A stretch of 64,000 nt of DNA from contig JAEZXS010000244.1 of assembly GCA_023442755.1 (NCBI GenBank), forward strand, positions 1,801-65,800, written 5' to 3'. Origin of the DNA: Pseudomonadota bacterium. Lineage in GTDB: Bacteria; Desulfobacterota; Syntrophobacteria; Syntrophobacterales; Syntrophobacteraceae. This document shows, piece after piece, positions 1 through 64,000 of the stretch; position 1 is the stretch's first letter; each line of letters starts with the position of its first letter. Position numbers and translations under genes: made by a program. The notes under the pieces were generated by a model, which was given only the letters and a program-made list of their open reading frames with translations, was not told the DNA's origin and searched no databases.

Positions 1-162
1 GGTGGATATCGTCAATCAGTTTTCCGTAATTGGGCCAGTTCCCTCGAACAGGCCCTTCCAGTCCATTTCGCGCATCAGGAGCGCCAGGCTTTTCCGAACA
101 TTTTCCGGGAGCTTGGCGATCTGCTTTGCTGCTGTCTTCTTTATCGTCACTTTCCACGTCAT
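1..162 (-). pseudogene. RelE/ParE-type toxin gene, apparently frameshifted and cut by the window edge
   Basis: ATG at 162..160 reads MTWKVTIKKTAAKQIAKLPENVRKSLALLMREMDWKG, then LFEGTGPITEN and stop (TGA 18..16). The neighbouring frame continues PVRGNWPNYGKLIDDIH to position 1, which is the continuation I expect for this toxin family. That implies loss of 1 nt near 50-55. Confidence 0.4.
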
Positions 163-167
163 ATAAA

Positions 168-184
168 ATACCTATTTTAGGTAT
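168..184. promoter_or_regulatory. Inverted repeat ATACCTA-N3-TAGGTAT directly upstream of the toxin start; candidate TA operator
   Basis: Read directly: ATACCTA (168-174), ttt, TAGGTAT (178-184), 6 nt from the ATG at 162. Confidence 0.3.
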
Positions 185-381
185 CAAGTCAATGGAAGAT
201 AGTCACGTGGCGTTATTATTTTTCGAAATGATAACGTAGCGTAATGTGCTACGATATTTGGAAAAAAGAGAAATTTTTCGGGGTTGTGAATATGGGACTA
301 CCAGATCGGAAAATCGATTATGACCGATTTGGGAGCGAGAGGCGGATCAGGCACTGTCTCCAGTTCCCTCTGTCTGCTCCC

Positions 382-409
382 GATCACGGCTGCAAGCCGC
401 TCTCACAGG
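382..409. repeat. REP-like palindromic unit, family A (consensus about GTGGGAGCGGCTTGCAGCCGCGAT)
   Basis: gatcacggctgcaagccgctctcacagg. Core hairpin GCGGCTgcaAGCCGC. The same unit recurs at least 9 more times in the window. Confidence 0.8.
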
Positions 410-434
410 GCACCGAATGGCCTGGAATGTAACC

Positions 435-1448
435 CTAGGCCATCCGCGCGATTTGCCCGGTATCCAGGACTCCGAAGGTCTCGCCCGAACGGATGAACTG
501 TTTCATGAAATTGCCCAGGACCTGAATCTGCGTCTTGTAGTCGGCAATGGCGAGCTGCTTTTTGCCGACTTCCTCCGCCGTCAGCGTCATGTTGACCCAG
601 TCGATGCCGGACAGGACCCGGGCGATTTCCTCCGACCCGCCGAATCCTCCCTTTTCGACCCTTTCTTTCCACGCATTGGACGTCGGGTAGCCCGGATAGT
701 GGACCAGGTATGTCAGCGCATCGATGTCGGCGACGGAGAAGGCGTCTCTTTCGTGCAGCTTGTGCAGTGCGTTGAGAACGAAAACTCCCGTCGCGGAATG
801 GTCGGGGTGGAGGTCCCGCGGGTCCGGCATAACGATCCAGTCGGGGTCGAATGAGGTGATGATTTCTTGTATCATGCCGTCGAGGTCAGCCCCCGCGTAC
901 TTTTTCCAGCGTTCGAAGCTTGTCCGGTAATCCGGGCTGCTGAAATGGGTGTACGGGGAGGTGTAGGGCTTGAGGCTCGACCAGAAGCGCTTCCAGAGGC
1001 TGTCGATGCCCTGGTCGGGAAAACCGAGAAAACAGCCGTCTTCCGACTGAAGCCCCAGTTCCTCGATTGCCTTGACCGCCTCGTCGTGGCGCTTAATCCC
1101 ATAGGTGATGTAATCTTCGGGCGAGATATCGGTGCGGCCGCAGGAGATGCGAACCCCTTCCACATAGCCGTCGCCGTTTGTCATGTAAACGACGCGGACC
1201 TTGCCTTCGTCTTCGATCACGCGCTGGATGAGCCCGCTTGCCGCGAGGACTTCATCGTCGGGATGGGGGCTGAAAAACAGGAAGCGGGCGCCTTCGGGTA
1301 TTTCCAATATCGGGGATTGGATTTCTCCGGAGAGTAAATCCTGGGTCCTGGAAAGCGGGTTCCAGGACCTCCGGTTGAACACAGGAGTCGGGACAAGTGC
1401 CTGCACCCCCAAAAGGGCGGCTACTGCAAGAAATTCTCTACGGGTCAT
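435..1448 (-). CDS. PIG-L/LmbE-family deacetylase, exported (Tat/Sec-like N-terminus)
   Basis: FFSPHPDDEVL and HPDH motifs. I chose the start at MTRREFLAVAALLG (ATG 1448) because the longer ORF would overlap the upstream gene. Confidence 0.75.
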   Translation of the reverse strand: MTRREFLAVAALLGVQALVPTPVFNRRSWNPLSRTQDLLSGEIQSPILEIPEGARFLFFSPHPDDEVLAASGLIQRVIEDEGKVRVVYMTNGDGYVEGVRISCGRTDISPEDYITYGIKRHDEAVKAIEELGLQSEDGCFLGFPDQGIDSLWKRFWSSLKPYTSPYTHFSSPDYRTSFERWKKYAGADLDGMIQEIITSFDPDWIVMPDPRDLHPDHSATGVFVLNALHKLHERDAFSVADIDALTYLVHYPGYPTSNAWKERVEKGGFGGSEEIARVLSGIDWVNMTLTAEEVGKKQLAIADYKTQIQVLGNFMKQFIRSGETFGVLDTGQIARMA

Positions 1449-1470
1449 ACTTCGAAAACGGGTGCACCCA

Positions 1471-3048
1471 CTACTTTCTCTTGGCGGTCCGGACGTCCTG
1501 CTGGGCAACGGTGACCGCAAGAACGTTTCCGGGGACGAGCTTTTGATTGGGATTCATTTTATTCAGGGTGCAAAGCGTCTTCAAGGGGATGTGAAATTTT
1601 TCGGCAATGGAGCTGAGGGTGTCTCCCTGGCGGACCATGTAATGGATCGATTTCGGTCCAATATCGGAGAGGCTTTTTTTGCCGTTGCCGGTAGAAGCGA
1701 TGCTTTCTTTCCCGCGTTTTGCCGGGGCCGCAACCTGAGCCTTAGCAACCTGGACGGTTGCGGCAGGCACCTTGACGGTTCCGCCGGGCACCTTTACAGT
1801 CTGACCGGCCTTGAGCGCGCTCGATGAACTTTTCCCATTCAGGGCTATCAATGCGCCGACGGAGGTCTTGTAGCGTGTTGACAGGCTGTACCAGGTATCT
1901 CCGGGTTTAACCTTGTAGGTGGTGATCGCAGTGCGCACGGGTGCGGGAGCAGCCTGGGCGGGTGCGGGCTTCGCAGCCGCAGCCGTCGCCTTCAGATAGG
2001 GACCCGGCTTCAGGTCCGGACCGGATTGCCAGTCGGATTTCTCTTCCTGCTGGGGCTTTTTGGCCAGGGCGGCAAGGACATCTTCCTTTGTCCCGATGGG
2101 TACGCACAGTTCGTAGTCGGAACAGGCAGGCGGTGTTACCGGCTGGCATAGTTCCGGGTTGCAGTCCAGGAGGGCGCCTTCGGAGATTCCCGTCTGCTTG
2201 CCGACCCAGGAGAGTTTTACGCCTCCCGGAATCTTCACGGTTTCATGGCGTTCGACATAGTAGTTCGGATCGTAATGAAAGCCGTACTTCGCCGGGCTTC
2301 TGCTGATCTTTACGCTTGCCAGGACCTTGGGCACATAGTCGCATGTTTCGGAAGGCAGGTACCCATATTCCCTCAATTCCCAGAACGTCTTCATACCGCT
2401 TTTGAGAAGTGCGTTCTGAACTCCGTTTTCACCCGCGTTGTAGGCTGCGAGCGCCAGGGGCCATGAACCGAACGTATCGTAGAGAAACGACAGGTAATCG
2501 GCTGCCGCCGCCGCCGCTTTCATGGGATGCCTTCTTTCGTCGATATACCTGTTCTGCTCGAGGCCGAACCGGCTGCCCGTCGAGGGGATGAACTGCCACA
2601 TACCTACGGCCTTGGCGTGGGATCGGGCCATCGGAGAAAAGCCGCTCTCTACGAGTGCCACCATTATCAGGTCGGGCGGCAGCCCCTTGCGGCCGAAAAT
2701 CTCACGGGCCGGCACGGAATAAAAGCGCGCGCGGTCGAGCTGGGTCTGGAAACTTTTGTGGTTTTTTTCGGAGAAGCGGATCACCCAGGAATCGACTGCC
2801 GGGTGGTTGGGAACTTGCAGGACATTCTTGGGATCGGCGGCGGGCGGCGGCGTTGCCTGGGCTACCACGGGAGCCTGCGCCGGGCGCGCGGGAGCTGCCT
2901 GATGCGAGTAGCCGCATCCGGCAAGTAAAGCGAGTATTCCTCCCACGGCCGGCAACTTCAGCCGGAAAAGATCTCTGCTTTCCTTGGAACACAATGCCGT
3001 GGCCAGCCGCTGGTATACGTTAATCCTAACATGCCTGAAATACGCCAT
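1471..3048 (-). CDS. mltD: Membrane-bound lytic murein transglycosylase, MltD-like, with two C-terminal LysM domains
   Basis: SLT motif VESGFSPMARSHAKAVGMWQFIPSTG. LysM-like segments YKVKPGDTWYSLSTRY... and HYMVRQGDTLSSIAEKF... Lipoprotein-like N-terminus (LLAGCG). Confidence 0.8.
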   Translation of the reverse strand: MAYFRHVRINVYQRLATALCSKESRDLFRLKLPAVGGILALLAGCGYSHQAAPARPAQAPVVAQATPPPAADPKNVLQVPNHPAVDSWVIRFSEKNHKSFQTQLDRARFYSVPAREIFGRKGLPPDLIMVALVESGFSPMARSHAKAVGMWQFIPSTGSRFGLEQNRYIDERRHPMKAAAAAADYLSFLYDTFGSWPLALAAYNAGENGVQNALLKSGMKTFWELREYGYLPSETCDYVPKVLASVKISRSPAKYGFHYDPNYYVERHETVKIPGGVKLSWVGKQTGISEGALLDCNPELCQPVTPPACSDYELCVPIGTKEDVLAALAKKPQQEEKSDWQSGPDLKPGPYLKATAAAAKPAPAQAAPAPVRTAITTYKVKPGDTWYSLSTRYKTSVGALIALNGKSSSSALKAGQTVKVPGGTVKVPAATVQVAKAQVAAPAKRGKESIASTGNGKKSLSDIGPKSIHYMVRQGDTLSSIAEKFHIPLKTLCTLNKMNPNQKLVPGNVLAVTVAQQDVRTAKRK

Positions 3049-3625
3049 AGCCCTTCCCCCTCCAGTAGATCCCCTCTAACCCGGAGCTAAAACCTGGTGA
3101 ATCTTTTCAGAGTCGCTGTGATCTAGAATGCGGAACATTTCCGCCTGGGCAATGCACTTGAAAAGCCTTTCCCCATCCTGTGGCAAAAAAACACAGGAAA
3201 ACTCCGAGTGCATCACGCAGCCCGATGGGAGTCATCGATTCCCAGCCCCTCAAAGCGGACGTCCAATTTAGCACATATTAGATGGGGTGCAACACCGGAA
3301 AATCAGCTTAATCTCGACTGGAAGCCATTTTTTGCATGGAATCACCCATGCGAACCCCCGGAAAAGGCATGCAATTCCTGTGCGGGAAGTCTTGTATTAT
3401 TTAGAAGTTTTTGCAAGATATTTTGTAAGGAGTGGAAATGATTTCTAATTCCATCGCATATCGGGTTCGGGCCGCCCTCGCGCATTGGACCAAGGTCCAA
3501 TTGTGAAATCTGCTTTATGTGGTAGTTTTTTGACGTGCTCCGGGATTCCCAATTCGATTCCTTGTCCGATTGTGCAGATTAGAGCTGATTTTGTTGCAAG
3601 TTTACGCAGTTGAAAGGAGGGCCTT

Positions 3626-3868
3626 ATGTATTCAAATGCTTTCTTGATCGATCCGGGCAGTCCGAATGAACGCGACCTGGCGATGATAACGCAATTCCTG
3701 GAAGTCATGACGCGCTACAGAAGCCGTATCGGGATGGTCATCGCCGCCCTGGATACACCGGAAAAGGAATGTAAGAACGGCCTCAACGCCATTTTCAGCG
3801 AGCATGCGCCCGTCATCAATGCGGCGGACCCCGTGCAGGATGTTGACAGCCTGGTAGATGCGGCCTGA
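3626..3868 (+). CDS. Hypothetical small protein (80 aa)
   Basis: Strong SD AAAGGAGG 6 nt before the ATG. No family recognised. Confidence 0.45.
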   Translation: MYSNAFLIDPGSPNERDLAMITQFLEVMTRYRSRIGMVIAALDTPEKECKNGLNAIFSEHAPVINAADPVQDVDSLVDAA

Positions 3869-3907
3869 TGACAGTGAACACGATTGTAAAAATACGGAAA
3901 GGGCCTT

Positions 3908-4615
3908 TCAGGGAACATCGCTTTCTTCCCAGGCAATGGTCTCCAGCGTCCGAACTTCATTGCGTACATTCCTGATGATATCCCGCCAGGGCACCCCTTC
4001 CTTTGCCCTCAAGCGCAGACGGAGCCGGGTTGCGCCCGTCCCGGTTTCGTGATGGTAGTTGATGAAAAGGATTTCGACTTCCCGGAATCGATGCAAAACG
4101 GCCCTGAGGGTCTCAACCGTTTCTTCATCCTGCGACACGCATAACGACAGGTTTGCATAGGTATCGTGGGAAAACCACGGCTTCAGGTGCCTCAAAAAAT
4201 AGAGGACGAACAGGCTTAACGCCGTGGTGAGTGCGGCGGGCAGTACATAACCGGCCCCTACCGAAAGCCCCACGCCCGTGATCAGCCACATCGTGGCCGC
4301 CGTTGTCAGGCCCCGTATGGTTCCTTTCCCTTTTATGATCGCCCCTGCGCCCAGGAAACCCATACCCGCCACCGTATAGGATGCGATGCGCCCCGGATCG
4401 ATGCGAAGCACGGAATTCGCGTCCATTCCCGGAAACAGCGTGTGAAGATCGAGAGACAATATCATGAGCAGGCAGCCCGTCAGGGCTACCATCACGTTTG
4501 TTCTTATCCCGGCCGACTGTCCGTGGGATTCCCGTTCGAAGCCGATTACCGCCCCCATTATTGCGGCCAGCAGCAGTTTTTCTATCCATACGAAAGATTC
4601 GTGAATTTCCAGCAT
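3908..4615 (-). CDS. mgtC: MgtC/SapB-family membrane protein
   Basis: N-terminus LLLAAIMGAVIGFERESHGQSAGIRTNVMVALTGCLLM is typical of MgtC. Four to five TM segments plus a soluble C-terminal domain. Confidence 0.8.
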   Translation of the reverse strand: MLEIHESFVWIEKLLLAAIMGAVIGFERESHGQSAGIRTNVMVALTGCLLMILSLDLHTLFPGMDANSVLRIDPGRIASYTVAGMGFLGAGAIIKGKGTIRGLTTAATMWLITGVGLSVGAGYVLPAALTTALSLFVLYFLRHLKPWFSHDTYANLSLCVSQDEETVETLRAVLHRFREVEILFINYHHETGTGATRLRLRLRAKEGVPWRDIIRNVRNEVRTLETIAWEESDVP

Positions 4616-4861
4616 GGGATTTTCCTTTCCCGCCAGGCGAGGACTTGCGGGAAGCGGCCGGTCCGTCGATGCCGACCTGAACCGGTTCCCTGATGTGAAA
4701 GCTAGGAAACGGTGCGGGAATAGTCCAGAAGTGAGAAAAGAGATGAACGGCGTCCAACTATCCTAGGAGCCGCAATCTTCCCACGTGACTCATGCGGGAA
4801 TTTGTAAGATTTATCTGGTATTATTCGATAAATAGTATTCTCATTCGCATTTCGGCTTATA

Positions 4862-7800
4862 ATGACGCTGAGCCCTGCCGATGCAGGAAGAGCAGGAACC
4901 GTCCCCCCGTCTCGCATCATGAGGGATAATGTGCGCAAGACCATTTTGACCGCCTGGTCCATCCCCAAGAAATTATTGCTGCTTCTTTTGATAATATGCA
5001 TGACCGCGGCCGGAATCATCGTCATGTCCGGTTTGGCCCACCGCGACCATGTGCTTCGGGAGGCGAAGTACAAGACCTTGCTGCTGGTTCAGAGCATCGC
5101 CGCCCAGCAGGAGCAAATCGCCCTCGGCGCCCGGCAGATGCTTTCCGCGCTCGCTCAGCTTCCCCAGGTTCAAAAGCTGGACCCGGAGGGCTGCAACGAA
5201 CTCTTCCGTGAGATCGTAAGCCGGCATCCCAACTTCACCACCATTCTGGGCGTCGCCCTGGACGGAAACGTAGTTGCCTCTTCCGTGCCTTTCGCCCCCG
5301 GCGTGAACCTGTCAGACCGAAAACACTTTCAGGACGCGGTGAGGACCCGCGATTTTTCCGCGGGGGAATATATCGTCGGCAGGGTAACCAAGGTCCCCTC
5401 ACTCAGCTATTCTTTCCCTGTGCTCGATGCGGATCACGGGCTCGCAGGTGTCATAATCGGTAGCTTCCGATTGGACGCCTATGCCGATTTCGTCAAGAAC
5501 GCCAATCTGCCCGAGGGCTCCGTGGTGACGATTTTCGACTACAAGGGCACGCGTCTCTATCGATTGCCGGACGATGGCAATCTGATCGGCAAGCCTGTTG
5601 GCGCCGAATCGTTCAAGCTGATGTCGGGAGCGCTCGACCAGGGGGAATATGAAAGAACCGGAGACGACGGAACCCGACGGCTATTTGCGTTCAAGAGGCT
5701 GAGCCTTGCCGAGGGAGAGCGGCCCTACATGTACGTTGGCGCGGGGATCCCGAAGGACGAGGTCTCGGGCGGCGCGATCAGGGAGATGCTGGACAACCTG
5801 TCCATCCTCGGTTTTTCCGGCATGGCAGTGGGTGTGCTCGGGTTCTTCCTCTTCAAGTATGTTTTCGCCAGGCCGATCAAACGCCTGGTCGAAACCACTC
5901 AGCAGGTTGGAAAAGGCGAGCTGGGGATACGCACGGGACTGCCGCATACCCCCGACGAACTGGGCTGGCTGGCCGAGTCTTTCGACGAAATGGCCGAACT
6001 GCTCGAAGAGCGAAGCAATCAGCGCAGGCAGGCCGAGGAGGCCCTGAGGCTAAGCGAAGAGAAATTCAGGGTGCTTTTCCGGTCCAGCCCCGGCGCATTG
6101 GTGTTTGCCTCTATCGACGAGGGGCGAATATTAGACGTAAATGAAGGCTGCTGCCGCCTTTTCGGCTATTCCAGGGAGGAAATGATCGGCAAAACCGGGA
6201 CGGAACTCGGCATCTGGGGCTCTCCGGAAGAGCGCCATGCCATAAGCGAAATGCTGGATTCCCGGGGAGCGGTGAGCAATTTCGAGTGCCGTCTCCGGAC
6301 CAAAGCCGGCGAGATCCGGTCGGCCTTCATGTCGGTCGAAATCATGGAAATCGAGAACCGGCGCTGCATGCTCGTGGTTGTCAACGATATCAGTGAGCGG
6401 AAGGCTGCCGAGACGGTGTTGGCCCTGACCCGGTTTTCCATAGAGCACGCGGTGGATCCTATTTTCTGGGTAGGACCCGATGCGCGGCTGCTGTATGCCA
6501 ACGAAGCTGCGTGCCGGAGCCTGGGGTATTCCAGGGAGGAACTTCTTTCGCTGTCCGTGCCGGACATCGATCCGCATATCCACATGGAGAGTTGGCACGC
6601 TCTTTACGAATCGAGAAAGCAGGGGGGCAGCGATACATTTGAGAGTGTCCATCGACATAAGGACGGGACGGTTTTCCCCGTCGAAGTCAGCCTGACCAAC
6701 CTCGTCTTCCATGATGCGGAATTCGATTTTGTTTTTGCAAAAGACATTCGCGGGCGCAGAGAAGCGGAACGGGCATTGCGGGAGAGCGAAAAACGGCTCC
6801 AGCTCGCCCTGGGCGCATCGCGAATGGGCGTCTGGGAACTGGACCTTCAGAACGGTGCTGCCTTCTGGTCGCCCGAATGCTACGACATCCTGGGCATGAA
6901 GGAATCGGACGGTCCGATCGACTTCACCAGGATAGGGCAGCTGGAGCGAATCCTTCAGGTTATGGCGGCTGCGTCGCGCTCATCGGTGGAAGGCAGTGTC
7001 TACGAGGAGGAGTTCAAAACCGTTTGTCCGGAAACGGGGGAACGCTGGATATCCATACTGGGCCGGGCGGAGTATGACGTAAACGGCATGCCCCTGCGGC
7101 TTACCGGCACCATCCAGGATATCACCCGCCGTAAAAGGATGGAAAACGACCTTCGGGCCAGCGAGGAAATGTTCCGCCTGCTGGTGGAAAACGCCCCCGA
7201 TTCCATTCACGTTCAGACCCAGGGGAACTTCGCGTACGTAAACCCGGCCGCCATGAGGCTGGTTGGCGCGGTTTCCAGGGAGCAACTCCTTGGCCGATCG
7301 GTCCTGGACACGACCGATCCCGCCTTCCATGAAGAGGTGAGGGAACGCATTCACAGGGCCAACATCGAGAGAAGGTACCTGCCGCCCTCCGAGCAAAGGC
7401 TGATCCGGCTCGACGGGACGCCGGTCGACGTAGAAGCCTCGGGGGTGCCCATCGTCTATGAGAACAGAAACGGCGCCCTGGTTTTCATGCGGGACATCAG
7501 CGAGCGCAAGCGGGCGGAGGATGAGCGCGAGCAGCTGGAACGCCAGTTGCGCCAGGCGCAGAAAACAGAAGCCATAGGTACGCTTGCCGGAGGTATAGCC
7601 CATGACTTCAATAACATACTTGTTCCCGTTATGGGCTACACGGAGATGGTCCTCAACGAAGTTCCCCCGGGCTCCACAACGCACACCCACCTGCAGCAGG
7701 TCCTCAATGCAGCGAATCACGCCAAGGACCTTGTGAAACAGATTCTTGCAATCGGCCGTCACGGCCAGGAACAGGAAAAGAAGCCCCTGGACATCGGCGT

Positions 7801-8701
7801 CGTTGTCCGGGAGGCGATGAACCTCCTGCGGGCCACCCTGCCCACCACGATCGAGATCAGGCAGGAAATCGGAACAGGTGTGGCTTCGGCCGACCCGACG
7901 CAGATACACCAGGTGATGCTAAACCTGTGCATGAATGCGGCCCATGCCATGAACAACAGGGGCATACTCGACGTGAGCCTGCGTCCGTGCAAGCTGGACC
8001 AGGCCGACCTGTCCGTTCTTTCCATAATGGATCTCAATCCCGGACGATACCTGAAACTTTCCGTTTCGGATACGGGCTGCGGCATGGATAAGGCCACCCT
8101 GGACCGCATCTTCGATCCGTATTTCACCACCAAGGCAGTGGGGAAAGGCAGCGGGCTGGGGCTGGCGGTCGTTCACGGGATCGTCAAGAGGCATGACGGG
8201 GCCGTTTCCGTCCGGAGCAAACCCGGCGAGGGCAGCACTTTCTGCATCTATCTGCCGGAGATAGAAGCAAAAGCCCGGTCTGCGGCTGATGCGGCGCAAA
8301 CCCTGCCCAAAGGGTCGGAACGGATCCTGCTCGTGGACGATGAAAAAACCGTTATGGACCTGGGCGCCAAGATGCTCGAAAAACTCGGCTACCACGTCAC
8401 CGCCGAATCCGGCAGCGTGCGCGCCCTGGAAGTATTCCGCTCCCGGCCGGATGATTTCGACCTGATCGTCAGCGACTACACCATGCCCAACCTGACCGGG
8501 ATAGACCTTGCCCTTGAAATTCGGCGGATAAGGCCGGACAAGCCTATCATTTTGTGTACCGGGTTCAGCGAACGGCTGAATGAAACAACGGCCCAGGAAC
8601 TCGGCGTGGGGCTCATGATGAAGCCTTTCGGGATCAAGCAGGCTGCGGATCTCGTCCGGAAGACCCTCGATGCGCGGAAGGGTCCTGGAGCGGGGAAATA
8701 G
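4862..8701 (+). CDS. Hybrid sensor histidine kinase: TM - Cache-like - TM - HAMP - about 4 PAS - HisKA - HATPase - receiver
   Basis: H-box [12 protein letters not shown]-boxes DTGCGMD and [11 protein letters not shown]. Receiver ILLVDDE...[20 protein letters not shown]-terminated PAS repeats. The start is uncertain (alternative MRDNVRK at 4919). Confidence 0.85.
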
Positions 8702-8723
8702 CCGAGGAAGATTTGTTTTATGG

Positions 8724-9004
8724 GATTGCAGTAAGGCCGCGAACTGCGAAGAGTAGAGGGCGAAACGAAGCTTGCCATGTTGCGGTAAGGCCACGAAGGA
8801 AAAGATTTTCTTTAGGCAGTGTTGCTGCGGGAGCGCCTTACAGCCGCGATGCGTTGTCATCGAAGGTGCGCGTTGATTCTTTCCCACGCAAAGGCGCGAA
8901 TCCCGCGAAACGCGGGAGCGAAGAAACGCCAAGACGCCAAGTTGTTTTTCTCGTTCCCATGCTGTGCGACGCCGGGAGCGTGGGAACGAGAAACGAAAAA
9001 TTCC
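8724..9004. repeat. Mosaic of short intergenic repeat modules (left copy)
   Basis: Modules ttgcRgtaaggccRcgaag (twice), aggcagtgttgctgcgggagcgcc, a family-A unit (8824-8853) and cccacgcaaaggcgcgaatcccgcgaaacgcgggagcgaagaaa (8883-8926). The same modules recur inverted at 13916-14145. Confidence 0.75.
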
Positions 9005-9201
9005 CCTGTGGGAGTGGCTTCTAGCCGCGCAGATTGATGACAAACTCTAAAATCATCGTGATCGTCGTTCCGGCGAAAGCCGGAATCCAGTGTTTTCAAG
9101 CATTTCTGGACCCCGATGCCTGCCCCGGACCTGATCCGGGGTTCGTCGGGGTGACGGATTGGGGGCTTTTTTCAACAGTCTGAGCGGCTTCCAGCCGCGA
9201 T
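9005..9201. repeat. Composite repeat element, copy 1: family-A unit + 149-bp core + family-A unit
   Basis: Core 9034-9182 matches 59698-59845 with about 10 differences. It contains hairpins TTCCGGC-gaaa-GCCGGAA (9068-9085) and CCCCGGA-cctga-TCCGGGG (9123-9141). Flanking units are at 9005-9032 and 9182-9201. Confidence 0.85.
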
Positions 9202-9239
9202 ATTACCTGCACCGGCCCTGAGATGTTGCAGGGGAGCCG

Positions 9240-9710
9240 CTATTCTTCCTGGCGCACGAATATCCTTTGTCCACGGTCGCTGGAAGCTTCCAGCCTGGGC
9301 ACCACGATGCGAAGAACGCCCCGCTTGAATTCAGCCTGTATTCCACCTTCATCGACCGGATACGGGAACTTGAAAACGCGCGAGAATCCCCCCTGGGGCC
9401 GTTCGAGGCGAATCGGTTCCCCATCCTGCCGGGCGTCGGACTTAGATCCGGAAACATAGAGCCGGTCCGCCTTGCACTCGACCTCCATGTCGTCGTCGCG
9501 GACTCCCGGAAGGTCGATGGTGTAGATAAGCTCTTTCCCCGTATCGACTATGTCCGTCAACGGCACCCAGTCATCGCATTGCGCATCCTGCCCGGAATCC
9601 TCGCTGCCCTTTTCGGCATCGAAGTTACACAGAAAAAGCTCTTCCATCCGGTCCTTCATTGCCTTCAGTTCTTCAATGAAGGCATTCCTCGTATTTGCGG
9701 CCACAAACAT
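9240..9710 (-). CDS. Hsp20/alpha-crystallin family small heat-shock protein
   Basis: Alpha-crystallin domain: PLTDIVDTGKELIYTIDLPGV...FSRVFKFPYPVDEGGIQAEFKRGVLRIVVPR. Confidence 0.85.
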   Translation of the reverse strand: MFVAANTRNAFIEELKAMKDRMEELFLCNFDAEKGSEDSGQDAQCDDWVPLTDIVDTGKELIYTIDLPGVRDDDMEVECKADRLYVSGSKSDARQDGEPIRLERPQGGFSRVFKFPYPVDEGGIQAEFKRGVLRIVVPRLEASSDRGQRIFVRQEE

Positions 9711-10048
9711 CCTCCCATCCCGATAAGGTCGGTTTCACTCCCCACCAAAACAGTGAAAGCTGCTTCGGACTAATGTTTCCTCACAGCTTCCCGGCCCTTG
9801 AACAAACGATTTTCAAACCCTTTTGAATAATCATCCTGAATCTAAGAAACAAGCCAAGAGCTGTCAACAAGCCTGAAAAACGCCCATTCAGCGCTGCCAG
9901 GCGGGTTTCCCGCAGGTCGATTGCCATTATAGAACACGAATATTCCCGTTTGAAAACATTGCTGTTCGTTCCCTGCCGAAAAAAGGGCGGAAGCCGGCTC
10001 GGCTCCCGCCCTTTTGACGGATGACATGGTTAGCAAAGCCGCTCCCGC

Positions 10049-11026
10049 CTACACGATCTCTTTTATCGCGGCCGTCAGCTTTTCCTCGTCGGGGATGTAG
10101 AAGCGCTCCAGGGGAGGGCTGGTGGGAACCGGGATATCCGGCCCCGTGACCCGCCTCAAGGGGCTTTTGAGGCTCGAAAATGCCTCTTCCATGACCACGG
10201 CTGCAATTTCGCCGGCAAATCCCCCTGTTCGGGTCGCTTCGTGGAGCACCACGAGGCGGCCGGTTTTTCGCACCGAGGCCAGTACGGTTTCCTTATCGAG
10301 CGGCGCAAGGGTCCTCAGGTCGATGACCTCGGTCTCGATTCCCTCCCGCGAGAGCTGTTCCGCTGCGCGCATGACGACGCCGAGCATCTTGGACCATGTC
10401 ACCACGGTAACGTCTTTCCCCTGCCTCTTTACGTCCGCTTTCCCGATGGGAGTAAGGTATTCCCCGTCCGGAACGGGGCCGGGCGCGAAATAGAGCATCA
10501 TGTCCTCTATGAAGACCACGGGATTTTCGTCCCGGATGGCGGATTTGAGAAGCCCTTTGGCATCGGCCGGAGTCGAGGGCATCACCACTTTCAGCCCCGG
10601 GCAGTGGGCCGCCCAGGCTTCCAGGTTGTGCGAGTGCTGGCAGCCCGCCCCGAAACCCGCTCCGCTCTTGATGCGTACGACAAGGGGAAAAGACGATTTC
10701 CCCCCGGAGAGGTATCTCAGCTTGGCCGCGTGATTGACGATCATATCCGATGCCAGGGTGAAAAACGGGTTGAACATGATTTCGACCACCGGCCGGAGCC
10801 CTGCCGCTGCGGCTCCGACGGCAAGCCCCGCGATGGCGGCCTCCGATACCGGGGTGTCCTTGACGCGCCCGGCGCCGAATTCTTTCAGCAGACCCGCCGT
10901 GGGGAGCATCGGACTGTCATGGATGCTCGTTCCGACACCTTCCCCGGCGATGAAGACGTTGGGGTCCCGTATCATTTCTTCTCTAAGAGCCTGATTGACC
11001 GCCTGCCCCATTCCCAGTTGCTGCAT
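10049..11026 (-). CDS. 2-oxoacid/acetoin dehydrogenase E1 component, beta subunit (transketolase-like)
   Basis: Full-length similarity to PdhB/AcoB-type E1 beta (IAGEGVG..., VKDTPVSEAAIAGLAVGAA, KVVMPSTPADAKGLL). Confidence 0.85.
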   Translation of the reverse strand: MQQLGMGQAVNQALREEMIRDPNVFIAGEGVGTSIHDSPMLPTAGLLKEFGAGRVKDTPVSEAAIAGLAVGAAAAGLRPVVEIMFNPFFTLASDMIVNHAAKLRYLSGGKSSFPLVVRIKSGAGFGAGCQHSHNLEAWAAHCPGLKVVMPSTPADAKGLLKSAIRDENPVVFIEDMMLYFAPGPVPDGEYLTPIGKADVKRQGKDVTVVTWSKMLGVVMRAAEQLSREGIETEVIDLRTLAPLDKETVLASVRKTGRLVVLHEATRTGGFAGEIAAVVMEEAFSSLKSPLRRVTGPDIPVPTSPPLERFYIPDEEKLTAAIKEIV

Positions 11027-11058
11027 GGCGCTTTCCTTTCATTCTGAATCGGAGATTT

Positions 11059-12024
11059 TCAATCGGCAAAGACATCTTCGAGCGCTTCCTCCGGGCCCGG
11101 ATAGGGGCTTTCCTCGGCAAAGCGAACCGCATCTTTGACGATCGCGTCGATTTCCGCTTCCATCTCCCGAATTCCTTCGGTGGTGATCAGTCCCCGCGAA
11201 AGAAGCTCGTCCCGAAGCCTCGGGATGGGGCATTTTCCCTGCCACGCCGCAATTTCGTCTTTGGGCTGGTATACCTGGTGGTCACTTTCTCCATGGCCGC
11301 GGCAGCGATAGGTTTTGCACTCGATGAGCGTCGGACCGTTCCCGGCAAGTGCGCGGTCCCTGGCCCTGCGAACAGCTTCGAAGATGGCCAGGACGTCGTT
11401 GCCGTCGACGATTTCACCCGGAATGGCGTATGCGACGGCCCGGTCGGCCATGTCTTTTACTCGGGTGTGCTCCTCGTAGCGCTGTGCGCCCGCATAGAGG
11501 TTGTTCTCGCACACGAAAATCACCGGCAGGTTCCAGAGGCTTGCCAGGTTCAACGCCTCGTGAAAGGAGCCCTCATCGGCCGCACCGTCTCCGAACAGGC
11601 AGACCGTTACGCGCTTTTCCTCCCGGTACTGTTGAGCGAAGGCCATGCCGACTGCGATGGGAAGGCCTCCCCCAACCACCGTGGTGGTGCAGGGGGCATT
11701 GATTTCAGGCACGGCAAGATGAAGCGTGCCGCTCTTTCCCTTGTTGCATCCCGTGCTCTTGCCGTAGATCTCCGCCATCAGCGCCCCGGGGTCCGCGCCT
11801 TTTGCCAGAAGATGATTGTGGCTCCGGTGGTTCGAGATGATGACATCCTCGGGAGCGAGCGCTGCGCAGACACCGGAGCCCACCGCTTCCTGCCCGGTAC
11901 ACAGGATCATCATCCCGGGGATTTTCCCCTGGATTTGGCAAAGCTCGGTGAGTTCCTCCTCGAATCGGCGGGAGAGGAGCATGGACCGGAACATCTCGAT
12001 TTTCTTTTCATTTGGCGCCTGCAT
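11059..12024 (-). CDS. 2-oxoacid/acetoin dehydrogenase E1 component, alpha subunit (TPP-binding)
   Basis: TPP motif GDGAADEGSFHEALNLASLWNLPVIFVCENN. I chose the start MQAPNEKK (ATG 12024), preceded by AGGAGA. Confidence 0.85.
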   Translation of the reverse strand: MQAPNEKKIEMFRSMLLSRRFEEELTELCQIQGKIPGMMILCTGQEAVGSGVCAALAPEDVIISNHRSHNHLLAKGADPGALMAEIYGKSTGCNKGKSGTLHLAVPEINAPCTTTVVGGGLPIAVGMAFAQQYREEKRVTVCLFGDGAADEGSFHEALNLASLWNLPVIFVCENNLYAGAQRYEEHTRVKDMADRAVAYAIPGEIVDGNDVLAIFEAVRRARDRALAGNGPTLIECKTYRCRGHGESDHQVYQPKDEIAAWQGKCPIPRLRDELLSRGLITTEGIREMEAEIDAIVKDAVRFAEESPYPGPEEALEDVFAD

Positions 12025-12058
12025 GATTTCTCCTCTGTTCGGAACCATGTGCTGTTTT

Positions 12059-12871
12059 CTATGCCTGAAGGGATTTCCAGGTGTGCCTTTCGAGGAAACT
12101 CCCCTCTACGTTGCTCTCCATTTCCAGGAACATCTCCCAGGGAACGCCGAAGGAGAGGTATTCGGAACCCAGAAGAGTGCGAACGTACTTCCTGGCCGAA
12201 ATATCCGTCAGCCCCACGACAGCCCGCGGCTTTCCCGATCCGGCTTCCCTGAAAGGCAGGATCCCTATGGTCTGGCAGCCCGCGGCCCAGGGGATGATGA
12301 CGTTATCCATTCCCTTTCGTGCATAGTTGGCGAGAATCACCAGCGCCGAAAGCTGGTCGGGATTGGCAAGGAAGACCACGGTTTCCGGCTTTTCCACTTC
12401 GGGGTTTATTTCCGGGAGGGGCTTGAAGAGCACGTAGGCCGATCTTGGCTCCGTTATCGGGAGCTCTTCGAGCCATTGCTGCACCAGTTCGGGTGATTTT
12501 ACGTAGCCTTCCCCCGAGAGGAAGCTTTCCGCGAACTCTTTTCCGGCGGCGCCCTCCAGGACTTTCCCAACTTGTCTTCCCTTTTCCCACTGGATGTTTC
12601 CCGATGAGAGAAAATGGGTAAAGCAGTCGATTCCGCCCGGGAAGTCCAGGTAGGCGTTCCCGAATCCCAGCCCGACGCCTCCGCCCCAGCAGCCGTATGT
12701 CTCACGGGTGAATGCTGCCGTCTTGCCTTTTGCGGCATTGGCAAACATGAACATGACGCAGCCCCATTTGCCTTTTTTGAACTGCAGGGCGTTGTCCGGC
12801 TTTTCATTCGCCAGGAAAACGGCGACGGGGTTGTATTTGAGGGCAACTGCTCCGGCTATTTTGGAGTCCAT
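12059..12871 (-). CDS. DUF169-family protein
   Basis: VALKYNPVAVFL...KWGCVMFMF...YGCWGGGVGLGFGN matches my memory of DUF169 (COG2043). Function unknown. Confidence 0.65.
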   Translation of the reverse strand: MDSKIAGAVALKYNPVAVFLANEKPDNALQFKKGKWGCVMFMFANAAKGKTAAFTRETYGCWGGGVGLGFGNAYLDFPGGIDCFTHFLSSGNIQWEKGRQVGKVLEGAAGKEFAESFLSGEGYVKSPELVQQWLEELPITEPRSAYVLFKPLPEINPEVEKPETVVFLANPDQLSALVILANYARKGMDNVIIPWAAGCQTIGILPFREAGSGKPRAVVGLTDISARKYVRTLLGSEYLSFGVPWEMFLEMESNVEGSFLERHTWKSLQA

Positions 12872-12883
12872 GTTCGAATCCTT

Positions 12884-13579
12884 TCATGGTCGCGAATATC
12901 GGATTCCCTCCAGGGAGAACCGGGTTATGTGGTCTGCCAGCCGCTCCAAATCGGACGGATCGAAGCCGTCCGGGCGAAGGGCCGCGATGACGCGCCTTCC
13001 CGTGAAATGGTGCAGGCACTGCCCGACGATGCTCATTGCACAGAGGAACTCCCGGTCGCCTTCGCCGGCCCCCTCGGGCTTGCCCGGCAGTTCGTGAAGT
13101 ATGCCGGCCAGGCGCCTGTACAAAGGCCGAATGGTGCTTTCCACCACCTGCCCCAGGGCGTCGGTTGGATCGGAGATTTCCTGGGCCATGAGCTTCATGT
13201 GCCAGCCCGGGACCCCGGTATCGGAGATGCGCAGGAGAAAGGCGTGAATGAAAGCGCGGAGTTTTTCCTCGGGCGTGGCCCGCTCCCCCAGCCCCAGGTC
13301 GGGCGGGTACTTGCTCAGGGCGGACTGGTGCGAGTGTTCGAGTACGGCCGTATAGAGTCCCTGTTTATCCCGGAAGTGGTAATTCATGGCGCCCAGGGGG
13401 GCGCCGGCACGCCTGCAGATTTCCCTGACCGTGGCCGATCGGAACCCGCGCCGGGCAAATACCTCCCCGGCGGCCTCGATCAGCCTTGCTTTCGTGCTGT
13501 CGCTTTTCTTCGGATTATCTTCCACGTTGTCCTCACCGGCCGGCTTCAAACAATTGTCTTGAACACAAGTATTGAACAT
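12884..13579 (-). CDS. TetR/AcrR-family transcriptional regulator
   Basis: HTH region KARLIEAAGEVFARRGFRSATVREICRRAGAPLGAMNYHFRDKQGLY. Its stop is 12 nt before the DUF169 gene. The start is ambiguous: the ATG at 13579 lies inside a palindrome, and a GTG at 13525 is preceded by GGTGAGGA. Confidence 0.8.
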   Translation of the reverse strand: MFNTCVQDNCLKPAGEDNVEDNPKKSDSTKARLIEAAGEVFARRGFRSATVREICRRAGAPLGAMNYHFRDKQGLYTAVLEHSHQSALSKYPPDLGLGERATPEEKLRAFIHAFLLRISDTGVPGWHMKLMAQEISDPTDALGQVVESTIRPLYRRLAGILHELPGKPEGAGEGDREFLCAMSIVGQCLHHFTGRRVIAALRPDGFDPSDLERLADHITRFSLEGIRYSRP

Positions 13580-13590
13580 TTGTTCAATAC
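13569..13590. promoter_or_regulatory. Perfect 10-bp inverted repeat GTATTGAACA-tt-TGTTCAATAC; candidate TetR operator
   Basis: Read directly. It is centred on the first ATG of the TetR ORF. Confidence 0.5.
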
Positions 13591-13624
13591 TGTCAACAAG
13601 AAATCCCGCACTTCAATGCAAAGG

Positions 13625-14145
13625 GAGATAAAACGCGAAGAAGAACGGACTGTTGCAGTAAGGCCGCGAAGGAAAGAAGGCACCGGAAGGCGCGAAGGCC
13701 AATCGAATTGAGGTGGTTTGGCAGTGAGGGCCTTTAGGTGCGATGTTTGTCCTGCCCGGGCCGGCGATTGTTTTTTCCCCACGCGAAGGCGCGAGGCCGC
13801 GAAGAAGAACGAACTGAAAAGAATTGCGGGACAGTCCCGGTATTTTGTGGGAGCGGCTTGCAGCCTCGATCCTTTAGAAACTTTTCAGGCAGCCTGAACT
13901 CATTTTCCCCAGGCTTTTCTTCGCTCCCGCGTTTCGCGGGATTCGCGTGGGAGAAGATCAATGTGCACCCTCGAAGAGGCGTTCCCACGGCAACACTGCC
14001 TGGAGAGAATGCCTTCCTTCGCGCCTTCCGGCTCATCCTCACCTTCGCGCGGGAACAAAGACATCGCGGCTGCAAGCCGCTCCCACGGCACATCCGCATC
14101 CGATTCGGGGCTTTCGCGCCTTCCTTCGCGGCTTACCGTTCAAAT
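13625..14145. repeat. Mosaic of short intergenic repeat modules (right copy, partly inverted relative to 8724-9004)
   Basis: Contains ttgcagtaaggccgcgaaggaaag (13653-), cccacgcgaaggcgcgaggccgcgaagaag (13778-), family-A units at 13845-13872 and 14063-14088 in opposite orientations, and an inverted copy of the 8861-8926 module at 13916-13976. It also holds inverted copies of aggcagtgttgc... (13985-14010) and ggtaagccgcgaagg (14120-14140). Confidence 0.75.
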
Positions 14146-14150
14146 CGGTC

Positions 14151-16460
14151 TCAGGCCCCCGCGTCCGGACCGATATCGTAAACGTAGTCGTATGCGGCCA
14201 GGACTTTCCGGTCGAGCGCGCCGGACGTGACCCGGTTTGCGACTTGTTCCCGCGGCAGGTCGAAGATCGCCTCCAGGAGCTGCGCGCGTTCCCGCTCGTT
14301 CGCCTCGGCGACGACGAAAAGCACCCGTGCGCTGTGCTGAATGTAGCGCGGCGAAAGGAGCTGCCGTTTCAAAAGCTCCATGATAACCGGGGCCTTGCCG
14401 CGGTCGAAGCGGCCCGGATCGCCCCGGCGGTCCAGTTCGGCGAAAAACTCCGCCGTCCATTCGTTGTGATATTCCCATACCTTGTCGAAGAGTTCCCGGG
14501 TGAAGCGTGTTCCGGCCTTGATCCGAAGATCGTTTACCGCAGGTTCCACGCCGTCGTTTGTGAGGGCCGGCCGTTTGAGCCAGCCGTCGCGGGTGACGGC
14601 CGCCTCGTGCCGGGCGAGCGTCCAGAGCCAGGAGACGTCGATCCGGTAGGTTGCGAGATCGTTCATGAACCGCTGCTTGAGTTCGTAGTCGTCGATCGCC
14701 GCGGCGAAGTTTCCGTTAAGAATCTGAAAGCCGTAGTTGGCGGCCATGTAGAACGCGTGCTGGATATGTTCGATCGTAACGTCGCCCCGCGGAGGCGCAT
14801 AGATGGATTCCCAGAGTTCCCAGGTGAAAAGCTTTTCCGGCGTATCCAGCTCTTCCCGGGAGACGACCCAGGGCGTGATCTTTCCCTGCGCATCGAGCAG
14901 GCCGCGGGATTGGAGCAGTTGCCGCTCGGGGTCGCTGAGGCCGCTCGAAACGGTCGGCACCGGGTGTCCGTTTACGTCAACCGTTTCCAGGGGCGCGTCG
15001 AGGATGGACTGAAGCTGCGACACCGGCGTCCGCAATGGGGCGTTTCCGGCGGCGACGTAAGCCGGTTCCGGGCTGGCGACCCAGCTTTGCCGGTAGGTAT
15101 CATAGAGCTTTCCCTTCACCCGGCCGGCAAGGATATCCTCCAGCGTGGGCTGCCGGCCGGCCTGAAGCGACTGGTCCGGAACGAAGATGAGCCCCAGGGC
15201 GCGTTCCCGCAGCTTGTCGATGACTATGGCGCGAAGCGCCACGGGGTTGGACCGCGAACGGCCGTACACGTCGCCCGGCTGGTAGATCATCACGGCGGCC
15301 ATTCCGCCGATCGGCGCGGCGGTGCTGAGTTCTCCGCCTTTCATTCCGGCCATCAGCATCATCAGCGCATTGTATTTCTGGTAGGCGATCATGTTGGGCG
15401 AGGCCATGCCGATGGTTTGCGGATCGGGAAATACCCCGTTGGGATCGTCTTTCCACATTTCGATGAGGCTGCCGAGGTAATCCCAGCGGCCGACGTTCGT
15501 TCCCATAAGGCGGCGTCGCAGGATCCAGGCGATAGCCGCGAGAAACCGGCCTCCGTTGCCTTCTTCGTACAGCATCTTGATTTTGAACGTTCCCGGCGGC
15601 ACCCCGATCGCGTCCTCGATCCGCGCCAGGAGCTTTTCCACTATCGTGGCTTCACGCGGGGTCTGTATCTTCGGAATATAGAAGTACGGGCATTTGCCTT
15701 CGCGCTCGAGCGCATCGAAATTGTTGAACACCCACAGGACCGCGATGGCGATGATGCCGGGTACGGGCCGGCCGTCGACCGTGATGTGTTCGAGGCGAAG
15801 GTGGATGCTCGGCGGGCGGACGAACACGACGGGCCAGTTCTTCGGGGGCGCATTGAGCCTGTAGGCGCGCTTTTTCCCCTTCTTGGTCACCTCGTAGGCG
15901 CGGTCGGCCCAGCGGCCTTCGAAAATCTCCCTGGCGTTTTTCATGGAAGCAAATATTCCGACCGGTTGTTTGGGGGCGCCTTCCGGCTGGAAGTGCGGGG
16001 GCGAGGCGTCTTCGAAGTCCGTCATGTTCATGGGCGCCGGGCTGTTCAGCGCATTGAACGCCATGTCGAGCGGATGCCACGGCCCGGTAAGTTCCAGGCC
16101 GGGGTTCGTCAGGGGATTGGCGTCATCCGGGATGGGCGTTTCGTCGTTGAGGCGCCAGCGGAACTCGGTCTCCCTGCCCAGGAAGTTGTCGATCAGACCC
16201 TGCACGATCTGGCGAAAGGTCCAGGACCGGCCCGTAACGGGGTCCGGAAAAGCGTCGTCCCATTTCGGCCATCCGTACTTTTCGCGGACGGGTGCGGAGC
16301 TGTTCAACAGCTTGCTGCGCGCGGCCAGGGTGGCCGCAATCTCGGGATTCAACTCGCGGGTGAGCGCAGCGATCGTTTCTTCGACGTTTACTTCACGCCC
16401 GTTTACCTTCCTGGTCCCGAACAGTTCGGGGAATTGCCGGAGAACGTCTTCGCGAATCAT
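14151..16460 (-). CDS. Malate synthase-family protein, unusually long (769 aa)
   Basis: Malate synthase signature pieces: MTDFEDASPP, NVGRWDYLGS, IGGMAAV. I chose the start MIREDVL (ATG 16460), preceded by GGACGAGGG. Confidence 0.65.
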   Translation of the reverse strand: MIREDVLRQFPELFGTRKVNGREVNVEETIAALTRELNPEIAATLAARSKLLNSSAPVREKYGWPKWDDAFPDPVTGRSWTFRQIVQGLIDNFLGRETEFRWRLNDETPIPDDANPLTNPGLELTGPWHPLDMAFNALNSPAPMNMTDFEDASPPHFQPEGAPKQPVGIFASMKNAREIFEGRWADRAYEVTKKGKKRAYRLNAPPKNWPVVFVRPPSIHLRLEHITVDGRPVPGIIAIAVLWVFNNFDALEREGKCPYFYIPKIQTPREATIVEKLLARIEDAIGVPPGTFKIKMLYEEGNGGRFLAAIAWILRRRLMGTNVGRWDYLGSLIEMWKDDPNGVFPDPQTIGMASPNMIAYQKYNALMMLMAGMKGGELSTAAPIGGMAAVMIYQPGDVYGRSRSNPVALRAIVIDKLRERALGLIFVPDQSLQAGRQPTLEDILAGRVKGKLYDTYRQSWVASPEPAYVAAGNAPLRTPVSQLQSILDAPLETVDVNGHPVPTVSSGLSDPERQLLQSRGLLDAQGKITPWVVSREELDTPEKLFTWELWESIYAPPRGDVTIEHIQHAFYMAANYGFQILNGNFAAAIDDYELKQRFMNDLATYRIDVSWLWTLARHEAAVTRDGWLKRPALTNDGVEPAVNDLRIKAGTRFTRELFDKVWEYHNEWTAEFFAELDRRGDPGRFDRGKAPVIMELLKRQLLSPRYIQHSARVLFVVAEANERERAQLLEAIFDLPREQVANRVTSGALDRKVLAAYDYVYDIGPDAGA

Positions 16461-16760
16461 GGTCCCTCGTCCTTCACTCGAGTTGTACGATGCGGTTATC
16501 ATCAGGGTTGCAGCCCGGAGCCGTCACGTGCGCGCGGGTCTCATCCGCGGCATGGACAAACCCTAACGGCGATAGTAATCCCGTATCGCTTTGTCAACGT
16601 GGACGCGCGGAAGAGCATGCCCGGCCGGGGAAAATCGCCGCTTGAGTAATGAACCACGAACATATACCATTTAGAAGATAATTATCGGCCGCGGCAATGG
16701 CGGCCGGCCGGATACCGGCCTGCCTCCCAGGTAATCTCAACACGATCGAGGAGACGCACA

Positions 16761-18047
16761 ATGCAGCAAAATCAACTGGACTTTACTATTTCCCGACTGG
16801 GCGAATGCCGATTTCCCTCCCCTATGTCCAGTATGCATTTTGTCGAAGAAAAGTCCCACGTGCTTTACGATAACGACCTGCAGACCGTCAGCCGATACCT
16901 GGAGACCAACAGGACCCCGCCTCTTTTCGAGAGGGCCGGCCCCAGAAAGATGGTCTATTTCAATCCCGCCGAACTGAGATGCGGAATCGTGACGTGCGGA
17001 GGGCTTTGCCCGGGGTTAAACGACGTCATTCGAGCCATCGTGATGAGCCTTTTCTATCACTACGGGGTGAAGAGCGTGTTCGGATTCTCTTACGGGTTTG
17101 AAGGGCTCAGCCGCAATCGGAAGCAGGAGCCCATCGAACTGTCGGTGGACGTCGTGGCGAGGATACACGAGCAGGGGGGGACGGTGCTGGGTTCCTCCCG
17201 GGGACCTCAGGACCCCGCCGACATGGTCGACACGCTGGAACGGATGAAAATAGGCATCCTTTTCATCATAGGAGGCGACGGCACCCTGCGCGGGGGGCAG
17301 GCTATCGCCGCGGAAGCCGCGAGGCGCGGGCTGAAGATTGCCGTCATCGGCGTCCCGAAAACCATCGACAATGACATATCCTTCGTTCAGAGGTCCTTCG
17401 GGTTTGAAACGGCGGTTTCGGAAGCCGGCAAATCGATTGTCTCGGCCCATGCCGAAGCGTTGGGGGCCCGGAACGGCGTCGGCCTGGTCAAGCTCATGGG
17501 GCGGGAATCGGGCTTTATCGCAGCCTTTGCCGCGCTTGCTTACAACGATGTAAATTACTGTCTCATACCGGAGGTCGCGTTTTCATTAAAGGAATTTCTC
17601 ACGAGCCTGGAAGAGCGGCTGGACAAGAAGGGGCATGCGGTAATCGTGGTCGGAGAGGGGGCGGGCCAGGAATTGATGAAGAAGACGCAACAGTGCGACG
17701 CGTCAGGAAATGTTCGCCTGGCCGATATCGGAAACCTCATGCGCGATGAAATCAATGCCCATTTCAAAAATGCCGGGAAAGAGATCAACCTCAAGTACAT
17801 CGACCCCAGCTACACCATACGAAGCGTGCCGGCCAACGCCCACGACGCGGCGTTCTGCCTGCTTCTCGGCCAGAATGCGGTGCATGCCGGCATGGCCGGG
17901 CGGACCAACATGCTGGTGGGCGACTGGGGTGGAGCGTTCACGCACGTGCCGATCCCCATGGCCGTGTCCAAAAGAAGGCAAATAGATCCGGACGGATGGT
18001 TATGGGATACGGTCCTGGCCTCGACCGGCCAGCCGAGAAGCATATGA
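16761..18047 (+). CDS. pfk: 6-phosphofructokinase (phosphoryl donor not assignable from sequence)
   Basis: CGGLCPGLNDVIRAIV, IIGGDGTLRG, GVPKTIDNDI, MGRESGFIA. GAGGAG lies before the ATG. Confidence 0.85.
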   Translation: MQQNQLDFTISRLGECRFPSPMSSMHFVEEKSHVLYDNDLQTVSRYLETNRTPPLFERAGPRKMVYFNPAELRCGIVTCGGLCPGLNDVIRAIVMSLFYHYGVKSVFGFSYGFEGLSRNRKQEPIELSVDVVARIHEQGGTVLGSSRGPQDPADMVDTLERMKIGILFIIGGDGTLRGGQAIAAEAARRGLKIAVIGVPKTIDNDISFVQRSFGFETAVSEAGKSIVSAHAEALGARNGVGLVKLMGRESGFIAAFAALAYNDVNYCLIPEVAFSLKEFLTSLEERLDKKGHAVIVVGEGAGQELMKKTQQCDASGNVRLADIGNLMRDEINAHFKNAGKEINLKYIDPSYTIRSVPANAHDAAFCLLLGQNAVHAGMAGRTNMLVGDWGGAFTHVPIPMAVSKRRQIDPDGWLWDTVLASTGQPRSI

Positions 18048-18080
18048 GCGGGGTTGCCCAACTGGAGCCGGCAAGAAATA

Positions 18081-18304
18081 CATCCACCGCAGAGGCGCAG
18101 AGGACGCCGAGAAGAAAAAAGAAAAAGCGATGGCATCGGCTCCGAAGTCTTTGCGCTCTCTCCAATTGTCTTCGCGCCCGTACACGCACGGTTGAGGGAG
18201 TTGCCAAAGCAGAGGCCACGGAGAGTGGGTAAACGACACGTCCCGTTTTGGCCTTTATTTCCGCCCGTTTTCCCGTTCTTCCTCCGCGATCTCTGCGGTG
18301 AGAC
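18081..18304. repeat. Pair of inverted family-D units (CACCGCAGAGRCGCAGAGGACGCCGAGAA) enclosing about 160 bp
   Basis: catccaccgcagaggcgcagaggacgccgagaag (18081-18114) and, in the inverted sense, cttcctccgcgatctctgcggtgagac (18278-18304). Confidence 0.65.
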
Positions 18305-18425
18305 CGTCTTTTTCAGCACCAGTCCGGGCGTTTGCGCAATATCCTAAAGTTGACGGCTATGGGCTTTCGCCGGAGTGACGCCACAGTTCGCCCCCGACCC
18401 CTTGCTGTAATCCGGGATATCGGGA

Positions 18426-19049
18426 TTATGGAATACGAGTGAGCGACATGATCTCCTGCCTGCGGTAACAATCCAGCGTATGATCGTTCACCATTCCGGT
18501 GGCCTGCATGTGGGCATAGATTATCGTCGGTCCCACAAATGTGAAACCTTTTTGCGCCAAATCCCTGCTTATCGCCTCGGACAGGGGCGTCTTCGCCGGA
18601 AACTCCTCCAGGCTGCGAAAACTGTTTACGATCGGTGTATTCTCGACAAAGCTCCAGATATAGCTGTCAAAGCTGCCGAATGTCCGCTGAACTTCCATGA
18701 ATTTTGCCGCATTGTTGATCGCTGCGAGAACTTTGGCGCGGTTGCGGATAATCCCGGGATTGCCGAGAAGTTCCAGGACCTTTCGCTCGTCGTAGCGGGC
18801 CACCCTGGCAGGATCGAAATTATCGAAGGCCCCCCGGAAAGTTTCGCGCCTTTTGAGGATGGTGTACCAGCTCAATCCGGCCTGGAATGCTTCCAGGATG
18901 AGAAACTCGAAAAGCAGGCGGTCGTCATGAACGGGGACGCCCCATTCCGTGTCGTGGTATTTCACATAATCGGGCTTGCTCAGATCCACCCAGGGACATC
19001 TGGTCTCAGGAATACACATCTGGCTGTCCGCTCCGGTTTTGAAAGTCAT
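18426..19049 (-). CDS. tag: DNA-3-methyladenine glycosylase I
   Basis: RCPW...YHDTEWGVPVHDD...LILEAFQAGLSW...GIIRNRAKV. The start is at 19049 or 19019; the longer ORF-track start has no support. Confidence 0.85.
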   Translation of the reverse strand: MTFKTGADSQMCIPETRCPWVDLSKPDYVKYHDTEWGVPVHDDRLLFEFLILEAFQAGLSWYTILKRRETFRGAFDNFDPARVARYDERKVLELLGNPGIIRNRAKVLAAINNAAKFMEVQRTFGSFDSYIWSFVENTPIVNSFRSLEEFPAKTPLSEAISRDLAQKGFTFVGPTIIYAHMQATGMVNDHTLDCYRRQEIMSLTRIP

Positions 19050-19273
19050 CGCACAGGCTCCAGCCGCATTCCTCCCCTTCCTTTCGGAAAACGAAATTGG
19101 AAGCGGATTCACTTCCACGGGGTTCAAAAAGGAGCGGCGGATAATTTGAATGTTACCACGACGGGCCTGCTGCGGCACTTCAATTTGTCGATGCGCAGGC
19201 TTCTCCCGGACGACTTTAACGGGTTGGGGCAGCAAAATCGAGAGTGCTTAAAATCAAGTAATAGGAGTAATCT

Positions 19274-19654
19274 ATGTTCAAGCGGATCGATCACGTGGAA
19301 ATCGTTTCTGGAAATATACAAAGGTCAATCGACTTTTATACCGGGATTTTGAATTTCAAGATTAAAGCCAGGGAAAAGACCGATGCGCCGCAGATCGAAG
19401 AGATCGTTTACCTGGAACTCGGTAATACGGTCATAGAGCTTTTGTCGGTCAAAAATCCGCGTCCCGCATCCAAAGAGCAATGGCAGATCGGTTATCGTTT
19501 GATTGCCCTCGAAGTGGAAGATATGGATAGCGCGATTAAATATCTGAAGGGCAAGGGGGTTGAAATAACGTGGGGGCCTGCCATTCTCGGAAACTCAAAA
19601 AGAGCCGAGATCCGGGATCCTGATGGGCTCGGAATAGAGCTGAGGCAGTGGTAA
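19274..19654 (+). CDS. VOC (glyoxalase/bleomycin-resistance/dioxygenase) family protein
   Basis: IDHVEIVSGNIQRSIDFY...GYRLIALEVEDMDSAIKYLKGKG...AEIRDPDGLGIEL. AGGAG lies before the ATG. Confidence 0.75.
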   Translation: MFKRIDHVEIVSGNIQRSIDFYTGILNFKIKAREKTDAPQIEEIVYLELGNTVIELLSVKNPRPASKEQWQIGYRLIALEVEDMDSAIKYLKGKGVEITWGPAILGNSKRAEIRDPDGLGIELRQW

Positions 19655-19740
19655 TTTGAGTTCGGTTGTATTCCATGAAAGCAGGATCAAATGGGCTATT
19701 TATAACAACATAAACAGGAATGGAGGTTGGAAAAAGTGGA

Positions 19741-19985
19741 TCACATCTGTGAAAGGAGCCGCTCATATTCAGCATGGGAGCCGATCCAGAACCAGATGAA
19801 GATTCCATCATCTTTCACGCACAGGGCACGCCAACCGAGACTTACGCGTACAGAGTCTTGAACTGGAGGGAAGGATGTTGAGGGTCTTTCGTCCAAAGTC
19901 TATGAACTTCCCTTGCCTTATCCTTCACATCGGATGGAAGACGTTCAAAGGCTTTCCAAAATCTGCTTGAAGCCCTGCTGATCAC
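19741..19985 (-). pseudogene. ParE/RelE-like toxin gene disrupted by an internal deletion and frameshift
   Basis: GTG at 19985 overlaps the antitoxin stop (GTGA). Frame 1 reads VISRASSRFWKAFERLPSDVKDKAREVHRLWTKDPQHPSLQFKTLYA, then stop at 19844-19842. The +2 frame continues SVRVSLGWRALCVKDDGIFIWFWIGSHAEYERLLSQM, with stop at 19743-19741. Confidence 0.6.
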
Positions 19986-20197
19986 AATACCTCTTTCATC
20001 GGGCGGGTTCCCTCCCTCCTGTTCTCTGCAATCGCTTCAGCAGCCATATCAGCCAGTTTGTCCTGTGAACCGGCAAATGCTTTGTCCCATCGCTTTTCAT
20101 CCTCGATTTCGGCGAGAATGAACTTTGCGATAGCATCTTGGCGGTCAGCGGGAAGCGAGGATGCTGCATCAAAAGCTTTTTTCAAAAGCGAGGTCAT
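19982..20197 (-). CDS. Type II antitoxin-like protein (71 aa), intact
   Basis: MTSLLKKAFDAASSLPADRQDAIAKFILAEIEDEKRWDKAFAGSQDKLADMAAEAI resembles antitoxins that pair with ParE/RelE-type toxins. It has a 4-nt overlap with the toxin remnant. Confidence 0.55.
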   Translation of the reverse strand: MTSLLKKAFDAASSLPADRQDAIAKFILAEIEDEKRWDKAFAGSQDKLADMAAEAIAENRREGTRPMKEVL

Positions 20198-20404
20198 TCA
20201 GTTTCTCCCTTTTCTGAATTCTTTCTAAATCTATAACATATGCGAAAAATTTCAAACAACTCAAGATGGTCCGATACCGGTTCAAATGTGGAAGTCCCCT
20301 TCGTCCCTCCCCAATGGTTTCAATCACGGAATAGCCTGATTATGAAAGCGAGGAACAGGCGCGAGTGTCGCATGGCAAGTTCATTGGGAATTTTTCAATC
20401 AGTT

Positions 20405-21088
20405 CTATAAGGCATCCTTGCGCGTATGGATGTACAGAAGACTTCCGTCCTTGATCTTATAAATTACCTCCGGCGCCGCTTCCTTGGGCAGCGCGGGGCA
20501 ACCCTGGCTCCGGCCAAGTCTCCAGTGATTGCTGACTATCGATTTCGGACTCGAGTACCAGGCGCCGTGCATCACGATTCTGCGGATAAAGGCGTTGTCG
20601 TTTACGCCTTTTTCGAGGCCGTGAAGTTCGAGGGTCGGGCCGAGTCTTCCACAATAGACGTTGCCGGTCTTGAAAAAACCCTTTGCGCTTTGCAAGGACC
20701 CGGGCGAGTTGGAAAATCGGGTAGCGTATGTCCAGCCGGAATTCTTGCCATGGGAGACAAAATATTTCCGGACCGAACCCGATTCACTGTCGATCAGGAA
20801 CAGGCGCTTTTTGAACGAAGGCCTGGTGTAGTCGATGATGGTGATGTACCTTCGGTTGCTGAACTCGGCACTGTGAAGATCCAGATACCGAAGGGCGGTC
20901 CTGTAGGCCTCGCTGGTTAATATACTATCAGCTGCCGGTTGGGGGGGAGGCGGAGGAACGGGCTCGAAAGTTACATTCACGCAACGGTCTTGGCCCGGCT
21001 CCGGCAAAGGCACGGAGGAACACTGAACCAGGACGAGGAATTCAGCGGCAACCAGGGCAAAAATAAGTGCTCTGAAACTTCCATTCAT
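20405..21088 (-). CDS. L,D-transpeptidase catalytic-domain family protein (YkuD_2-like)
   Basis: FVSHGKNSG...FSNSPGSLQSAKGFFKTG...LELHGLEKGVNDNA..RRIVMHGAWY...GRSQGCPAL. The start is uncertain: the signal-like segment begins at M 21088, while the ORF extends to 21160. Confidence 0.75.
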   Translation of the reverse strand: MNGSFRALIFALVAAEFLVLVQCSSVPLPEPGQDRCVNVTFEPVPPPPPQPAADSILTSEAYRTALRYLDLHSAEFSNRRYITIIDYTRPSFKKRLFLIDSESGSVRKYFVSHGKNSGWTYATRFSNSPGSLQSAKGFFKTGNVYCGRLGPTLELHGLEKGVNDNAFIRRIVMHGAWYSSPKSIVSNHWRLGRSQGCPALPKEAAPEVIYKIKDGSLLYIHTRKDAL

Positions 21089-21433
21089 TTGCCGCAATTT
21101 CAGAAAGCATCGGCCCACGTAATTCTCTGACTCATAAGGAGAGAAACCGGTCATGTTCAAGACTATTCTTACTCCCTGATGGGAATTCCCCGTGATGCCT
21201 CCTCGGTAATCTCCAACATTGGGACGGGTTTGACCGGGGCGCTGTTACCCCTTATATCATGTTTAAATGCCTGCCCCCAGCATTGTATTTTAATTGCTTG
21301 TAAATATCTCTTTAGTCTATTTTCACCTTGCATGAGAAATCCAGTAAACGAATTAAGAGGTGAGCTGGCCGACGCTGTCGACCGGTTCTGATGGTGTAAA
21401 GGTCGAAACGTATATAAAGCTGAAAGGTGATTG

Positions 21434-22141
21434 ATGGAAGGGCGGAATACTCTTTATTTGTGTGCACCTGTAAATGCTTTGGTCGAGGGTATCTATGAAC
21501 AGAATATCCCGTTCGGCGAAGTGAGAAAGTACGGCGACTTCGGCCTCGGGACGTTTGACTGCCTCGACGGCGAGATGGTCATGCTCGACGGGACCGTGTA
21601 CCAGATCGCATCGGACGGCCGGGTTCGACGGATCGAGGGCGAGGCGGGGACCCCTTTCAGCTGCGTCACCTTCTACCAGCCGTTCAGCCATGAAGATTTG
21701 AACGCCCACATGGCTTACGACGAATTCCTCGCATGGCTCCAAAGCCTGCTGCCCTCTCCGAACCTGTGCTACGCGCTGAGAATTGAAGGCATATTCGACT
21801 CCGTTGCCGTGCGCTCGGTGCCGAAACAGGAGAGCTACCGGCCTCTTGTGGAAGTCGCCGCGGAGCAGCCCGTATTCCGGTTCTCGAAAATCGAAGGGAC
21901 ACTGGCGGGTTTTTTCACCCCTTCGTTCCTGGGATCGCTGAACGTGCCCGGCCTGCACCTCCATTTTCTTTCCGCGGACTTGAACCATGGCGGGCATCTT
22001 CTGACCTGCGAGCCCTCCCGGGTACGTGTGGGAGTGCAGATACTCAGCCGCGTGGAGCTGGCCTTGCCCATGAGCCTCGATTATCTCACGTGGGACTTCA
22101 GGCGCGACACCGAGCGGGACCTGCACAAAGCGGAAAAGTGA
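21434..22141 (+). CDS. alsD: Alpha-acetolactate decarboxylase
   Basis: LYLCAPVNALVEGIYEQNIPFGEVRKYGDFGLGTFDCLDGEMVMLDGTVYQI is a typical AlsD/BudA N-terminus, and the length is as expected. Confidence 0.85.
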   Translation: MEGRNTLYLCAPVNALVEGIYEQNIPFGEVRKYGDFGLGTFDCLDGEMVMLDGTVYQIASDGRVRRIEGEAGTPFSCVTFYQPFSHEDLNAHMAYDEFLAWLQSLLPSPNLCYALRIEGIFDSVAVRSVPKQESYRPLVEVAAEQPVFRFSKIEGTLAGFFTPSFLGSLNVPGLHLHFLSADLNHGGHLLTCEPSRVRVGVQILSRVELALPMSLDYLTWDFRRDTERDLHKAEK

Positions 22142-22344
22142 TTTGGCGCCGCCATGCCTTGAACAAGGGAGGCTAACCTTGGAATAAGGGAACTGACCTC
22201 TGAAATCTTTGGTCTTTGATCGGGAGAAGCCGGAGAGCGGATCGGTGAGGACCAGCGCCTGCGGGAGGGAGACGGAAGATCGGAAGTTAAAGGCTTCGCC
22301 TCCCGATCTCCCATCATCCGACAAATTGCATTCACAGTATCCGG

Positions 22345-22590
22345 CTAATAATTGCAGATTTTGCACTGGGAATAGGGGCCGCAGCATTCATCCTTGAATG
22401 CTTTGGTGGGACTGAACTCCGCCGAGCCGAGAATCATGTTGACCGGAACTATTTTCCCGACCTTGGCCGTTATGCCCGGCTTCGTGGCTTCGGCCGGCGC
22501 CGGCGTTGACGCCGGGGCCTTGGCCGTCACGCCAGACAAGGCTATCGCAGCCGATACGGCGACTGTTGCAAGCATTTCCTTCTTCTTCAT
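22345..22590 (-). CDS. Small Cys-rich protein with a signal-peptide-like N-terminus; candidate substrate of the adjacent radical SAM enzyme
   Basis: GGGAGGTGA lies 7 nt before the ATG at 22590. Product: MKKKEMLATVAVSAAIALSGVTAKA/PASTPAPAEATKPGITAKVGKIVPVNMILGSAEFSPTKAFKDECCGPYSQCKICNY. It starts 24 nt after the rSAM stop. Confidence 0.6.
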   Translation of the reverse strand: MKKKEMLATVAVSAAIALSGVTAKAPASTPAPAEATKPGITAKVGKIVPVNMILGSAEFSPTKAFKDECCGPYSQCKICNY

Positions 22591-22614
22591 CGTGCTCACC
22601 TCCCTTCCGTTCTG

Positions 22615-23994
22615 TCAGTTATCACCGTCCTTTTTCACCTGCTGTTCCAGGAAAAAGGCCTTCAAGGTCTGGGCGATGAATTCCTTGTTTTGATGGCAGT
22701 AGGACTTGAAGATGGAACCCTTGTGGAGCCTTGCGTGGCAGGGACATCCGCCGCCGCAGTAAAGCGCTGCCGAACACCCAAGGCATTCGGGGACTCGAAG
22801 GAGATGGCGCCTCGAGTACTTTTCCTGCAAGGCGAAAAACTTCACCTTTCCGCCGGAGAAAGTGCCTATACGCAGATGTTTGTGGCCGGCTTCCTCGTAG
22901 CACTGGTAGATATCGCCCAGCGGGTCGATTACATAGAAAATTTCGGTGCCCAGTCCGCAGTGCCTCACCCTGGGAAGCATCCTTTCCGTCTGCATCCGGA
23001 GAAAGCCCTTCATGATATCGTAGTTGGAAGGAGGGCGGTGCGTCCGGGCGGCAACCGTCTGAAAGAGGCCGCGAAACAAGGCCATGTCCTCGCTGGAGCT
23101 GGTCTCGCAGGTAAACGTGTTGAGAGGGGCAAAATAGACGCCGACCTGTGGATGCCCGAGTATCTTTTCCTCCTCGAGGTACTCGACGAGCTTCCGTGAG
23201 GATTCCAGGCCGCCGGGATGTACGTGCATGCGGATTACCACGTGCGCCTTCGCCTGGATTATGCGGCGGACGGCGGAGATCATGGCTTCGAAGGTGGGTT
23301 TGCCCGACCGCGGCACCCTGTTTTTATCGTGAAGCTGCGGGTCTCCGTCCAGGGTCACCTGGATGCTTTGAATCTTTCCTTTTTCCGGGCCGATCAAATC
23401 CGTCATTTCCGGCAGCGTGGTAGCATTGGTCGCAACGGATACCCTGATCTTCGGGTGCTTCGCCGTGTAGGCGAGAATCCGTGAAATCGCCTCCCTGTTT
23501 CCGGGAAGCAGAGGTTCTCCGCCAAAAAGGGTGAAAGTGAAGTCCTTGGGAATCTTGGGAAAAAGCTGGGGAAGGTATGTGGAAAAAAGGCCGTCCACAA
23601 ATTCCGGGCTCATGGGCGCCGGCGCCTTGAAGCCCTCGCCCAGGGATTTCTGGTAGCAATAACTGCAGGAGAGATTGCAGCTATACGTCATGATGAAGCT
23701 GAGATTGCCCGATGCGCGCTTCTTATCGGACTTGTTGTTCTTTTCGAGAATGAGCTGGACGAGCTTTTTGAACTCCTCGAGTTCACGTTTGGGAGTCAGG
23801 GCAGTGAGATACCCGCGTTTTACGAGGTGCTCCATTTCTTCCGGCGAAAGAAAAGACAGATCGGCGCCATCGGCCAAAAGATCAGCATATTTGGTCGGAA
23901 CGAGATCGATGCACTGCGTCGATCCGCTGTACAGCAGCGAAGTCCCGTCTCCGATTTCGACATGGTTGAAGTAGTTGCTGGTTCGCAGCTTCAT
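22615..23994 (-). CDS. Radical SAM enzyme with a C-terminal SPASM domain (peptide-maturase-like)
   Basis: CNLSCSYC (CxxxCxxC). SPASM pattern RHCGLG...GDIYQC...CLGCSAALYCGGGCPC...C. N-terminus MKLRTSNYFNHVEIGDGTSLLYSG is typical of rSAM peptide maturases. I chose the start at M42 of the tracked ORF. Confidence 0.8.
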   Translation of the reverse strand: MKLRTSNYFNHVEIGDGTSLLYSGSTQCIDLVPTKYADLLADGADLSFLSPEEMEHLVKRGYLTALTPKRELEEFKKLVQLILEKNNKSDKKRASGNLSFIMTYSCNLSCSYCYQKSLGEGFKAPAPMSPEFVDGLFSTYLPQLFPKIPKDFTFTLFGGEPLLPGNREAISRILAYTAKHPKIRVSVATNATTLPEMTDLIGPEKGKIQSIQVTLDGDPQLHDKNRVPRSGKPTFEAMISAVRRIIQAKAHVVIRMHVHPGGLESSRKLVEYLEEEKILGHPQVGVYFAPLNTFTCETSSSEDMALFRGLFQTVAARTHRPPSNYDIMKGFLRMQTERMLPRVRHCGLGTEIFYVIDPLGDIYQCYEEAGHKHLRIGTFSGGKVKFFALQEKYSRRHLLRVPECLGCSAALYCGGGCPCHARLHKGSIFKSYCHQNKEFIAQTLKAFFLEQQVKKDGDN

Positions 23995-24380
23995 CCGGAT
24001 TATTTGTGCCTCGATGTCGTGCGTTGATCTTTCCCCGGCCGGGAAACTGCCGGGGCAAAAGCATTGTCTGTCGAACCCGCAGGCGTCTCGAAAAGCAGCA
24101 TCAGATGCAGGCGCCAAAGAGAAGAGATCGTCAGGCGGCCTCGATCGGACCGGCTCGCATGTGTCGATTGAACTTGGAATGGTGTTCGACTATACCACGA
24201 ATCCAATCCGAGTAGAACGATTCTCGTGCCCCGGCTCCCGGCTATAGATGGATATCGGGTTACAATGCCCTGCCGTTGCGGCGGTCGAATTCGATTGCGA
24301 AATACAGGCATCCTGCTACCCTGCGTGACTGCAGCAGGCTGATATATCAGACATATCTTGGAAACAGGGGGGATAATCCT

Positions 24381-25931
24381 ATGAGGACGGGCGCTTTCAG
24401 CCTTGTTGAAACCGCTATGCGTGCGGGCGTGGAAGTGTGCTTCGCAAATCCCGGTACGACCGAAATGCCTCTTGTCATGGCGTTGGACAGCGTGCCCGGA
24501 ATGCGTGTCGTACTCGGACTGTTCGAAGGCGTTTGCACCGGCGCGGCCGACGGGTGGGCGCGTATGACGGGCAGGCCTGCTGCGACGCTTCTGCATCTCG
24601 GGCCAGGTTTTGCCAACGGGATTGCAAACCTGCATAACGCTCGGCGCGCCAGGACACCCGTCGTCAACTGGATCGGCAATCACGCCACGCGGCACATTGC
24701 GCTGGATGCCCCGCTCACCTCGGACATCGCGGCGCTCGCCGGCTCCGTCGGGTGGACGCGCTCCGTCGAATCGGCGGGCGAAATGGCAGAGGCAAGCCTT
24801 GCTGCAGTGGAAGCGGCTCTCGGACCTCCGGGGCGCGTGGCGTCCCTGATCCTTCCCGCCGACTGCCAGTGGGAAGAGGGCCCCGAGCCGCTCTCCGTTG
24901 TTCCGTCGCCCTCGGCGCCGGATATCCCGAACCAGGCTCCCCGGGAGGCGGCCCGTTTGCTGGCAAAGCCAGGCGGGGGGATTCTGATCGGGGGAAATGC
25001 CCTTACGGAGCGGGGTCTGAAGGCCGCGGCGCGGGTGGCGGCTGCAACAAATTGCGGCGTCTGGATCGAGACCTTCCCGTCGCGCATCGAGCGCGGCCGT
25101 CACGTACCGGGCTTTCCCCTCCTGCCCTATTTCCCGGAACAGGCCCTCGAAGCGCTTAAGGACATTTCGGCTCTTGTGCTTGTTGGAGCGCGCGAACCGG
25201 TCGGCTTCTTCGCCTATCCGGATCAGCCCTCCCGGTTCGCACCGGCTGGCGCGGCACTGTATACGCTTGCGGACCCCGATGCGGGCGTTGACGCAACGCT
25301 CGCTCTCGAAGCGCTCGCAGATGAATTGAATGCGCCGGCGGCTACCATTGCCCCGCAACCCGGGCAGGCGTTCGCGCCCGGCGGACAGGCGCTCGATCCC
25401 GACATCTGGGGACGAACGATGGCCGCGTTCATCCCGGAAAATGCGATCGTGGTAAACGAGGCGGTTACGACCGGCCTTTACTGGAGTGCGGTACATTCCC
25501 GCAACGCCGCTCCGCATACCATGCTCTGGATCACGGGCGGTGCGATCGGACAGGGGCTGCCCAACGCGCTCGGAGCGGCGCTGGCATGCCCCGACCGGCG
25601 CGTGATCGCGCTGCAGGCGGACGGGAGCGGGCTTTATACGCTGCAGGCGCTCTGGTCGATGGCTCGCGAGGGGGCGGATGTGATCGTGGTGGTTTGCGCG
25701 AACCGCCGCTACCGCATCCTGCAGGCCGAGCTTGCACGAATTACCGAGAAACCCGGCCCAAAGGCGCAGTACCTGACGGATCTCTCCGGGCCGGCGATAG
25801 ACTGGGCCGCCCTGGCAAAAGGGTTTGGCGTTCCGGGCTGCACCGTCCACACCGATGCCGCCCTGGCCGATGCGCTCACCCGCGCCCTGGCCGACCGCGG
25901 CCCGAGCCTTATCGAAGCGGTACTGGCCTGA
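24381..25931 (+). CDS. Thiamine-pyrophosphate enzyme, acetolactate synthase large-subunit-like
   Basis: VEVCFANPGTTEMPLV...GPGFANGIANLHNARRARTPVV. AGGGGGG lies before the ATG at 24381. No small subunit is adjacent. Confidence 0.75.
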   Translation: MRTGAFSLVETAMRAGVEVCFANPGTTEMPLVMALDSVPGMRVVLGLFEGVCTGAADGWARMTGRPAATLLHLGPGFANGIANLHNARRARTPVVNWIGNHATRHIALDAPLTSDIAALAGSVGWTRSVESAGEMAEASLAAVEAALGPPGRVASLILPADCQWEEGPEPLSVVPSPSAPDIPNQAPREAARLLAKPGGGILIGGNALTERGLKAAARVAAATNCGVWIETFPSRIERGRHVPGFPLLPYFPEQALEALKDISALVLVGAREPVGFFAYPDQPSRFAPAGAALYTLADPDAGVDATLALEALADELNAPAATIAPQPGQAFAPGGQALDPDIWGRTMAAFIPENAIVVNEAVTTGLYWSAVHSRNAAPHTMLWITGGAIGQGLPNALGAALACPDRRVIALQADGSGLYTLQALWSMAREGADVIVVVCANRRYRILQAELARITEKPGPKAQYLTDLSGPAIDWAALAKGFGVPGCTVHTDAALADALTRALADRGPSLIEAVLA

Positions 25932-25946
25932 CGGCTGGAAAGGGTT

Positions 25947-26519
25947 TTACCCGAATAGGCGGAGCCAGAAGAGCCGGACGAACGGTCCCGCGATGAAGTA
26001 GAAGGAGGTGGCGGCTGCGGGAATTTCAATGGCTGCGGCCGCCAGCATCAGGCGGCGATATTTTCCGGCCGGTGCGAAAAAACAGCAGAAAAGGAAAATA
26101 AAGAGGAACACGGGAGCCGGGTATATCCGGAGAATGCCGACAAGCGCCAGATCGCGCCAGCCATGCTGCATGTTTTGAGCGGTGAAAAAGGCATTCAGGA
26201 TCAGGCCGGCGAGGCCGGTGAGGGCGAGCGGCAGAGCTGCGATGGAGAGCAAGGACCAGAACTTTCCCGCGCGCCGCAGAAAGAACAGCGCCGCTCCAGT
26301 CGCAACAAGCGCCAGGGGACCGAACACGATGGAGAAGGTGATAAGGTCGCCCCACGCGTACATTCCCCCCGAAGTATCCACATGGTTTCGCTGGAATGCA
26401 AGTTCCCGAACCCAGCATACCGCCAGGGCTGCGATGAGGGCGATCGCGTAGCCGCTTAGAACCAGAGTGAGTTTAAGCACTCGCCCCCTGGGGGCGCCGG
26501 TAACGGGAAGATCGAACAT
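25947..26519 (-). CDS. Hypothetical integral membrane protein (about 6 TM)
   Basis: Hydrophobic segment pattern. No family recognised. Confidence 0.45.
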   Translation of the reverse strand: MFDLPVTGAPRGRVLKLTLVLSGYAIALIAALAVCWVRELAFQRNHVDTSGGMYAWGDLITFSIVFGPLALVATGAALFFLRRAGKFWSLLSIAALPLALTGLAGLILNAFFTAQNMQHGWRDLALVGILRIYPAPVFLFIFLFCCFFAPAGKYRRLMLAAAAIEIPAAATSFYFIAGPFVRLFWLRLFG

Positions 26520-26561
26520 AGCCGGTGACCTTTCAACTCAAGGGATGCAATGCCGATAATA

Positions 26562-28094
26562 CTATTCTTTCCCTATTCGGTTCGGTTGAGCAAGGCCGGG
26601 CAACTCACCATTGGATGGAAGCAAGGCTCTCGTCTGACTATTTTTCCCTCCATCCCCATGACTGCCGACGAGAACGGTAAGGCTTGAGACAAACTTTTTT
26701 AATTTTTCGGCCTCTGCGTTCATTTGTTTGGATACCTGGGCAGATGCTTCGGCACTCGATGCGCTCTGCTGCGTGACTTTATCCATCTCTCCTGCTGCCT
26801 GGCTAAGCTGTTCAATCCCTTTGGCCTGCTCCTGGGAGGCGGCCGCGATCTCGCCGACCAGTTCTCCGGACTTGATCACGCTGGAAGCAACCTGCAGAAA
26901 ATCATCGTTCGTCTTTTCAACCAGTCCGAATCCTTCCTTGATTTTCTTCACGGTCCCCTCAATTAGCCCTGCCGTGTTTTTCGCCGCCTCCGCCGCCCTC
27001 ATCGCCAGATTGCGCACTTCATCGGCTACGACCGCGAATCCGGCGCCGGCTTCGCCTGCGCGCGCCGCTTCCACTGCAGCGTTTAGCGCCAGCAGATTGG
27101 TCTGGAAGGAAATTTCGTCTATGGTCCTTATAATCTTTTGCGTTTCCTCGGACGCTTTCGAGATCTCTCCCATGGACAGTGTGAGATTGTGCATCGATTC
27201 GTTGGCCTTCTCGACGACTTTGCCGGCCTCGGTCATAAGCTGGTTGGCATGTGTGGCGTTGGCTGCGTTCTGCTTTGTAATGGAGGACATTTCCTCGAGT
27301 GAAGCGGAAGTCTCCTCAATGGATGCGGCCTGTCCCGATGCGCTTTCGGCAAAATGCCTGCTCGTCGAAGAAAGATGGCCCGAAGCATTGGCCAGTTCTT
27401 CGGCTCCGCCGGTGAGCCCCGTCACTATCTTGCGTAAAATTCCCGTGGTGGAGCGGGTGATGATCCAGGCAACGATTACGCTTGTCAGGATGATAAGAAT
27501 TCCCGATGCAAGGACCACTATCCGCATAAACTGGCTGCGTGAGGCGACCTCATCCAGGCTGCCGTGCAGTTCCTTTGTCTGCTGTTCCAGAAAAGGGTCA
27601 ATTTCCTCCGCGAGTCTATCCGCAACCTTGTCGAAGGCCGGCATCTTCTTATTGCCTCCCGCCGGACCTTCGTCAATGTAGGCTTTTGCCATTGTTTTGC
27701 CCTGACTGTAGTATTCTTCGAACGCTTTTTCCAATGCATCCAGCTTTTGCATCTGCGCGCGGTTGTCCTGCCTCTCATATATCTTCCGGAATTTGTTCAG
27801 GTTGGTCTTGAAGGCCCGGCTGTTCTCCTCGGCTTTTTTAAATCCGTCATCCAGGCCGTCCTGCGCCCTGGTTGCGGATACATCGGACAGGAACTGCTGA
27901 ACCTGGACGATGTCCAGCTTCATCTCGTAAGCGACCTCGGCAAGCGAGGAATTGCCCTGATCCCTTACTTCGAAGGACCTATCCCTGAGTCCGCCTATCA
28001 TGATGAAAATAACTGTACCCAGGCAGAGAGTGATCGCGAACGGCAGGCTGAAACCAACCAAGATTCTCTGCCCTAATGTTGCACCCTTGAACAT
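26562..28094 (-). CDS. Methyl-accepting chemotaxis protein
   Basis: Signalling hairpin [38 protein letters not shown], an N-terminal TM, a 4-helix sensor and HAMP. I chose the start MFKGAT, preceded by GGAGGG. Confidence 0.85.
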
Positions 28095-28483
28095 TTGCTT
28101 TCCCTCCATTCCGAAGCGACACTCTTCCGTAAGACGGTTACCGGTTAAGATACTGCGGCCCGAACTGCGGGTGGGACATGAATTCTCCAGTCTTAGACTC
28201 TAGTCGGTAAGGAAGGCTGAAAACTAAAAACTTAACGGACCTATAATCATTGTTGGATCCTCACCGCCCTTCAGGCACGTTTGTCGTCGCCGCCCTCCCA
28301 TGCGGGCATCCCAAGACTCCGCGGAAGGCGCCTCAGCTCCCGGATACAGCTTCCCGGGATTGAAGAATAATTGCTGGCCCTTTGCCGGCACGGATGATAA
28401 ATAGGCTCGAAATCCCGACAAAAACTGAAGCGCCGGGCAAGGCGCTTGTCATTACGCCATTTAAAGGAGCCGGTTCGGAGTTC

Positions 28484-29389
28484 ATGACGGAAAAAACACC
28501 ACACAAATTGGGAACTTTACTGGTCAGCGGCTTTCTGGGAGCGGGCAAGACCACCTTTATCATGGAGCATGTGAAAACCTCTCAAGGCAGGACGGCGGTC
28601 CTGGTAAACGAGTTCGGCGATCTGGGAGTCGACGGTTCGCTGATCGATTCGAAGAACGGGGTCGATGTCGTGGAGGTGCCCGGCGGGTGCATCTGCTGTG
28701 GCCAGCAGGAAGGTTTGAAGGAAAGCATCCGGACGATTGCCGAAAAGATCAAGCCGGATACGCTTCTGATAGAACCAAGCGGCATTGCCCAGGCCTCGGG
28801 GGTCATAAATGTGCTGGAAGACGAAGTGCTCGCGGATGTTGTCCGGCTCGATGCCGTCATCACCATCGTGGACGCGTCGTCGTTTCTCGAGTTTTCAAAG
28901 CCGGAAACCTTCGGCACCTTCTTCCTCGACCAGGTAACCAACGCCGACCTTATCGTAATCAATAAAACCGACATGGTTTCCCCGGAGGAACTCGAAAAGG
29001 TATCCCGGCGAGTCTCAGTTCTGAATCCTTCCGCGCTGAGCGTGGAAACGACATTCTGCCGGATGGAAAGCCCTCTGCCGTCGGGCAGGACCAAAAAGGT
29101 TTTCTCCATGGGCAGGTTCAGCATCGGGATGGAGTGTTTCAGCATGGTCCCCGGTCAGCCGATTTCCAGGGACCGGCTGGACCAGTTCACCTCTGCCGTC
29201 ATCAAAGGAAGTTTCGGAAGGGTCTATCGGGGCAAAGGGATTTTCCCGAGTCCGGACGGCGGATGGGTCAACCTGCAGATTGTCGGCGAGAATGTGTCCG
29301 TAACACCTTTTTCGGAAGAGGTCCGGCCGCGGCTCACTCTCATCGGCTACGATCTGGACCGGCAGCAGGTCAGCCGGTTTTTGAGCTGA
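28484..29389 (+). CDS. CobW/COG0523-family G3E GTPase (metallochaperone-like)
   Basis: Walker A GFLGAGKTTF, CxCC motif GGCICCG, NKTD. I chose the start MTEKTPH, preceded by AAAGGAG. Confidence 0.8.
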   Translation: MTEKTPHKLGTLLVSGFLGAGKTTFIMEHVKTSQGRTAVLVNEFGDLGVDGSLIDSKNGVDVVEVPGGCICCGQQEGLKESIRTIAEKIKPDTLLIEPSGIAQASGVINVLEDEVLADVVRLDAVITIVDASSFLEFSKPETFGTFFLDQVTNADLIVINKTDMVSPEELEKVSRRVSVLNPSALSVETTFCRMESPLPSGRTKKVFSMGRFSIGMECFSMVPGQPISRDRLDQFTSAVIKGSFGRVYRGKGIFPSPDGGWVNLQIVGENVSVTPFSEEVRPRLTLIGYDLDRQQVSRFLS

Positions 29390-29544
29390 TTCGGTCGCGA
29401 CAATACAACGGAAAATGCCGGCTGGGCCGTACCTGAGCCCTTGCCGGCCGCCTTTCCGCGATCATCTATATGATGATTCGGGTCAGGTTATTTGCAGGAC
29501 TTTTTCTTTTTCGCGAAATCACCGATTCCGTGCTCGTAGGGTAT

Positions 29545-29643
29545 TCAGCCGGAAGAGCCTTCCATCCCGGGCAGGATCCACCTGTCGATCACGTACCAGA
29601 GGCCGGCTGCGGCTGCTATGATGATGATCACTCCCAACTCCAT
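29545..29643 (-). CDS. Possible 32-aa single-TM micropeptide
   Basis: GGAGGAGG lies 5 nt before the ATG. Product: MELGVIIIIAAAAGLWYVIDRWILPGMEGSSG. Confidence 0.35.
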   Translation of the reverse strand: MELGVIIIIAAAAGLWYVIDRWILPGMEGSSG

Positions 29644-29936
29644 CGAATCCTCCTCCGTGTGCGGCAAATCTCGGATGCTGTAATCATTGCCAATACGTAA
29701 TGCATATTCAAGCAAAAAGAACTGTTGGCCCGAAGATACCCAACTCAGCGGCACACGCCCCCATTTGAAATGCAATAATATTTTTCTGGAGATTTTCGTT
29801 TAGTTTGAGAAATTCTTAATTTTGTGCTTTTGTTTTCCCTACCTGGTGGAAGTGCTGGAAAACCCCGGTCATGCGAGTCACCAAAACCCGGGGCCAAACC
29901 GGTCGAACCTCGAAGCCGACAAATTGAGGAGACGTC

Positions 29937-30554
29937 ATGAGTTCCCAGACAGATCAGAGCGGTGAACCTTTCGTGCAGACGCTTACCTCTTTTCAGGAAA
30001 AATGTTCACTTTGCGGCAATGTATTTCCGCAGGACGTGATGGTCCGGTTTGGCGATAAATGGGTCTGTGCGACCTGCAAACCAAACTATGTACAAATGGT
30101 CCAACAGGGGTTGGCCGCATCGGGGCAGGTACGGTACGGTGGTTTCTGGATACGCTTCGGAGCCAGGGTGATCGATACTATTATTCTCCAGGTCGCCAAC
30201 TATATTGTGGTTGCCGGCATTGCACTGGTTTTTGCCATTGATGTAAAGCCCTCCAGCCCCAGTCAATTCACCGTAATGACCCTGCTGCAGATAGCCACAG
30301 CCTTGGTTTTGGGGCTTTCTTATGAGGTATGGTTCCTCGGGAACTACAGCGCGACTCCGGGCAAAATGATATGCGGGCTGAATGTTGTGCGTCCGGATGG
30401 CGAAAAGATAAGTTATATGCGGGCGCTGGGCCGGTATTTCGCCACGGGTCTGAGCGCTGCCATCATCGGGATCGGGTACATAATGGCCGGGTTTGACAGC
30501 GAGAAAAGAGCCCTTCACGACAGGGTCTGCGACACGCGGGTAGTCCGTAGATGA
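29937..30554 (+). CDS. Zinc-ribbon + RDD-family membrane protein (operon gene 1)
   Basis: CSLCGN...CATCKP, then the RDD-type segment YGGFWIRFGARVIDTIIL...RALHDRVCDTRVV. GAGGAG lies before the ATG. Confidence 0.75.
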   Translation: MSSQTDQSGEPFVQTLTSFQEKCSLCGNVFPQDVMVRFGDKWVCATCKPNYVQMVQQGLAASGQVRYGGFWIRFGARVIDTIILQVANYIVVAGIALVFAIDVKPSSPSQFTVMTLLQIATALVLGLSYEVWFLGNYSATPGKMICGLNVVRPDGEKISYMRALGRYFATGLSAAIIGIGYIMAGFDSEKRALHDRVCDTRVVRR

Positions 30555-31138
30555 TGGATGAATCCAGCGGCACGGCCATCTTTAACTGTTCCAAATGCGG
30601 AGCAGCCTTGCCGGACGGTGTGTTTCACACGAAACTGCCGGTTCCGTGTGAAAGGTGCGGCGCCGAGTCCCAAGTGCTTGTTTTTCCCGCACTGGTCAAT
30701 GGAACGTCCCGGGTGCAGTACGGCGATGCGCTGGAAACCGATGACGAAGCAAGTTGTTTCTATCACCCGGAGAAACGCGCGGTAACCGCATGTGAAAGTT
30801 GCGGCCGTTTTCTGTGCTCCCTGTGCGAGATAGGCATATCCGGCCGCAAGCTCTGCCCGAACTGCCTGGAACTGGGAAAGAACGATGAGCGGATAGTCGA
30901 GCTGGTGACGTACCGGACGCTCTACGACAGCATTGCCTGGGCGCTGGGCGTATGGCCCCTGCTGATAATAATCATGACAATAGTTACTGCGCCCATGGCA
31001 ATATATATTTCCGTTCGGCATTGGAAATCACCGACGAGCATTCTGGGCAGGACGAAGATCAGGTTTATCCTGGCGATCATCATAGCGCTGCTGGAACTGG
31101 GCGGATGGGCCGGAGTCCTGTCCCTGATACACCGCTGA
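30551..31138 (+). CDS. Zinc-ribbon + B-box-type zinc-finger membrane protein (gene 2)
   Basis: CSKCG...CERCG, then CFYHPEKRAVTACESCGRFLCSLC...CPNC, then 2-3 TM helices. ATGA overlap with gene 1. Confidence 0.65.
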   Translation: MMDESSGTAIFNCSKCGAALPDGVFHTKLPVPCERCGAESQVLVFPALVNGTSRVQYGDALETDDEASCFYHPEKRAVTACESCGRFLCSLCEIGISGRKLCPNCLELGKNDERIVELVTYRTLYDSIAWALGVWPLLIIIMTIVTAPMAIYISVRHWKSPTSILGRTKIRFILAIIIALLELGGWAGVLSLIHR

Positions 31139-32223
31139 TGGCGGGTCCGTTCGACAAGGAATCACAGGTGGAATACAGACGCCTCCCTGGAAAAAAGAAG
31201 GTCTTCCTTCGTCAGAACACCCTCTGGCTTGGTGAAGATCACCTCCTGGCTGTAGAATCCAACTACTTCAACGAAAGATATAACCGGCTCTACTTCAGGG
31301 ATTTCCAGGCCATTATCGTTCGAAAAACCAACAGATTTGCAGCCTGCAACATCGTGACGGCCACAGCGGCCGGTTTATGCGCCGTTTCAATGATTGCAGC
31401 GGGCGCCTGGCACTACCTGGGACTGAGCTTGGTCAGCGGCATAGCCCTTCTGCTATCTTTGATCGCGCTTGCAATGAACCTGATCCGTGGCGCCACATGT
31501 ACCTGCCATGTCGGAATGCCCCTTGCAGTTCATAACCTGCAGTCCGTTTGCAGGCTGAAATATGCACAGCGTATCCTTGCGGAAATTACCCCTCTCGTGC
31601 AAAAGTACCAGGGCCCGATGGATGTGGATGAGATCCGGTCCCAGTGGTTGCGCGGGGAGGTTTCCGGTACCCTGCCGGATTCGAAGCCGCGGGTAAACGG
31701 CTTACCACCGACCGGGGCGGTGCAGGAAGGTTCCTGTTTCTTTCACACGCTGCTATCGGGAGCTTTGCTCCTCGAAGTCCTGGTCACGGTGCTCGAGTTC
31801 CACTCCGGCCACTCCATGGTAAGACTGGCCAATGTCGTCACAGGCGCACTCCTTTTCGCGCTGGTGGTGACGGCGCTTGTCAAGCAACACCGGCGCTCGC
31901 TTCCCCGCACCTTGAAGGGATGGACCTGGACGGTCGCCGTGATGCTCGTTGTCTTTAATCTCGTTGCCATGTTCGCAGCCACAGTGATTCTGACGCTCAA
32001 AAGAGGCCCGAGGTCTCAAGCCGATCCGTTATCCTCCCTCCTCGAGTTTACCCCGGATGCCCATCCTTTCATGTCCAGGATATATGTCTGCTACATCATC
32101 GTATCGGTCGTCCTCGCCATATGGGGGCTGGCCGTAATAGCGGTTCACCGGAGGCAGTCCCGGAACAGGCCTTCATCCGGTGCGGATGCCTCCGCCTCCA
32201 TCCGGGAAGGTTCGGGCGCATGA
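31138..32223 (+). CDS. Polytopic membrane protein, unknown family (gene 3)
   Basis: The ATG at 31138 overlaps the gene 2 stop by 1 nt. Soluble N-terminus MAGPFDKESQVEYRRLPGKKKVFLRQNTLWLGEDHLL, then at least 5 TM. Confidence 0.6.
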   Translation: MAGPFDKESQVEYRRLPGKKKVFLRQNTLWLGEDHLLAVESNYFNERYNRLYFRDFQAIIVRKTNRFAACNIVTATAAGLCAVSMIAAGAWHYLGLSLVSGIALLLSLIALAMNLIRGATCTCHVGMPLAVHNLQSVCRLKYAQRILAEITPLVQKYQGPMDVDEIRSQWLRGEVSGTLPDSKPRVNGLPPTGAVQEGSCFFHTLLSGALLLEVLVTVLEFHSGHSMVRLANVVTGALLFALVVTALVKQHRRSLPRTLKGWTWTVAVMLVVFNLVAMFAATVILTLKRGPRSQADPLSSLLEFTPDAHPFMSRIYVCYIIVSVVLAIWGLAVIAVHRRQSRNRPSSGADASASIREGSGA

Positions 32224-32528
32224 CAGAGGTATCCCGACTCCGGTGTTTCAACCACGGCAACCGGGAGGCGGTGGCGCGCTGCCCCGCATGCTCGCGGACC
32301 TTTTGCCGGGAGTGCATAACCGAGCACGAAAATCGGGTAATTTGCGCCCAGTGCCTGTCGGCATTAGGGCAAGACGGCCGGGGGAAGCGCTCACGCGCCG
32401 CCGTGATGCTTCACGGGATAGTAAGCCTGGTGAGCTTCATTTTTCTCTGGGCAGTGTTTTACTATCTCGGGAAAATCCTGTTGAGCATGCCTTCTACATT
32501 TCATGAACCTTTTCAACACCTGTTCTAG
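32220..32528 (+). CDS. B-box-type zinc-finger protein with a C-terminal TM anchor (gene 4)
   Basis: ATGA overlap with gene 3. CFNHGNREAVARCPACSRTFCRECITEHENRVICAQC, then the hydrophobic segment HGIVSLVSFIFLWAVFYYLG. Confidence 0.6.
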   Translation: MTEVSRLRCFNHGNREAVARCPACSRTFCRECITEHENRVICAQCLSALGQDGRGKRSRAAVMLHGIVSLVSFIFLWAVFYYLGKILLSMPSTFHEPFQHLF

Positions 32529-32539
32529 AGACCAGAAAA

Positions 32540-34204
32540 ATGATTCCGGGCAATTCCCGCAGACCTGAAAAAGGGGCATTGGAAATTATCGAGGAAGCGA
32601 GCCTCCTGCTGAGGGTGGCTCCCGTCGGGAACATTCTCCGGTATTATCTGGGAACCGCCCCTTTTGTGCTCGGGTTCCTGTTATTCTGGGTCGACATGAG
32701 CAGCAGGGGGACTGCCGGCCCCCACCTGGCACATGCGTCACTGGGTATTGCCGTCCTCTACATCTGGATGAAGTGCTGGCAGGCGGTTTTCGTTTCCAGG
32801 CTCCGCTCTTTCCTGGAGGAAGCTCCTCCCGCCGGGTGGAACAGGGCGCGCCTGTTCCGGCTCGTCGGTATACAGTCGGCCTTGACACCCTGTATGGCAA
32901 TACTCCTTCCGCTTGCCCTTCTTGTTGCGCTGCCCTTCGGCTGGTGCTATGCATTTTTCCAGAACATCTCGATTTTCGGGGACGGATGCGGCAAACTGAA
33001 GACGAGCACGCGGAGCGCCTGGCGCCAGAGCCTTTTGTGGCCGGCACAAAACCACAAGATCATTCTCATTTACCTGGTCCTCACCGTGGTTGCCTTCTTC
33101 AATATCTGTGCGGCGGCCTACCTCGTCCCGACAGTGCTGCTGAAAGGCCTGCTGGGAATCGAGACCGTTTTCTCGCGCAACAGCGCTTTTTTCCTCAATA
33201 CCACCTTCCTGCTCGCAATGGCTTGCGTTACCTACCTGTGCGTAAACCCGCTCATAAAGGCCGCTTACGTCCTGCGCTGCTTTTACGGGGAATCCCTGTC
33301 TTCCGGGCGGGACATCCTGGCAGACTGGGGCAGGCTCCACCGCTTTGCAGGCCGGACGGTTCTGGTCTTCGCGATCACCGTCGCCACGCTGTTCTTTTCG
33401 CATAACGAAACGGCCGGGGCCGGGATTTCTACCCCACCGGCCGTTCAAACCGTGCCTCCGGAAAGGCTCGACCGCGCCATCTCGGACGTGATCGGGGGAA
33501 CGGAATATTCCTGGAGACTTCCTCGCGAACGGGTCGAGGAGCCCAAATCTTCCGGTTTTCCGGGGCAGGTCCTGGAGACGGTTGGCAGTTGGCTGAAAAA
33601 GCTCTGGGGCTGGCTGGTCGATGCCGTCGAATGGCTGAGCGAATGGCTGGGGAAGCTGATGGGCGAGCAATCGAACGCGGCGCCGGCCAAGCGCTCCGGC
33701 ATGTCCGGCAGCGTGAAGCTTTGGCTCACCCTGTTGCTGGCCGTTGCGGCGGTTACCGTCGCCTTGCTGCTCCGGAAGGTCCTGAAAGCCGGAAAGCCTT
33801 GCGCGAAAGCCGTGGGGGGAGAAGCGCCGGGCCGGTCCGAAGTTGACCTGAGCGATGAGCAAATCTCGGCCGATCAACTGCCGGAGTCCCGGTGGCTGAC
33901 ATTGGCGAAGAATCTGCTGAAAGATGGCGAGTACCGTCTCGCATTGCGGGCATTCCATTTTGCCGCCCTGGTCCATCTGTCCGACCGGAGCCTTCTGACT
34001 GTCTCGAGGTTCAAATCCAACCGGGATTACGAGCGCGAGCTCAGAAGACGCGCCCACGCCTTTCCCGGCCTGATCGACGCATTTTCCGAAAATATCACGA
34101 TCCTGGAAAAAGTCTGGTATGGGATGCACAGTGCCGGGCAGGGAACAATTCGGAAGTTCCTGGACAATCAGGAACAGATCACGGCAGATGCGCATGTCCG
34201 ATAA
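32540..34204 (+). CDS. Large membrane protein with a DUF4129-like C-terminal domain (gene 5)
   Basis: Multiple TM. C-terminus WLTLAKNLLKDGEYRLALRAFHFAALVHLSDRSLLTVSRFKSNRDYEREL is typical of DUF4129. Confidence 0.65.
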   Translation: MIPGNSRRPEKGALEIIEEASLLLRVAPVGNILRYYLGTAPFVLGFLLFWVDMSSRGTAGPHLAHASLGIAVLYIWMKCWQAVFVSRLRSFLEEAPPAGWNRARLFRLVGIQSALTPCMAILLPLALLVALPFGWCYAFFQNISIFGDGCGKLKTSTRSAWRQSLLWPAQNHKIILIYLVLTVVAFFNICAAAYLVPTVLLKGLLGIETVFSRNSAFFLNTTFLLAMACVTYLCVNPLIKAAYVLRCFYGESLSSGRDILADWGRLHRFAGRTVLVFAITVATLFFSHNETAGAGISTPPAVQTVPPERLDRAISDVIGGTEYSWRLPRERVEEPKSSGFPGQVLETVGSWLKKLWGWLVDAVEWLSEWLGKLMGEQSNAAPAKRSGMSGSVKLWLTLLLAVAAVTVALLLRKVLKAGKPCAKAVGGEAPGRSEVDLSDEQISADQLPESRWLTLAKNLLKDGEYRLALRAFHFAALVHLSDRSLLTVSRFKSNRDYERELRRRAHAFPGLIDAFSENITILEKVWYGMHSAGQGTIRKFLDNQEQITADAHVR

Positions 34205-35432
34205 GACCGCTGCATTTCTTCTCGTCCTGCTGCTGGGCTGCGTTTCTGCGGGCCTTTACGGTGTGTTGATGCTGCGCTTCGAAACCGGGGACGTCTATCC
34301 GGCATACTCCTCCCTGCGCCCGGACCCTCTTGGCGCAAAGGCGCTTTTCGAGGCCTTCGAGCGGATTCCGGGCGTCTCCATCGAGCGTAATTATCGGCCG
34401 TTGACGAAGCTTGCCGGCAAAGAAAATCTGACCCTTTTCTATCTCGGCCTGCGGCCGGAATTCCTGGCCTCGGGTCCGGATAAGGTCGTGGACGGCATCG
34501 AGGCACTGGCCGGGAAGGGCGCGAGGGTGGTTATGGCATTCCGGTCTGGGGTGAGAAGACCGGCCGCCAGGATTGTGCCGCCGGGAACCGCCGGAGAGAA
34601 TGAAAATCCCCGGCAGAATTCGCAAAAAGACACGGATGAACAGCAGGCAGCAGACGCTCAGCGGGAAAAGGAAGCCAGGAAATCCGCCGGAGAGAAGTGG
34701 GGGGTGAAAGCGTCTTACCTGCCGGCCCTTCAGCCGAATGAGCGGGACATTGCCGTTGCGTCTCTCAAGGAGGGGGCAGCCGGGTTGCCTGACGATTTCC
34801 CCCTGCACTCCGCCTTCTGTTTCAAAGACCTCGGCCGTGACTGGAAGGTCCTCTATTCCGCGGGGGAATGTCCGATCATCATAGAACGTCCCCTTGGGGC
34901 CGGAGGCCTGGTCCTGGTTGCCGATTCCTTCATTTTCAGCAATGAAGCCATGCTGAAAGAGCGCAGCCCGTGTCTGCTCTCATGGCTTGCGGGCAATTGC
35001 CGGTCGATCGTTTTCGATGAGCATCATCTCGGGGTGAGCGAGCATCCGGGAATGATGACGCTTTTGCGAAGATACCGGCTGCACGGCTTTTTCGCCGCAC
35101 TGGCATTGCTGTCGGGGTTGTTTCTCTGGCGCAACATGGTCCGCTTTATCCCGGAAGTGATGGATGAACCCGCCAAAAATCCGGGCGTTTCTCCCGGGGG
35201 GGACCAGGTGGACGGCCTGGTGAATCTTTTGGGGAGGAACATAAAACCCGGGGTTCTTCTGGCAACGTGCTTTGACGAGTGGGAGAAGACCGCCGGACGG
35301 GACCGCCGCGGGATGGATGATAGAATCCGGCAGGCGCGCGACGTCGTCCGGGAGGAAACCGGCAAGAAACGGGACAATGCCGCGGCTTACAGGGAGATTT
35401 CCCGAATTCTCTCAGACAGGATACGCAGATGA
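34188..35432 (+). CDS. DUF4350-like membrane-anchored protein (gene 6)
   Basis: The start at 34188 or 34194 overlaps the end of gene 5. N-terminal TM, then YSSLRPDPLGAKALFEAFERIPGVSIERNY. C-terminal TM. Confidence 0.55.
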   Translation: MRMSDKTAAFLLVLLLGCVSAGLYGVLMLRFETGDVYPAYSSLRPDPLGAKALFEAFERIPGVSIERNYRPLTKLAGKENLTLFYLGLRPEFLASGPDKVVDGIEALAGKGARVVMAFRSGVRRPAARIVPPGTAGENENPRQNSQKDTDEQQAADAQREKEARKSAGEKWGVKASYLPALQPNERDIAVASLKEGAAGLPDDFPLHSAFCFKDLGRDWKVLYSAGECPIIIERPLGAGGLVLVADSFIFSNEAMLKERSPCLLSWLAGNCRSIVFDEHHLGVSEHPGMMTLLRRYRLHGFFAALALLSGLFLWRNMVRFIPEVMDEPAKNPGVSPGGDQVDGLVNLLGRNIKPGVLLATCFDEWEKTAGRDRRGMDDRIRQARDVVREETGKKRDNAAAYREISRILSDRIRR

Positions 35433-36400
35433 ATGGTTATGACGATGCGGACCGATTGAAGGAGAGCCTCAATCGGGCAAGAGAGGAGCTGGCCAAGGTA
35501 ATCATAGGCCAGAAGGATACCATCGACCTGGCCCTGGTGGCGGTATTGACGGGGCAGCACATCCTGGTGGAAGGTGTGCCGGGGGTGGCCAAAACCCTGC
35601 TCGTTCGCACCCTGGCCCATGTGTTCGGAGGCCAGTTCTCCCGAATCCAGTTCACCCCGGACCTCATGCCCGCAGATATCACCGGTACGCATATTTTCAA
35701 CATGAAAGAAGGCGAATTCGTACTGGCCAAGGGTCCCATATTCACCAAATTCCTTCTGGCCGACGAAATCAATCGGGCTCCGGCCAAGACTCAGTCGGCA
35801 TTGCTTCAGGGCATGCAGGAGAAAGCGGTCACCATCGACCGGCAGACCTACCCGCTCCCACCGGAATTCATCGTATTCGCCACGCAGAACCCGGTCGAAT
35901 TCGAGGGTACCTACCCGTTGCCGGAAGCCCAGAGGGACAGGTTCATGCTCAAGCTTTCGATGACCAGTCCGGCCAGGGAAGAAGAACTCATGCTGGCGAA
36001 ACGCATGCTCGGCTCGGACACCCCGGAGGATGTGCTGGCAAGGGGTGCGGTAAACCAGGTGGTTGCGGACGGCGAATTGACGCGGCTCAAAGGAGACCTT
36101 GGTTCGATAACCGTTCGCGAGGAACTGATCGAGTATGTTCTGGACATCGTGCGCGCGAGCCGCACGCATCACGCCGTGCTGCTGGGCGCGGGACCACGCG
36201 CGACCCAGAGCCTGCTGCTGGCTGCCCGCGCCTATGCCGCGGTCTCGGGGCGGGATTTCGTGACCCCTGACGATGTGAAATTCCTGGCGCCGCACGCCCT
36301 CGTGCATCGGCTGATTTTGCGCCCCGAATATGAAATCCAGGGAACGACGGTTTCCGAGGTGGTGGAATCGCTGCTCCAGGAGGTAGCCGTACCGAGATGA
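35429..36400 (+). CDS. moxR: MoxR-family AAA+ ATPase (gene 7)
   Basis: GVPGVAKT, LLADEINRAPAKTQSALLQGMQE, VFATQNP. ATGA overlap with gene 6. Confidence 0.9.
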   Translation: MNGYDDADRLKESLNRAREELAKVIIGQKDTIDLALVAVLTGQHILVEGVPGVAKTLLVRTLAHVFGGQFSRIQFTPDLMPADITGTHIFNMKEGEFVLAKGPIFTKFLLADEINRAPAKTQSALLQGMQEKAVTIDRQTYPLPPEFIVFATQNPVEFEGTYPLPEAQRDRFMLKLSMTSPAREEELMLAKRMLGSDTPEDVLARGAVNQVVADGELTRLKGDLGSITVREELIEYVLDIVRASRTHHAVLLGAGPRATQSLLLAARAYAAVSGRDFVTPDDVKFLAPHALVHRLILRPEYEIQGTTVSEVVESLLQEVAVPR

Positions 36401-37725
36401 TAGTTCCATGCAACAGGCTGCTGTTCCTGGTGGGAGTCACGACTCTGCCCATGTCGGTCGTCGCCGCGGCGGTTCCCGCCGTTTTGCCGCTGCTGCTTGG
36501 AACGTTCGCGGTAATCACGCTGATCAGCCTGCTGGATGCGCTGCATGCCGGCCGAGCGATAAGAGGTTTGCATGTGAAATTTCCGGAGAAGGTTAATCTC
36601 CTTCGGAAACATGACGAGTTCCTGAATTTCACCGTCTATCACGATCGCCCGTTCGGGACGCTGTATATGGGGCTTGCCCTGCCTCGCGAGGTGCAGACGA
36701 CGCGCAGAGAGCTGGTTGTCGCTCTGCCGCCGGAAGGCGAAGGGCTGCCGATCGCCTGGCCTGTAAACGCGAAGGCGAGAGGGGAGTATGTGCTTTCCAG
36801 GTGCTATTTTCGCGTTCCGTCCCGTCTCGGATTGTGGATGAAGCAGGGAAGCCTGCCGGCCGGAACCCGAATCTTTGTTTACCCGGACCTTTTGAGCGAG
36901 CACAGGAGAGTTTGGGCTCTCTTCCCGCGCCGGGGTGGAGCGGGTATTCATGTCCATCGCCAAAGAGGCCAGGGGAAAGAGTTCGAGAAACTTCGGGACT
37001 ACCTGCCGGGAGACAGCATGAGCGACGTGCACTGGAGGATGACCGCCAAACGCAACAGGCTGGTGACCAAGGAATACCAGTTGGAGCGTACGCAGGAGAT
37101 TTACGTGGTCATCGACGCTTCGCGGCTCAGCGCCCGGCCTGCCGGCCCGGACGCGGCTGAACCTCTTCTGGAGCGTTATATCGGTTCGGCATTGATTCTC
37201 GGCGATTTTGCCCAGCGACAGGGCGACCGGTTCGGATTGCTCGCTTTCAGCAATCGCATGCTGACCTTCATCAGGGCCGCCGGGGGCAAAATGCATTTTC
37301 GAGCCTGCCGCGATGCCCTGCTGAACCTGCATCCACAGCCGGTCACTCCCGATTTCGAGGAGCTTGCCGGCACAATTTTGCAGAACCTGAGGCGGAGAGC
37401 GCTGCTGCTGTTCCTGACGAGCCTGGATGACCCGTCCCTGGCCGACAGTTTCATGTCCGATTTGGAAGCGGTCGCCCGCAGGCACATCATCCTTGTCAAT
37501 ATGATCAGGCATTCCTCGGCGCGCCCCCTCTTTTCCGACGGGGAGGTGGCCGGCGACCGGGATATCTACAGCCGGCTGGGAGGGCACCTGGTCTGGAACA
37601 ATCTTCGGCAGCTGGATGTCCTGCTCCGGCGGCGCGGGATGGGCTTTGCTCTTGCCGACCGGGAAAATCTGGGCGTGGAGATGATCGATCGCTACGTCGA
37701 TATCAAACGAAGGCAGGTTCTGTGA
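36397..37725 (+). CDS. DUF58 (vWA-like) protein, the usual MoxR partner (gene 8)
   Basis: LRDYLPGDSMSDVHWRMTAKRNRLVTKEYQLERTQEIYVVIDAS. Two N-terminal TM. ATGA overlap. Confidence 0.85.
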   Translation: MIVPCNRLLFLVGVTTLPMSVVAAAVPAVLPLLLGTFAVITLISLLDALHAGRAIRGLHVKFPEKVNLLRKHDEFLNFTVYHDRPFGTLYMGLALPREVQTTRRELVVALPPEGEGLPIAWPVNAKARGEYVLSRCYFRVPSRLGLWMKQGSLPAGTRIFVYPDLLSEHRRVWALFPRRGGAGIHVHRQRGQGKEFEKLRDYLPGDSMSDVHWRMTAKRNRLVTKEYQLERTQEIYVVIDASRLSARPAGPDAAEPLLERYIGSALILGDFAQRQGDRFGLLAFSNRMLTFIRAAGGKMHFRACRDALLNLHPQPVTPDFEELAGTILQNLRRRALLLFLTSLDDPSLADSFMSDLEAVARRHIILVNMIRHSSARPLFSDGEVAGDRDIYSRLGGHLVWNNLRQLDVLLRRRGMGFALADRENLGVEMIDRYVDIKRRQVL

Positions 37726-38720
37726 TACTGGACCTCGAAAAATTCATTGCGAAACAGCGGGGAGTCTGGCGCGAACTCGATGAGCTGCTGAGCGTGCTGG
37801 AAAGAGATTCCGGCGCGCGGATGGACCTGGAGAAGATAAAGCGCTTTCACTATCTCTACCAGGTTACCTCCGCCGATCTGGGCAAACTGCGGAGTTTCGC
37901 CTGCGAGCCCGAACTGCGGGCCTACCTGGAGTCATTGGTCGCTCGCGCGTTCGGCGAGATCCACGACGGCGGACCGGGGGGCTCCCGAGTGCGGGTTCGC
38001 GGGGCATTCTTCAATTCATTTCCCGGGGTCTTTCGCCGACGCATAGCGGCTTTCCGGCTGGCCCTTGCCGCCATGCTGGTAGGCGCTTTCTTTGGGGCGG
38101 CGCTGCTGGTAATCGACAGCGATGCCAAGGAAGCCCTTCTGCCTTTCGACCAGCTTCTCGGCAGTCCTTCCGAACGCGTCGCAAAAGAAGAACTGGGGGG
38201 GAATGAAGCACTTGAAAAACGCAAAATTGTCTTTTCCAGTCAACTGATGACCAACAACATCCGGGTTGCAATACTCTGCCTGGCAATGGGCATCACTTTC
38301 GGGACAGGCACCCTGGTGCTTCTCTTCTACAACGGCGCAATCCTTGGAGTGGTCGTTCTTGACTACCTGAGGGCGGGACATACGGCCTTTCTCATGGGAT
38401 GGCTGCTTCCGCACGGTTCGGTTGAAATACCGGCCATTCTGATCGCGGGCCAGGCAGGGCTCGTCCTTGCGGGAGCGCTTATCGGCCGCCGGGACTGCAT
38501 GCCGCTGGGCGCCCGGCTGCGCGGCGTCTCATCCGACTTGGTGGTGCTTATAGGCGGGACCGCGGTCATGCTCGTCTGGGCCGGAATAATAGAGGCATTC
38601 TTTTCACAGTACCACGAGCCCAACCTTCCTTATGCCGCAAAGATCGTCTTCGGGGTTGCCGAACTGCTCGTTCTCATCCTGTTTCTGGCAAGAAAAAACC
38701 CGAATTCCGAACCGGCGTGA
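37722..38720 (+). CDS. SpoIIM-like (DUF95) membrane protein (gene 9)
   Basis: NNIRVAILCLAMGITFGTGTLVLLFYNGAILG...LLPHGSVEIPAILIAGQAGL. GTGA overlap (GTG start). Confidence 0.75.
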   Translation: MILDLEKFIAKQRGVWRELDELLSVLERDSGARMDLEKIKRFHYLYQVTSADLGKLRSFACEPELRAYLESLVARAFGEIHDGGPGGSRVRVRGAFFNSFPGVFRRRIAAFRLALAAMLVGAFFGAALLVIDSDAKEALLPFDQLLGSPSERVAKEELGGNEALEKRKIVFSSQLMTNNIRVAILCLAMGITFGTGTLVLLFYNGAILGVVVLDYLRAGHTAFLMGWLLPHGSVEIPAILIAGQAGLVLAGALIGRRDCMPLGARLRGVSSDLVVLIGGTAVMLVWAGIIEAFFSQYHEPNLPYAAKIVFGVAELLVLILFLARKNPNSEPA

Positions 38721-38732
38721 GGGGATTCAATC

Positions 38733-39521
38733 ATGCCCGACAAAACCAAAACGCTCTCCGTCAGGACACCCGAAGGGATTGAATTTTCGTTGCAGATCGC
38801 AGGACCGGCGAGCCGTTTTCTCGCCTGTCTGATTGACGCGTCCTGCATCTCCGCGGCGGCGGTTTTTGTCGGCAACCTGCTGAAAATGGTTACGGTGGTC
38901 AGCGAACAGCTCGGTATGGCCCTGCTGGTTCTGTCATATTTCGCAATCTCCGTTGGCTATGGGATAGCCCTGGAATGGTTGTGGAGGGGAAGGACGATCG
39001 GTAAGCGGCTGTTGCGCCTCCGGGTGATGGACGCACAAGGATTGCGGTTGCAGTTCAGCCAGATCGTAGTTCGCAATCTTCTTCGTGCGGTGGACAGCCT
39101 GCCCTTTTTCTACATGGTGGGTGGAGTGGCTTCCCTCCTGAGTCTTCGTGGCCAGAGAGTGGGGGATATCGCGGCGAATACCGTTGTGGTGAGGAACCCC
39201 GAAATATTCGAGCCTAACCTGGAAAAACTGCTGCCGGACAAATACAATTCCCTTCGGGAATATCCGCATTGGGCCGCCCGCCTGCGCGGCAACGTTTCGC
39301 CGGAAGAAGCCTACCTGGTGATGCGCGCGCTTTTGCGACGCGACCAGCTCGATCCTGTCGCAAGGGTCTCCCTTTTCGGTGAAATGGCGGCACACCTGAA
39401 ATCGATCGTCCAGTTTCCGCAGGAAGCCCTGGAGGGAATAACTGACGAGCGGTATCTCAGAAACGTGGTGGACGTGGTCCTTCGCCCCAGCGCCGACGGC
39501 CGCCGCAACGGGTCAGAGTAG
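38733..39521 (+). CDS. RDD-family membrane protein (gene 10)
   Basis: RFLACLIDASCI...RGRTIGKRLLRLRVMD...VRNLLRAVD. GAGGGG lies before the ATG. Confidence 0.75.
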   Translation: MPDKTKTLSVRTPEGIEFSLQIAGPASRFLACLIDASCISAAAVFVGNLLKMVTVVSEQLGMALLVLSYFAISVGYGIALEWLWRGRTIGKRLLRLRVMDAQGLRLQFSQIVVRNLLRAVDSLPFFYMVGGVASLLSLRGQRVGDIAANTVVVRNPEIFEPNLEKLLPDKYNSLREYPHWAARLRGNVSPEEAYLVMRALLRRDQLDPVARVSLFGEMAAHLKSIVQFPQEALEGITDERYLRNVVDVVLRPSADGRRNGSE

Positions 39522-39680
39522 CGCTTTGGCATCCTGCATGATGTACTCCTCCCGGATGGACTCCCCTCGAATGACCTGGTGATTTTATATTTCCAGGACT
39601 GCCTTCGAATCCCGAAATCGGGCCGATCATCCGTAAGGCGCACTGGCGTCACCAGGCACACGCAGGTGCGGCAAGCGGAT

Positions 39681-39710
39681 TTGTTTTGATCTATCGGGTG
39701 CTCCTATAAT
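39681..39710 (+). promoter_or_regulatory. Candidate sigma70-type promoter for fabH
   Basis: TTGTTT-N18-TATAAT, read directly, about 70 nt upstream of the fabH ATG. Confidence 0.35.
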
Positions 39711-39779
39711 AAATACTCTGGTTCACGCTTCGTTATTGAGGAGCATACTTATTCAACGCATAAAGGAGATCGGTCTGCA

Positions 39780-40760
39780 ATGAGAGCTGGAATTATCGGC
39801 CTGGGCCATTATGTTCCGGAAAAAATCCTGACCAACGAGGAGTTGGCGGACAGAATAGGGATGCCCCCCGAAGGTATTTTGCATCGCACCGGCATCAGGG
39901 AGCGGCGCGTTGCCCGCCCCGGAGAGGCCACATCGGACATGGCGACGGCCGCCGCCGCAATGGCCCTGAAGAATGCGGGTGTCGATGCCGCGGAAATAGA
40001 CCTGACAGTTCTGGCCACCTGCACTCCCGATGACGGCATCGCCCCCACTGCCGCTGCGGTTCAAGCGCGCATCAAGGCCGGAAACGCTCCCGCCTTCGAC
40101 TTGGGGGCGGCCTGTTCGGGATTCATTTATGCCCTTGTAATGGCCGGCCAGGCGATTTCGAGCGGGCTTTACCGCAAAGTGCTCGTCATCGGCGCCGACA
40201 GCATGACCCGGGTAGTTGACCCGAACGACGCTCAGACGGTTATACTGTTTGGCGACGGCGCCGGGGCTGCGGTGCTGGCGGAAGTGCCCGAGGGGTATGG
40301 GCTGCTGGCCGCCGATCTGGGTTCCGACGGAGCGGGCAGGGGGAATATCGTGGTGCCGGCCGGCGGAAGCCGCATGCCCGCCGCGGAGGAAACGGTCGCA
40401 AACGGGCTGCATTACATGCACATGGAAGGAAGGAGCGTGTTCACCTTCGCCTTGAAAGCCATGGGAGACTCCGTCCTGCGCGTGCTCGACAAGGCCGGAC
40501 TGGACCCGGGCGCCATCGATCTTTTTGCCCCCCACCAGGCAAACATTCGCATTATCGAAGCTGCGGCCAGGAGGATCGACCTCCCGATGGAAAAGGTTAT
40601 CGTGAACATCGATCGTTACGGTAATACTTCTGCGGCCTCCGTCCCGATCGCGCTCAGCGAAGCCGCCGCGAGCGGGCGGATCAGGCGGGACGACCACCTG
40701 GTGATGGTCGGTTTCGGGGCGGGCTTGACATGGGCCTCCTGTACCGTGAAATGGTTCTGA
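39780..40760 (+). CDS. fabH: Beta-ketoacyl-ACP synthase III
   Basis: Active-site contexts GAACSGFIYAL, PHQANIRII and YGNTSAASVP. AAAGGAGA lies before the ATG. Confidence 0.9.
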   Translation: MRAGIIGLGHYVPEKILTNEELADRIGMPPEGILHRTGIRERRVARPGEATSDMATAAAAMALKNAGVDAAEIDLTVLATCTPDDGIAPTAAAVQARIKAGNAPAFDLGAACSGFIYALVMAGQAISSGLYRKVLVIGADSMTRVVDPNDAQTVILFGDGAGAAVLAEVPEGYGLLAADLGSDGAGRGNIVVPAGGSRMPAAEETVANGLHYMHMEGRSVFTFALKAMGDSVLRVLDKAGLDPGAIDLFAPHQANIRIIEAAARRIDLPMEKVIVNIDRYGNTSAASVPIALSEAAASGRIRRDDHLVMVGFGAGLTWASCTVKWF

Positions 40761-40949
40761 TGCAGAGTTATTGTTCAACGGCCGACTCCAGTGGAATTTC
40801 TGTATGGAGGTGCAGTGGCTCCCGGTGAGGTTTACCGGGGAGCCGCGCAGCGGCAATCAATACGTCGGTGGAATGCCAGGCAGAACTTCGCGCGTATGAA
40901 AGAGAAAAAGACTCTTTGCGCAGGGCCGGGGGAGTCTCCGGCCCTTTTC

Positions 40950-42107
40950 CTAGGACATGAGCAGAAGATACGACCTGAGATTATGCCTGTCCCCCTGCAG
41001 TCCGAGCTTTTTCCTGATGTTCGCCCGGTGGCATGCAACGGTCCTGTCCGAGATGTACAGTACTTCCGCGATATCCGCAGTCGATTTTCCATCCTTCACA
41101 AAACTTGCGACCTGGATCTCCGTTGGAGTCAGTGCGGCGTGCTGCATGGTGAGAGTCCTGCTGAAAGGCGATGTGATTTCAGCCAGGTGCGAATCCAGGA
41201 TTTCCACCAGCGTAGCATGAGAACTGCTCAGATTGCTGTTTTTCAGCCTGTCCAGGTAGGGAGTGATGAGGTTCCGTATGTTTGCCAGTATGGACTCGCC
41301 GAGTTCCGTCCTGTCATCATCTCTCTGCTTGAGAAGAACCTTTAACGCGGTATTGATCTCTTCCAGGTGCTTCGATTTTTCAGCCAGTTCCGCAGTCCTC
41401 TGCGCAACCCTGTTTTCCAGCTCGCCGTAAGCTCTGCGGAGTTCCTCCTCCATCCGCTTTCTTTCCGTGATGTCTCGGGCAATGGATGAGGCGCCGACGA
41501 TCTTTCCCGATGCATCCCGGATCGGCGAGACCGAGAGGGAAACGTGTATGTGCGCGCCGGATTTCACGCGGCGAATGGTTTCGTAGTGGTCGACGAATTC
41601 GGACCTGCTGATCCTGCGGAGAATTTCCGAAACCTCGCTTTGAAGCTCTTCCGGAACCAGGATGGATATATTCCGGCCGATCGCCTCCTGGGCCGTATAG
41701 CCATAGATCTTTTCCGCTCCCCGGTTCCAGATGATGATGTCCCCGTCCAGCGACTTGCCGATAATTGCGTCATCGGAAAACTCGACGATTGCCGCCAGCA
41801 TGGAGTTTACCTCCCGGATCCGTTCGCGGGCGGTGATATCGGCGTAGCAGGCCGATAACCCCTCCGAAGCCGGGTAGGCACGCCATGCAAACCATGCTTC
41901 GAGAAGCTCCGGGTAGTACGCCTCCGGGTGGAAAGCTGAAGGGGTTTCCCGCAACTCGCCGTGTCCGGCGGTCGATCGCTTTCTTGGTTTTTTCTCGTCG
42001 GTCATTTCGGCCCCCAGGAGCCTGTCCGGCGTGCTGAAGGCAACCCGCTTTTCAGGCGAAGAACCTGCGCGAGGGGATCCGAGCGATCGGGCCTCGGTAC
42101 CACTCAC
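40950..42107 (-). CDS. PAS-domain LuxR-family transcriptional regulator
   Basis: PAS (IVEFSDDAIIGKSLDGDIIIWNRGAEKIYGY...), a coiled-coil linker, and C-terminal LuxR HTH LTPTEIQVASFVKDGKSTADIAEVLYISDRTVACHRANIRKKLG. The start is uncertain: GTG at 42107, or ATG at 42005. Confidence 0.8.
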   Translation of the reverse strand: MSGTEARSLGSPRAGSSPEKRVAFSTPDRLLGAEMTDEKKPRKRSTAGHGELRETPSAFHPEAYYPELLEAWFAWRAYPASEGLSACYADITARERIREVNSMLAAIVEFSDDAIIGKSLDGDIIIWNRGAEKIYGYTAQEAIGRNISILVPEELQSEVSEILRRISRSEFVDHYETIRRVKSGAHIHVSLSVSPIRDASGKIVGASSIARDITERKRMEEELRRAYGELENRVAQRTAELAEKSKHLEEINTALKVLLKQRDDDRTELGESILANIRNLITPYLDRLKNSNLSSSHATLVEILDSHLAEITSPFSRTLTMQHAALTPTEIQVASFVKDGKSTADIAEVLYISDRTVACHRANIRKKLGLQGDRHNLRSYLLLMS

Positions 42108-42112
42108 GGCAT

Positions 42113-42135
42113 AATATCTATGTCATCTAGATATT
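42113..42135. promoter_or_regulatory. Inverted repeat AATATCTA-N7-TAGATATT upstream of the PAS-LuxR gene
   Basis: Read directly at 42113-42120 and 42128-42135. Confidence 0.3.
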
Positions 42136-42343
42136 CCCTATACACTAAATCAGTTTTGGATAGCAAAGAATAACCGCTATCATGCATAAAAATTCACAAC
42201 CGCTGCCCTCAATCCGAGGTGAGAAAAAAACAGGCTTTCCCTGCGCCGGCAGCGCCCGCAACGCCGGCCCCGGTTTCCTTCGGGCAAGGGAGAGTGGTTT
42301 CGGGTCGTCTTCGGTTTCAGAGACCCTGTGGGCCGAGGACACA

Positions 42344-42490
42344 ATGGACAGGGACCGATTTTCCAAGTGGAGGAATGAGATGAAGGCGATTCTCGATTCT
42401 ATGTACGGGTACTGGGCGTTTCTTCTGGCGATATCGCTCGGTATGGCAGCGTTTATTTACTTCATGTGGCTCCAGGGCAGCCTGGCCTAG
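42344..42490 (+). CDS. Possible 48-aa membrane protein
   Basis: GAGGA lies 5 nt before the ATG. Product: MDRDRFSKWRNEMKAILDSMYGYWAFLLAISLGMAAFIYFMWLQGSLA. Confidence 0.3.
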   Translation: MDRDRFSKWRNEMKAILDSMYGYWAFLLAISLGMAAFIYFMWLQGSLA

Positions 42491-42876
42491 CCAAGAAGCC
42501 CGGTGCTTCACTGCAAGAGCAAACCGGCGGGATCTTCGGTGTGACGCTGAGGGTCTCGCTTTTTTGTCTTTTCATGGGCGCCCGTATCAAGCCACATCAT
42601 TCCGTGATCATAGTTGATCCGGGTCCGGATGACAGTCTCGCCTATGCCCACTCGCCCTGAAGCAACGGTTCGAGTGGACGTTCGGTCTTTCTCATTTTCA
42701 AGTCATTGAAGATTCCCGCCGTTGCCATACTCTCTTATTTCCGTATCCAGGCTCACCCCCGAGTTCCTCGGAAATACCTATGAAGTAGATATCCTGTTCA
42801 ATAAATGTTAATATCTTCGATTGCTTCACGACCCCAGGCCCGGTTTCGCCAAATCCAATGTAAACGAGGACAGAAG

Positions 42877-44622
42877 ATGCGATATTCGCAGGCATTCATC
42901 CATACCCTTTTCGAGGTGCCCAAAGAGGCGGAAACGCCTTCCCACATTTTTCTTCTCCGCGGTTCCTACATCTATCCCGTCGCCGCGGGGTTCTATTCGC
43001 TCCTGCCGCTCGGCCACCGCGTGATCGAGAAGATCAAAAGGATCATGCGCGAAGAACTCGACGGAATCGGCGGACACGAACTCACCATGCCCGTGGTCAA
43101 TCCCGCGGAACTCTGGAAAAAGACCCGGCGCTATTTCGATATTGGCGAGGAGTTGATCCGGTTCAAGGACCGCCGCGACCGAGACTTCGTTCTGGCCATG
43201 ACCCACGAGGAAGTGATAACCGACATCGCGAAGCAGTTCCTGCGCTCCTATCGCGACCTGCCGATCATGCTCTACCAGATCCAGACGAAGATCCGCGACG
43301 AAGCCCGTCCGCGAGCGGGACTCCTTCGCGTGCGCGAATTCTTCATGAAGGACGGCTACAGCTTCCACCCGGACTTTGCCGACCTGGACGCCTACTACCC
43401 GAAAATCTACAATGCCTACCTGCGCATCTTTTCCCGGTGCGGGCTTGAGACGGTCCCCATCGAGGCCGATTCCGGCATAATGGGCGGAAGTGGTTCCCAC
43501 GAGTTCATGCTCGAGTCGCCGAACGGGGAGGACCGGTTCGTGATCTGCCCGGGTTGCGGCTACCGGGCCAATACCGAAAAGGCTGCGGGTCTGAAGCCGT
43601 CCGGGGACGAACTGCCGGATAATCCACCTTCGATGGAAAAGATCGCAACCCCCGGCGTAAAGACCATAGCCGACCTGATGCGCTTTTTCGATTCCACCGA
43701 AGAACATTTCCTGAAAACGGTGGCCTACCAGGCCGACGGCGAACTGGTCCTGGCGGTTGTGCGCGGGGACTTCAACGTCTCCGACACCAAGCTGACCAAC
43801 CACCTCAAAGCTGTCCACCTGGAGTTCGCCCCCGAAGAACTTCTGGCCAAAAAAGGCCTCTTTGCGGGTTTCCTCTCGCCCGTGGACCTCAAAGACGTCC
43901 GGATGGTGATCGACACCTCGGTCTCGGACCGCATGCTCTATGTCGCGGGCGCGAATGCTCCGGATATGCACGTCAAAAACGTGCTGCCGGGACGCGACTT
44001 TCCGGTCGCCGAAAAGGTCGACATCACGGAAGTGCGGGAAGGCGACACCTGCGCGGCCTGCGGAGCGGCTACCCTGGCGATCCGCCGCGGAATCGAACTC
44101 GGACATACCTTCAAACTCGGGACGAAATACACCGCGCCGGAAAGCATGGACGTCACCTATCTGGACAATTCCGGGGAAAAGCACCGCGTCATCATGGGGT
44201 GCTACGGAATCGGCGTCGAACGGCTGATGGCAGCCGCGGTGGAAAAATGGCACGATGAGTCCGGGATGCGCTTTCCGATCAACATTGCCCCCTACCAGGT
44301 CGCGGTTTGCCCGATAGGGAAAAAGCCTGAAATCGTGGAAATGGCCGAACGCATTTACGATCGGCTCGGGGAAACCTACGAGGTCCTCTACGACGACCGG
44401 GACGAGTCCGCAGGCGTCAAACTCAAGGATGCGGACCTGATCGGCATTCCCATCCGGATCGTGGTCAGCCAGAAGCACCAGAAAAACGGCGAAGTGGAAT
44501 TGAAGATCAGGCAGACCGGCGAAGTGCGAATCTGCCCGGAAAAGGACCTGTATTCGGTCCTGGAAGAAATCGTGAGGGGGTTGCAGCCTTCCGTCGAGGG
44601 TCTGCAGTACATGCCGGAATAA
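42877..44622 (+). CDS. proS: Proline--tRNA ligase
   Basis: [32 protein letters not shown]..., class II motifs, full length (581 aa). GAGGA lies before the ATG. Confidence 0.92.
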
Positions 44623-44670
44623 TCCTCCCCGTATGATCCTGCTCTCCAACGCAAAGCTGCTGCCGGAACT

Positions 44671-44693
44671 CCCTCCCCGTGAAGCGGGGAGGG
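44671..44693. terminator. 9-bp GC hairpin between convergent proS and the SYLF gene
   Basis: CCCTCCCCG-tgaag-CGGGGAGGG. There is no clear U-tract on either side. Confidence 0.4.
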
Positions 44694-44707
44694 GATAGTC
44701 TGATCTG

Positions 44708-45403
44708 TTAAGCGCAAACGTGCGACGGGGCGCCCGTATATTGCGCTACTATACAGGAAAAAGTTCTTGCCGCCATGGGGAAGCTCCTGGCGGGTGTTCT
44801 GATCGGATCGGAGACGCCGTAAAAAGCACGGTTGGCATCATGGTTGAAAGCCAGCTGCGCGCCCTGGAGAGCCACACCGGCAAACAATCCGCGGCTCCTC
44901 GAATAGGAGTAGACCTCGGCCGCCAGTTGTGCGTCCGTATTCGCCTCGGCGGTCCTGCCCACCGGACCGGCCGCTATGGAAACGGTGCCGCCCAGGATGA
45001 ACTTACCCCTATGCATGGCTTCCACACTCCTGGGAGTCTTGAACACCAGCACGAGGTCGGACGATTGCACTCCCGCCTGGAACCCGAGGCTGCCCCCCGA
45101 CAAAGTCACGAATCCGGGCTCGCTCCAACTCCCGTCCGCTGTCCGCACCACCATGATTCCCTGCCCGTAAGTTCCCCCTATTCCGAGCCCCACCTTCATC
45201 GTGTTCGGAATTACGGCAATCCCGAAGGAATGTCTGAGCAGGTCGGCCGGAATTCCCTGTTCGGGAATGGACATGATCTCCCGCAGCACCGCCGTGGCGG
45301 TTTCAAGGCGTGCAACTTCGTTCTGGCCCTGAGCCATGGCGGGGAGAGAAAGTATCGGTATAAAAAGACCCAAAATCAGCAATGGAATGGCAATATATCT
45401 CAA
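44708..45403 (-). CDS. SYLF (Ysc84/DUF500) domain lipid-binding protein, secreted
   Basis: GIAVIPNTMKVGLGIGGTYGQGIMVV...GGSLGFQAGVQSSDLVLVF...GLFAGVALQGAQL. Signal peptide present. Confidence 0.75.
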   Translation of the reverse strand: MRYIAIPLLILGLFIPILSLPAMAQGQNEVARLETATAVLREIMSIPEQGIPADLLRHSFGIAVIPNTMKVGLGIGGTYGQGIMVVRTADGSWSEPGFVTLSGGSLGFQAGVQSSDLVLVFKTPRSVEAMHRGKFILGGTVSIAAGPVGRTAEANTDAQLAAEVYSYSRSRGLFAGVALQGAQLAFNHDANRAFYGVSDPIRTPARSFPMAARTFSCIVAQYTGAPSHVCA

Positions 45404-45568
45404 TGGGATACTCCTTTCTTTTTTTAATCTAAAATAATCATCTACGAAGCATTAGCGAAAGATTCTCAGATATGGCTAGGCCCGATAACTGATGTCCGGA
45501 TATCCTGACATGGCGGCGCCTTGTTGTTAACTTCATAATATTGCTAATAAAATTATCAGGAGGCAGAT

Positions 45569-45943
45569 ATGGCCGAACCGCCAAAAAGAAGCAGCGTGAG
45601 AAGCAGCATACCTAAAAAGAAAGCGCTCGCGGCAGACGAGTTGGGCGCCGGCTTGCAGAAGGCATTGGGCGGGCTCACCGAAGAGTTGGGAGGAGTCGTC
45701 GGAGGGCTCGGAAAAACCGTAGGAGGCCTCACCCAAGGAGTGGCCGGGACCCTGCAGGGGCTGCTCGATCCCCTCCAGCAACTTCAGCAGCAGGCCCTCG
45801 GCGGATCTGAGGAAGCCGGCGAGGCGTACGACCGGGCAGTGACCATGATCCGGAAGTCTTCCAAAAAGGGCAACCAGGGAGCGCAAGACCTTCTGAATGC
45901 CCTGGGCGAAGCGCTTGAAGAGGGGGAAGAAGACGCGGCGTAA
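45569..45943 (+). CDS. Hypothetical Gly/Leu-rich low-complexity protein
   Basis: AGGAGG lies before the ATG. Reiterated GGL/GL motifs: LGGLTEELGGVVGGLGKTVGGLTQGVAGTLQGLL. Confidence 0.45.
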   Translation: MAEPPKRSSVRSSIPKKKALAADELGAGLQKALGGLTEELGGVVGGLGKTVGGLTQGVAGTLQGLLDPLQQLQQQALGGSEEAGEAYDRAVTMIRKSSKKGNQGAQDLLNALGEALEEGEEDAA

Positions 45944-45956
45944 CAACAATTTAAAT

Positions 45957-46316
45957 CGCGGGGAAATCCCGCGCCTCGCACATGGCCGTCAACTAGGTGA
46001 CTGTTGAGAACTGGTCGGGGTAAGACAAAAAGAGCTCACCGCAGAGACGCAGAGGACGCCGAGAAACACGCATGAGGCTTTCCAAAATTGGGCATAAATG
46101 CTCTCTCTGCGGCCTTAGTATCTGCACAGCGAAAAAGGCAGAGAACGCAGAGCAAGCTAAATGGAGATATCATTGCGAACCGCTGAATTTGTACTTTTCG
46201 TTTTTCCTCCGCGTTCTCAGCGCCTCTGCGGTTGATTTGATTTGATCCATAAAGGAACGGATATTCGCACGAAGTGTTAAGTTGACGCCCATATGCGCCT
46301 CGCGGGATTTCCCCGC
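45957..46316. repeat. About 360-bp element with nested terminal inverted repeats (MITE-like or long-hairpin element)
   Basis: Outer arms 45958-45994 and 46280-46316 match inverted in 32 of 37 positions (gcggggaaatcccgcg...cgtcaact). Inner family-D arms are at 46034-46067 and 46204-46235. No ORF. Confidence 0.7.
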
Positions 46317-46363
46317 ACCCATCTTACGGGGTGCTCATTCTCCCAGCGATCTGCGTCCCTTGA

Positions 46364-47188
46364 TCACGCGCTCTTCGGGGAAAAGCGGTTTCTGAGGTGT
46401 TCGAGCAGGATCGAGGCGAAGAAGAAAGCCGCGGCCACCATGATGATGGCGGCGCCCGAGGTGAGGTTGAGCGTGTAGGAGAACCAGAGCCCTACGAGGG
46501 AAAAAATGCAGTTGAGGATGACGGAGAGAACCATCATCGCTTTGAGCGACCCGCAGAATTTTTCCGCGATGAAGGGGGGGATGGTGAGCAGGGCGATTAC
46601 CAGGATGAGCCCGACGACGCGGATGAGCATGATGACCGAAAGGGCGATCATTGCGAGCAGGACGTAGTAGAGCGCATTGACAGGAACGCCCATGGCGCGG
46701 GCGAATTCCTCGTCGAAGGACATGGCGAGAAAGCTGTTGTAGAAGAGCCAGACGATTGTCAGGACGAGGACGTCAATCACTCCCGTCAGGATGATGTCGA
46801 GCCTGGGCACCGTCAGGATGCTTCCGAAGAGATAGCTCATGAGGTCGACGTTGTAGCCGGATGTGAGATCTATGAGAATGATGCCCAGGGCCATTCCCAC
46901 CGCCCACAGAACGCCGATCACCGTGTCGGCTCGCTGTTTGTTTTTCAGGGTCACCGCGGACATTATCATCGCGATGATCAGGGAAAAACCGGCGGCCCCA
47001 GCCAGGGGCGGGAGCCGGAAAAAGAAGGCTATGCCGATTCCACCGTAGGCGGCATGGGCGATCCCGCCCGAAATGAAGACAATCCTGTTAACGACCACAA
47101 GAGTTCCAATGACCCCGCATACGATGCTGGTGAGCAGGCCGGCGAGGAGAGCATTCTGCATGAATTCGGACTGAAAGGCTTCGAGCAT
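46364..47188 (-). CDS. znuB: Metal (zinc/manganese-type) ABC transporter permease
   Basis: Typical ZnuB/MntB-like polytopic sequence. Operon with the ATPase and binding-protein genes. Confidence 0.8.
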   Translation of the reverse strand: MLEAFQSEFMQNALLAGLLTSIVCGVIGTLVVVNRIVFISGGIAHAAYGGIGIAFFFRLPPLAGAAGFSLIIAMIMSAVTLKNKQRADTVIGVLWAVGMALGIILIDLTSGYNVDLMSYLFGSILTVPRLDIILTGVIDVLVLTIVWLFYNSFLAMSFDEEFARAMGVPVNALYYVLLAMIALSVIMLIRVVGLILVIALLTIPPFIAEKFCGSLKAMMVLSVILNCIFSLVGLWFSYTLNLTSGAAIIMVAAAFFFASILLEHLRNRFSPKSA

Positions 47189-47193
47189 ATCTT

Positions 47194-47961
47194 CTAAGAT
47201 TCCTCGTGCTCATGCTTGCGCAGGACACGGTGGGGCATTCCGTGGGCGATCAGGTCCACGGGGCAGTGATAGGCGGAATGGATCATCTCGTCCGTCACCT
47301 CGGACCCGTTATGGTAGTAAAGCGTCTGGTTGAGGCAGGCGACCGATTTGATGTAGCTGGACAAAACGCTCATGTCGTGGCTGACGACGATTATGGTGAT
47401 CGACTCATTCAGTTCCTTCAGGAATTTGTAGAGTTCGCTCTGGAACTGGGCGTCCACGCTTGCCGTCGGTTCATCCATGAGAAGGATACGGGGGCTTGCG
47501 GCCAGTGCGCGGGCAATGAACACCCGTTGCCTCTGCCCACCGGAAAGCTTGCCGATCGGGCGGTTGCGGTATTCCCACATGCCCACCTTTTCCAGGGCCT
47601 CCCGAACCTTTTCACGGTCCTCGCCCCTGTAGCTTCGGTCTCTTCCGGGGAGTCCCAGCCGTCCCATAAGGGTCACATCCGTCACCGAGATCGGAAAATC
47701 CTTGTTGATACCCGTATCCTGGGGCACATATCCGACCAGGCCGGCGACTTCCGCCGGGTCTTTCCCGAAAATCTTCACGCTTCCGTTCTGGGGGCGCAAA
47801 ATTCCGAGGATGATTTTCAGCAGGGTGGTCTTGCCGCTTCCGTTCGGTCCGATCAGTGCGAGAAAGTCCCTCTCGCTGACCTGCAGGTTCACGTTTCGCA
47901 GGATCGCGTGGTTGTTGTAGTAAAATGCCACGTCCCGAATGTCTATTGCCGGCCCGGTCAT
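47194..47961 (-). CDS. znuC: Metal ABC transporter ATP-binding protein
   Basis: GPNGSGKTTLL, LSGGQRQRVFIARAL, LLMDEP. Confidence 0.85.
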   Translation of the reverse strand: MTGPAIDIRDVAFYYNNHAILRNVNLQVSERDFLALIGPNGSGKTTLLKIILGILRPQNGSVKIFGKDPAEVAGLVGYVPQDTGINKDFPISVTDVTLMGRLGLPGRDRSYRGEDREKVREALEKVGMWEYRNRPIGKLSGGQRQRVFIARALAASPRILLMDEPTASVDAQFQSELYKFLKELNESITIIVVSHDMSVLSSYIKSVACLNQTLYYHNGSEVTDEMIHSAYHCPVDLIAHGMPHRVLRKHEHEES

Positions 47962-47975
47962 GAGTCGGCCCTCCT

Positions 47976-48878
47976 TTATTGCTGCCCGCCTACAGATGCG
48001 GCGATCTGGCCGGCAACCTGGCGGAGATTGTTCGCCCAGTCGGGAGCAAGATCGTCGGCAAAGATCAGTTTGCCTTCAATGGCATCGGCTATGGCCTGAG
48101 CACTCCTCGGGGAGTACTGGGGCTGGACGAAAATAGTCTTTATTTTAAGTTCCTTCGCTTCCTTGATCAGCTTGTCCAGGTCGCGGGCCTTAGGTTCTTT
48201 GCCCTCGATTTCGACCGGGAACTGTTTGAGTCCATACGCGTCGGCGAAATATCCCCAGGCGGGGTGGAATACCATGAACCCGCCTCCGGACGGAAAGAGC
48301 CGCGAGATGGACATGTCGAGGTCGGTCAGTTCCGAGATGAAATTCTTGTAGTTTGTCTCGTAGGCCTGCCGGTTGTGCGGGTCGTTAGCCGCAAGCGCCA
48401 CGAAAATAGCCCTGGCCTGAAGCATAACCAGGGGAGGGGAAAGCCAGACATGCGGATCGGCGATTTCGTGTTCCCCGTGTGCCTCTCCGGCGCCGGCTTC
48501 GTGACCGTGGGAGTGCGCTTCCATCTCCCTCTTTTCAATATCTCTCTCGGTATGCACGATAAGCATTTTCGGATTGGCCGCCGCTATCTTGGACAACCAG
48601 ATAGTCTCGAACGGTACGCCGAGGGCGAAGTAAATCTTTGCCTTCCCGAGTGCAGTCATCTGTTTCGGCTTGGGTTCGTACTGCTCCGGGGTCGCCCCGG
48701 CCGGAACCATCACTTCGACATCGACAGCGCTTCCTCCGATCTTTTCAACGAAGTACTTCTGTGGGAGAATGCTGACGACAACGGGCATCGGCCCCTGTGC
48801 GGAAGCGGAATGCGGGAGCATGGAACAGCATGCGATCAGCACAAACGACAAGAGGAAAACGGTTAAAGAGCGGTTCAT
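47976..48878 (-). CDS. znuA: Metal ABC transporter substrate-binding protein with a His-rich loop (zinc-type)
   Basis: Cluster A-I SBP fold sequence. Loop EAHSHGHEAGAGEAHGEHEIADPH. I chose the start MNRSLTVFLL, preceded by GGAGG. Confidence 0.8.
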   Translation of the reverse strand: MNRSLTVFLLSFVLIACCSMLPHSASAQGPMPVVVSILPQKYFVEKIGGSAVDVEVMVPAGATPEQYEPKPKQMTALGKAKIYFALGVPFETIWLSKIAAANPKMLIVHTERDIEKREMEAHSHGHEAGAGEAHGEHEIADPHVWLSPPLVMLQARAIFVALAANDPHNRQAYETNYKNFISELTDLDMSISRLFPSGGGFMVFHPAWGYFADAYGLKQFPVEIEGKEPKARDLDKLIKEAKELKIKTIFVQPQYSPRSAQAIADAIEGKLIFADDLAPDWANNLRQVAGQIAASVGGQQ

Positions 48879-49205
48879 TCCAGCCTCCAATAGGGCCAAA
48901 GCCCCGGATAAACGACAGCTTAAACTAAATATAATAGGAAATTTCGCCCTCGATTGCCACAAACTATTTCACCTTTCCGTCTCGCCCGGCAATTTTCCCC
49001 CGCCAGGCCCGCCCATCTGAAGCCCAATATGACCCGATGCGCCCACACTGCAAAAATGGATAATCGGTATGTTAAAATAATAAAAATTGACCACGTTCCG
49101 AAAACATCGTATGGTGAAGCCATGTCTGGCGACGCCCAAAATTCCATGCAATAGGCATTCTGGTGTGAAAATGTTGAAATCAGGTTAAAAAACTGGAGTT
49201 AAACA

Positions 49206-49481
49206 TTGGGGATCAGAAAAATACTCGTTGTCTCTGCCGCTATTTCCTTTTCGGCCTTCTCCTTCTCATTCGAAGCCATGGCCCAACAGGAAAGACCACG
49301 ACTCGACGACAGTTTCCGTCAGCTGCAGGAGCAGTGGAAACAGATTATGAAAAACGAGTACAATCCGGCCACAATCCAGCCGGTGGTCAACCACCAAACC
49401 TCATTTTCCGACCGAGCCTGGCTCGATAAGTCAAAGAGGACCTCTCACAAAAAGACAAGGGATTACGCGCGGCGAAGGTAG
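49206..49481 (+). CDS. Hypothetical small secreted basic protein
   Basis: TTG start with GGAG 8 nt upstream. Signal peptide ILVVSAAISFSAFSFSFEAMA. Confidence 0.35.
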   Translation: MGIRKILVVSAAISFSAFSFSFEAMAQQERPRLDDSFRQLQEQWKQIMKNEYNPATIQPVVNHQTSFSDRAWLDKSKRTSHKKTRDYARRR

Positions 49482-49556
49482 TGCGATCAGCCGTCTCCCG
49501 TGGGATAGGACTTTCAGTCCCGCCGAAAAGGGAATGCTTTGGAGAAAGCATGGCTT

Positions 49557-49585
49557 GATCGCGGCTGCAAGCCGCTCCCACAGAG
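49557..49585. repeat. REP-like palindromic unit, family A
   Basis: gatcgcggctgcaagccgctcccacagag. Confidence 0.8.
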
Positions 49586-49635
49586 CACTGTATCGGGGAT
49601 GAACGCGATTGACGCGGGAATGCACTCCGGTATGC

Positions 49636-50385
49636 TCAGCGTGGTGCGTGCTTTCTGTCTTTCAAAAAATCGACGAGAGCCTGCCGGATGGCCCTGGCCA
49701 TTCGCGCCTGGTATGCACGGCTGCGCAGCAGGGTTTCCTCGCTGCGGTTCCTGATGATGCCGCATTCGAGGAGCACCGCCGGGCATTTCGCCTCTTTAAG
49801 TACTACCAGTCCGTCATACCTGTAAACGCCCGTGGCGCTGTCGACCGGCTGCTTGCCTTCTCCCTTGAGCAGCGCGGCGTGGTGCGCCGATGGCAGAAAA
49901 CCTGCCTTTTTCAATTCGCGCCCGGCGACAATCGCCAGCCTGCGACTTGCCTCCGGCCGTCCGTTTTTCTCCGAGATGAACAGGGAATACCCTCGATACG
50001 CATCGCAGAACCGGGCGGGCACCCCCCGGTAGATCCAATCGGAGAGGAATTCCTGCTGCACGGAGTCGTGATGGATGGAGATGAGGATGTCGGATTTGGC
50101 CGCATTGACGATTCCGGCCCTTTCCTGGAGTGAAATATCGCTGCCGTCGGGATTGATTATGAACGGCCGGAGGCGCGCATCCTTTTTCAATTCTCGAAGC
50201 ACAACCGCTGCCATCCTGCGGTTGAAAACGTACTCCGGCCGGTTCCTGGAGCTTAGGGCCCCTTTGGATTCCACAGAGTGGCCGATATCTATGGCTATCG
50301 TGACGTGCTGCTCTGCCCGGGACTGTCCGGGGAAGAGCAGAACCGGCAGGATGAGAATTACTGCGGCAAGCGTCGATATACGCAT
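49636..50385 (-). CDS. N-acetylmuramoyl-L-alanine amidase (Amidase_3-like), secreted
   Basis: Signal peptide MRISTLAAVILILPVLLFPGQSRA, then IAIDIGHS...ILISIHHDS...CPAVLLECG. Its ATG shares 1 nt with the upstream gene's stop. Confidence 0.65.
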   Translation of the reverse strand: MRISTLAAVILILPVLLFPGQSRAEQHVTIAIDIGHSVESKGALSSRNRPEYVFNRRMAAVVLRELKKDARLRPFIINPDGSDISLQERAGIVNAAKSDILISIHHDSVQQEFLSDWIYRGVPARFCDAYRGYSLFISEKNGRPEASRRLAIVAGRELKKAGFLPSAHHAALLKGEGKQPVDSATGVYRYDGLVVLKEAKCPAVLLECGIIRNRSEETLLRSRAYQARMARAIRQALVDFLKDRKHAPR

Positions 50386-51266
50386 CAGTCGTCCTGGCGG
50401 CAGGGCGCCGGTCGAGTCCTTTTCCCCAGCCTGTCGTAGCGCGCCGAGTCTCCCGGCGTCATTTCGTAGCATACGGGCGAGGAAACGGGCTGCCCCTCTT
50501 GCAGGAGTTCGTCCACGGTCACAAACTGCCAGCCGGCTTTTCGCAGGTTCGGGACGAGGACCCGGAGCGCTCCCAGCGTGCCGTGCCCCTTCCCGTTGGC
50601 GTGAAAGACAATGATTGCCCCGGGCTTTACCCTGGACAATACGGTCCCGATGATTCCTGCGGCGGTCCGGTCTTTTGCGGGATCGCCGGAAACGATGCTC
50701 CACTGGATGGCCGGCATGCCGAAATCGGCAAGGACGGTAAGCGATTCGCCAGTGCATGTGCCGTAGGGAAAGCGGAAAAGCCGGGGCGATTGTGCGATGC
50801 CGGAGGTTGGGGCCTGCCCATTGCGCGCGGCGAGCGAAGCCCGGATTAGAGCGTATTCGTCCCTGGTGCGGATGATCTGGTCTTTTGCCTCACCTGCCGT
50901 AAGGTGCGAAAAATTTGCGTGGTCCCAGCTGTGGCTGCCTATTTCGAAAAGGGGGCTGGACATCAGGCGCATGGTCTCTTGCGGATGAGACCGCATCCAC
51001 TTGCCGCCGGCAAAGAAGGTCGCCCGGACCGAATTGTCGCTCAGGAAATCGACGAGTTCCGCATCGAAACCGGCGGTTTCGCGGGGACCTTCGCACAGGT
51101 CGAAGGTGAAGGAAAGCAATTTCCTGCCGTCCGGAATGCGCACCTCGCGGATGGATTTCCTGAGTTCGAGCGGCAGAGGCTGCTGAGCATGAGTGTGCGA
51201 AAAAGGGAAACAGGTAAAGAGACAGGCAACGGTTCCGGCGAGAAGAAGCAGGTTGTTTCGGGACAT
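50385..51266 (-). CDS. Polysaccharide deacetylase (NodB-homology) family protein, secreted
   Basis: LSFTFDLCEG..., FFAGGKWM, EIGSHSWDH, IIVFHANG. I chose the start MSRNNLLLLAG. Confidence 0.7.
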   Translation of the reverse strand: MSRNNLLLLAGTVACLFTCFPFSHTHAQQPLPLELRKSIREVRIPDGRKLLSFTFDLCEGPRETAGFDAELVDFLSDNSVRATFFAGGKWMRSHPQETMRLMSSPLFEIGSHSWDHANFSHLTAGEAKDQIIRTRDEYALIRASLAARNGQAPTSGIAQSPRLFRFPYGTCTGESLTVLADFGMPAIQWSIVSGDPAKDRTAAGIIGTVLSRVKPGAIIVFHANGKGHGTLGALRVLVPNLRKAGWQFVTVDELLQEGQPVSSPVCYEMTPGDSARYDRLGKRTRPAPCRQDD

Positions 51267-51354
51267 CAATGGAATCCATTTGCGTTTATAATAAGAATTG
51301 GTAAAACGGCAGAATGATTTTACCCGCTCATCCTGGAATTGAAAGAGGAATGGG

Positions 51355-51834
51355 ATGAAAAACACCGAGGACAGATATATTCTGCGCGATATTTCGGTAG
51401 AGCCGCTTCGGTCAAGGTATGTGGAGCAGATCAGCCTGAACCTCGCATCGATGGACCCATGGCTGACCCTGGAATACAAGCCCGAAGTCATCTCCTTCTA
51501 CCTCCTGCGTGCCGATCCGGCTTTGAAACGCTATACCGTGCTCGTTTCGAACAGGGTTGCCGGAGTCATGTCCCTGAGGCATCCCTGGCTGTTCGGGCCT
51601 TTTCTGGAACTCATCGCCCTTTTCGGAGACCTTCGGGGTAAGGGGATCGGCGCCCGCCTGATCGACTGGATATGCGGCCAGTACCCGACGGCCGGAAATC
51701 TCTGGGCCACCGTCTCATCCTTCAACCTGGACGCGCAGCGGTTTTACCTGCGCATGGGCTTCGAGCAGATCGCCACCCTGGATAACCTGATCAAGCCGGG
51801 GAGACACGAAATTCTGCTTCGAAAGAGACTGTGA
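51355..51834 (+). CDS. GNAT-family N-acetyltransferase
   Basis: LRGKGIGARLIDWI...AQRFYLRMGFEQI. Confidence 0.7.
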   Translation: MKNTEDRYILRDISVEPLRSRYVEQISLNLASMDPWLTLEYKPEVISFYLLRADPALKRYTVLVSNRVAGVMSLRHPWLFGPFLELIALFGDLRGKGIGARLIDWICGQYPTAGNLWATVSSFNLDAQRFYLRMGFEQIATLDNLIKPGRHEILLRKRL

Positions 51835-51882
51835 GCACCGCATTCGGGGAATGCCGAACCGGCGCAGCCCCGGAATAAAAAA

Positions 51883-51914
51883 AGAGGGCCGGTTGTTCAT
51901 CCGGCCCTCTTTTC
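51883..51914 (+). terminator. Rho-independent terminator of the GNAT gene
   Basis: AGAGGGCCGG-ttgttcat-CCGGCCCTCT followed by TTTT. Confidence 0.75.
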
Positions 51915-51920
51915 GCTTCA

Positions 51921-51950
51921 AAAAAACGGCCGGTGGGATTCCGCCGGCCT
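51921..51950 (-). terminator. Rho-independent terminator of the lipoprotein gene
   Basis: The minus strand reads AGGCCGGCGG-aatc-CCACCGGCCG followed by TTTTTT. Confidence 0.65.
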
Positions 51951-51978
51951 GTTCTTTCATAAAAATAGAAATGCGAAG

Positions 51979-52239
51979 TTACTTCTTCATGTGTTTCTTG
52001 AAGATGGATTCGCACTTGTCAGCAGCGGCTTCTGCCCTGCGAGCGGCGTTTTCAGCTCTCATTGCGGCAGCTTCAGCTGCTCTGGCGCTGGCTGTACACT
52101 GCTGTTCGATTGCCTGAGCTTTGTCCATAGCTGCCTGGCAGAGTTCAGTACACTTCTTGGCATCCTGGGAACAGGCGCAGCCGGAGATCATGGTGAAAGC
52201 CAATGCTACAACAAACAAAACTGCCACTATTCTCTTCAT
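51979..52239 (-). CDS. Alanine-zipper (Lpp-like) lipoprotein
   Basis: Lipobox MISGC. Ala-rich heptad region ARAAEAAAMRAENAARRAEAAADK. GGAGG lies before the ATG. Confidence 0.7.
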   Translation of the reverse strand: MKRIVAVLFVVALAFTMISGCACSQDAKKCTELCQAAMDKAQAIEQQCTASARAAEAAAMRAENAARRAEAAADKCESIFKKHMKK

Positions 52240-52479
52240 ACTCTTTCCTCCTTAAGAACCAAGCGAAATAATTTTTGATTTGTCTTCAACTTCAAGACCC
52301 TCCGTAAAAAACTCTGGTAGTCCCACCTCCTCTCCCATACAGGATAGAAATGCAACTTATGCAGTGTTTTAGACCAGCTATGCGGCCTTTCTGATAAAAA
52401 CGCGTTAGATGCTACGCCAGCTATTTGATAAAATCAAGCAATTTTTCTACCAAACGTAGGCTGGCAAACGCCCGCGCTA

Positions 52480-53439
52480 TCATTCCTGCGTCATCTCCGC
52501 AACTTTGAGCGAATGGTCTTCACCAGACATCCTGCTCACGTCCGTAGGCACCCCGTTTTGCAGGGAAATCGCCACGGCAAATTTCTTCTGATCCACTTGA
52601 TTCGCGTATGGATATTGGGCCAGTTTATCGAAGGCATATTTGGAATAGTCCGGAATTTTCTTATATACGTCCGGGTGCGCTTCTACATATACCTGGCCAT
52701 TCTTGCGGCCGAATTTGACTGGTTCGTAAATGATTTCGAGCTTGGTACCCATGGCAACCTGGGGATAGAGGATACGGATGTGTTCGGGGTAGCACCGGAT
52801 GCATCCATGGCTGACCAGGCGGCCGACTCCCCAGGGCATCGCCGTGCCGTGAACCCCATATGCACCGGCTGAAAACTTCATGACGAATTCCCCAAGCGGG
52901 TTTTCGGGTCCGGGAGGCATAACGGCCATACCATATTTTGCCTGTAGCGAGGCAGGAATGTACCAGGACGGGTTGGGCCGTTTCTCATTTACGAAATAAG
53001 TTCCGAGAGGGCTCTCCCACCCCTCGTCGCCGATCCCGATGGGGTAGGTCTGGACGGTGGAGCTGTTGCGATCGAAAAAGTAGAGTCTGAGCTCAGGCAC
53101 GTTGATCACGATTTGGTAGAGCTGGCTTGGGGGGAGCACCCAGGTGGTCGGAATGAAGATCCGTTTGCCTCTGGGTGGAATCCACGCATCCATTTTTGGA
53201 AACAGGAGGTCAAGAGAGTTGTACCCAAGTCCGTTTTTCCTTGCCAGATCGAGAAGCGTATCTTTGTCCTTGATGCTGTACCAGCGGGGAGCGCCGATCA
53301 CAGTCAGGTCCGGTACCCGGTATTCGAACTTTTGTACGGTTGCAGTGAACTCTTCGTCGCCTGCGGCAAAGGAAATCGAGCAGCCTAGTGCTAAGAAAAC
53401 GATAAAAAGGCACAGGGCAACGACTTTCTTCTTTCTCAT
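52480..53439 (-). CDS. L,D-transpeptidase (YkuD/ErfK family)
   Basis: Catalytic motif VHGTAMPWGVGRLVSHGCIRCYPEHI. Signal peptide. I chose the start MRKKKVVALC. Confidence 0.8.
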   Translation of the reverse strand: MRKKKVVALCLFIVFLALGCSISFAAGDEEFTATVQKFEYRVPDLTVIGAPRWYSIKDKDTLLDLARKNGLGYNSLDLLFPKMDAWIPPRGKRIFIPTTWVLPPSQLYQIVINVPELRLYFFDRNSSTVQTYPIGIGDEGWESPLGTYFVNEKRPNPSWYIPASLQAKYGMAVMPPGPENPLGEFVMKFSAGAYGVHGTAMPWGVGRLVSHGCIRCYPEHIRILYPQVAMGTKLEIIYEPVKFGRKNGQVYVEAHPDVYKKIPDYSKYAFDKLAQYPYANQVDQKKFAVAISLQNGVPTDVSRMSGEDHSLKVAEMTQE

Positions 53440-53860
53440 GTGGCTTTTCCCTAATTTGCTGAAATTTTGAACATCGCATCCCTGGGATTGGCCGTTACAA
53501 TAAAGAGTCTCCAATTTCAGATCAAGCCTTTTTTGACCTGAAAACAGAGATTACTCTTCAATCGGAAAATCTCCCGGGGATGAAAAGGGAAAAAAGCCGC
53601 TCTCCTCCTCTAATTTCAAAAATCGATCAGTCCAAAGACCTTCCTTTTGCCGGGCCAAATGCCTAGATTTTGTTTTTCATATCTAAACGGGCCTGTTTGT
53701 GCCAAAATTAAACGCGGCCTGTTTTCCGAATGCCAGTGCGCATTCACGGGACTTGGCATCGCGGATCCCACGGCCGAGGTTTGAAAAATGATAATCACAA
53801 ACAACGGCTTGTACAGATGAAAGCAGGTATTTTCTCATATCTAATTTAACGGAGGAGAGA

Positions 53861-54994
53861 ATGGACAAAAAGTGCGCTGAAAAGCGGCCTGAAAACGTGA
53901 AAAAGCGCTTTCCCAACAGTGTAGTTCCCCTGGTCAACGGAAAGGCCCTGATAAAGGCGGCCAGGAAACACACCGCCATGATTATGGCAACCAACATCCG
54001 CTGCCGGCTCCCGGTGGCCGGAATTGCCATGGCATCGATGGCGGCGAAGGCCCCCGTTATATATGAAATAGCGAAATCGGAACTGGGTTACACGGAATTT
54101 ACGCCATACAGCTTTGCCGAATTCATAATCGAGGAAAACGAGCGGCTGGGAAATACCAAGGTGCCGTTTGCCGTGCACGCAGACCACACAACCGTGAAGA
54201 AACCCGAAGAGGTGGATTCGACGGCCGAACTGATCGCAAAGGAAATAGAAGCGGGCTTCACTTCCTTTGCCATCGACGCCTCTCATATGGAAAACGAGAA
54301 GAACCTGGCGGCAACCATCCGCCTGGCCAGGCCGATCATCGAAGCGGGGCTCAACCTCGAGGTCGAACTGGGGGAAATTGGCGCAAAGAGCGGCAGCGCG
54401 GAAGGTTTCACTCAGCCGGAGGAAGCCAAATGGTTCATCGGCGAGCTCGACAAGAACGGGGTTCGTCCCGATCTGCTCGCGATCAACAACGGGTCGATTC
54501 ACGGAACCTACTTCGGCACATCCCAGGAAGGAATTCAGCTCGAGCTTACCCGCTCCATCTGGGAAGCAATTCAATCCTGGTCGGTGGACATCGCCCAGCA
54601 TGGAATTACGGGAACCTCTCTCGACAAGATATCTTCCTTCATTCAATATGGAATTAGAAAGGGCAATGTCGGGACCCTCTGGCAGAACGTCGCTTTCGGC
54701 CTGGCAATGAACCAGAACGGAAACGCCTTGACCAGGGAGGACAGGAGCTACATCAAGCGGCCTTATCGAGGCATTCCTGACGAATTGTGGGAGGAAATGG
54801 TAAAATGGGCGAAGGAGACCAACAACACCGGCGGCAACATCAAGAACGCCAACAAGCCTTTTGCCCCGTTCTTCAACGCTCTTCCGATCGAATACAAGAA
54901 GAGGACGGCCGAGCATGCCTATGAAGAGGCCGTGCGCCTGTTCGAAGCCACCCACTCGATCGGCCTGGCCGACAGTGTGTGGGAGTTCCTCTAG
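53861..54994 (+). CDS. fba: Class II fructose-bisphosphate aldolase family protein
   Basis: FAVHADH, FAIDASH, EVELGEIG, NNGSIHGTY. GGAGGAG lies before the ATG. Confidence 0.75.
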   Translation: MDKKCAEKRPENVKKRFPNSVVPLVNGKALIKAARKHTAMIMATNIRCRLPVAGIAMASMAAKAPVIYEIAKSELGYTEFTPYSFAEFIIEENERLGNTKVPFAVHADHTTVKKPEEVDSTAELIAKEIEAGFTSFAIDASHMENEKNLAATIRLARPIIEAGLNLEVELGEIGAKSGSAEGFTQPEEAKWFIGELDKNGVRPDLLAINNGSIHGTYFGTSQEGIQLELTRSIWEAIQSWSVDIAQHGITGTSLDKISSFIQYGIRKGNVGTLWQNVAFGLAMNQNGNALTREDRSYIKRPYRGIPDELWEEMVKWAKETNNTGGNIKNANKPFAPFFNALPIEYKKRTAEHAYEEAVRLFEATHSIGLADSVWEFL

Positions 54995-55007
54995 TCCGGC
55001 GGGAAAA

Positions 55008-55047
55008 GTCTCACCGCGGAGCTGCAGAGATCGCGGAGGAAGAACGG
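55008..55047. repeat. Family-D repeat unit
   Basis: gtctcaccgcggagctgcagagatcgcggaggaagaacgg. Compare with 18081, 18278, 46034 and 46204. Confidence 0.6.
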
Positions 55048-55542
55048 AAATGAGCATTAATGCCAGCCCGACGCAAAGCAGTCTCATTTACCTCCCTCGG
55101 CGGTCTCTGCCCCAGTTTTACGGCGTCCCCTGCGGTGAATGTGTTTGGCCTTAGTTGACAGCAACGGGGCCTTGCTGAGGCAACAGCTTTTGAGAGCCCG
55201 CCACCGCGCCGAAGTTTTCCCCGCATATCCCCGCCTCGCCTGTTTTCAGGCCATTCCGGAAAATCTCCCTCGGGCAACACGCCATAGTTATTCCCAAATC
55301 CAGAAATTCTGTCTCCGTCCCAGGAATTTTCTTGCATTTCCTCAAGCATTCAATGAGAATCTTCAGGCCTGTTTTAAACAGGAACTTCAGGGGCAAAAGT
55401 ACCAGTCTGAGCCGGATATCATCCGGAAAGCCGTTAGAATTCAGGAAAAATGGGAGCTTTTCAGTCTAGGCGAGCCAGACAGAAGCGCTGAGGAACGTTT
55501 CCCCGTAGCGGGGAGATGTTCGAATCGGGTCAGGAGAGGTCT

Positions 55543-55827
55543 ATGGAAGTTAAATTGCTCAACATCGGATTTGGCAACACCGTCATTGCGAACAGGGTGG
55601 TCGCGATCGTTTCCCCGGCTTCTGCTCCCATGAAAAGACTCAAAGAGGACGCCCGGCAGGGAAACAAACTGATAGACGCCACTATGGGCCGCCGCACCCG
55701 GTCGATCATCATCACTGACAGCGACCATGTTATCCTTTCCGGCGTTCAGGCCGAGACCATTGCCCAGCGACTGCTGATCGACGGAAACACCAAAGAGGTA
55801 AATCTCTTAAAACAGCTCAAAGACTGA
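55543..55827 (+). CDS. remA: RemA/DUF370-family regulatory protein
   Basis: [62 protein letters not shown] is a near-canonical RemA. It sits immediately upstream of gmk, as in many genomes. Confidence 0.85.
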
Positions 55828-55829
55828 TC

Positions 55830-56459
55830 ATGGTTTCTCCTGCTTACTCCGGGCAGCTTTTCATCATTTCCGCTCCTTCCGGAGTGGGAAAATCCACACT
55901 CATCCGGAACATTCTCTCCGAATGTCCGAAACTGAGGTATTCGGTTTCCTGCACCACGCGTCCTCCACGTCCGGAGGAAACTCCCGGAATCGATTATTGT
56001 TTTCTCTCGAAAGAGGAATTTCTGAGCGGGATCGGTTCCGGACGATTCCTGGAATGGGCCGAGGTCCACGGCCAGTACTACGGCACAGATGCTATCCCCA
56101 TTGAAAAATGGCTGAAATCGGGAAACGACGTCCTGCTGGATATAGACATCCAGGGTGCGCGCCTCGTCCGATGCGCATACCCTTCGGCACTGACCATCTT
56201 CATCCTGCCTCCTTCCATGAACGTGCTCGAGGAACGGTTGCGCAGCCGGGGCACCGAGACGCCCGAACAGTTGTCCATACGCATCGCTGCTGCCCAATCG
56301 GAGCTGCAGGAAGCCCCATGGTATGACTACATCGTCGTGAACGACAAACTGGAGGAAGCCATCCTGGACCTCAAGGCGATTCTGCGCTCCGGCCGGTGCG
56401 GCCGCTTTGTGCAGGCTCCGCGCCTGCGGGCTTTCCTGATGTCGCTTCCCCAGGCCTGA
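55830..56459 (+). CDS. gmk: Guanylate kinase
   Basis: ISAPSGVGKSTLI...TTRPPRPEE..G.DY.F. Confidence 0.9.
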   Translation: MVSPAYSGQLFIISAPSGVGKSTLIRNILSECPKLRYSVSCTTRPPRPEETPGIDYCFLSKEEFLSGIGSGRFLEWAEVHGQYYGTDAIPIEKWLKSGNDVLLDIDIQGARLVRCAYPSALTIFILPPSMNVLEERLRSRGTETPEQLSIRIAAAQSELQEAPWYDYIVVNDKLEEAILDLKAILRSGRCGRFVQAPRLRAFLMSLPQA

Positions 56460-56476
56460 CGACTTACCTTTTCTGC

Positions 56477-57244
56477 ATGAAAAGCAATCCGCGGACGGAA
56501 AAACAAATCTGGATATCGGGGATAAACCCCGTCCGGGAAGCCCTGCGCGCCAAAGGGCTGCCGGCCGGCAAACTCCTGCTCTCGCGCAGCGACCCGAGAG
56601 GCCGGGAACTCGAAGAGCTTGCTCGCCTGAGAAATATTCCGTTTGACCATGCCACGCGCGAGCGCCTCTCCGAACTGGCAGGACACAGCCACCACCAGGG
56701 CGCCGTTCTCGAAATCGCCGAATTCCCCTACGCCGGCCTCGAAGACCTTCTCGAAAAACCCCTCGGAGAGCGCGACCCGGTCCTCGTACTCGACAGCATC
56801 CAGGACCCGCAGAACCTGGGGGCGATCCTCCGGAGCGCCTGCTTCCTCGGCGCAAAAGCCATCGTCCTCCCGAAGGACCGCTCCGCCCGCGTCACCGCGG
56901 CAGTTATAAAGATCGCCGCCGGAGCGACCTCCTATGTTCCCGTCGTCCAGGTGACAAACCTCGTCCGCGCCCTGAATGAAATGAAAGAAGCCGGGTTCTG
57001 GACCGCCGGGCTCGATGTGCAGGGAGATAAAACGATCTATGATGCGGACCTCACCGTTCCGCTCTGCCTGGTAGTGGGAAACGAGCAGAAAGGCATGCGG
57101 CCGCTTGTAAGGAACGCGTGCGACCTGCTTCTGCGCATCCCCGCCTCCGGCCCGCTCCAATCGCTCAACGCCGCCTCCGCCGCAACCATCGCCCTGTCTG
57201 AGGTCCTGCGCCAGCGCTTAAAGGCGACTGCACAAAAAGGCTAA
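56477..57244 (+). CDS. rlmB: SpoU/TrmH-family 23S rRNA 2-prime-O-methyltransferase (RlmB-like)
   Basis: ISGINPVREAL..., HQGAVLE, LVLDSIQDPQNLGAILRSA, LVVGNEQKGMR, SLNAASAATIAL. Confidence 0.8.
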   Translation: MKSNPRTEKQIWISGINPVREALRAKGLPAGKLLLSRSDPRGRELEELARLRNIPFDHATRERLSELAGHSHHQGAVLEIAEFPYAGLEDLLEKPLGERDPVLVLDSIQDPQNLGAILRSACFLGAKAIVLPKDRSARVTAAVIKIAAGATSYVPVVQVTNLVRALNEMKEAGFWTAGLDVQGDKTIYDADLTVPLCLVVGNEQKGMRPLVRNACDLLLRIPASGPLQSLNAASAATIALSEVLRQRLKATAQKG

Positions 57245-57520
57245 GGCACAAAGCGCGGGGAGCGGAGCGCTCGGTCTCGCACGTTCGAACGAAATATCTA
57301 TCTTCGCGTCTTGCTGATGCATGATTTGGGAAAAAAGTAATCGAAATCGCATATTTTACGCCCTGAAATCTTCCTTTGCTTTGACACCGGCGATAATTTT
57401 CGTTACAGGTATAGAGAAATTCCAACTAGTGTACCTATCCGGCCAATCATCCCCCGAAATTCTACGGAAAAGCTGAGGGAATCTTTGTGCCTGGACAGTC
57501 AGGTAAACGCTCAGGTTTGA

Positions 57521-58831
<1,311 letters not shown>

Positions 58832-58844
58832 CATTTTTCCAGCT

Positions 58845-58876
58845 AGCCGAAGGCCGGACTCGAACCGGCCTTCGGC
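58845..58876 (-). other. 12-bp hairpin with the geometry of a tRNA acceptor/T-arm minihelix, directly after the yggS stop
   Basis: The minus strand reads TGA-GCCGAAG-GCCGG-TTCGAGT-CCGGC-CTTCGGC-T: a 7-bp stem, a 5-bp stem and a 7-nt loop matching the T-loop consensus. It also lies 14 nt after the purA stop on the plus strand. Confidence 0.5.
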
Positions 58877-59587
58877 TCATGCCGTTTTTGGACTTCTTTT
58901 CCCGAAAAGGGCCGTCCCGATCCTCACGAGGGTGGCTCCTTCCTCGATTGCAACCTCGAAATCGCCGCTCATCCCCATGGAAAGCTCGGTTAGGTCTTCC
59001 GGGCGCGGACTGTTTTCCCGCAGCATGTCCAGCAGCTCGCGCATGCGCCTGAAGAAGGGCCGCGCCCGCTCGGGCTGATCGAAAAAGGGCGGAAGCGCCA
59101 TGAGTCCCCGGACTTGCAGGTGCTCCAAGCCTGACGCCATCTTGAAAAACGGAAGGAGTCCTTCCGTGGCAATGCCGCTCTTGGTCGGTTCATCCCCGAT
59201 GTTTACCTGGATGAGGACGGGGCCCTTCTTCCCGGCTTTGGCCGCCTGCCTGTCCAGTTCGGTTGCCAGGCTTTCGCGGTCGAGTGTTTCGATCCAGTCG
59301 CAGCACTCCAGCGCCACTTTGACCTTGTTGGTCTGGAGATGCCCGATGCAGTGCCAGGTTACGTCGAGTCCGGCCAGTTCTTCCTTCTTTTTGCGCGCTT
59401 CCTGGATGTAGTTCTCTCCAAGGATGGTAATACCCGCGCCGATTCCTTCACGTATTCTTTCAACCGGCACCGTTTTGGTCACGCCGACGAGCTTCACGCC
59501 CGAAGGATCGCGTCCGGCCACTCTGCATGCCGCCTCTATCCTTGCGCGTATCTCCGCCAGGTTGTGTGCAACTGAATCCGAATCCAT
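58877..59587 (-). CDS. yggS: YggS-family pyridoxal-phosphate homeostasis protein
   Basis: VKLVGVTKT..., WHCIGHLQTNK, SMGMSGDFEVAIEEGATLVRIGTALFG. Confidence 0.88.
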   Translation of the reverse strand: MDSDSVAHNLAEIRARIEAACRVAGRDPSGVKLVGVTKTVPVERIREGIGAGITILGENYIQEARKKKEELAGLDVTWHCIGHLQTNKVKVALECCDWIETLDRESLATELDRQAAKAGKKGPVLIQVNIGDEPTKSGIATEGLLPFFKMASGLEHLQVRGLMALPPFFDQPERARPFFRRMRELLDMLRENSPRPEDLTELSMGMSGDFEVAIEEGATLVRIGTALFGKRSPKTA

Positions 59588-59674
59588 GACTATTTATCCA
59601 GTATCTCTGCCTGCAATTACTCTTTGGCGTTTTTGCCCTCGCGCTTCGCGGGGCTTGCCTGGGAAGAAAAAAAT

Positions 59675-59870
59675 ATCGCGGTTGCAAGCCGCACAGGTTG
59701 ATGACAAACTCTAAAATCATAGCGATCGTTATTCCGGCGAAAGCCGGAATCTAGTGTTTTCAAGCATTTCTGGCCCCCGACGCCTGCCCCGGACCCGATC
59801 CGGGGTTCGTCGGGGTGACGGATTGGGGGCTTCTTCAACAGTCTGCGCGGTTGCAAGCCGCTCCCACAGG
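59675..59870. repeat. Composite repeat element, copy 2 (family-A unit + 148-bp core + family-A unit)
   Basis: Core 59698-59845 aligns to 9034-9182 in the same orientation. Flanking units are at 59675-59697 and 59845-59870. Confidence 0.85.
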
Positions 59871-59883
59871 CAACGCAGTGCCG

Positions 59884-60084
59884 CTACCCCCCGCCGACCA
59901 TGCGGATGATCTCGAAAGAGTCGCCCGGTTCGACGGGTTCGGTTTCGATTTCGCTGCGGGCGAGTATCCTCAGATTGCGTTCGACGGCAACCGACTTCGG
60001 TTCGATGCCCAGAGTTCGCAAAAGCTCACCCAGCACAGGTGCGCCCGCATACTGCCGATTTTCGCCGTTTACCTTTATTTCCAT
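59884..60084 (-). CDS. thiS: Sulfur-carrier protein ThiS
   Basis: 66 aa, MEIKVNGENRQY...IIRMVGGG with the C-terminal GG. Confidence 0.85.
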   Translation of the reverse strand: MEIKVNGENRQYAGAPVLGELLRTLGIEPKSVAVERNLRILARSEIETEPVEPGDSFEIIRMVGGG

Positions 60085-60119
60085 GATACCCGTCCGCCGT
60101 AAACTGTTCCAGTCTCGAT

Positions 60120-61232
60120 TTACATCAGAAAAGCGCAGTCCCAGTCCTTCCAGACCGGTTCGTAGCCTTTCCTGCGGATCACTTCCGCCACCGCCTCGGG
60201 GCTCCGATGATCGGCGACTTCGAACTGGGCTTCCGCCTCGTTTCCCAATGTATATCCTCCGGGCTCCGTCCGCGACCCCGCACTCATGGAAGTGATTCCA
60301 AGCGGGATCAGGTGATCGCGAAGCTCCGGCGTTTCGCGCGTGGAAAGCGTAAATCCCACGTCGGGCAGGGTCATCCGGAGCGCGGTCAGAAGCTGCACGA
60401 ACTGCCGGTCGGAAACGGGATGTTGCGGCTGGAACGCACCTGCCGCGGGTCGAAGCCGCGGGAAGGAGATCGATATCTGAGATTTCCAGAAGCGCTGCAT
60501 CAGGTAGCGGGAATGGAGCGCCAGGAAGAAGGCTTCCGTCCGCCAGTTGCCCAGGCCGAGGAGCGCCCCGAGCCCGATGCGCCGGAAACCGGCCTCGCCG
60601 CCCCTGTCCGGAGCTTCGAGCCTCCACTGGAAATTGCGTTTCCTGCCCCCGCGATGCACCTCTTTGTAGAGTTCCTGGTTGTACGTTTCCTGAAAGACCG
60701 TCAGGCCGTCGACGCCGTGGGCGATCAGGGTCCCGTAATCCTCCGTGCTCATTGGGTAAATTTCCACGCAGATGGAAGAAAACAGGGGGCGCAGCCTGTC
60801 GGCGATATCCGCGAAATATTCCACCGGGACGACCTTGGGGGCTTCCCCGGATACGAGCAGCAGGTGCCGGAAACCGAGCTTGTTTATGTAGGCGCCTTCC
60901 TCCACGACCTGTTCAGGGGTTAGGGTGAGGCGATCTACCTTGTTCTGAATGTTGAAGCCGCAGTAGGCGCAGCTGTTCGTGCACTGGTTCGAAACGTAGA
61001 GCGGAGCGAACAGGCTGACGGTTTTTCCGAACCTCAGCTGCGTGACCGCATGGGCGCGCTGGGCCATCTGTTCGAGGTACGGTTCCGCGGCCGGGGAGAG
61101 CAGGCTCATAAGGTTGCTGAGGCATGGATCTTTTGCCGCCAGGGCAGCTTCCACGTCCGTTGCGGTGCGTTCCCCGATTTCCTGCTCTACATCTTCCCAG
61201 CTTGTCTGCAAAATCTCATCGTAGAAACTCAT
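60120..61232 (-). CDS. thiH: 2-iminoacetate synthase ThiH (radical SAM)
   Basis: YVSNQCTNSCAYCGFN. Length and context fit, lying between thiG and thiS. I chose the start MSFYDEIL. Confidence 0.85.
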   Translation of the reverse strand: MSFYDEILQTSWEDVEQEIGERTATDVEAALAAKDPCLSNLMSLLSPAAEPYLEQMAQRAHAVTQLRFGKTVSLFAPLYVSNQCTNSCAYCGFNIQNKVDRLTLTPEQVVEEGAYINKLGFRHLLLVSGEAPKVVPVEYFADIADRLRPLFSSICVEIYPMSTEDYGTLIAHGVDGLTVFQETYNQELYKEVHRGGRKRNFQWRLEAPDRGGEAGFRRIGLGALLGLGNWRTEAFFLALHSRYLMQRFWKSQISISFPRLRPAAGAFQPQHPVSDRQFVQLLTALRMTLPDVGFTLSTRETPELRDHLIPLGITSMSAGSRTEPGGYTLGNEAEAQFEVADHRSPEAVAEVIRRKGYEPVWKDWDCAFLM

Positions 61233-61237
61233 CTTCT

Positions 61238-62008
61238 TTACCTCAGAAAACCGGTGAGCGGGCTGGATGCTTCGGCAGTCGCCCGGGTGTTGCCCAGGCC
61301 GGCGAGAAAAGCCTCTCTGCCCGCTTCGACCCCTTTTTTGAATGCCGACGCCATGGACTCCGGATCGCCCGCCACCGCAATGGCGGTGTTTATGAGAACC
61401 GCATCGGCGCCCATCTCCAGGGCCTCGGCCGCATGCGAGGGGGCGCCGAGCCCTGCATCCACCACGACCGGGACGGTCGCCTTCTCGATTATGATTTCGA
61501 TGGCGTCGCGGGTCCGGATTCCGCGGTTCGATCCGATGGGCGCCCCGAGCGGCATGACGGTTGCCGTCCCGATTTCTTCGAGCCTCTTGGCCAGGATGGG
61601 ATCGGCATGGATGTAAGGCAGAACGGTAAAGCCGTCTTTTACCAGTATTTCCGCAGCCTTGAGCGTCTCGATCGGGTCGGGCAGCAGGTAGTGCGGATCG
61701 GGGGTCACTTCGAGCTTGATCCAGGGCTCGCACCCGGCAGCGCGCGCAAGCCTCGCCAGGCGCACCGCCTCTTCCGCGTCCCGCGCCCCCGACGTATTCG
61801 GCAGGAGCAGGTACTTTTCGGAATCGATGGCGCTCAGGATGCTGTCTTTCGGGTTTTCCAGTTCGACACGCCTGAGCGCAACCGTAACGATTTCGGCCCC
61901 GGACGCTTCCAGCGCCCGCACCATGACCTCGGGAGAAGAGAATTTCCCGGTCCCCATGAGCAGTCGCGACCGGAAGGTCCGTCCAGCGATTACCAACGGC
62001 TTTTCCAT
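61238..62008 (-). CDS. thiG: Thiazole synthase
   Basis: GTGKFSS...LLPNTSGA...[13 protein letters not shown]...[30 protein letters not shown]. Confidence 0.92.
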
Positions 62009-62014
62009 TTCACT

Positions 62015-62794
62015 TCACCTTTCCGTGCAAATGGCGGGATCGTGCGACCCGCATATCCCGCACCTTTGGGCGGCGGGGAGTTCGACTTCGCGAAACCGCA
62101 TCCCCAGCGCATCCCAGGTAAGCATTCGTCCCACAAGAAGACGGCCGGCCCCCGTCAGGCACTTTATCGCCTCGGTTGCCTGGATGGTTCCCATCACCCC
62201 GGCCACGCTCCCCAGTACCCCGACCTTGTCCGGCGTTTCGTATGTGCCCGCCGGCGGGACCTCCTCGAAAACGCAGCGAAGGCAGGGGCCCTTCCCGGGA
62301 ACGACGGTCATCGTCTGTCCGAAAGCGCCGAGGATTCCTGCGTGCGAGTAGGGCTTCCCGAGCCGGAGACAGGCATCGTTTATGAGAAACTTCGATTCGA
62401 AGTTGTCGGTCGCCTCGATCACGAAATCATATGGACTAACAAGGTCGAGAATATTTTCGGCGGAAACGGCGGTTTTGATGGGGTTGAGCCGCACGTCGGG
62501 ATTCAACCGCGACAAGGTACGGGAGGCGGATCGGATTTTGTCTTCCCCGACGTCTTCGCGACCGTGGAGCACCTGGCGCTGGAGATTGGAGAGATCCACC
62601 GTATCCGAGTCCACCAGTCCGATCTCACCGACGCCTGCTGCTGCGAGATAGAGTGAGGCGGGGCTTCCCAGTCCGCCCAGGCCGATCACGAGCACCCGGC
62701 TTTCCAGCAGCTTTACCTGCCCTGCTTCTCCTATCTGCGGGATGAGCACGTTGCGGATGTAGATCTTTTTCTCGAGTTCGCTCAGGCTTCGCAT
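62015..62794 (-). CDS. thiF: ThiF/MoeB-type adenylyltransferase
   Basis: VLVIGLGGLGSP, DxDxVDLSNLQRQ, paired CxxC (CLRC, CGIC). The start is the ATG at 62794 (MRSLSELEKK); the TTG at 62806 would lie inside the terminator U-tract. Confidence 0.8.
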   Translation of the reverse strand: MRSLSELEKKIYIRNVLIPQIGEAGQVKLLESRVLVIGLGGLGSPASLYLAAAGVGEIGLVDSDTVDLSNLQRQVLHGREDVGEDKIRSASRTLSRLNPDVRLNPIKTAVSAENILDLVSPYDFVIEATDNFESKFLINDACLRLGKPYSHAGILGAFGQTMTVVPGKGPCLRCVFEEVPPAGTYETPDKVGVLGSVAGVMGTIQATEAIKCLTGAGRLLVGRMLTWDALGMRFREVELPAAQRCGICGSHDPAICTER

Positions 62795-62804
62795 CGCTTT
62801 TGCC

Positions 62805-62837
62805 AAAAAAAAACCGTTCCCCGGCGACGGGAACGGT
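62805..62837 (-). terminator. Intrinsic terminator forming the expression platform of the TPP riboswitch
   Basis: The minus strand reads ACCGTTCCC-gtcgccg-GGGAACGGT followed by TTTTTTTT. Confidence 0.8.
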
Positions 62838-62870
62838 CAGAAAAAGCAAATCGAAAAACCCTTTTCTTAA

Positions 62871-62950
62871 GCCATTTCCCTACGCTGGCATTGTCCAGAT
62901 CAGGTATTAAGGGTTTCTTCTCAGTCCTGCCTCGACAGGACACCCCTAAC
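62871..62950 (-). promoter_or_regulatory. TPP (THI-box) riboswitch aptamer
   Basis: The minus strand reads GGGGTGTCCTGTCGAGGCAGGACTGAGAAGAAACCCTTAATACCTGATCTGGACAATGCCAGCGTAGGGAA. The conserved CUGAGA and ACCUGAUCUGGAUAAUGCCAGCG blocks are present. It lies upstream of thiF. Confidence 0.9.
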
Positions 62951-62964
62951 GGCTGTCGGCAAAA

Positions 62965-62993
62965 ATCTTAACGCCGCTTTATATAATTGTCAA
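62965..62993 (-). promoter_or_regulatory. Candidate sigma70-type promoter of the thi operon
   Basis: The minus strand reads TTGACA-N17-TAAGAT, ending about 15 nt before the aptamer. Confidence 0.5.
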
Positions 62994-63106
62994 ACACCAT
63001 GTTTAATCCAGTCGGATTCGGCCTTCCTGAAAGCAACCGGTTCTTCGGCTATGGTCGGGAAATCGATCCGTCTTCGCGTTGATACTAAGTGCCCGGAAAA
63101 CTTGCA

Positions 63107-63424
63107 TCAGTCTTTCTTGGTTCCCTGCGCTTTCTTCCTTGCCGAGCAGCGCTTCCTTGGAATGAGCCTTATGAGTGAACGCAGTGCGGTATTGACAGAT
63201 TGTGAATCCGGGAAATACTCCTGCACATCCGGCGCTAAAACTACTGCCCCCTTTTGGGGTTTCACCTCTTTTACTTCGGTTGTGCCATCTGTCCGATGGA
63301 TCGTAATAGTATAGCCCGCTTGCAATGCTCGATAGTGCATGCCTCGGGTCCCCCCTGTAAAATCGTATTCCGCCCGCATATTTTCACCATCTTTCAAGGT
63401 GGCCTTAGTCGGTCCCTTTTTCAT
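63107..63424 (-). CDS. Small antitoxin-like protein, uncharacterised family
   Basis: GGAGG lies 6 nt before the ATG at 63424. MKKGPTKATLKDGENMRAEYDFTGGTRGMHYRAL...LAPDVQEYFPDSQSVNTALRSLIRLIP resembles small TA-associated proteins I have seen, but the family is not identified. The ORF continues in frame upstream to 63541. Confidence 0.4.
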   Translation of the reverse strand: MKKGPTKATLKDGENMRAEYDFTGGTRGMHYRALQAGYTITIHRTDGTTEVKEVKPQKGAVVLAPDVQEYFPDSQSVNTALRSLIRLIPRKRCSARKKAQGTKKD

Positions 63425-63586
63425 ACTGCCTCCGCTCTCTTCGAGTTGCTTCACGGCAACGCCACACGAGCAGCAACGATATTTTCGGATGAGTTCGTAT
63501 GGATTAACGCGGACAACTTGTGAGTGCCTACAATCATTCATAAAGTCAACCGCGGGCAGAAGCCAGAGATGGTAAATTGGTGAGGT

Positions 63587-63674
63587 CCAGATTCAGGTAT
63601 TAAGGGTTTCTTCTCAGTCCCGCCTCGGCAAGGCACCTAAAAAAGACAATAACGTGGGACGGTTTAATCGTCAA
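63587..63674 (-). repeat. Partial duplicate of the thi leader: promoter-like TTGACG-N17-TATTGT plus the 5-prime half of the TPP aptamer
   Basis: 63587-63637 (ccagattcaggtattaagggtttcttctcagtcccgcctcggcaaggcacc) matches 62895-62944 with a few changes. The pyrophosphate-binding half (AATGCCAGCGTAGGGAA) is missing. Confidence 0.7.
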
Positions 63675-63727
63675 ACATCATTATGCAATCGAGCCTGAAA
63701 TCCCTCCCGCGGTTGAGCCCTCCGACT

Positions 63728-63757
63728 CTGTGGGAGCGGTTTGCGGCTGCGATGCGG
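63728..63757. repeat. REP-like palindromic unit, family A (variant)
   Basis: ctgtgggagcggtttgcggctgcgatgcgg. Confidence 0.7.
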
Positions 63758-64000
63758 CAACAGAACACTTCTTTCGGGAATGTTAAATTGTATACGACGA
63801 AATAAACATATAATTGACAAATATTAACTGTTATAGAATCATTTTCGCGTACATGCGATTTATTATTTGCAATTTCTTCCTTTTTCGAATAGGCTGCCCC
63901 GAAAATCCCCTTTACAGAAAATGGGTATTCATTTCACCGACAGGGCGGAGGTTCGTCCATCCGGGTTCCATCCACGTGGAACGGACGGAGGAGGGGGCAC

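Follow-up and report, generated by a model that had tools for sequence, protein, structure and literature searches.

Radical SAM/SPASM maturases are a main source of new peptide chemistry, and the locus studied here raises the question of whether a radical SAM enzyme gene and the small Cys-rich open reading frame (ORF) beside it form a peptide-modifying system of this kind and, if so, what it makes and how the product leaves the cell. The locus lies in a stretch of 64,000 nucleotides from a bacterium of the Syntrophobacteraceae (contig JAEZXS010000244.1), the whole of which we call the window; an ORF search of it located the radical SAM/SPASM gene and the small ORF at positions 22345–23994 (Table 1). 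The original prediction, made from the letters of this DNA, had proposed a two-gene cassette in which a peptide maturase acts on a small Cys-rich protein that bears a signal peptide. This overall interpretation is supported by our analysis, and nothing that it had named as speaking against it was found.

Layout and conservation of the gene pair

As predicted, the stop codon of the radical SAM gene is followed after 24 nt by an 81-codon ORF with a Shine-Dalgarno sequence, and the short spacer with GGGAGGTG suggests, from the sequence, that the two genes are co-transcribed and that the precursor is translated. A longer radical SAM ORF with a TTG start extends to 24117; since all homologues begin at the MK(N)LR position (alignment A3), ATG 23994 was taken as the start. 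A terminator scan revealed no terminator-like site between the two genes, promoter and terminator scans around the pair gave results at chance level only, and no Rfam regulatory RNA was found near the pair, either in the window or at four related loci. Both flanking genes, one for alpha-acetolactate decarboxylase (PF03306) and the other for a TPP enzyme, lie on the plus strand, so that the pair is indeed transcribed opposite to its neighbours; the further suggestion that it looks inserted finds no echo in base composition, as its G+C content (0.56) is that of its surroundings, and horizontal insertion was discarded as an explanation that leaves no compositional sign here. The TPP-enzyme gene is the G+C outlier of the region. 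Within about 8 kb of the pair there is no gene for a peptidase, an ABC exporter or a separate PqqD protein, in agreement with what had been noted before.

Table 1. Features of the gene pair (positions in the window; gene coordinates include the stop codon)
Feature	Positions	Strand	Details and basis
Radical SAM/SPASM peptide maturase gene	22615..23994	minus	459 aa; start ATG 23994, stop codon 22615-22617; ORF and sequence
N-terminal RRE-like domain, putatively leader-binding	23797..23994	minus	residues 1-66; three strands and two helices; AF2 model
CNLSCSYC, CX3CX2C motif for the radical SAM [4Fe-4S] cluster	23656..23679	minus	residues 106-113; sequence
SPASM domain, seven auxiliary-cluster Cys	22696..22959	minus	invariant columns of alignment A3 and TIGR04085
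Intergenic spacer, 24 nt, with Shine-Dalgarno GGGAGGTG	22591..22614	minus	sequence
Precursor peptide gene	22345..22590	minus	81 aa; start ATG 22590; MKKKEMLATV...DECCGPYSQCKICNY
Sec-type signal-like N-terminus	22516..22590	minus	residues 1-25: MKKK, hydrophobic MLATVAVSAAIALSGV, TAKA
Variable Pro/Ala/Thr-rich linker	22465..22515	minus	residues 26-42
VGKIVPVN, leader motif VGxIxPxN, probable RRE-binding strand (from sequence)	22438..22461	minus	residues 44-51
Core peptide DECCGPYSQCKICNY, presumed modification site	22348..22392	minus	residues 67-81

A search with the enzyme found 953 homologues. In eight of eight genome loci with full-length enzyme homologues (55–80% identity), a small ORF that encodes VGxIxP[VI]N and a core of the CCGP type adjoins the enzyme gene, and it does so in Syntrophaceae, Smithellaceae, Oligoflexia, Negativicutes, Bacillota, Planctomycetota, an unclassified deltaproteobacterium and an unclassified bacterium, lying upstream of the enzyme gene at some loci and downstream at others. 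The same pairing occurs in further assembly loci (L011, L014, L015, L017, L019, L021, L022 and L106). Taken together, a small Cys-rich ORF adjoins the enzyme gene at every readable locus of a full-length homologue, these loci representing at least seven bacterial lineages, as had been anticipated for genomes elsewhere. None of the genes that flank the pair in the window recurs at any other locus, and no other conserved neighbour gene of the pair was found in the loci examined. A metagenome scan with the enzyme alignment ran on generic radical SAM patterns and returned distant relatives; it serves as a negative control only, and in this capacity it showed no CCGP or VGxIxPxN neighbour at 80 distant radical SAM loci (34% identity or less) on metagenome contigs. 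The pair is confirmed as a real conserved two-gene module whose pairing is not due to chance, and it behaves as a free-moving module across genomes. No paper describing this enzyme and precursor family was found in the openly accessible literature.

At two loci (L003 and L015) the pair is followed by an extra small protein and an extra radical SAM enzyme each. A second cassette common to both loci was considered and rejected, as the small proteins are unrelated and the radical SAM enzymes are alike only generically.

Family placement and fold of the enzyme

The description of the minus-strand protein of 459 aa as a radical SAM enzyme with CNLSCSYC and a complete set of SPASM cysteines proved correct. 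C106, C110 and C113 (C106-x3-C110-x2-C113) are invariant in 66 homologues (alignment A3), and the score against PF04055 (52.7 bits, cut-off 29.5) places the enzyme in the radical SAM superfamily. The SPASM subfamily is defined by the pattern CX9-15GX4C, CX2CX5CX3C and a final C, with two auxiliary clusters; the seven-Cys pattern is complete and likewise invariant in the 66 homologues (C346-x13-G360-x4-C365, C404-x2-C407-x5-C413-x3-C417 and C433), and TIGR04085 is matched at 41.3 bits (cut-off 27), so that the enzyme belongs to this subfamily.

The expected classification as a peptide maturase held up in the profile searches, the best matches in both NCBIfam and PDB being peptide maturases and anSME being clearly weaker. 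The highest NCBIfam scorers are maturases of Cys-rich peptides (CefB 120 bits, PapB 110, TIGR04463 107, geopeptide 97, SCIFF 84), and cyclophane-forming families are also among the matches (YhhB 74, FxsB 45, GrrM 38 bits). No NCBIfam equivalog cut-off is reached, the best score being 120 bits versus 600. For the SCIFF maturase model TIGR03974 we obtained 84.5 bits (cut-off 425), and the precursor has no match to the SCIFF model TIGR03973; for the PapB type (NF047865) 110.5 bits (cut-off 340), the core having no CX3D repeat; for CefB (NF038107) 119.7 bits (cut-off 600), with a core Cys spacing of 1, 6, 3; for QhpD (TIGR03906) 76 bits (cut-off 453), with no qhp-type neighbour genes (qhpA, B, C, E, F) in the window or at any locus; and for anSME (TIGR03942) 72.8 bits (cut-off 349). 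Neither gene of the pair is covered by a curated family. Because every equivalog score lies far under its cut-off, the chemistry of the enzyme is not assignable by homology; related SPASM enzymes yield C–C cyclophanes, cyclopropyl groups or formylglycine.

The AF2 model of the enzyme has a pLDDT of 89, barrel included. Its best PDB match in Foldseek is CteB (E = 3e-17), in an alignment that spans the full length, N-terminal domain included, and anSME forms the second-best structural class (1.7e-14). CteB is the closest solved structure by sequence too (phmmer 5.6e-16, profile 1.4e-28), and in an alignment to anSME the enzyme has, like CteB, no counterpart of the second AuxI Cys of anSME. By sequence and by the predicted fold, the enzyme thus resembles CteB most closely. 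The CteB/CteA pair (SCIFF ranthipeptide thioether system; PDB 5WGG/5WHY; TIGR03974) shares with ours a similar enzyme length (453 versus 459 aa), an N-terminal domain of predicted RRE-like fold in front of the radical SAM barrel and the SPASM domain, seven auxiliary Cys, an AuxI cluster without a fourth Cys ligand, and a substrate with a Cys-rich C-terminus. However, sequence identity is just 17–18% and the TIGR03974 score stays far from its cut-off; also, SCIFF precursors are of ~45 aa with six Cys and have no hydrophobic signal-like N-terminus, no VGxIxPxN and no CCGP. A similar picture holds for the top NCBIfam models (97–120 bits), i.e. PapB/PapA (freyrasin), CefB (Cys-every-fifth), TIGR04463 and the geopeptide maturase TIGR04280: all are radical SAM/SPASM maturases paired with a small Cys-rich precursor, but their cut-offs of 340–600 bits are far above the scores reached, and our precursor matches none of the partner-peptide models.

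The N-terminal domain is predicted with a pLDDT of 90 as strands 9-15, 18-23 and 29-33 and helices 34-42 and 51-60, a topology that agrees with the winged-helix arrangement (three strands plus helices) of PqqD-like, leader-binding RREs, and it is followed in the model by a long linker helix (residues 68-95). When this domain is used as the Foldseek query, the top matches are nearly all RREs, each of them weak (E 6e-3 to 0.4); they include TbiB1, the N-terminus of TigE, LynD/TruD, CteB, McbB and lasso B1. A profile alignment pairs enzyme residues 4-196 with residues 7-218 of TigE, a cyclopropyl synthase that matches the enzyme in fold and profile. Pfam PqqD has no match to the enzyme. On the predicted structure, the N-terminal domain appears to have an RRE-like fold.

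The precursor, its leader motif and its signal-like N-terminus

The small ORF has 111 related proteins. When its C-terminal 39 codons are compared with the orthologue at locus L001, 13 codons have changed synonymously and 5 non-synonymously, and third positions account for 13 of the 19 base differences; judged by these substitutions, the ORF is a real gene under purifying selection. The exact precursor sequence of the window is missing from a collection of 15 billion proteins in which the enzyme is present. The ORF was thus probably left uncalled in the source assembly, and automated annotation probably under-reports the family for this reason. In a search of NCBIfam (E up to 0.1) the precursor matched a single entry, and that weakly: the N-terminal part of an OmpA-family lipoprotein (E 0.018). 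A lipoprotein reading was rejected: the match reflects just the signal-like N-terminus, and the precursor has no lipobox, as there is no Cys within or beyond the h-region.

Between N-terminus and core lies the motif VGxIxPxN, of which G45, I47, P49 and N51 are invariant in 40 diverse precursors, including members without a signal and members with different cores. The motif is probably the true leader recognition element and is the best candidate for recognition by the RRE. The linker in front of it is poorly conserved and is missing in a short subgroup. In the core, CCGP is conserved to at least 90% and C70 is invariant (alignment A4). The family has two core types, CCGP(Y/H)xQ..C and CSCLCGVRG, behind the same leader; the former contains a conserved aromatic-x-Gln triplet (PYSQ, PYAQ, PYHQ), past which the residues differ among clades, as expected of a RiPP core. 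In two members (P0222 and P0226) the core or leader motif is duplicated. A conserved leader with a variable core is the usual RiPP pattern, and with its linked precursor the locus has the general make-up of a RiPP cluster.

The original prediction had seen an export signal in place of a classical leader. The signal-like N-terminus stands, but the VGxIxPxN leader motif had been overlooked; as this motif sits between the signal-like N-terminus and the core, the substrate would carry signal and leader element jointly. A substrate of signal peptidase I is expected to have a basic n-region, a hydrophobic h-region of 7-15 or more residues and a c-region with small residues at -3 and -1, and we scored N-termini with simple hydrophobicity and charge measures and the -3/-1 rule. 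The window precursor reaches a Kyte-Doolittle maximum of 2.33 over 12 residues, with a net charge of +2 ahead of it and an uncharged run of 18 residues after it; in the family, 83 of 98 members combine a basic n-region with a hydrophobic h-region behind it. Candidate signal-peptidase sites in the window precursor are ALS|G and VTA|K. The cleavage site proposed earlier, AKA/PAS, is unlikely, as Pro at +1 blocks cleavage by signal peptidase I, and VTA/KA fits the -3/-1 rule better. The long-linker subgroup, to which the window precursor belongs, has an h-region of ~16 residues and, behind it, sites in keeping with the -3/-1 rule (e.g. VTA|K, AAA|K, AMA|A), whereas in the short subgroup the hydrophobic stretch directly abuts a VGxIxPVN motif with no clear c-region.

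Members without a signal are informative about export. An adjacent exporter with ABC_membrane and ABC_tran domains is found at three of the five loci with signal-less precursors (L017, L019 and L021, the three exporters being homologous to one another), but at none of the 11 loci with signal-bearing ones (Fisher exact p ~0.02 for 5 versus 11 loci). The two signal-less loci that show no exporter are L015 and L022, the latter on a short contig; the loci of P0222, P0230, P0228 and P0226 lie on contigs of 0.3–2 kb, which are too short to show one. Other transporters occur near signal-bearing loci, namely MacB/FtsX at L006 and MatE at L007. The presence of an ABC exporter beside signal-less precursors and its absence beside signal-bearing ones support Sec export of the latter. 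Moreover, since the signal-less members retain the same leader motif and core, the hydrophobic N-terminus appears to be dispensable for recognition.

Proposed pathway and its alternatives

The reading that we favour, with a probability of about 0.55, is a self-contained two-gene RiPP module in which RRE-guided thioether cross-linking of the Cys-rich tail is followed by Sec export. For motif binding by the RRE, cross-link type, Sec export and cleavage we infer the following course. The 81-aa precursor would be made in the cytoplasm, where the RRE-like domain of the enzyme would bind VGxIxPxN, probably as an added beta-strand. The enzyme would cleave SAM reductively, and the resulting 5'-deoxyadenosyl radical would modify the C-terminal core ECCGPYSQCKICNY, while a substrate Cys, as in CteB, would bind the iron of auxiliary cluster I that has a free site. 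Given its nearest relatives and the conservation of Cys in the core, thioether bridges that link Cys to a carbon within the same peptide (sactionine or ranthionine type) are the most likely product. The modified peptide would then leave via the general Sec pathway by means of its MKKK-plus-hydrophobic N-terminus and be cut by signal peptidase I, probably at VTA|KA, so that a dedicated exporter or leader protease would be unnecessary. The final product would be a peptide of ~57 aa with a cross-linked tail, periplasmic or extracellular; metal binding or signalling as its role are guesses. Without a leader protease the recognition motif would not be removed from the product, an unusual situation among RiPPs.

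The same enzyme and substrate might also engage in a chemistry other than thioether formation (C–C cyclophane formation on (Y/H)xQ, cyclopropyl formation, epimerisation or another Cys modification); once exported, the Cys would then pair as disulfides or bind metal. The conserved core triplet resembles a three-residue cyclophane motif, but its aromatic residue is not invariant (CCGPQ members) and the triplet is absent from CSCLCGVRG cores, the Cys being the most conserved core residues. We regard such a chemistry as possible but unlikely: the cyclophane families among the NCBIfam matches, the match to TigE in fold and profile with the N-terminal domain included, and the failure to reach any equivalog cut-off all leave room for it, but every one of the top-scoring relatives has Cys-rich peptides as its substrates, and in structure the enzyme comes closest to a thioether synthase whose AuxI site likewise has three Cys. 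More doubtful is that the hydrophobic N-terminus is an uncleaved membrane anchor or part of the leader instead of a cleaved Sec signal, which would leave the product inside the cell. About half of the family members have a hydrophobic stretch of 20-23 residues that joins the leader motif without a c-region, and they often lack a site that fits the -3/-1 rule; in addition, the AKA site of the window precursor has Pro at +1 and no leader protease is encoded. However, the long subgroup, with the window precursor in it, has a normal h-region of ~16 residues and sites, the region is dispensable for recognition according to the signal-less members, and these tend to have an ABC exporter, as would be expected if it served export.

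Two further readings concern what the partners are. That the small protein belongs to a larger periplasmic enzyme whose genes lie elsewhere, as a cross-linked subunit or as the carrier of a cofactor, like QhpC, the gamma-subunit of quinohemoprotein amine dehydrogenase, strikes us as very improbable. QhpC depends on a leader of a special kind, on QhpF as its ABC exporter and on QhpE as its protease, and its gene stands in an operon with the dehydrogenase subunits. The QhpD/QhpC system resembles the one proposed here in that Cys thioethers are introduced into a small polypeptide of the periplasm by a radical SAM/SPASM enzyme, the NCBIfam matches of our enzyme include QhpD, the ~40 residues that would be kept ahead of the core are protein-like rather than typical of RiPPs, and the loci and precursor taxa are mostly diderm, where a periplasmic location is expected. 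But none of special leader, QhpF, QhpE and dehydrogenase operon is seen at the pair in the window, no locus has a dehydrogenase subunit or any other gene conserved beside the pair, the QhpD score is far from its cut-off of 453 bits, and the variation of cores among clades and the duplicated core or leader motif of P0222 and P0226 fit a free peptide better. We give practically no weight to the notion that the enzyme is an anSME or another non-peptide SPASM enzyme with an unrelated or spurious small ORF beside it. It is true that anSME shares the SPASM fold, acts on Cys in Sec-signal substrates that are modified before export, and comes second among the structural classes in Foldseek, with 73 bits for TIGR03942; yet this score is far under the cut-off, anSME has four AuxI Cys ligands and large sulfatase substrates, it has no RRE domain and its alignments begin only at residue 104 of our enzyme, behind the extra RRE-like domain, no conserved sulfatase lies nearby, and the small ORF is present at every readable locus and under purifying selection.

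The favoured sequence of cross-linking in the cytoplasm and export by Sec has its precedent in the bufferins, which are RiPPs with a Sec signal (PMC11626156, PMC12452194). Bacterial RiPP precursors with Sec signals have been called highly unusual, and Sec export of RiPPs has been demonstrated just for the oxygen-dependent bufferins (PMC12452194). The MNIO-modified bufferins and oxazolins (PMC11626156, PMC12452194) resemble our system in having a Cys-containing precursor with a Sec-type signal, cytoplasmic modification and no dedicated transporter, and in that the signal is separable from substrate recognition. They differ from it in that their modifying enzyme is not of the radical SAM/SPASM type but a multinuclear non-haem iron oxidase that works with a DUF2063 partner, that this oxidase requires oxygen, the present family living mostly in anaerobe lineages, and that the sequences are unrelated. 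We tentatively suggest, at somewhat less than even odds, that this is the first radical-SAM RiPP family with a genuine Sec signal and a separate leader motif, in which cross-linking by a strictly anaerobic Fe-S enzyme of the cytoplasm precedes export, and signal and ABC exporter have replaced each other in the course of evolution. In addition, the topology of the cross-link in the CCGP(Y/H)xQ..C core, or the residues that it pairs, might be of a kind not described so far.

Both partners of this system are clearly defined, and the pair is conserved across phyla and lies outside curated models. If the proposed course is true, the two genes would make up a minimal pathway that needs neither a transporter nor a protease of its own, and a radical SAM counterpart of the bufferins in anaerobes would make the hand-over to Sec a general strategy that evolved more than once. 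With two genes that together span 1.65 kb, the pair offers a very small system for heterologous work, and the apparent swap between signal peptide and ABC exporter within one family provides a direct handle on the evolution of RiPP export.

The gene pair and its surroundings

The original prediction, a RiPP-like cassette of a radical SAM/SPASM enzyme and a Cys-rich small protein, had both open reading frames (ORFs) exactly at the coordinates at which we read them in the sequence. A longer, TTG-started ORF extends the enzyme gene to 24117; all 66 homologues begin at MK(N)LR. The enzyme stop and the precursor start are separated by 24 nt, and GGGAGGTG precedes the precursor ORF. Our domain search of the window agrees with the prediction on two further points: two plus-strand genes flank the pair in opposite orientation, and its neighbourhood lacks a peptidase, an ABC exporter and a free-standing PqqD gene, the sole ABC ATPase similarity in the window lying at about 47.3-47.9 kb. 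The idea that the pair looks as if inserted finds no support in composition: the compositional outlier at the locus is the TPP-dependent enzyme gene (G+C 0.64-0.68 versus about 0.55 in the surroundings) and not the pair. Long opposite-strand ORFs that overlap this gene and the decarboxylase gene look like by-products of high G+C.

Features of the window and of three loci with enzyme homologues (the latter in coordinates of their own sequences)
Feature	Position	Strand	Product or evidence
Radical SAM/SPASM enzyme gene	ATG 23994, stop 22615-22617	-	459 aa
Precursor gene, 81-codon ORF MKKKEMLATVAVSAAIALSGVTAKAPASTPAPAEATKPGITAKVGKIVPVNMILGSAEFSPTKAFKDECCGPYSQCKICNY	start 22590, end 22345	-	ORF reading
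Alpha-acetolactate decarboxylase gene		+	PF03306, E 1e-72
TPP-dependent enzyme gene	24276-25931	+	domain search
Overlapping long ORFs	24000-25850, 21353-22387	opposite	
CobW/COG0523-type GTPase gene	28382-29389	+	
ORF with second radical SAM motif	near 60983	-	CTNSCAYC
TPP riboswitch	62860-62957	-	RF00059, 71.9 bits
L003, Smithellaceae MAG	7622-9113	+	
L014	5618-7934	+	
L017	3537-9244	+	apparent operon

Farther from the pair, the window encodes a YkuD transpeptidase, an MCP, a CobW-family GTPase, a phosphofructokinase and a methyladenine glycosylase. The GTPase, 4.4 kb away, belongs to a putative metallochaperone family; since it is not kept beside the pair at other loci, we read no functional link into it. 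The riboswitch and the CTNSCAYC ORF, presumably a thiamine-biosynthesis radical SAM enzyme, are unrelated to the pair. The exact 81-aa precursor is absent from a collection of 15 billion proteins in which the enzyme is present on a 66-kb contig, which suggests that the source assembly was annotated without the small gene.

Conservation of the pairing and anatomy of the precursors

The pairing of enzyme and small ORF is real and specific. Enzyme homologues number 953 in a large protein collection; identity is at least about 49% for the 120 best, which were listed. In the neighbourhoods of homologues the predicted association recurs: at each of the eight genome loci that encode a full-length homologue (identity 55-80%; by record title Syntrophaceae, Smithellaceae, Oligoflexia, Negativicutes, Bacillota, Planctomycetota, an unclassified deltaproteobacterium and an unclassified bacterium) a small ORF with the shared motifs is adjacent, downstream of the enzyme in five and upstream in three, and likewise at loci from Geobacteraceae and other assemblies. 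No such ORF was found at 80 loci of distant radical SAM enzymes (34% identity or less). None of the flanking genes of the window recurs at any other locus, including the 80%-identical L001, so that the conserved unit is the pair alone. Over their final 39 codons, the small genes of the window and of L001 show 13 synonymous against 5 non-synonymous changes; this codon comparison indicates a conserved gene that is translated and under purifying selection.

Profile search of a word-indexed collection returned 97 precursor clusters, every one of them labelled hypothetical and free of Pfam domains, and exhaustive HMM search of 1.84 billion representatives only 30 members; the family is rare yet phylogenetically wide. 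Its members consist of MK(K/T/S)(K/R) with a hydrophobic stretch of 16-22 residues (in 83 of 98), an optional low-complexity linker, an invariant motif, V/I-G-x-I-x-P-x-N, with L and about 15-20 residues behind it, and a Cys-rich core. In most members this core reads (D/E)CCGP(Y/H)xQ, with a further one or two Cys and a tail that depends on the clade (CKICNY in that of the window; PCPEFKG, CQCPSFKG or KCCPQFVGG in others). A second core type, CNxYxCSCLCGVRG, is joined to the same leader motif, and its partner enzyme is 62% identical to that of the window. Two precursor homologues, P0222 and P0226 (loci L103 and L106), contain duplications: P0222 has two tandem ECCGPYHQ cores behind one leader, and P0226 has two copies of its leader motif GVIPIN; both carry Lys/Arg-rich N-termini in place of the hydrophobic one. 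Such conservation of the leader alongside variation of the cores is typical of RiPPs. The original prediction saw a signal-like N-terminus rather than a classical leader and overlooked VGxIxPxN, the most conserved part of the precursor.

At L014, the gene before that of the CSCLCGVRG-type precursor encodes a radical SAM protein of 661 aa. This protein matches the B12-binding domain PF02310 weakly (20.2 bits; Pfam cut-off 32.1), which would suggest that the sub-family undergoes additional tailoring, possibly methylation. Directly after the pair at L003, a gene for a signal-bearing 134-aa protein, in which a Kunitz/BPTI domain is recognised (PF00014, E 1.3e-4), overlaps a second, unrelated radical SAM/SPASM gene (399 aa); this protein may be another secreted Cys-rich radical SAM substrate.

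Enzyme family and favoured chemistry

The window enzyme matches Radical_SAM and Fer4_12 in Pfam, and its SPASM domain scores above the NCBIfam cut-off. In an alignment of 66 homologues C106, C110, C113 and seven auxiliary cysteines in canonical SPASM spacing are invariant, in keeping with the complete pattern predicted. Profile-HMM classification also points the predicted way: while none of the 62 matching NCBIfam families comes near its curated cut-off, the top matches are maturases of Cys-rich peptides, i.e. CefB (120 bits; cut-off 600), PapB (110; 340), TIGR04463 (107; 525), the geopeptide maturase (97; 400) and the SCIFF maturase (84; 425), with QhpD (76 bits) and anSME (73 bits) lower. 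The closest solved structure is clearly CteB (phmmer 5.6e-16; family profile 1.4e-28), which an AF2 model built on the 66 homologues (pLDDT 89) matches over its full length (Foldseek E 3e-17), followed by anSME, TigE and SuiB. In the profile alignment the second cysteine of auxiliary cluster I (AuxI) of anSME falls on a gap in the enzyme family, as it does in CteB. The missing cysteine leaves an open iron site in the CteB structure, and a substrate cysteine occupies it. The model gives residues 1-66 three strands and two helices and places a long helix after them; modelled alone (pLDDT 90), these residues find weak PDB matches (E 6e-3 to 0.4), almost all of them RiPP recognition elements (RREs; TbiB1, the TigE N-terminus, LynD/TruD, CteB, McbB, lasso B1). 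VGxIxPxN is the obvious candidate for binding by this RRE-like domain.

For the chemistry, the nearest relatives and the invariant cysteines favour a thioether. As the enzyme reaches no equivalog threshold, it may instead form carbon-carbon links at the conserved aromatic-x-Gln triplet or catalyse another reaction.

Possible export and the proposed maturation route

By simple criteria, the window precursor has an n-region of +2 and a 16-residue h-region (KD 2.33). Pro at +1 blocks cleavage by signal peptidase I, which speaks against the predicted site AKA|PAS; ALS|G and VTA|K are candidates. Sites are generally good in the long-linker subgroup (e.g. VTA|K, AAA|K, AMA|A). Precursors of the short subgroup have the hydrophobic stretch joined directly to the leader motif, with a weak TxA|VMV site or none, so that this N-terminus may be an anchor.

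The best functional evidence on the N-terminus is comparative. In a minority of precursors a short Lys-rich hydrophilic stretch replaces the hydrophobic one, with leader motif and core kept. An ABC_membrane+ABC_tran exporter lies within 1 kb in three of five such signal-less loci (L017, L019, L021; mutually homologous over full length) and in none of 11 signal-bearing loci (Fisher exact p about 0.02, with small numbers); none was found at signal-less L015 or on the short contig of L022. A MacB/FtsX permease and a MatE pump adjoin the pair at signal-bearing L006 and L007, respectively. The exporter pattern is as expected if hydrophobic N-terminus and dedicated exporter are alternative exit routes. 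L017 encodes, in this order, a double-NBD ABC exporter (858 aa), a cNMP-binding protein, the radical SAM enzyme, the signal-less precursor and a 307-aa protein without Pfam domain; a CHASE2-guanylate cyclase gene comes next, an arrangement that hints at cyclic-nucleotide-linked regulation.

In the best-supported model, the precursor would be translated in the cytoplasm and its VGxIxPxN strand captured by the RRE-like domain; a SAM-derived radical would take a hydrogen atom from the core, and one or more Cys-to-carbon thioethers would form with a substrate Cys on the open AuxI site. Post-translational Sec export and cleavage by signal peptidase I would then yield a product of about 57 aa that ends in a cross-linked C-terminal knot and would keep the leader motif, since no leader protease is encoded. 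The analysis shows the pairing, the folds, the motifs and the exporter correlation; leader binding, chemistry, export and cleavage are inferred.

Taken together, the finding is real, and the main interpretation of the original prediction holds, with leader, cleavage site and insertion idea corrected. The pair has features of radical SAM and SPASM enzymes and of RiPP gene clusters in general, and shows neither the threshold scores nor the precursor features of SCIFF, PapB, CefB, QhpD or anSME. It resembles the CteB/SCIFF and PapB ranthipeptide systems in its proposed mechanism, and bufferins in its putative Sec export. According to the bufferin papers, Sec signals are highly unusual among bacterial RiPP precursors, and their use has been shown experimentally for bufferins only (PMC11626156, PMC12452194). 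In openly accessible literature we found no description of a radical SAM family with Sec-signal precursors or a CCGP motif. As the source lineages are mostly anaerobes and diderms, one may guess, and no more than guess, at a periplasmic role in metal binding or signalling. As a clean, compact and experimentally tractable system, the pair may represent a new RiPP family that solves export in an unusual way.

Follow-up and report, generated by a model that had tools for sequence, protein, structure and literature searches.

What ten closely packed genes do together, and whether they belong together at all, is the question raised by a locus of a Pseudomonadota bacterium. The cassette lies at positions 29937-39521 of the window (the whole 64,000-nucleotide stretch of DNA that was analysed), and an initial annotation had described it, from the sequence alone, as ten same-strand genes joined by start/stop overlaps. 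All ten reading frames (G1 to G10, Table 1) were found to be open, on the + strand and at the coordinates given there, and the junction sequences agreed with that description: ATGA overlaps at 30551, 32220, 35429 and 36397, a GTGA overlap at 37722, a 1-nt TGATG overlap (G2/G3) at 31138, and an overlap of 17 or 11 nt between G5 and G6, depending on whether G6 starts at 34188 or 34194. From G1 to G10 the spacings are -4, -1, -4, +11, -17, -4, -4, -4 and +12 nt, the +11 and +12 being the sole gaps and the largest ones claimed. Upstream, a GAGGAG Shine-Dalgarno sequence (approximately 29921-29926) precedes G1 by 5 nt; no sigma-70-like site was found upstream of G1, the upstream region had no Rfam match, and the upstream regions of orthologous loci showed no enrichment of a sigma-54-like motif (3 of 63 had it, where shuffles gave 1.2).

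Table 1. Coordinates and predicted features of the cassette and of the region preceding it.
Feature	Position	Strand	Description
Upstream intergenic region	29390..29936		547 nt; AT-rich at ~29690-29830
G1	29937..30554	+	205 aa; N-terminal CxxC...CxxC zinc ribbon, then RDD membrane domain, 3 TM
G2	30551..31138	+	195 aa; cytoplasmic zinc ribbon and B-box-type binuclear zinc finger, C-terminal hairpin of 2 TM
G3	31138..32223	+	361 aa; orphan family, long form
G4	32220..32528	+	102 aa; N-terminal B-box-type zinc finger, one TM, short C-terminal tail
G5	32540..34204	+	554 aa; polytopic N-domain, loop, TM, C-terminal DUF4129 helical domain
G6	34188..35432	+	414 aa (alternative start 34194); DUF4350 protein
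G7	35429..36400	+	323 aa; soluble MoxR-family AAA+ ATPase
G8	36397..37725	+	442 aa; N-terminal TM hairpin and DUF58 (vWA-like) domain, predicted cytoplasmic
G9	37722..38720	+	332 aa, GTG start; SpoIIM/DUF95-family protein
G10	38733..39521	+	262 aa; RDD membrane domain and ~120-aa C-terminal helical domain

The order of the genes was followed in two samples, one of 80 genomes anchored on G5 (83 loci) and one of 80 metagenome contigs anchored on G3. In the genomes, G1 to G10 were complete, in order and on one strand in 48 of the 83 loci; of the other loci, one misses only G8, where masked N cover the gene, four depart from the order, and the rest are truncated by the end of their contig. Every one of the 28 metagenome contigs of at least 6 kb kept the order, 12 of them complete and two breaking early, which brings the totals to 60 complete cassettes and six deviants. 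Hundreds of bacterial species, in at least four phyla, keep this order, the complete copies counted being 60. By phylum label, Verrucomicrobiota and Desulfobacterota account for most of the genome loci, and Nitrospirota and Acidobacteriota for some others; a full cassette is also present in a cultured strain, Pedosphaera parvula Ellin514. Since the same ten families recur in the same order and strand in the 48 genome loci and the 12 metagenome contigs, the arrangement is beyond chance; likewise, the 5' and 3' halves are not chance neighbours, as the order from 1 to 10 recurs wherever a contig is long enough. Because genes 1-4 and 5-10 co-occur strictly in this subfamily whichever half serves as anchor, the initial annotation, which had asked whether the halves were adjacent by accident, was not overturned. 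A few loci are broken after G4, G6, G7 or G8; unless these are assembly errors, the modules of the cassette are separable.

In the orthologous loci, roughly half or more of the junctions from 4/5 to 9/10 are four-nucleotide overlaps; among same-strand neighbours that are unrelated we would, by our own rough estimate, expect about 10%. All ten proteins display a flat, parallel conservation across phyla, with cross-phylum identities of approximately 65% for the MoxR protein G7 and 55% for G10. No flanking gene is conserved, no flank family being common to more than 9 of the 83 loci. The cassette is bordered by housekeeping genes rather than by defence islands; in the window and its closest relative (L001) a cobW gene (CobW/COG0523 GTPase) lies just upstream, a neighbour not conserved in the other G5-anchored loci. 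We infer that the ten genes would form one conserved, self-contained operon, read as a single transcript.

The initial annotation had described the 3' half as a widely conserved neighbourhood, and this was borne out. Annotation of mycobacterial Rv3691-Rv3695 shows it, and the orthologous genes are co-regulated in M. chelonae (PMC8191103); Rv3694c (SpoIIM-like) and Rv3695 (RDD) co-purify in one pull-down (PMC8093794). On Rhizobium and Paracoccus plasmids the six-gene core (DUF4129, DUF4350, MoxR, DUF58, SpoIIM, RDD) occurs in the same order and strand without G1-G4. In Nonomuraea the last five core families are present in the actinobacterial layout, with the SpoIIM gene inverted; DUF4129 was not detected in that locus. 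As the 3' six genes occur alone elsewhere, the window cassette is an augmented variant of this core, the additions being four zinc-finger or orphan membrane proteins (G1-G4) and a 290-aa polytopic domain on G5.

HMM scans supported the reading of the 5' half as a zinc-ribbon RDD protein, two B-box proteins and a polytopic protein of no known family. G1 matches Pfam RDD at 6e-26, and 40 orthologues all retain its C23, C26, C44 and C47. For the B-boxes, the window proteins score below the gathering thresholds (G2, zf-B_box 7e-5, 23.3 bits against 24.1; G4, zf-B_box and ANCHR-like_BBOX, both 6e-4), and support comes from the families: the domain was detected in 30 of 40 G2 orthologues, twelve G2 positions are invariant (C13, C16, C33, C36, C69, H72, C81, C84, C89, C92, C102 and C105, eight of these Cys/His making up the B-box), and nine Cys/His of G4 are conserved in 80 sequences (C9, H12, C21, C24, C29, C32, H36, C42 and C45). 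By its positive-inside count G4 is oriented N-in, and its tail, predicted to be periplasmic, carries a conserved P..FHEPF motif. G3, which had no Pfam or NCBIfam match, begins with a beta-rich domain in the cytoplasm, followed by a TM hairpin, a conserved 'GPTCxCH...LPSL.RL' segment with a helix, and four extra TM; its orthologues divide about equally into short (~170-220 aa) and long forms. Its AF2 model has a mean pLDDT of 66, and Foldseek returned nothing at E <= 0.001 (best 0.016, TM-score ~0.2). Three results go beyond the initial annotation: most G1 orthologues (33 of 40) have a GYF_2 domain, which the window's own G1 lacks; G3 belongs to a large, unannotated orphan family (2,871 clusters by exhaustive HMMER); and the N-terminal 290 aa of G5 are a subfamily-specific addition.

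The same scans upheld the family assignments of the 3' half. DUF4129 scores 5e-4 in G5 of the window, just below the Pfam gathering score, and all 20 relatives carry it (best 1e-8) and no other family; neither a transglutaminase core nor another peptidase signature was detected in these proteins. The DUF4129 domain follows an unannotated, highly conserved domain (aa 1-290, ~6 TM), a loop of ~100 aa and one TM; 59 columns are invariant in a 20-sequence alignment, and the AF2 model (mean pLDDT 75) had no significant Foldseek match. G6 (DUF4350, 3e-10) has an N-terminal TM anchor, a DUF4350 domain of ~270 aa that is predicted to be the only large periplasmic domain of the set, a second TM and a charged cytoplasmic tail; the DUF4350-containing arCOG01314 family resembles GldG by HHpred (PMC5898192). 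G7 matches AAA_3 (3.5e-62), AAA_lid_2 (1e-21), PDB 2R44 (1e-79) and, secondarily, the bpMoxR model (6e-13), and its Walker A (GxPGxAKT) and Walker B (DE) motifs are invariant in 68 sequences. G8 (DUF58, 1.8e-17), which presumably serves as the MoxR adaptor, keeps D240-x-S242-R243-L244-S245 and T341...D344-D345 unchanged across 59 sequences; this MIDAS-like motif is non-canonical, DxSxxS instead of DxSxS. G9 (SpoIIM, PF01944, 5.8e-34) joins a ~110-aa cytoplasmic N-terminal helical domain to a SpoIIM/DUF95 domain of 5-6 TM and has conserved 'PHG..E.PA' and 'YHEP' motifs; precomputed Pfam data also place DUF8413 in its orthologues, and a sequence search found no homologue of solved structure. G10 matches RDD at 1.4e-15.

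Nine of the ten products had been called membrane proteins, and a Kyte-Doolittle scan (threshold 1.6) predicted TM segments in all except MoxR. A laxer scan placed one in MoxR as well; this segment spans the Walker A region and was rejected. By positive-inside counts DUF4350 lies outside, and the zinc fingers, the G9 N-domain, the DUF58 domain and the tail of G6 lie inside; the prediction places almost all of the conserved soluble mass in the cytoplasm. G1, G5 and G10 were ambiguous by this simple count. MoxR is also, as had been proposed, the only obvious enzyme: HMM scans found no protease, transglutaminase or other enzyme among the ten products.

Most likely, the cassette builds an ATP-driven inner-membrane complex, and its products may form a single stoichiometric assembly. 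Somewhat short of an even chance, in our judgement, is the more specific reading of a remodelling complex of the inner membrane, powered by MoxR/vWA and equipped with cytoplasmic adaptors for peptide recognition, whose workings, client and physiological role we infer as follows. The soluble MoxR ring (G7) would dock at the membrane via the anchored vWA-like DUF58 protein (G8), probably helped by the cytoplasmic DUF4129 domain of G5, and ATP hydrolysis would drive the remodelling, assembly or extraction of a polypeptide client. Polytopic G5, the SpoIIM-like G9, the RDD proteins G1 and G10, and G3 would provide the platform for client handling. The cytoplasm-facing additions (the G1 zinc ribbon, joined by GYF_2 in most orthologues, the G2 zinc ribbon and B-box, the beta-rich G3 domain, the G4 B-box and the G5 N-domain) may act as peptide-recognition or assembly adaptors, and the GldG-like DUF4350 domain of G6, the sole sizeable periplasmic part, could tie the machine to the envelope. 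A triad of MoxR, vWA and DUF4129-bearing YebA/TgpA proteins has been proposed as a membrane-proximal protein-processing system (PMC3495828), and DUF95/SpoIIM proteins are implicated in peptide maturation (PMC13463998). Counting against the complex are the failure of the scans to detect any enzyme besides MoxR, the DxSxxS motif in place of a canonical MIDAS, the moderate confidence of the G3 and G5 models and their lack of a structural analogue, the ambiguous topology of G1, G5 and G10, and the separable modules.

SpoIID and SpoIIP have SpoIIM as their membrane scaffold in the DMP engulfment complex, and it is conceivable, if unlikely, that the cassette is an envelope-directed scaffold or secretion/membrane-remodelling system, in which the SpoIIM-like protein recruits periplasmic hydrolases or envelope factors, DUF4350 acts in the periplasm, and MoxR/DUF58 only assemble or gate. 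Besides that precedent, the predicted periplasmic domain of G6 is in keeping with such a system, as are the archaeal combination of DUF4350, MoxR and vWA, a predicted new complex for secretion or membrane remodelling, the bacterial SpoIIM homologues that adjoin vWA and COG0714 ATPase genes (both PMC5898192), and the co-purification of Rv3694c and Rv3695 with the divisome-associated Rv0954 (PMC8093794). However, neither the cassette nor conserved flanks encode a hydrolase, secreted substrate, S-layer/Ig-like protein, outer-membrane component or ABC transporter; the conserved soluble mass lies, by prediction, nearly all on the cytoplasmic side, and the modules peculiar to the subfamily, zinc fingers and GYF, require a reducing cytoplasm.

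Several characterised MoxR-vWA pairs mature metal centres, and an RDD protein studied in Halobacillus andaensis reportedly has Na+(Li+,K+)/H+ specificity. It is nevertheless quite improbable that the cassette serves ion or metal homeostasis, with RDD proteins as cation/proton antiporters or channels, zinc-binding domains that sense metal, and MoxR/vWA inserting or removing a metal cofactor as in NorQD/CoxDE. The H. andaensis protein is reported as an antiporter (PMC5996927), and invariant zinc sites in three products and the adjoining cobW gene of the window and L001 would fit; but the cobW adjacency is not conserved in other loci, the Cys/His patterns mark structural zinc ribbons and B-boxes rather than sensor sites, neither a metal-dependent regulator nor a Zur/Fur-type element was detected, and a metalloenzyme client is not encoded.

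MoxR-vWA modules also reportedly occur in 'ternary' conflict systems (PMC7159879), and G7 has its bpMoxR match; the self-contained layout, variable flanks and flat cross-phylum similarity are compatible with horizontal transfer. An anti-phage or conflict system of MoxR-vWA type, in which membrane sensing of invasion leads to membrane disruption, is still very improbable here, as PADLOC models matched 0 of the 10 proteins, effector domains (nuclease, protease, TIR, pore toxin) are absent, evolution is slow (MoxR being the measure) with a strictly fixed gene order, and the flanks are of the housekeeping kind. Known circular bacteriocin producers are, to our knowledge, Firmicutes, whereas the host phyla here are Gram-negative. 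A peptide natural-product maturation cluster (circular bacteriocin-like RiPP) around the DUF95/SpoIIM protein is hardly credible, for while every known circular bacteriocin cluster has a protein of this family, implicated in leader cleavage and circularisation (PMC6131525, PMC13463998), there is no conserved precursor-like small ORF in or beside the cassette, an ABC transporter and a small cationic immunity protein are absent, and bacteriocin clusters lack the fixed MoxR/DUF58 context of the six-gene core.

The preferred reading, a MoxR/vWA-powered remodelling complex, can be set beside several known systems. Nearest in content are mycobacterial Rv3689-Rv3695 (MAB_0386c-0392c), where we take Rv3690 to be the DUF4129 member, and the Rhizobium/Paracoccus module: they share DUF4129, DUF4350, MoxR (MoxR2), DUF58, SpoIIM-like and RDD proteins with the window, and like it have no assigned function. 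They differ in having no G1-G4; their DUF4129 protein is short (251 aa in Rhizobium) and without the polytopic N-domain of G5, and the alphaproteobacterial module is preceded by DUF805 genes, unlike the window. The inverted SpoIIM gene of Nonomuraea agrees with the 'c' in Rv3694c, whereas G9 is on the same strand as its neighbours. The MoxR-DUF58-YebA/TgpA triad (B. subtilis yeaC-yeaD-yebA; P. aeruginosa TgpA) has in common with the cassette a MoxR ATPase, a DUF58 adaptor and a polytopic protein ending in DUF4129; unlike YebA/TgpA, G5 is without a transglutaminase-like core or other peptidase signature, and the triad is without the DUF4350, SpoIIM, RDD and zinc-finger proteins.

The archaeal arCOG01314 system (Makarova et al. 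2015), also membrane-centred and of unassigned function, shares a DUF4350 protein with a large extracytoplasmic domain and adjoining COG0714 ATPase and vWA genes, but its neighbourhoods add S-layer and Ig-like proteins and are without SpoIIM, RDD, DUF4129 and B-box partners. Bat (Bacteroides aerotolerance) operons (MoxR, DUF58, BatA-E) and Borrelia BB0170-BB0176 likewise hold a MoxR and DUF58 pair inside a same-strand inner-membrane operon (PMC5700661, PMC11834572); the cassette has no TM-anchored canonical vWA proteins (BatA, BatB), TPR proteins or BatD. SpoIIM of the B. subtilis DMP and DUF95 of circular bacteriocins, polytopic organisers or processors of other proteins, belong to the same family (PF01944) as G9, which has in contrast an extra N-terminal cytoplasmic domain (DUF8413), in a cassette without SpoIID, SpoIIP, precursor peptide or ABC transporter. 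In RavA-ViaA, NorQ-NorD, CbbQ-CbbO and CoxD-CoxE, whose identified clients are respiratory complexes, NOR, Rubisco and CODH, the adaptor differs from G8, which is membrane-anchored and has a non-canonical MIDAS-like motif; the logic is the same, a MoxR-clade AAA+ ring with a client-holding vWA adaptor, and it is the paradigm for the model proposed here.

Re-derivation of every junction between positions 29937 and 39521 of the window confirmed ten open reading frames on the forward strand (G1 to G10), none of which is interrupted. An intergenic region of 547 nt with the ribosome-binding site GAGGAG lies 5' of G1. The packing and coordinates of the ten genes proposed in the initial annotation were borne out, and the junction sequences are exactly as claimed there. 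Its count of nine membrane proteins was reproduced by hydropathy scans, in which transmembrane (TM) segments were predicted in 9 of the 10 products; the remaining one, MoxR (G7), has no TM segment at the stricter threshold, and a laxer scan flags a single segment, spanning the Walker A region. MoxR had also been named as the only obvious enzyme, and indeed no other is detectable in the cassette. Three long antisense ORFs overlap G5, G7 and G8; they are probably the usual long frames opposite G+C-rich coding DNA, and nothing points to their being genes.

Coordinates of the ten cassette genes and of other features discussed in the text. Positions are those of the window unless a comparison locus is named; negative distances are overlaps, and the junction motif and its position are in brackets.
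Feature	Position (strand)	Distance to next gene (nt)	Pfam match	Identity across phyla
G1	29937-30554 (+)	-4 (ATGA, 30551)	RDD, 6e-26
G2	30551-31138 (+)	-1 (TGATG, 31138)	B-box (PF00643), 7e-5; 23.3 bits, gathering score 24.1	~43%
G3	31138-32223 (+)	-4 (ATGA, 32220)	no match	28%
G4	32220-32528 (+)	+11	B-box and ANCHR-like B-box, 6e-4; B-box 20.3 bits, gathering score 24.1	~43%
G5	32540-34204 (+)	-17 (or -11)	DUF4129, 5e-4, below gathering score	38%
G6	34188-35432 (+), alternative start 34194	-4 (ATGA, 35429)	DUF4350, 3e-10	33%
G7	35429-36400 (+)	-4 (ATGA, 36397)	MoxR AAA_3, 3.5e-62; AAA_lid_2, 1e-21	~65%
G8	36397-37725 (+)	-4 (GTGA, 37722)	DUF58, 1.8e-17	~43%
G9	37722-38720 (+)	+12	SpoIIM, 5.8e-34	52%
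G10	38733-39521 (+)		RDD, 1.4e-15	55%
Antisense ORF over G5, 485 aa	32738-34195 (-)
Antisense ORF over G7, 340 aa	35387-36409 (-)
Antisense ORF over G8, 451 aa	36232-37587 (-)
CobW/COG0523 GTPase gene	28382-29389 (+)	547 (to G1)
Small ORF, 32 aa	~29545-29640 (-)
cobW, closest relative of the window (L001)	2100-2801
GYF_2-bearing G1, Pedosphaera parvula Ellin514 (L167)	5638-6441
bPH_2 membrane protein, P. parvula Ellin514 (L167)	4592-5122
DUF805 gene(s), Rhizobium plasmid (L164)	3548-4631
DUF805 gene(s), Paracoccus plasmid (L165)	4239-4679

All ten products were scanned against Pfam, and sub-threshold matches were checked among orthologues; an NCBIfam scan returned nothing specific beyond Pfam. 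The DUF4350 and SpoIIM assignments made earlier were supported directly, and that of DUF4129, below the gathering score in the window, by its presence in 20 of 20 G5 relatives (best E-value 1e-8). The B-box was found in 30 of 40 G2 orthologues (E <= 0.01). Its ligands in G2 (C69, H72, C81, C84, C89, C92, C102 and C105) are invariant in 40 sequences, as are the zinc ribbon residues C13, C16, C33 and C36 in the orthologue alignment, while in G4 nine Cys/His residues with B-box spacing are conserved in 80 sequences (C9-x2-H-x8-C-x2-C-x4-C-x2-C-x3-H-x5-C-x2-C). Judged by this residue pattern, both G2 and G4 would be B-box proteins, with eight Cys/His ligands at the spacing of a binuclear treble-clef site. 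An anti-sigma (zf-HC2) reading of the two proteins received no support from Pfam. The CxxC...CxxC ribbon of G1 is also invariant among orthologues.

The Walker A (GVPGVAKT) and Walker B (LLADEINR) motifs of G7 are invariant in 68 orthologues, and its sensor 1, sensor 2 and arginine motifs (TQNP, GAGPRAT and PEAQRDRF) are conserved in the alignment for the most part or entirely. With both Walker motifs intact, G7 is predicted to be an active ATPase of the MoxR clade of AAA+ proteins. It is the only cassette product with a solved relative by sequence (PDB 2R44, 1e-79); PDB sequence searches gave no relatives for the DUF58, SpoIIM-like and DUF4350 proteins. In the DUF58 protein (G8) an invariant motif, D240-A-S242-R-L-S245, is followed by T341 and D344-D345. 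This DxSxxS motif is MIDAS-like but non-canonical when compared to DxSxS, and its metal site is putative. The SpoIIM-family protein (G9) carries the motifs PHG..E.PA and YHEP, and polar residues D52, K78, Q81, N171, H172 and R246 are invariant in the N-terminal domain of G5.

Positive-inside counts place the zinc-finger domains, the N-terminal domains of G3 and G9, the DUF58 domain and the tail of G6 in the cytoplasm and the 270-aa DUF4350 domain of G6 outside; the counts were ambiguous for G1, G5 and G10. AF2 models of G3 and G5 (mean pLDDT 66 and 75, respectively) yielded nothing at E <= 0.001 in a Foldseek search of the PDB. Local resemblances of G5 to CysZ-like and HEPN-like structures, and of G3 to cytochrome oxidase III, were rejected on account of their poor TM-scores or E-values. 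The N-terminal beta-rich domain of G3 appears vaguely PH-like in its model; Pfam gave no bPH match for this protein. A membrane protein with a bacterial PH domain (bPH_2) is encoded ~500 nt 5' of the Pedosphaera parvula cassette.

The G3 family (represented by the window protein and by P0001-P0010 and P0134-P0280 from comparison loci) has neither a Pfam nor an NCBIfam model. A word-index search with G3 returned 10 homologues only; its apparent rarity is a sensitivity artefact, as indicated by locus-based HMM searches and because exhaustive HMMER recovered 2,871 clusters, of which 2,570 reach E <= 1e-10. The contigs of the first ten homologues display the same ten-gene order, complete in L002 and cut short in L001, the window's closest relative, and in L003. 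Full-length relatives of G5 number over 1,700. When one genome from each GTDB species was scanned with a profile of G5, 324 loci were confirmed, of which the best 80 were kept. By record title, these best 80 of 324 include about 36 loci from Verrucomicrobiota, 24 from Desulfobacterota, 3 from Nitrospirota, 5 from Acidobacteriota, 4 from 'Pseudomonadota' MAGs and 6 on contigs with doubtful 'Bifidobacterium' labels; the closest Desulfobacterota relative among them is Desulfarculales UBA702 (59% identity). The six doubtful contigs (L015, L021, L030, L034, L049 and L054) are 'binchicken' TPA MAG contigs labelled uncultured Bifidobacterium or Bifidobacteriaceae. Their G5 is 39-42% identical to that of the window, the same range as in the Verrucomicrobiota loci, and the labels look wrong.

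Iterated profiles built from the ten window proteins were run against the six-frame ORFs of all loci. Wherever the contig permits, G1 to G10 follow one another in this order on one strand, and the series is complete in 48 of 83 loci; among the other 35, four deviate (L018, L053, L067 and L080), in L036 a masked run of N hides G8, and the remainder are truncated at the end of the contig. In the reverse test, metagenome contigs were screened with a profile for the N-terminal core of G3, which gave at least 463 stretches. All 28 contigs of at least 6 kb display the same order; 12 of them hold the whole cassette, and in two it breaks off early, after G4 or G6. These data answer the question raised by the initial annotation regarding the two halves of the cassette: within this subfamily G1-G4 do co-occur with G5-G10, whether the loci are anchored on G5 or on G3. 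Since no flanking family is common to more than 9 of the 83 loci, and no conserved flanking genes were found, the unit consists of exactly these ten genes. Across the orthologous loci, junctions 4/5 to 9/10 have a 4-nt overlap as their median, conservation across phyla is parallel and flat for all ten proteins, and the full cassette is present in the cultured Pedosphaera parvula Ellin514. We are far more certain that the ten genes are inherited together as a unit than of what their client is.

Breaks in the cassette are rare, and were seen after G4 (L085), G6 (L018 and L096), G7 (L067) and G8 (L053); in addition, G1-G4 are missing from L080, where G5 is present. Sub-modules G1-4, G5-6, G7-8 and G9-10 are suggested by the breaks after G4, G6 and G8, a division into which the break after G7 does not fit. 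These rare breaks may be assembly chimeras.

Two of the proteins vary in form. An N-terminal GYF_2 domain is present in 33 of 40 G1 orthologues, and that of P. parvula is an example of a G1 with this domain; G1 of the window and of its closest relatives is without it. G3 occurs in a short form of ~170-220 aa and in a long form of ~330-360 aa with four extra TM segments, the latter being that of the window. In GYF-positive loci short-form G3 proteins carry proline-rich tails (~18% Pro), and it is possible that such a tail is a ligand of GYF; the association between GYF_2 in G1 and a short proline-rich G3 was not significant (Fisher p = 0.17).

As for a conserved regulatory element 5' of G1, no Rfam family and no sigma-54 enrichment were found. 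A recurrent k-mer, ATGAACTGGTATTACG, was rejected as a promoter; it is the coding sequence of the GYF_2 N-terminus (MNWYY). The intergenic region 5' of G1 contains a small ORF on the reverse strand, preceded by GGAGGA, for a hydrophobic peptide, MELGVIIIIAAAAGLWYVIDRWILPGMEGSSG, which may be a small membrane protein. Further upstream lies a gene for a GTPase of the CobW/COG0523 family, a family of zinc metallochaperones; the cassette itself encodes three zinc-finger proteins. A cobW gene is also located near the cassette in L001, and is not conserved beside it in other loci.

Published inferences on related families, taken together with the anatomy of the cassette, lead us to favour, tentatively, its interpretation as a MoxR/vWA-powered inner-membrane remodelling complex with zinc-finger/GYF modules as cytoplasmic adaptors. 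The MoxR/vWA motor would drive remodelling at the inner membrane, and the subfamily-specific zinc-finger and GYF modules would serve in peptide recognition or assembly on its cytoplasmic side. MoxR, vWA (DUF58) and the DUF4129-bearing YebA/TgpA have been proposed to form a membrane-proximal protein-processing system (PMC3495828). For DUF4350 in the company of MoxR and vWA, a secretion or membrane-remodelling complex was predicted in a study that also noted SpoIIM homologues adjoining vWA and COG0714 genes (PMC5898192). In sporulation, peptidoglycan hydrolases are scaffolded by SpoIIM/DUF95 proteins, a family also implicated in cleaving the leader of circular bacteriocins and closing their ring (PMC6131525, PMC13463998). 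Both Rv3694c and Rv3695 co-purify with the divisome protein Rv0954 (PMC8093794).

One alternative, which we regard as possible though appreciably less probable, is a scaffold or secretion function directed at the envelope. Rather unlikely, in our opinion, is a more far-reaching scenario, an unrecognised class of AAA+-driven inner-membrane machine: the B-box, zinc-ribbon and GYF domains would select polypeptide clients at the cytoplasmic side, which MoxR/vWA would extract, insert or process via a platform of SpoIIM-like, RDD and DUF4129 proteins and the two orphan families, with SpoIIM/DUF95 or the G5 N-terminal domain being a new intramembrane enzyme. If true, bacteria would possess in this machine a counterpart to the adaptor-guided quality control of membrane proteins in eukaryotes. 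Involvement in ion or metal homeostasis is improbable, the upstream CobW gene being local synteny only. We have little faith in a defence system, as the PADLOC-DB 2.0 models gave zero matches to the ten proteins. RiPP maturation is hardly credible: the precursor gene, ABC transporter and small immunity protein of circular bacteriocin clusters were not found beside G9 (DUF95).

To our knowledge, MoxR-DUF58 modules are among the most widespread prokaryotic AAA+ systems, and almost none has a known client. The cassette offers a closed set of ten components whose gene order is strictly kept, and over 300 species have it, in phyla of soils, sediments and groundwater. Reconstitution and cryo-EM could start from this defined list of parts, in which core and accessory members are told apart, and the system is clean, widespread and open to experiment. 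It brings to light two families of some size that lack annotation, G3 (~2,900 clusters) and the G5 N-terminal domain, and puts bacterial B-box and GYF_2 domains in a concrete setting at the membrane. Finding the client would help to understand the mycobacterial Rv3689-Rv3695 locus as well, and likewise the loci on rhizobial plasmids. The six-gene core (the G5-G10 families) is known from annotation and touched on by comparative-genomics papers, and is not characterised. The ten-gene version combines it with a GYF/zinc-ribbon-RDD protein, a pair of membrane proteins with B-boxes, the G3 orphan family and an extended G5; no description of this version was found in the literature searched, though Burroughs, Iyer and Aravind 2011, on prokaryotic B-boxes, may cover part of the ten-gene neighbourhood.

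Several known systems share parts of this anatomy. Absent among the ten products, according to the Pfam scan, are BatA, BatB, BatD and the TPR proteins (BatC and BatE) of the Bat aerotolerance operon; the S-layer/Ig-like membrane proteins of the archaeal arCOG01314 system (arCOG02884 and others) are neither in the cassette nor conserved in its flanks. Like the DUF4129 protein of the MoxR-vWA-YebA/TgpA system, G5 has a C-terminal DUF4129 after its last TM segment and is encoded with MoxR and DUF58. However, no Transglut_core or peptidase match, indicative of a transglutaminase-like (Cys-His-Asp) core, was detected in G5 and 19 relatives, even at E <= 1, and the loop at residues 288-391 is mostly helical in the AF2 model and too short for such a core. 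G5 was therefore ruled out as a TgpA/YebA homologue, the transglutaminase core being missing; from its domain layout, it looks like a YebA/TgpA-type protein minus this core.

The closest counterparts of the 3' half are on plasmids and in actinobacteria. Plasmid records searched by tblastn with G9 as the query yielded 49 Rhizobium and 2 Paracoccus plasmids. In the two loci examined, one from each genus (L164 and L165), annotation and Pfam display DUF805, DUF4129, DUF4350, MoxR, DUF58, SpoIIM and RDD genes in that order on one strand; G1-G4 are absent, and the DUF4129 protein is short (251 aa). The position of G1-G4 is taken there by one or two DUF805 membrane-protein genes, perhaps an accessory module of another kind. 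When the G5 profile was compared by hhalign to the short DUF4129 protein of Rhizobium, the match was not significant, and the presumed link between the two rests on the shared Pfam match and gene position. In Nonomuraea gerenzanensis, DUF4350, MoxR and DUF58 are followed by an inverted SpoIIM and then RDD, the layout annotated for M. tuberculosis Rv3691-Rv3695, whose M. chelonae orthologues are co-regulated (PMC8191103). The window has the MoxR-DUF58 adjacency of this conserved neighbourhood, the two genes overlapping by 4 nt; DUF4350 lies directly 5' of MoxR and is preceded by the DUF4129 membrane protein, as in the Rhizobium locus, and the SpoIIM-RDD pair directly 3' of DUF58 recurs in the Rhizobium, Paracoccus and Nonomuraea loci. 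The 3' half is therefore a widespread six-gene module, in agreement with the initial annotation, which had described it as conserved in actinobacterial and other genomes. Compared with these loci, the window carries an augmented form of the module, to which G1-G4 and a strongly conserved 290-aa polytopic N-terminal domain of G5, matching no Pfam family, have been added.
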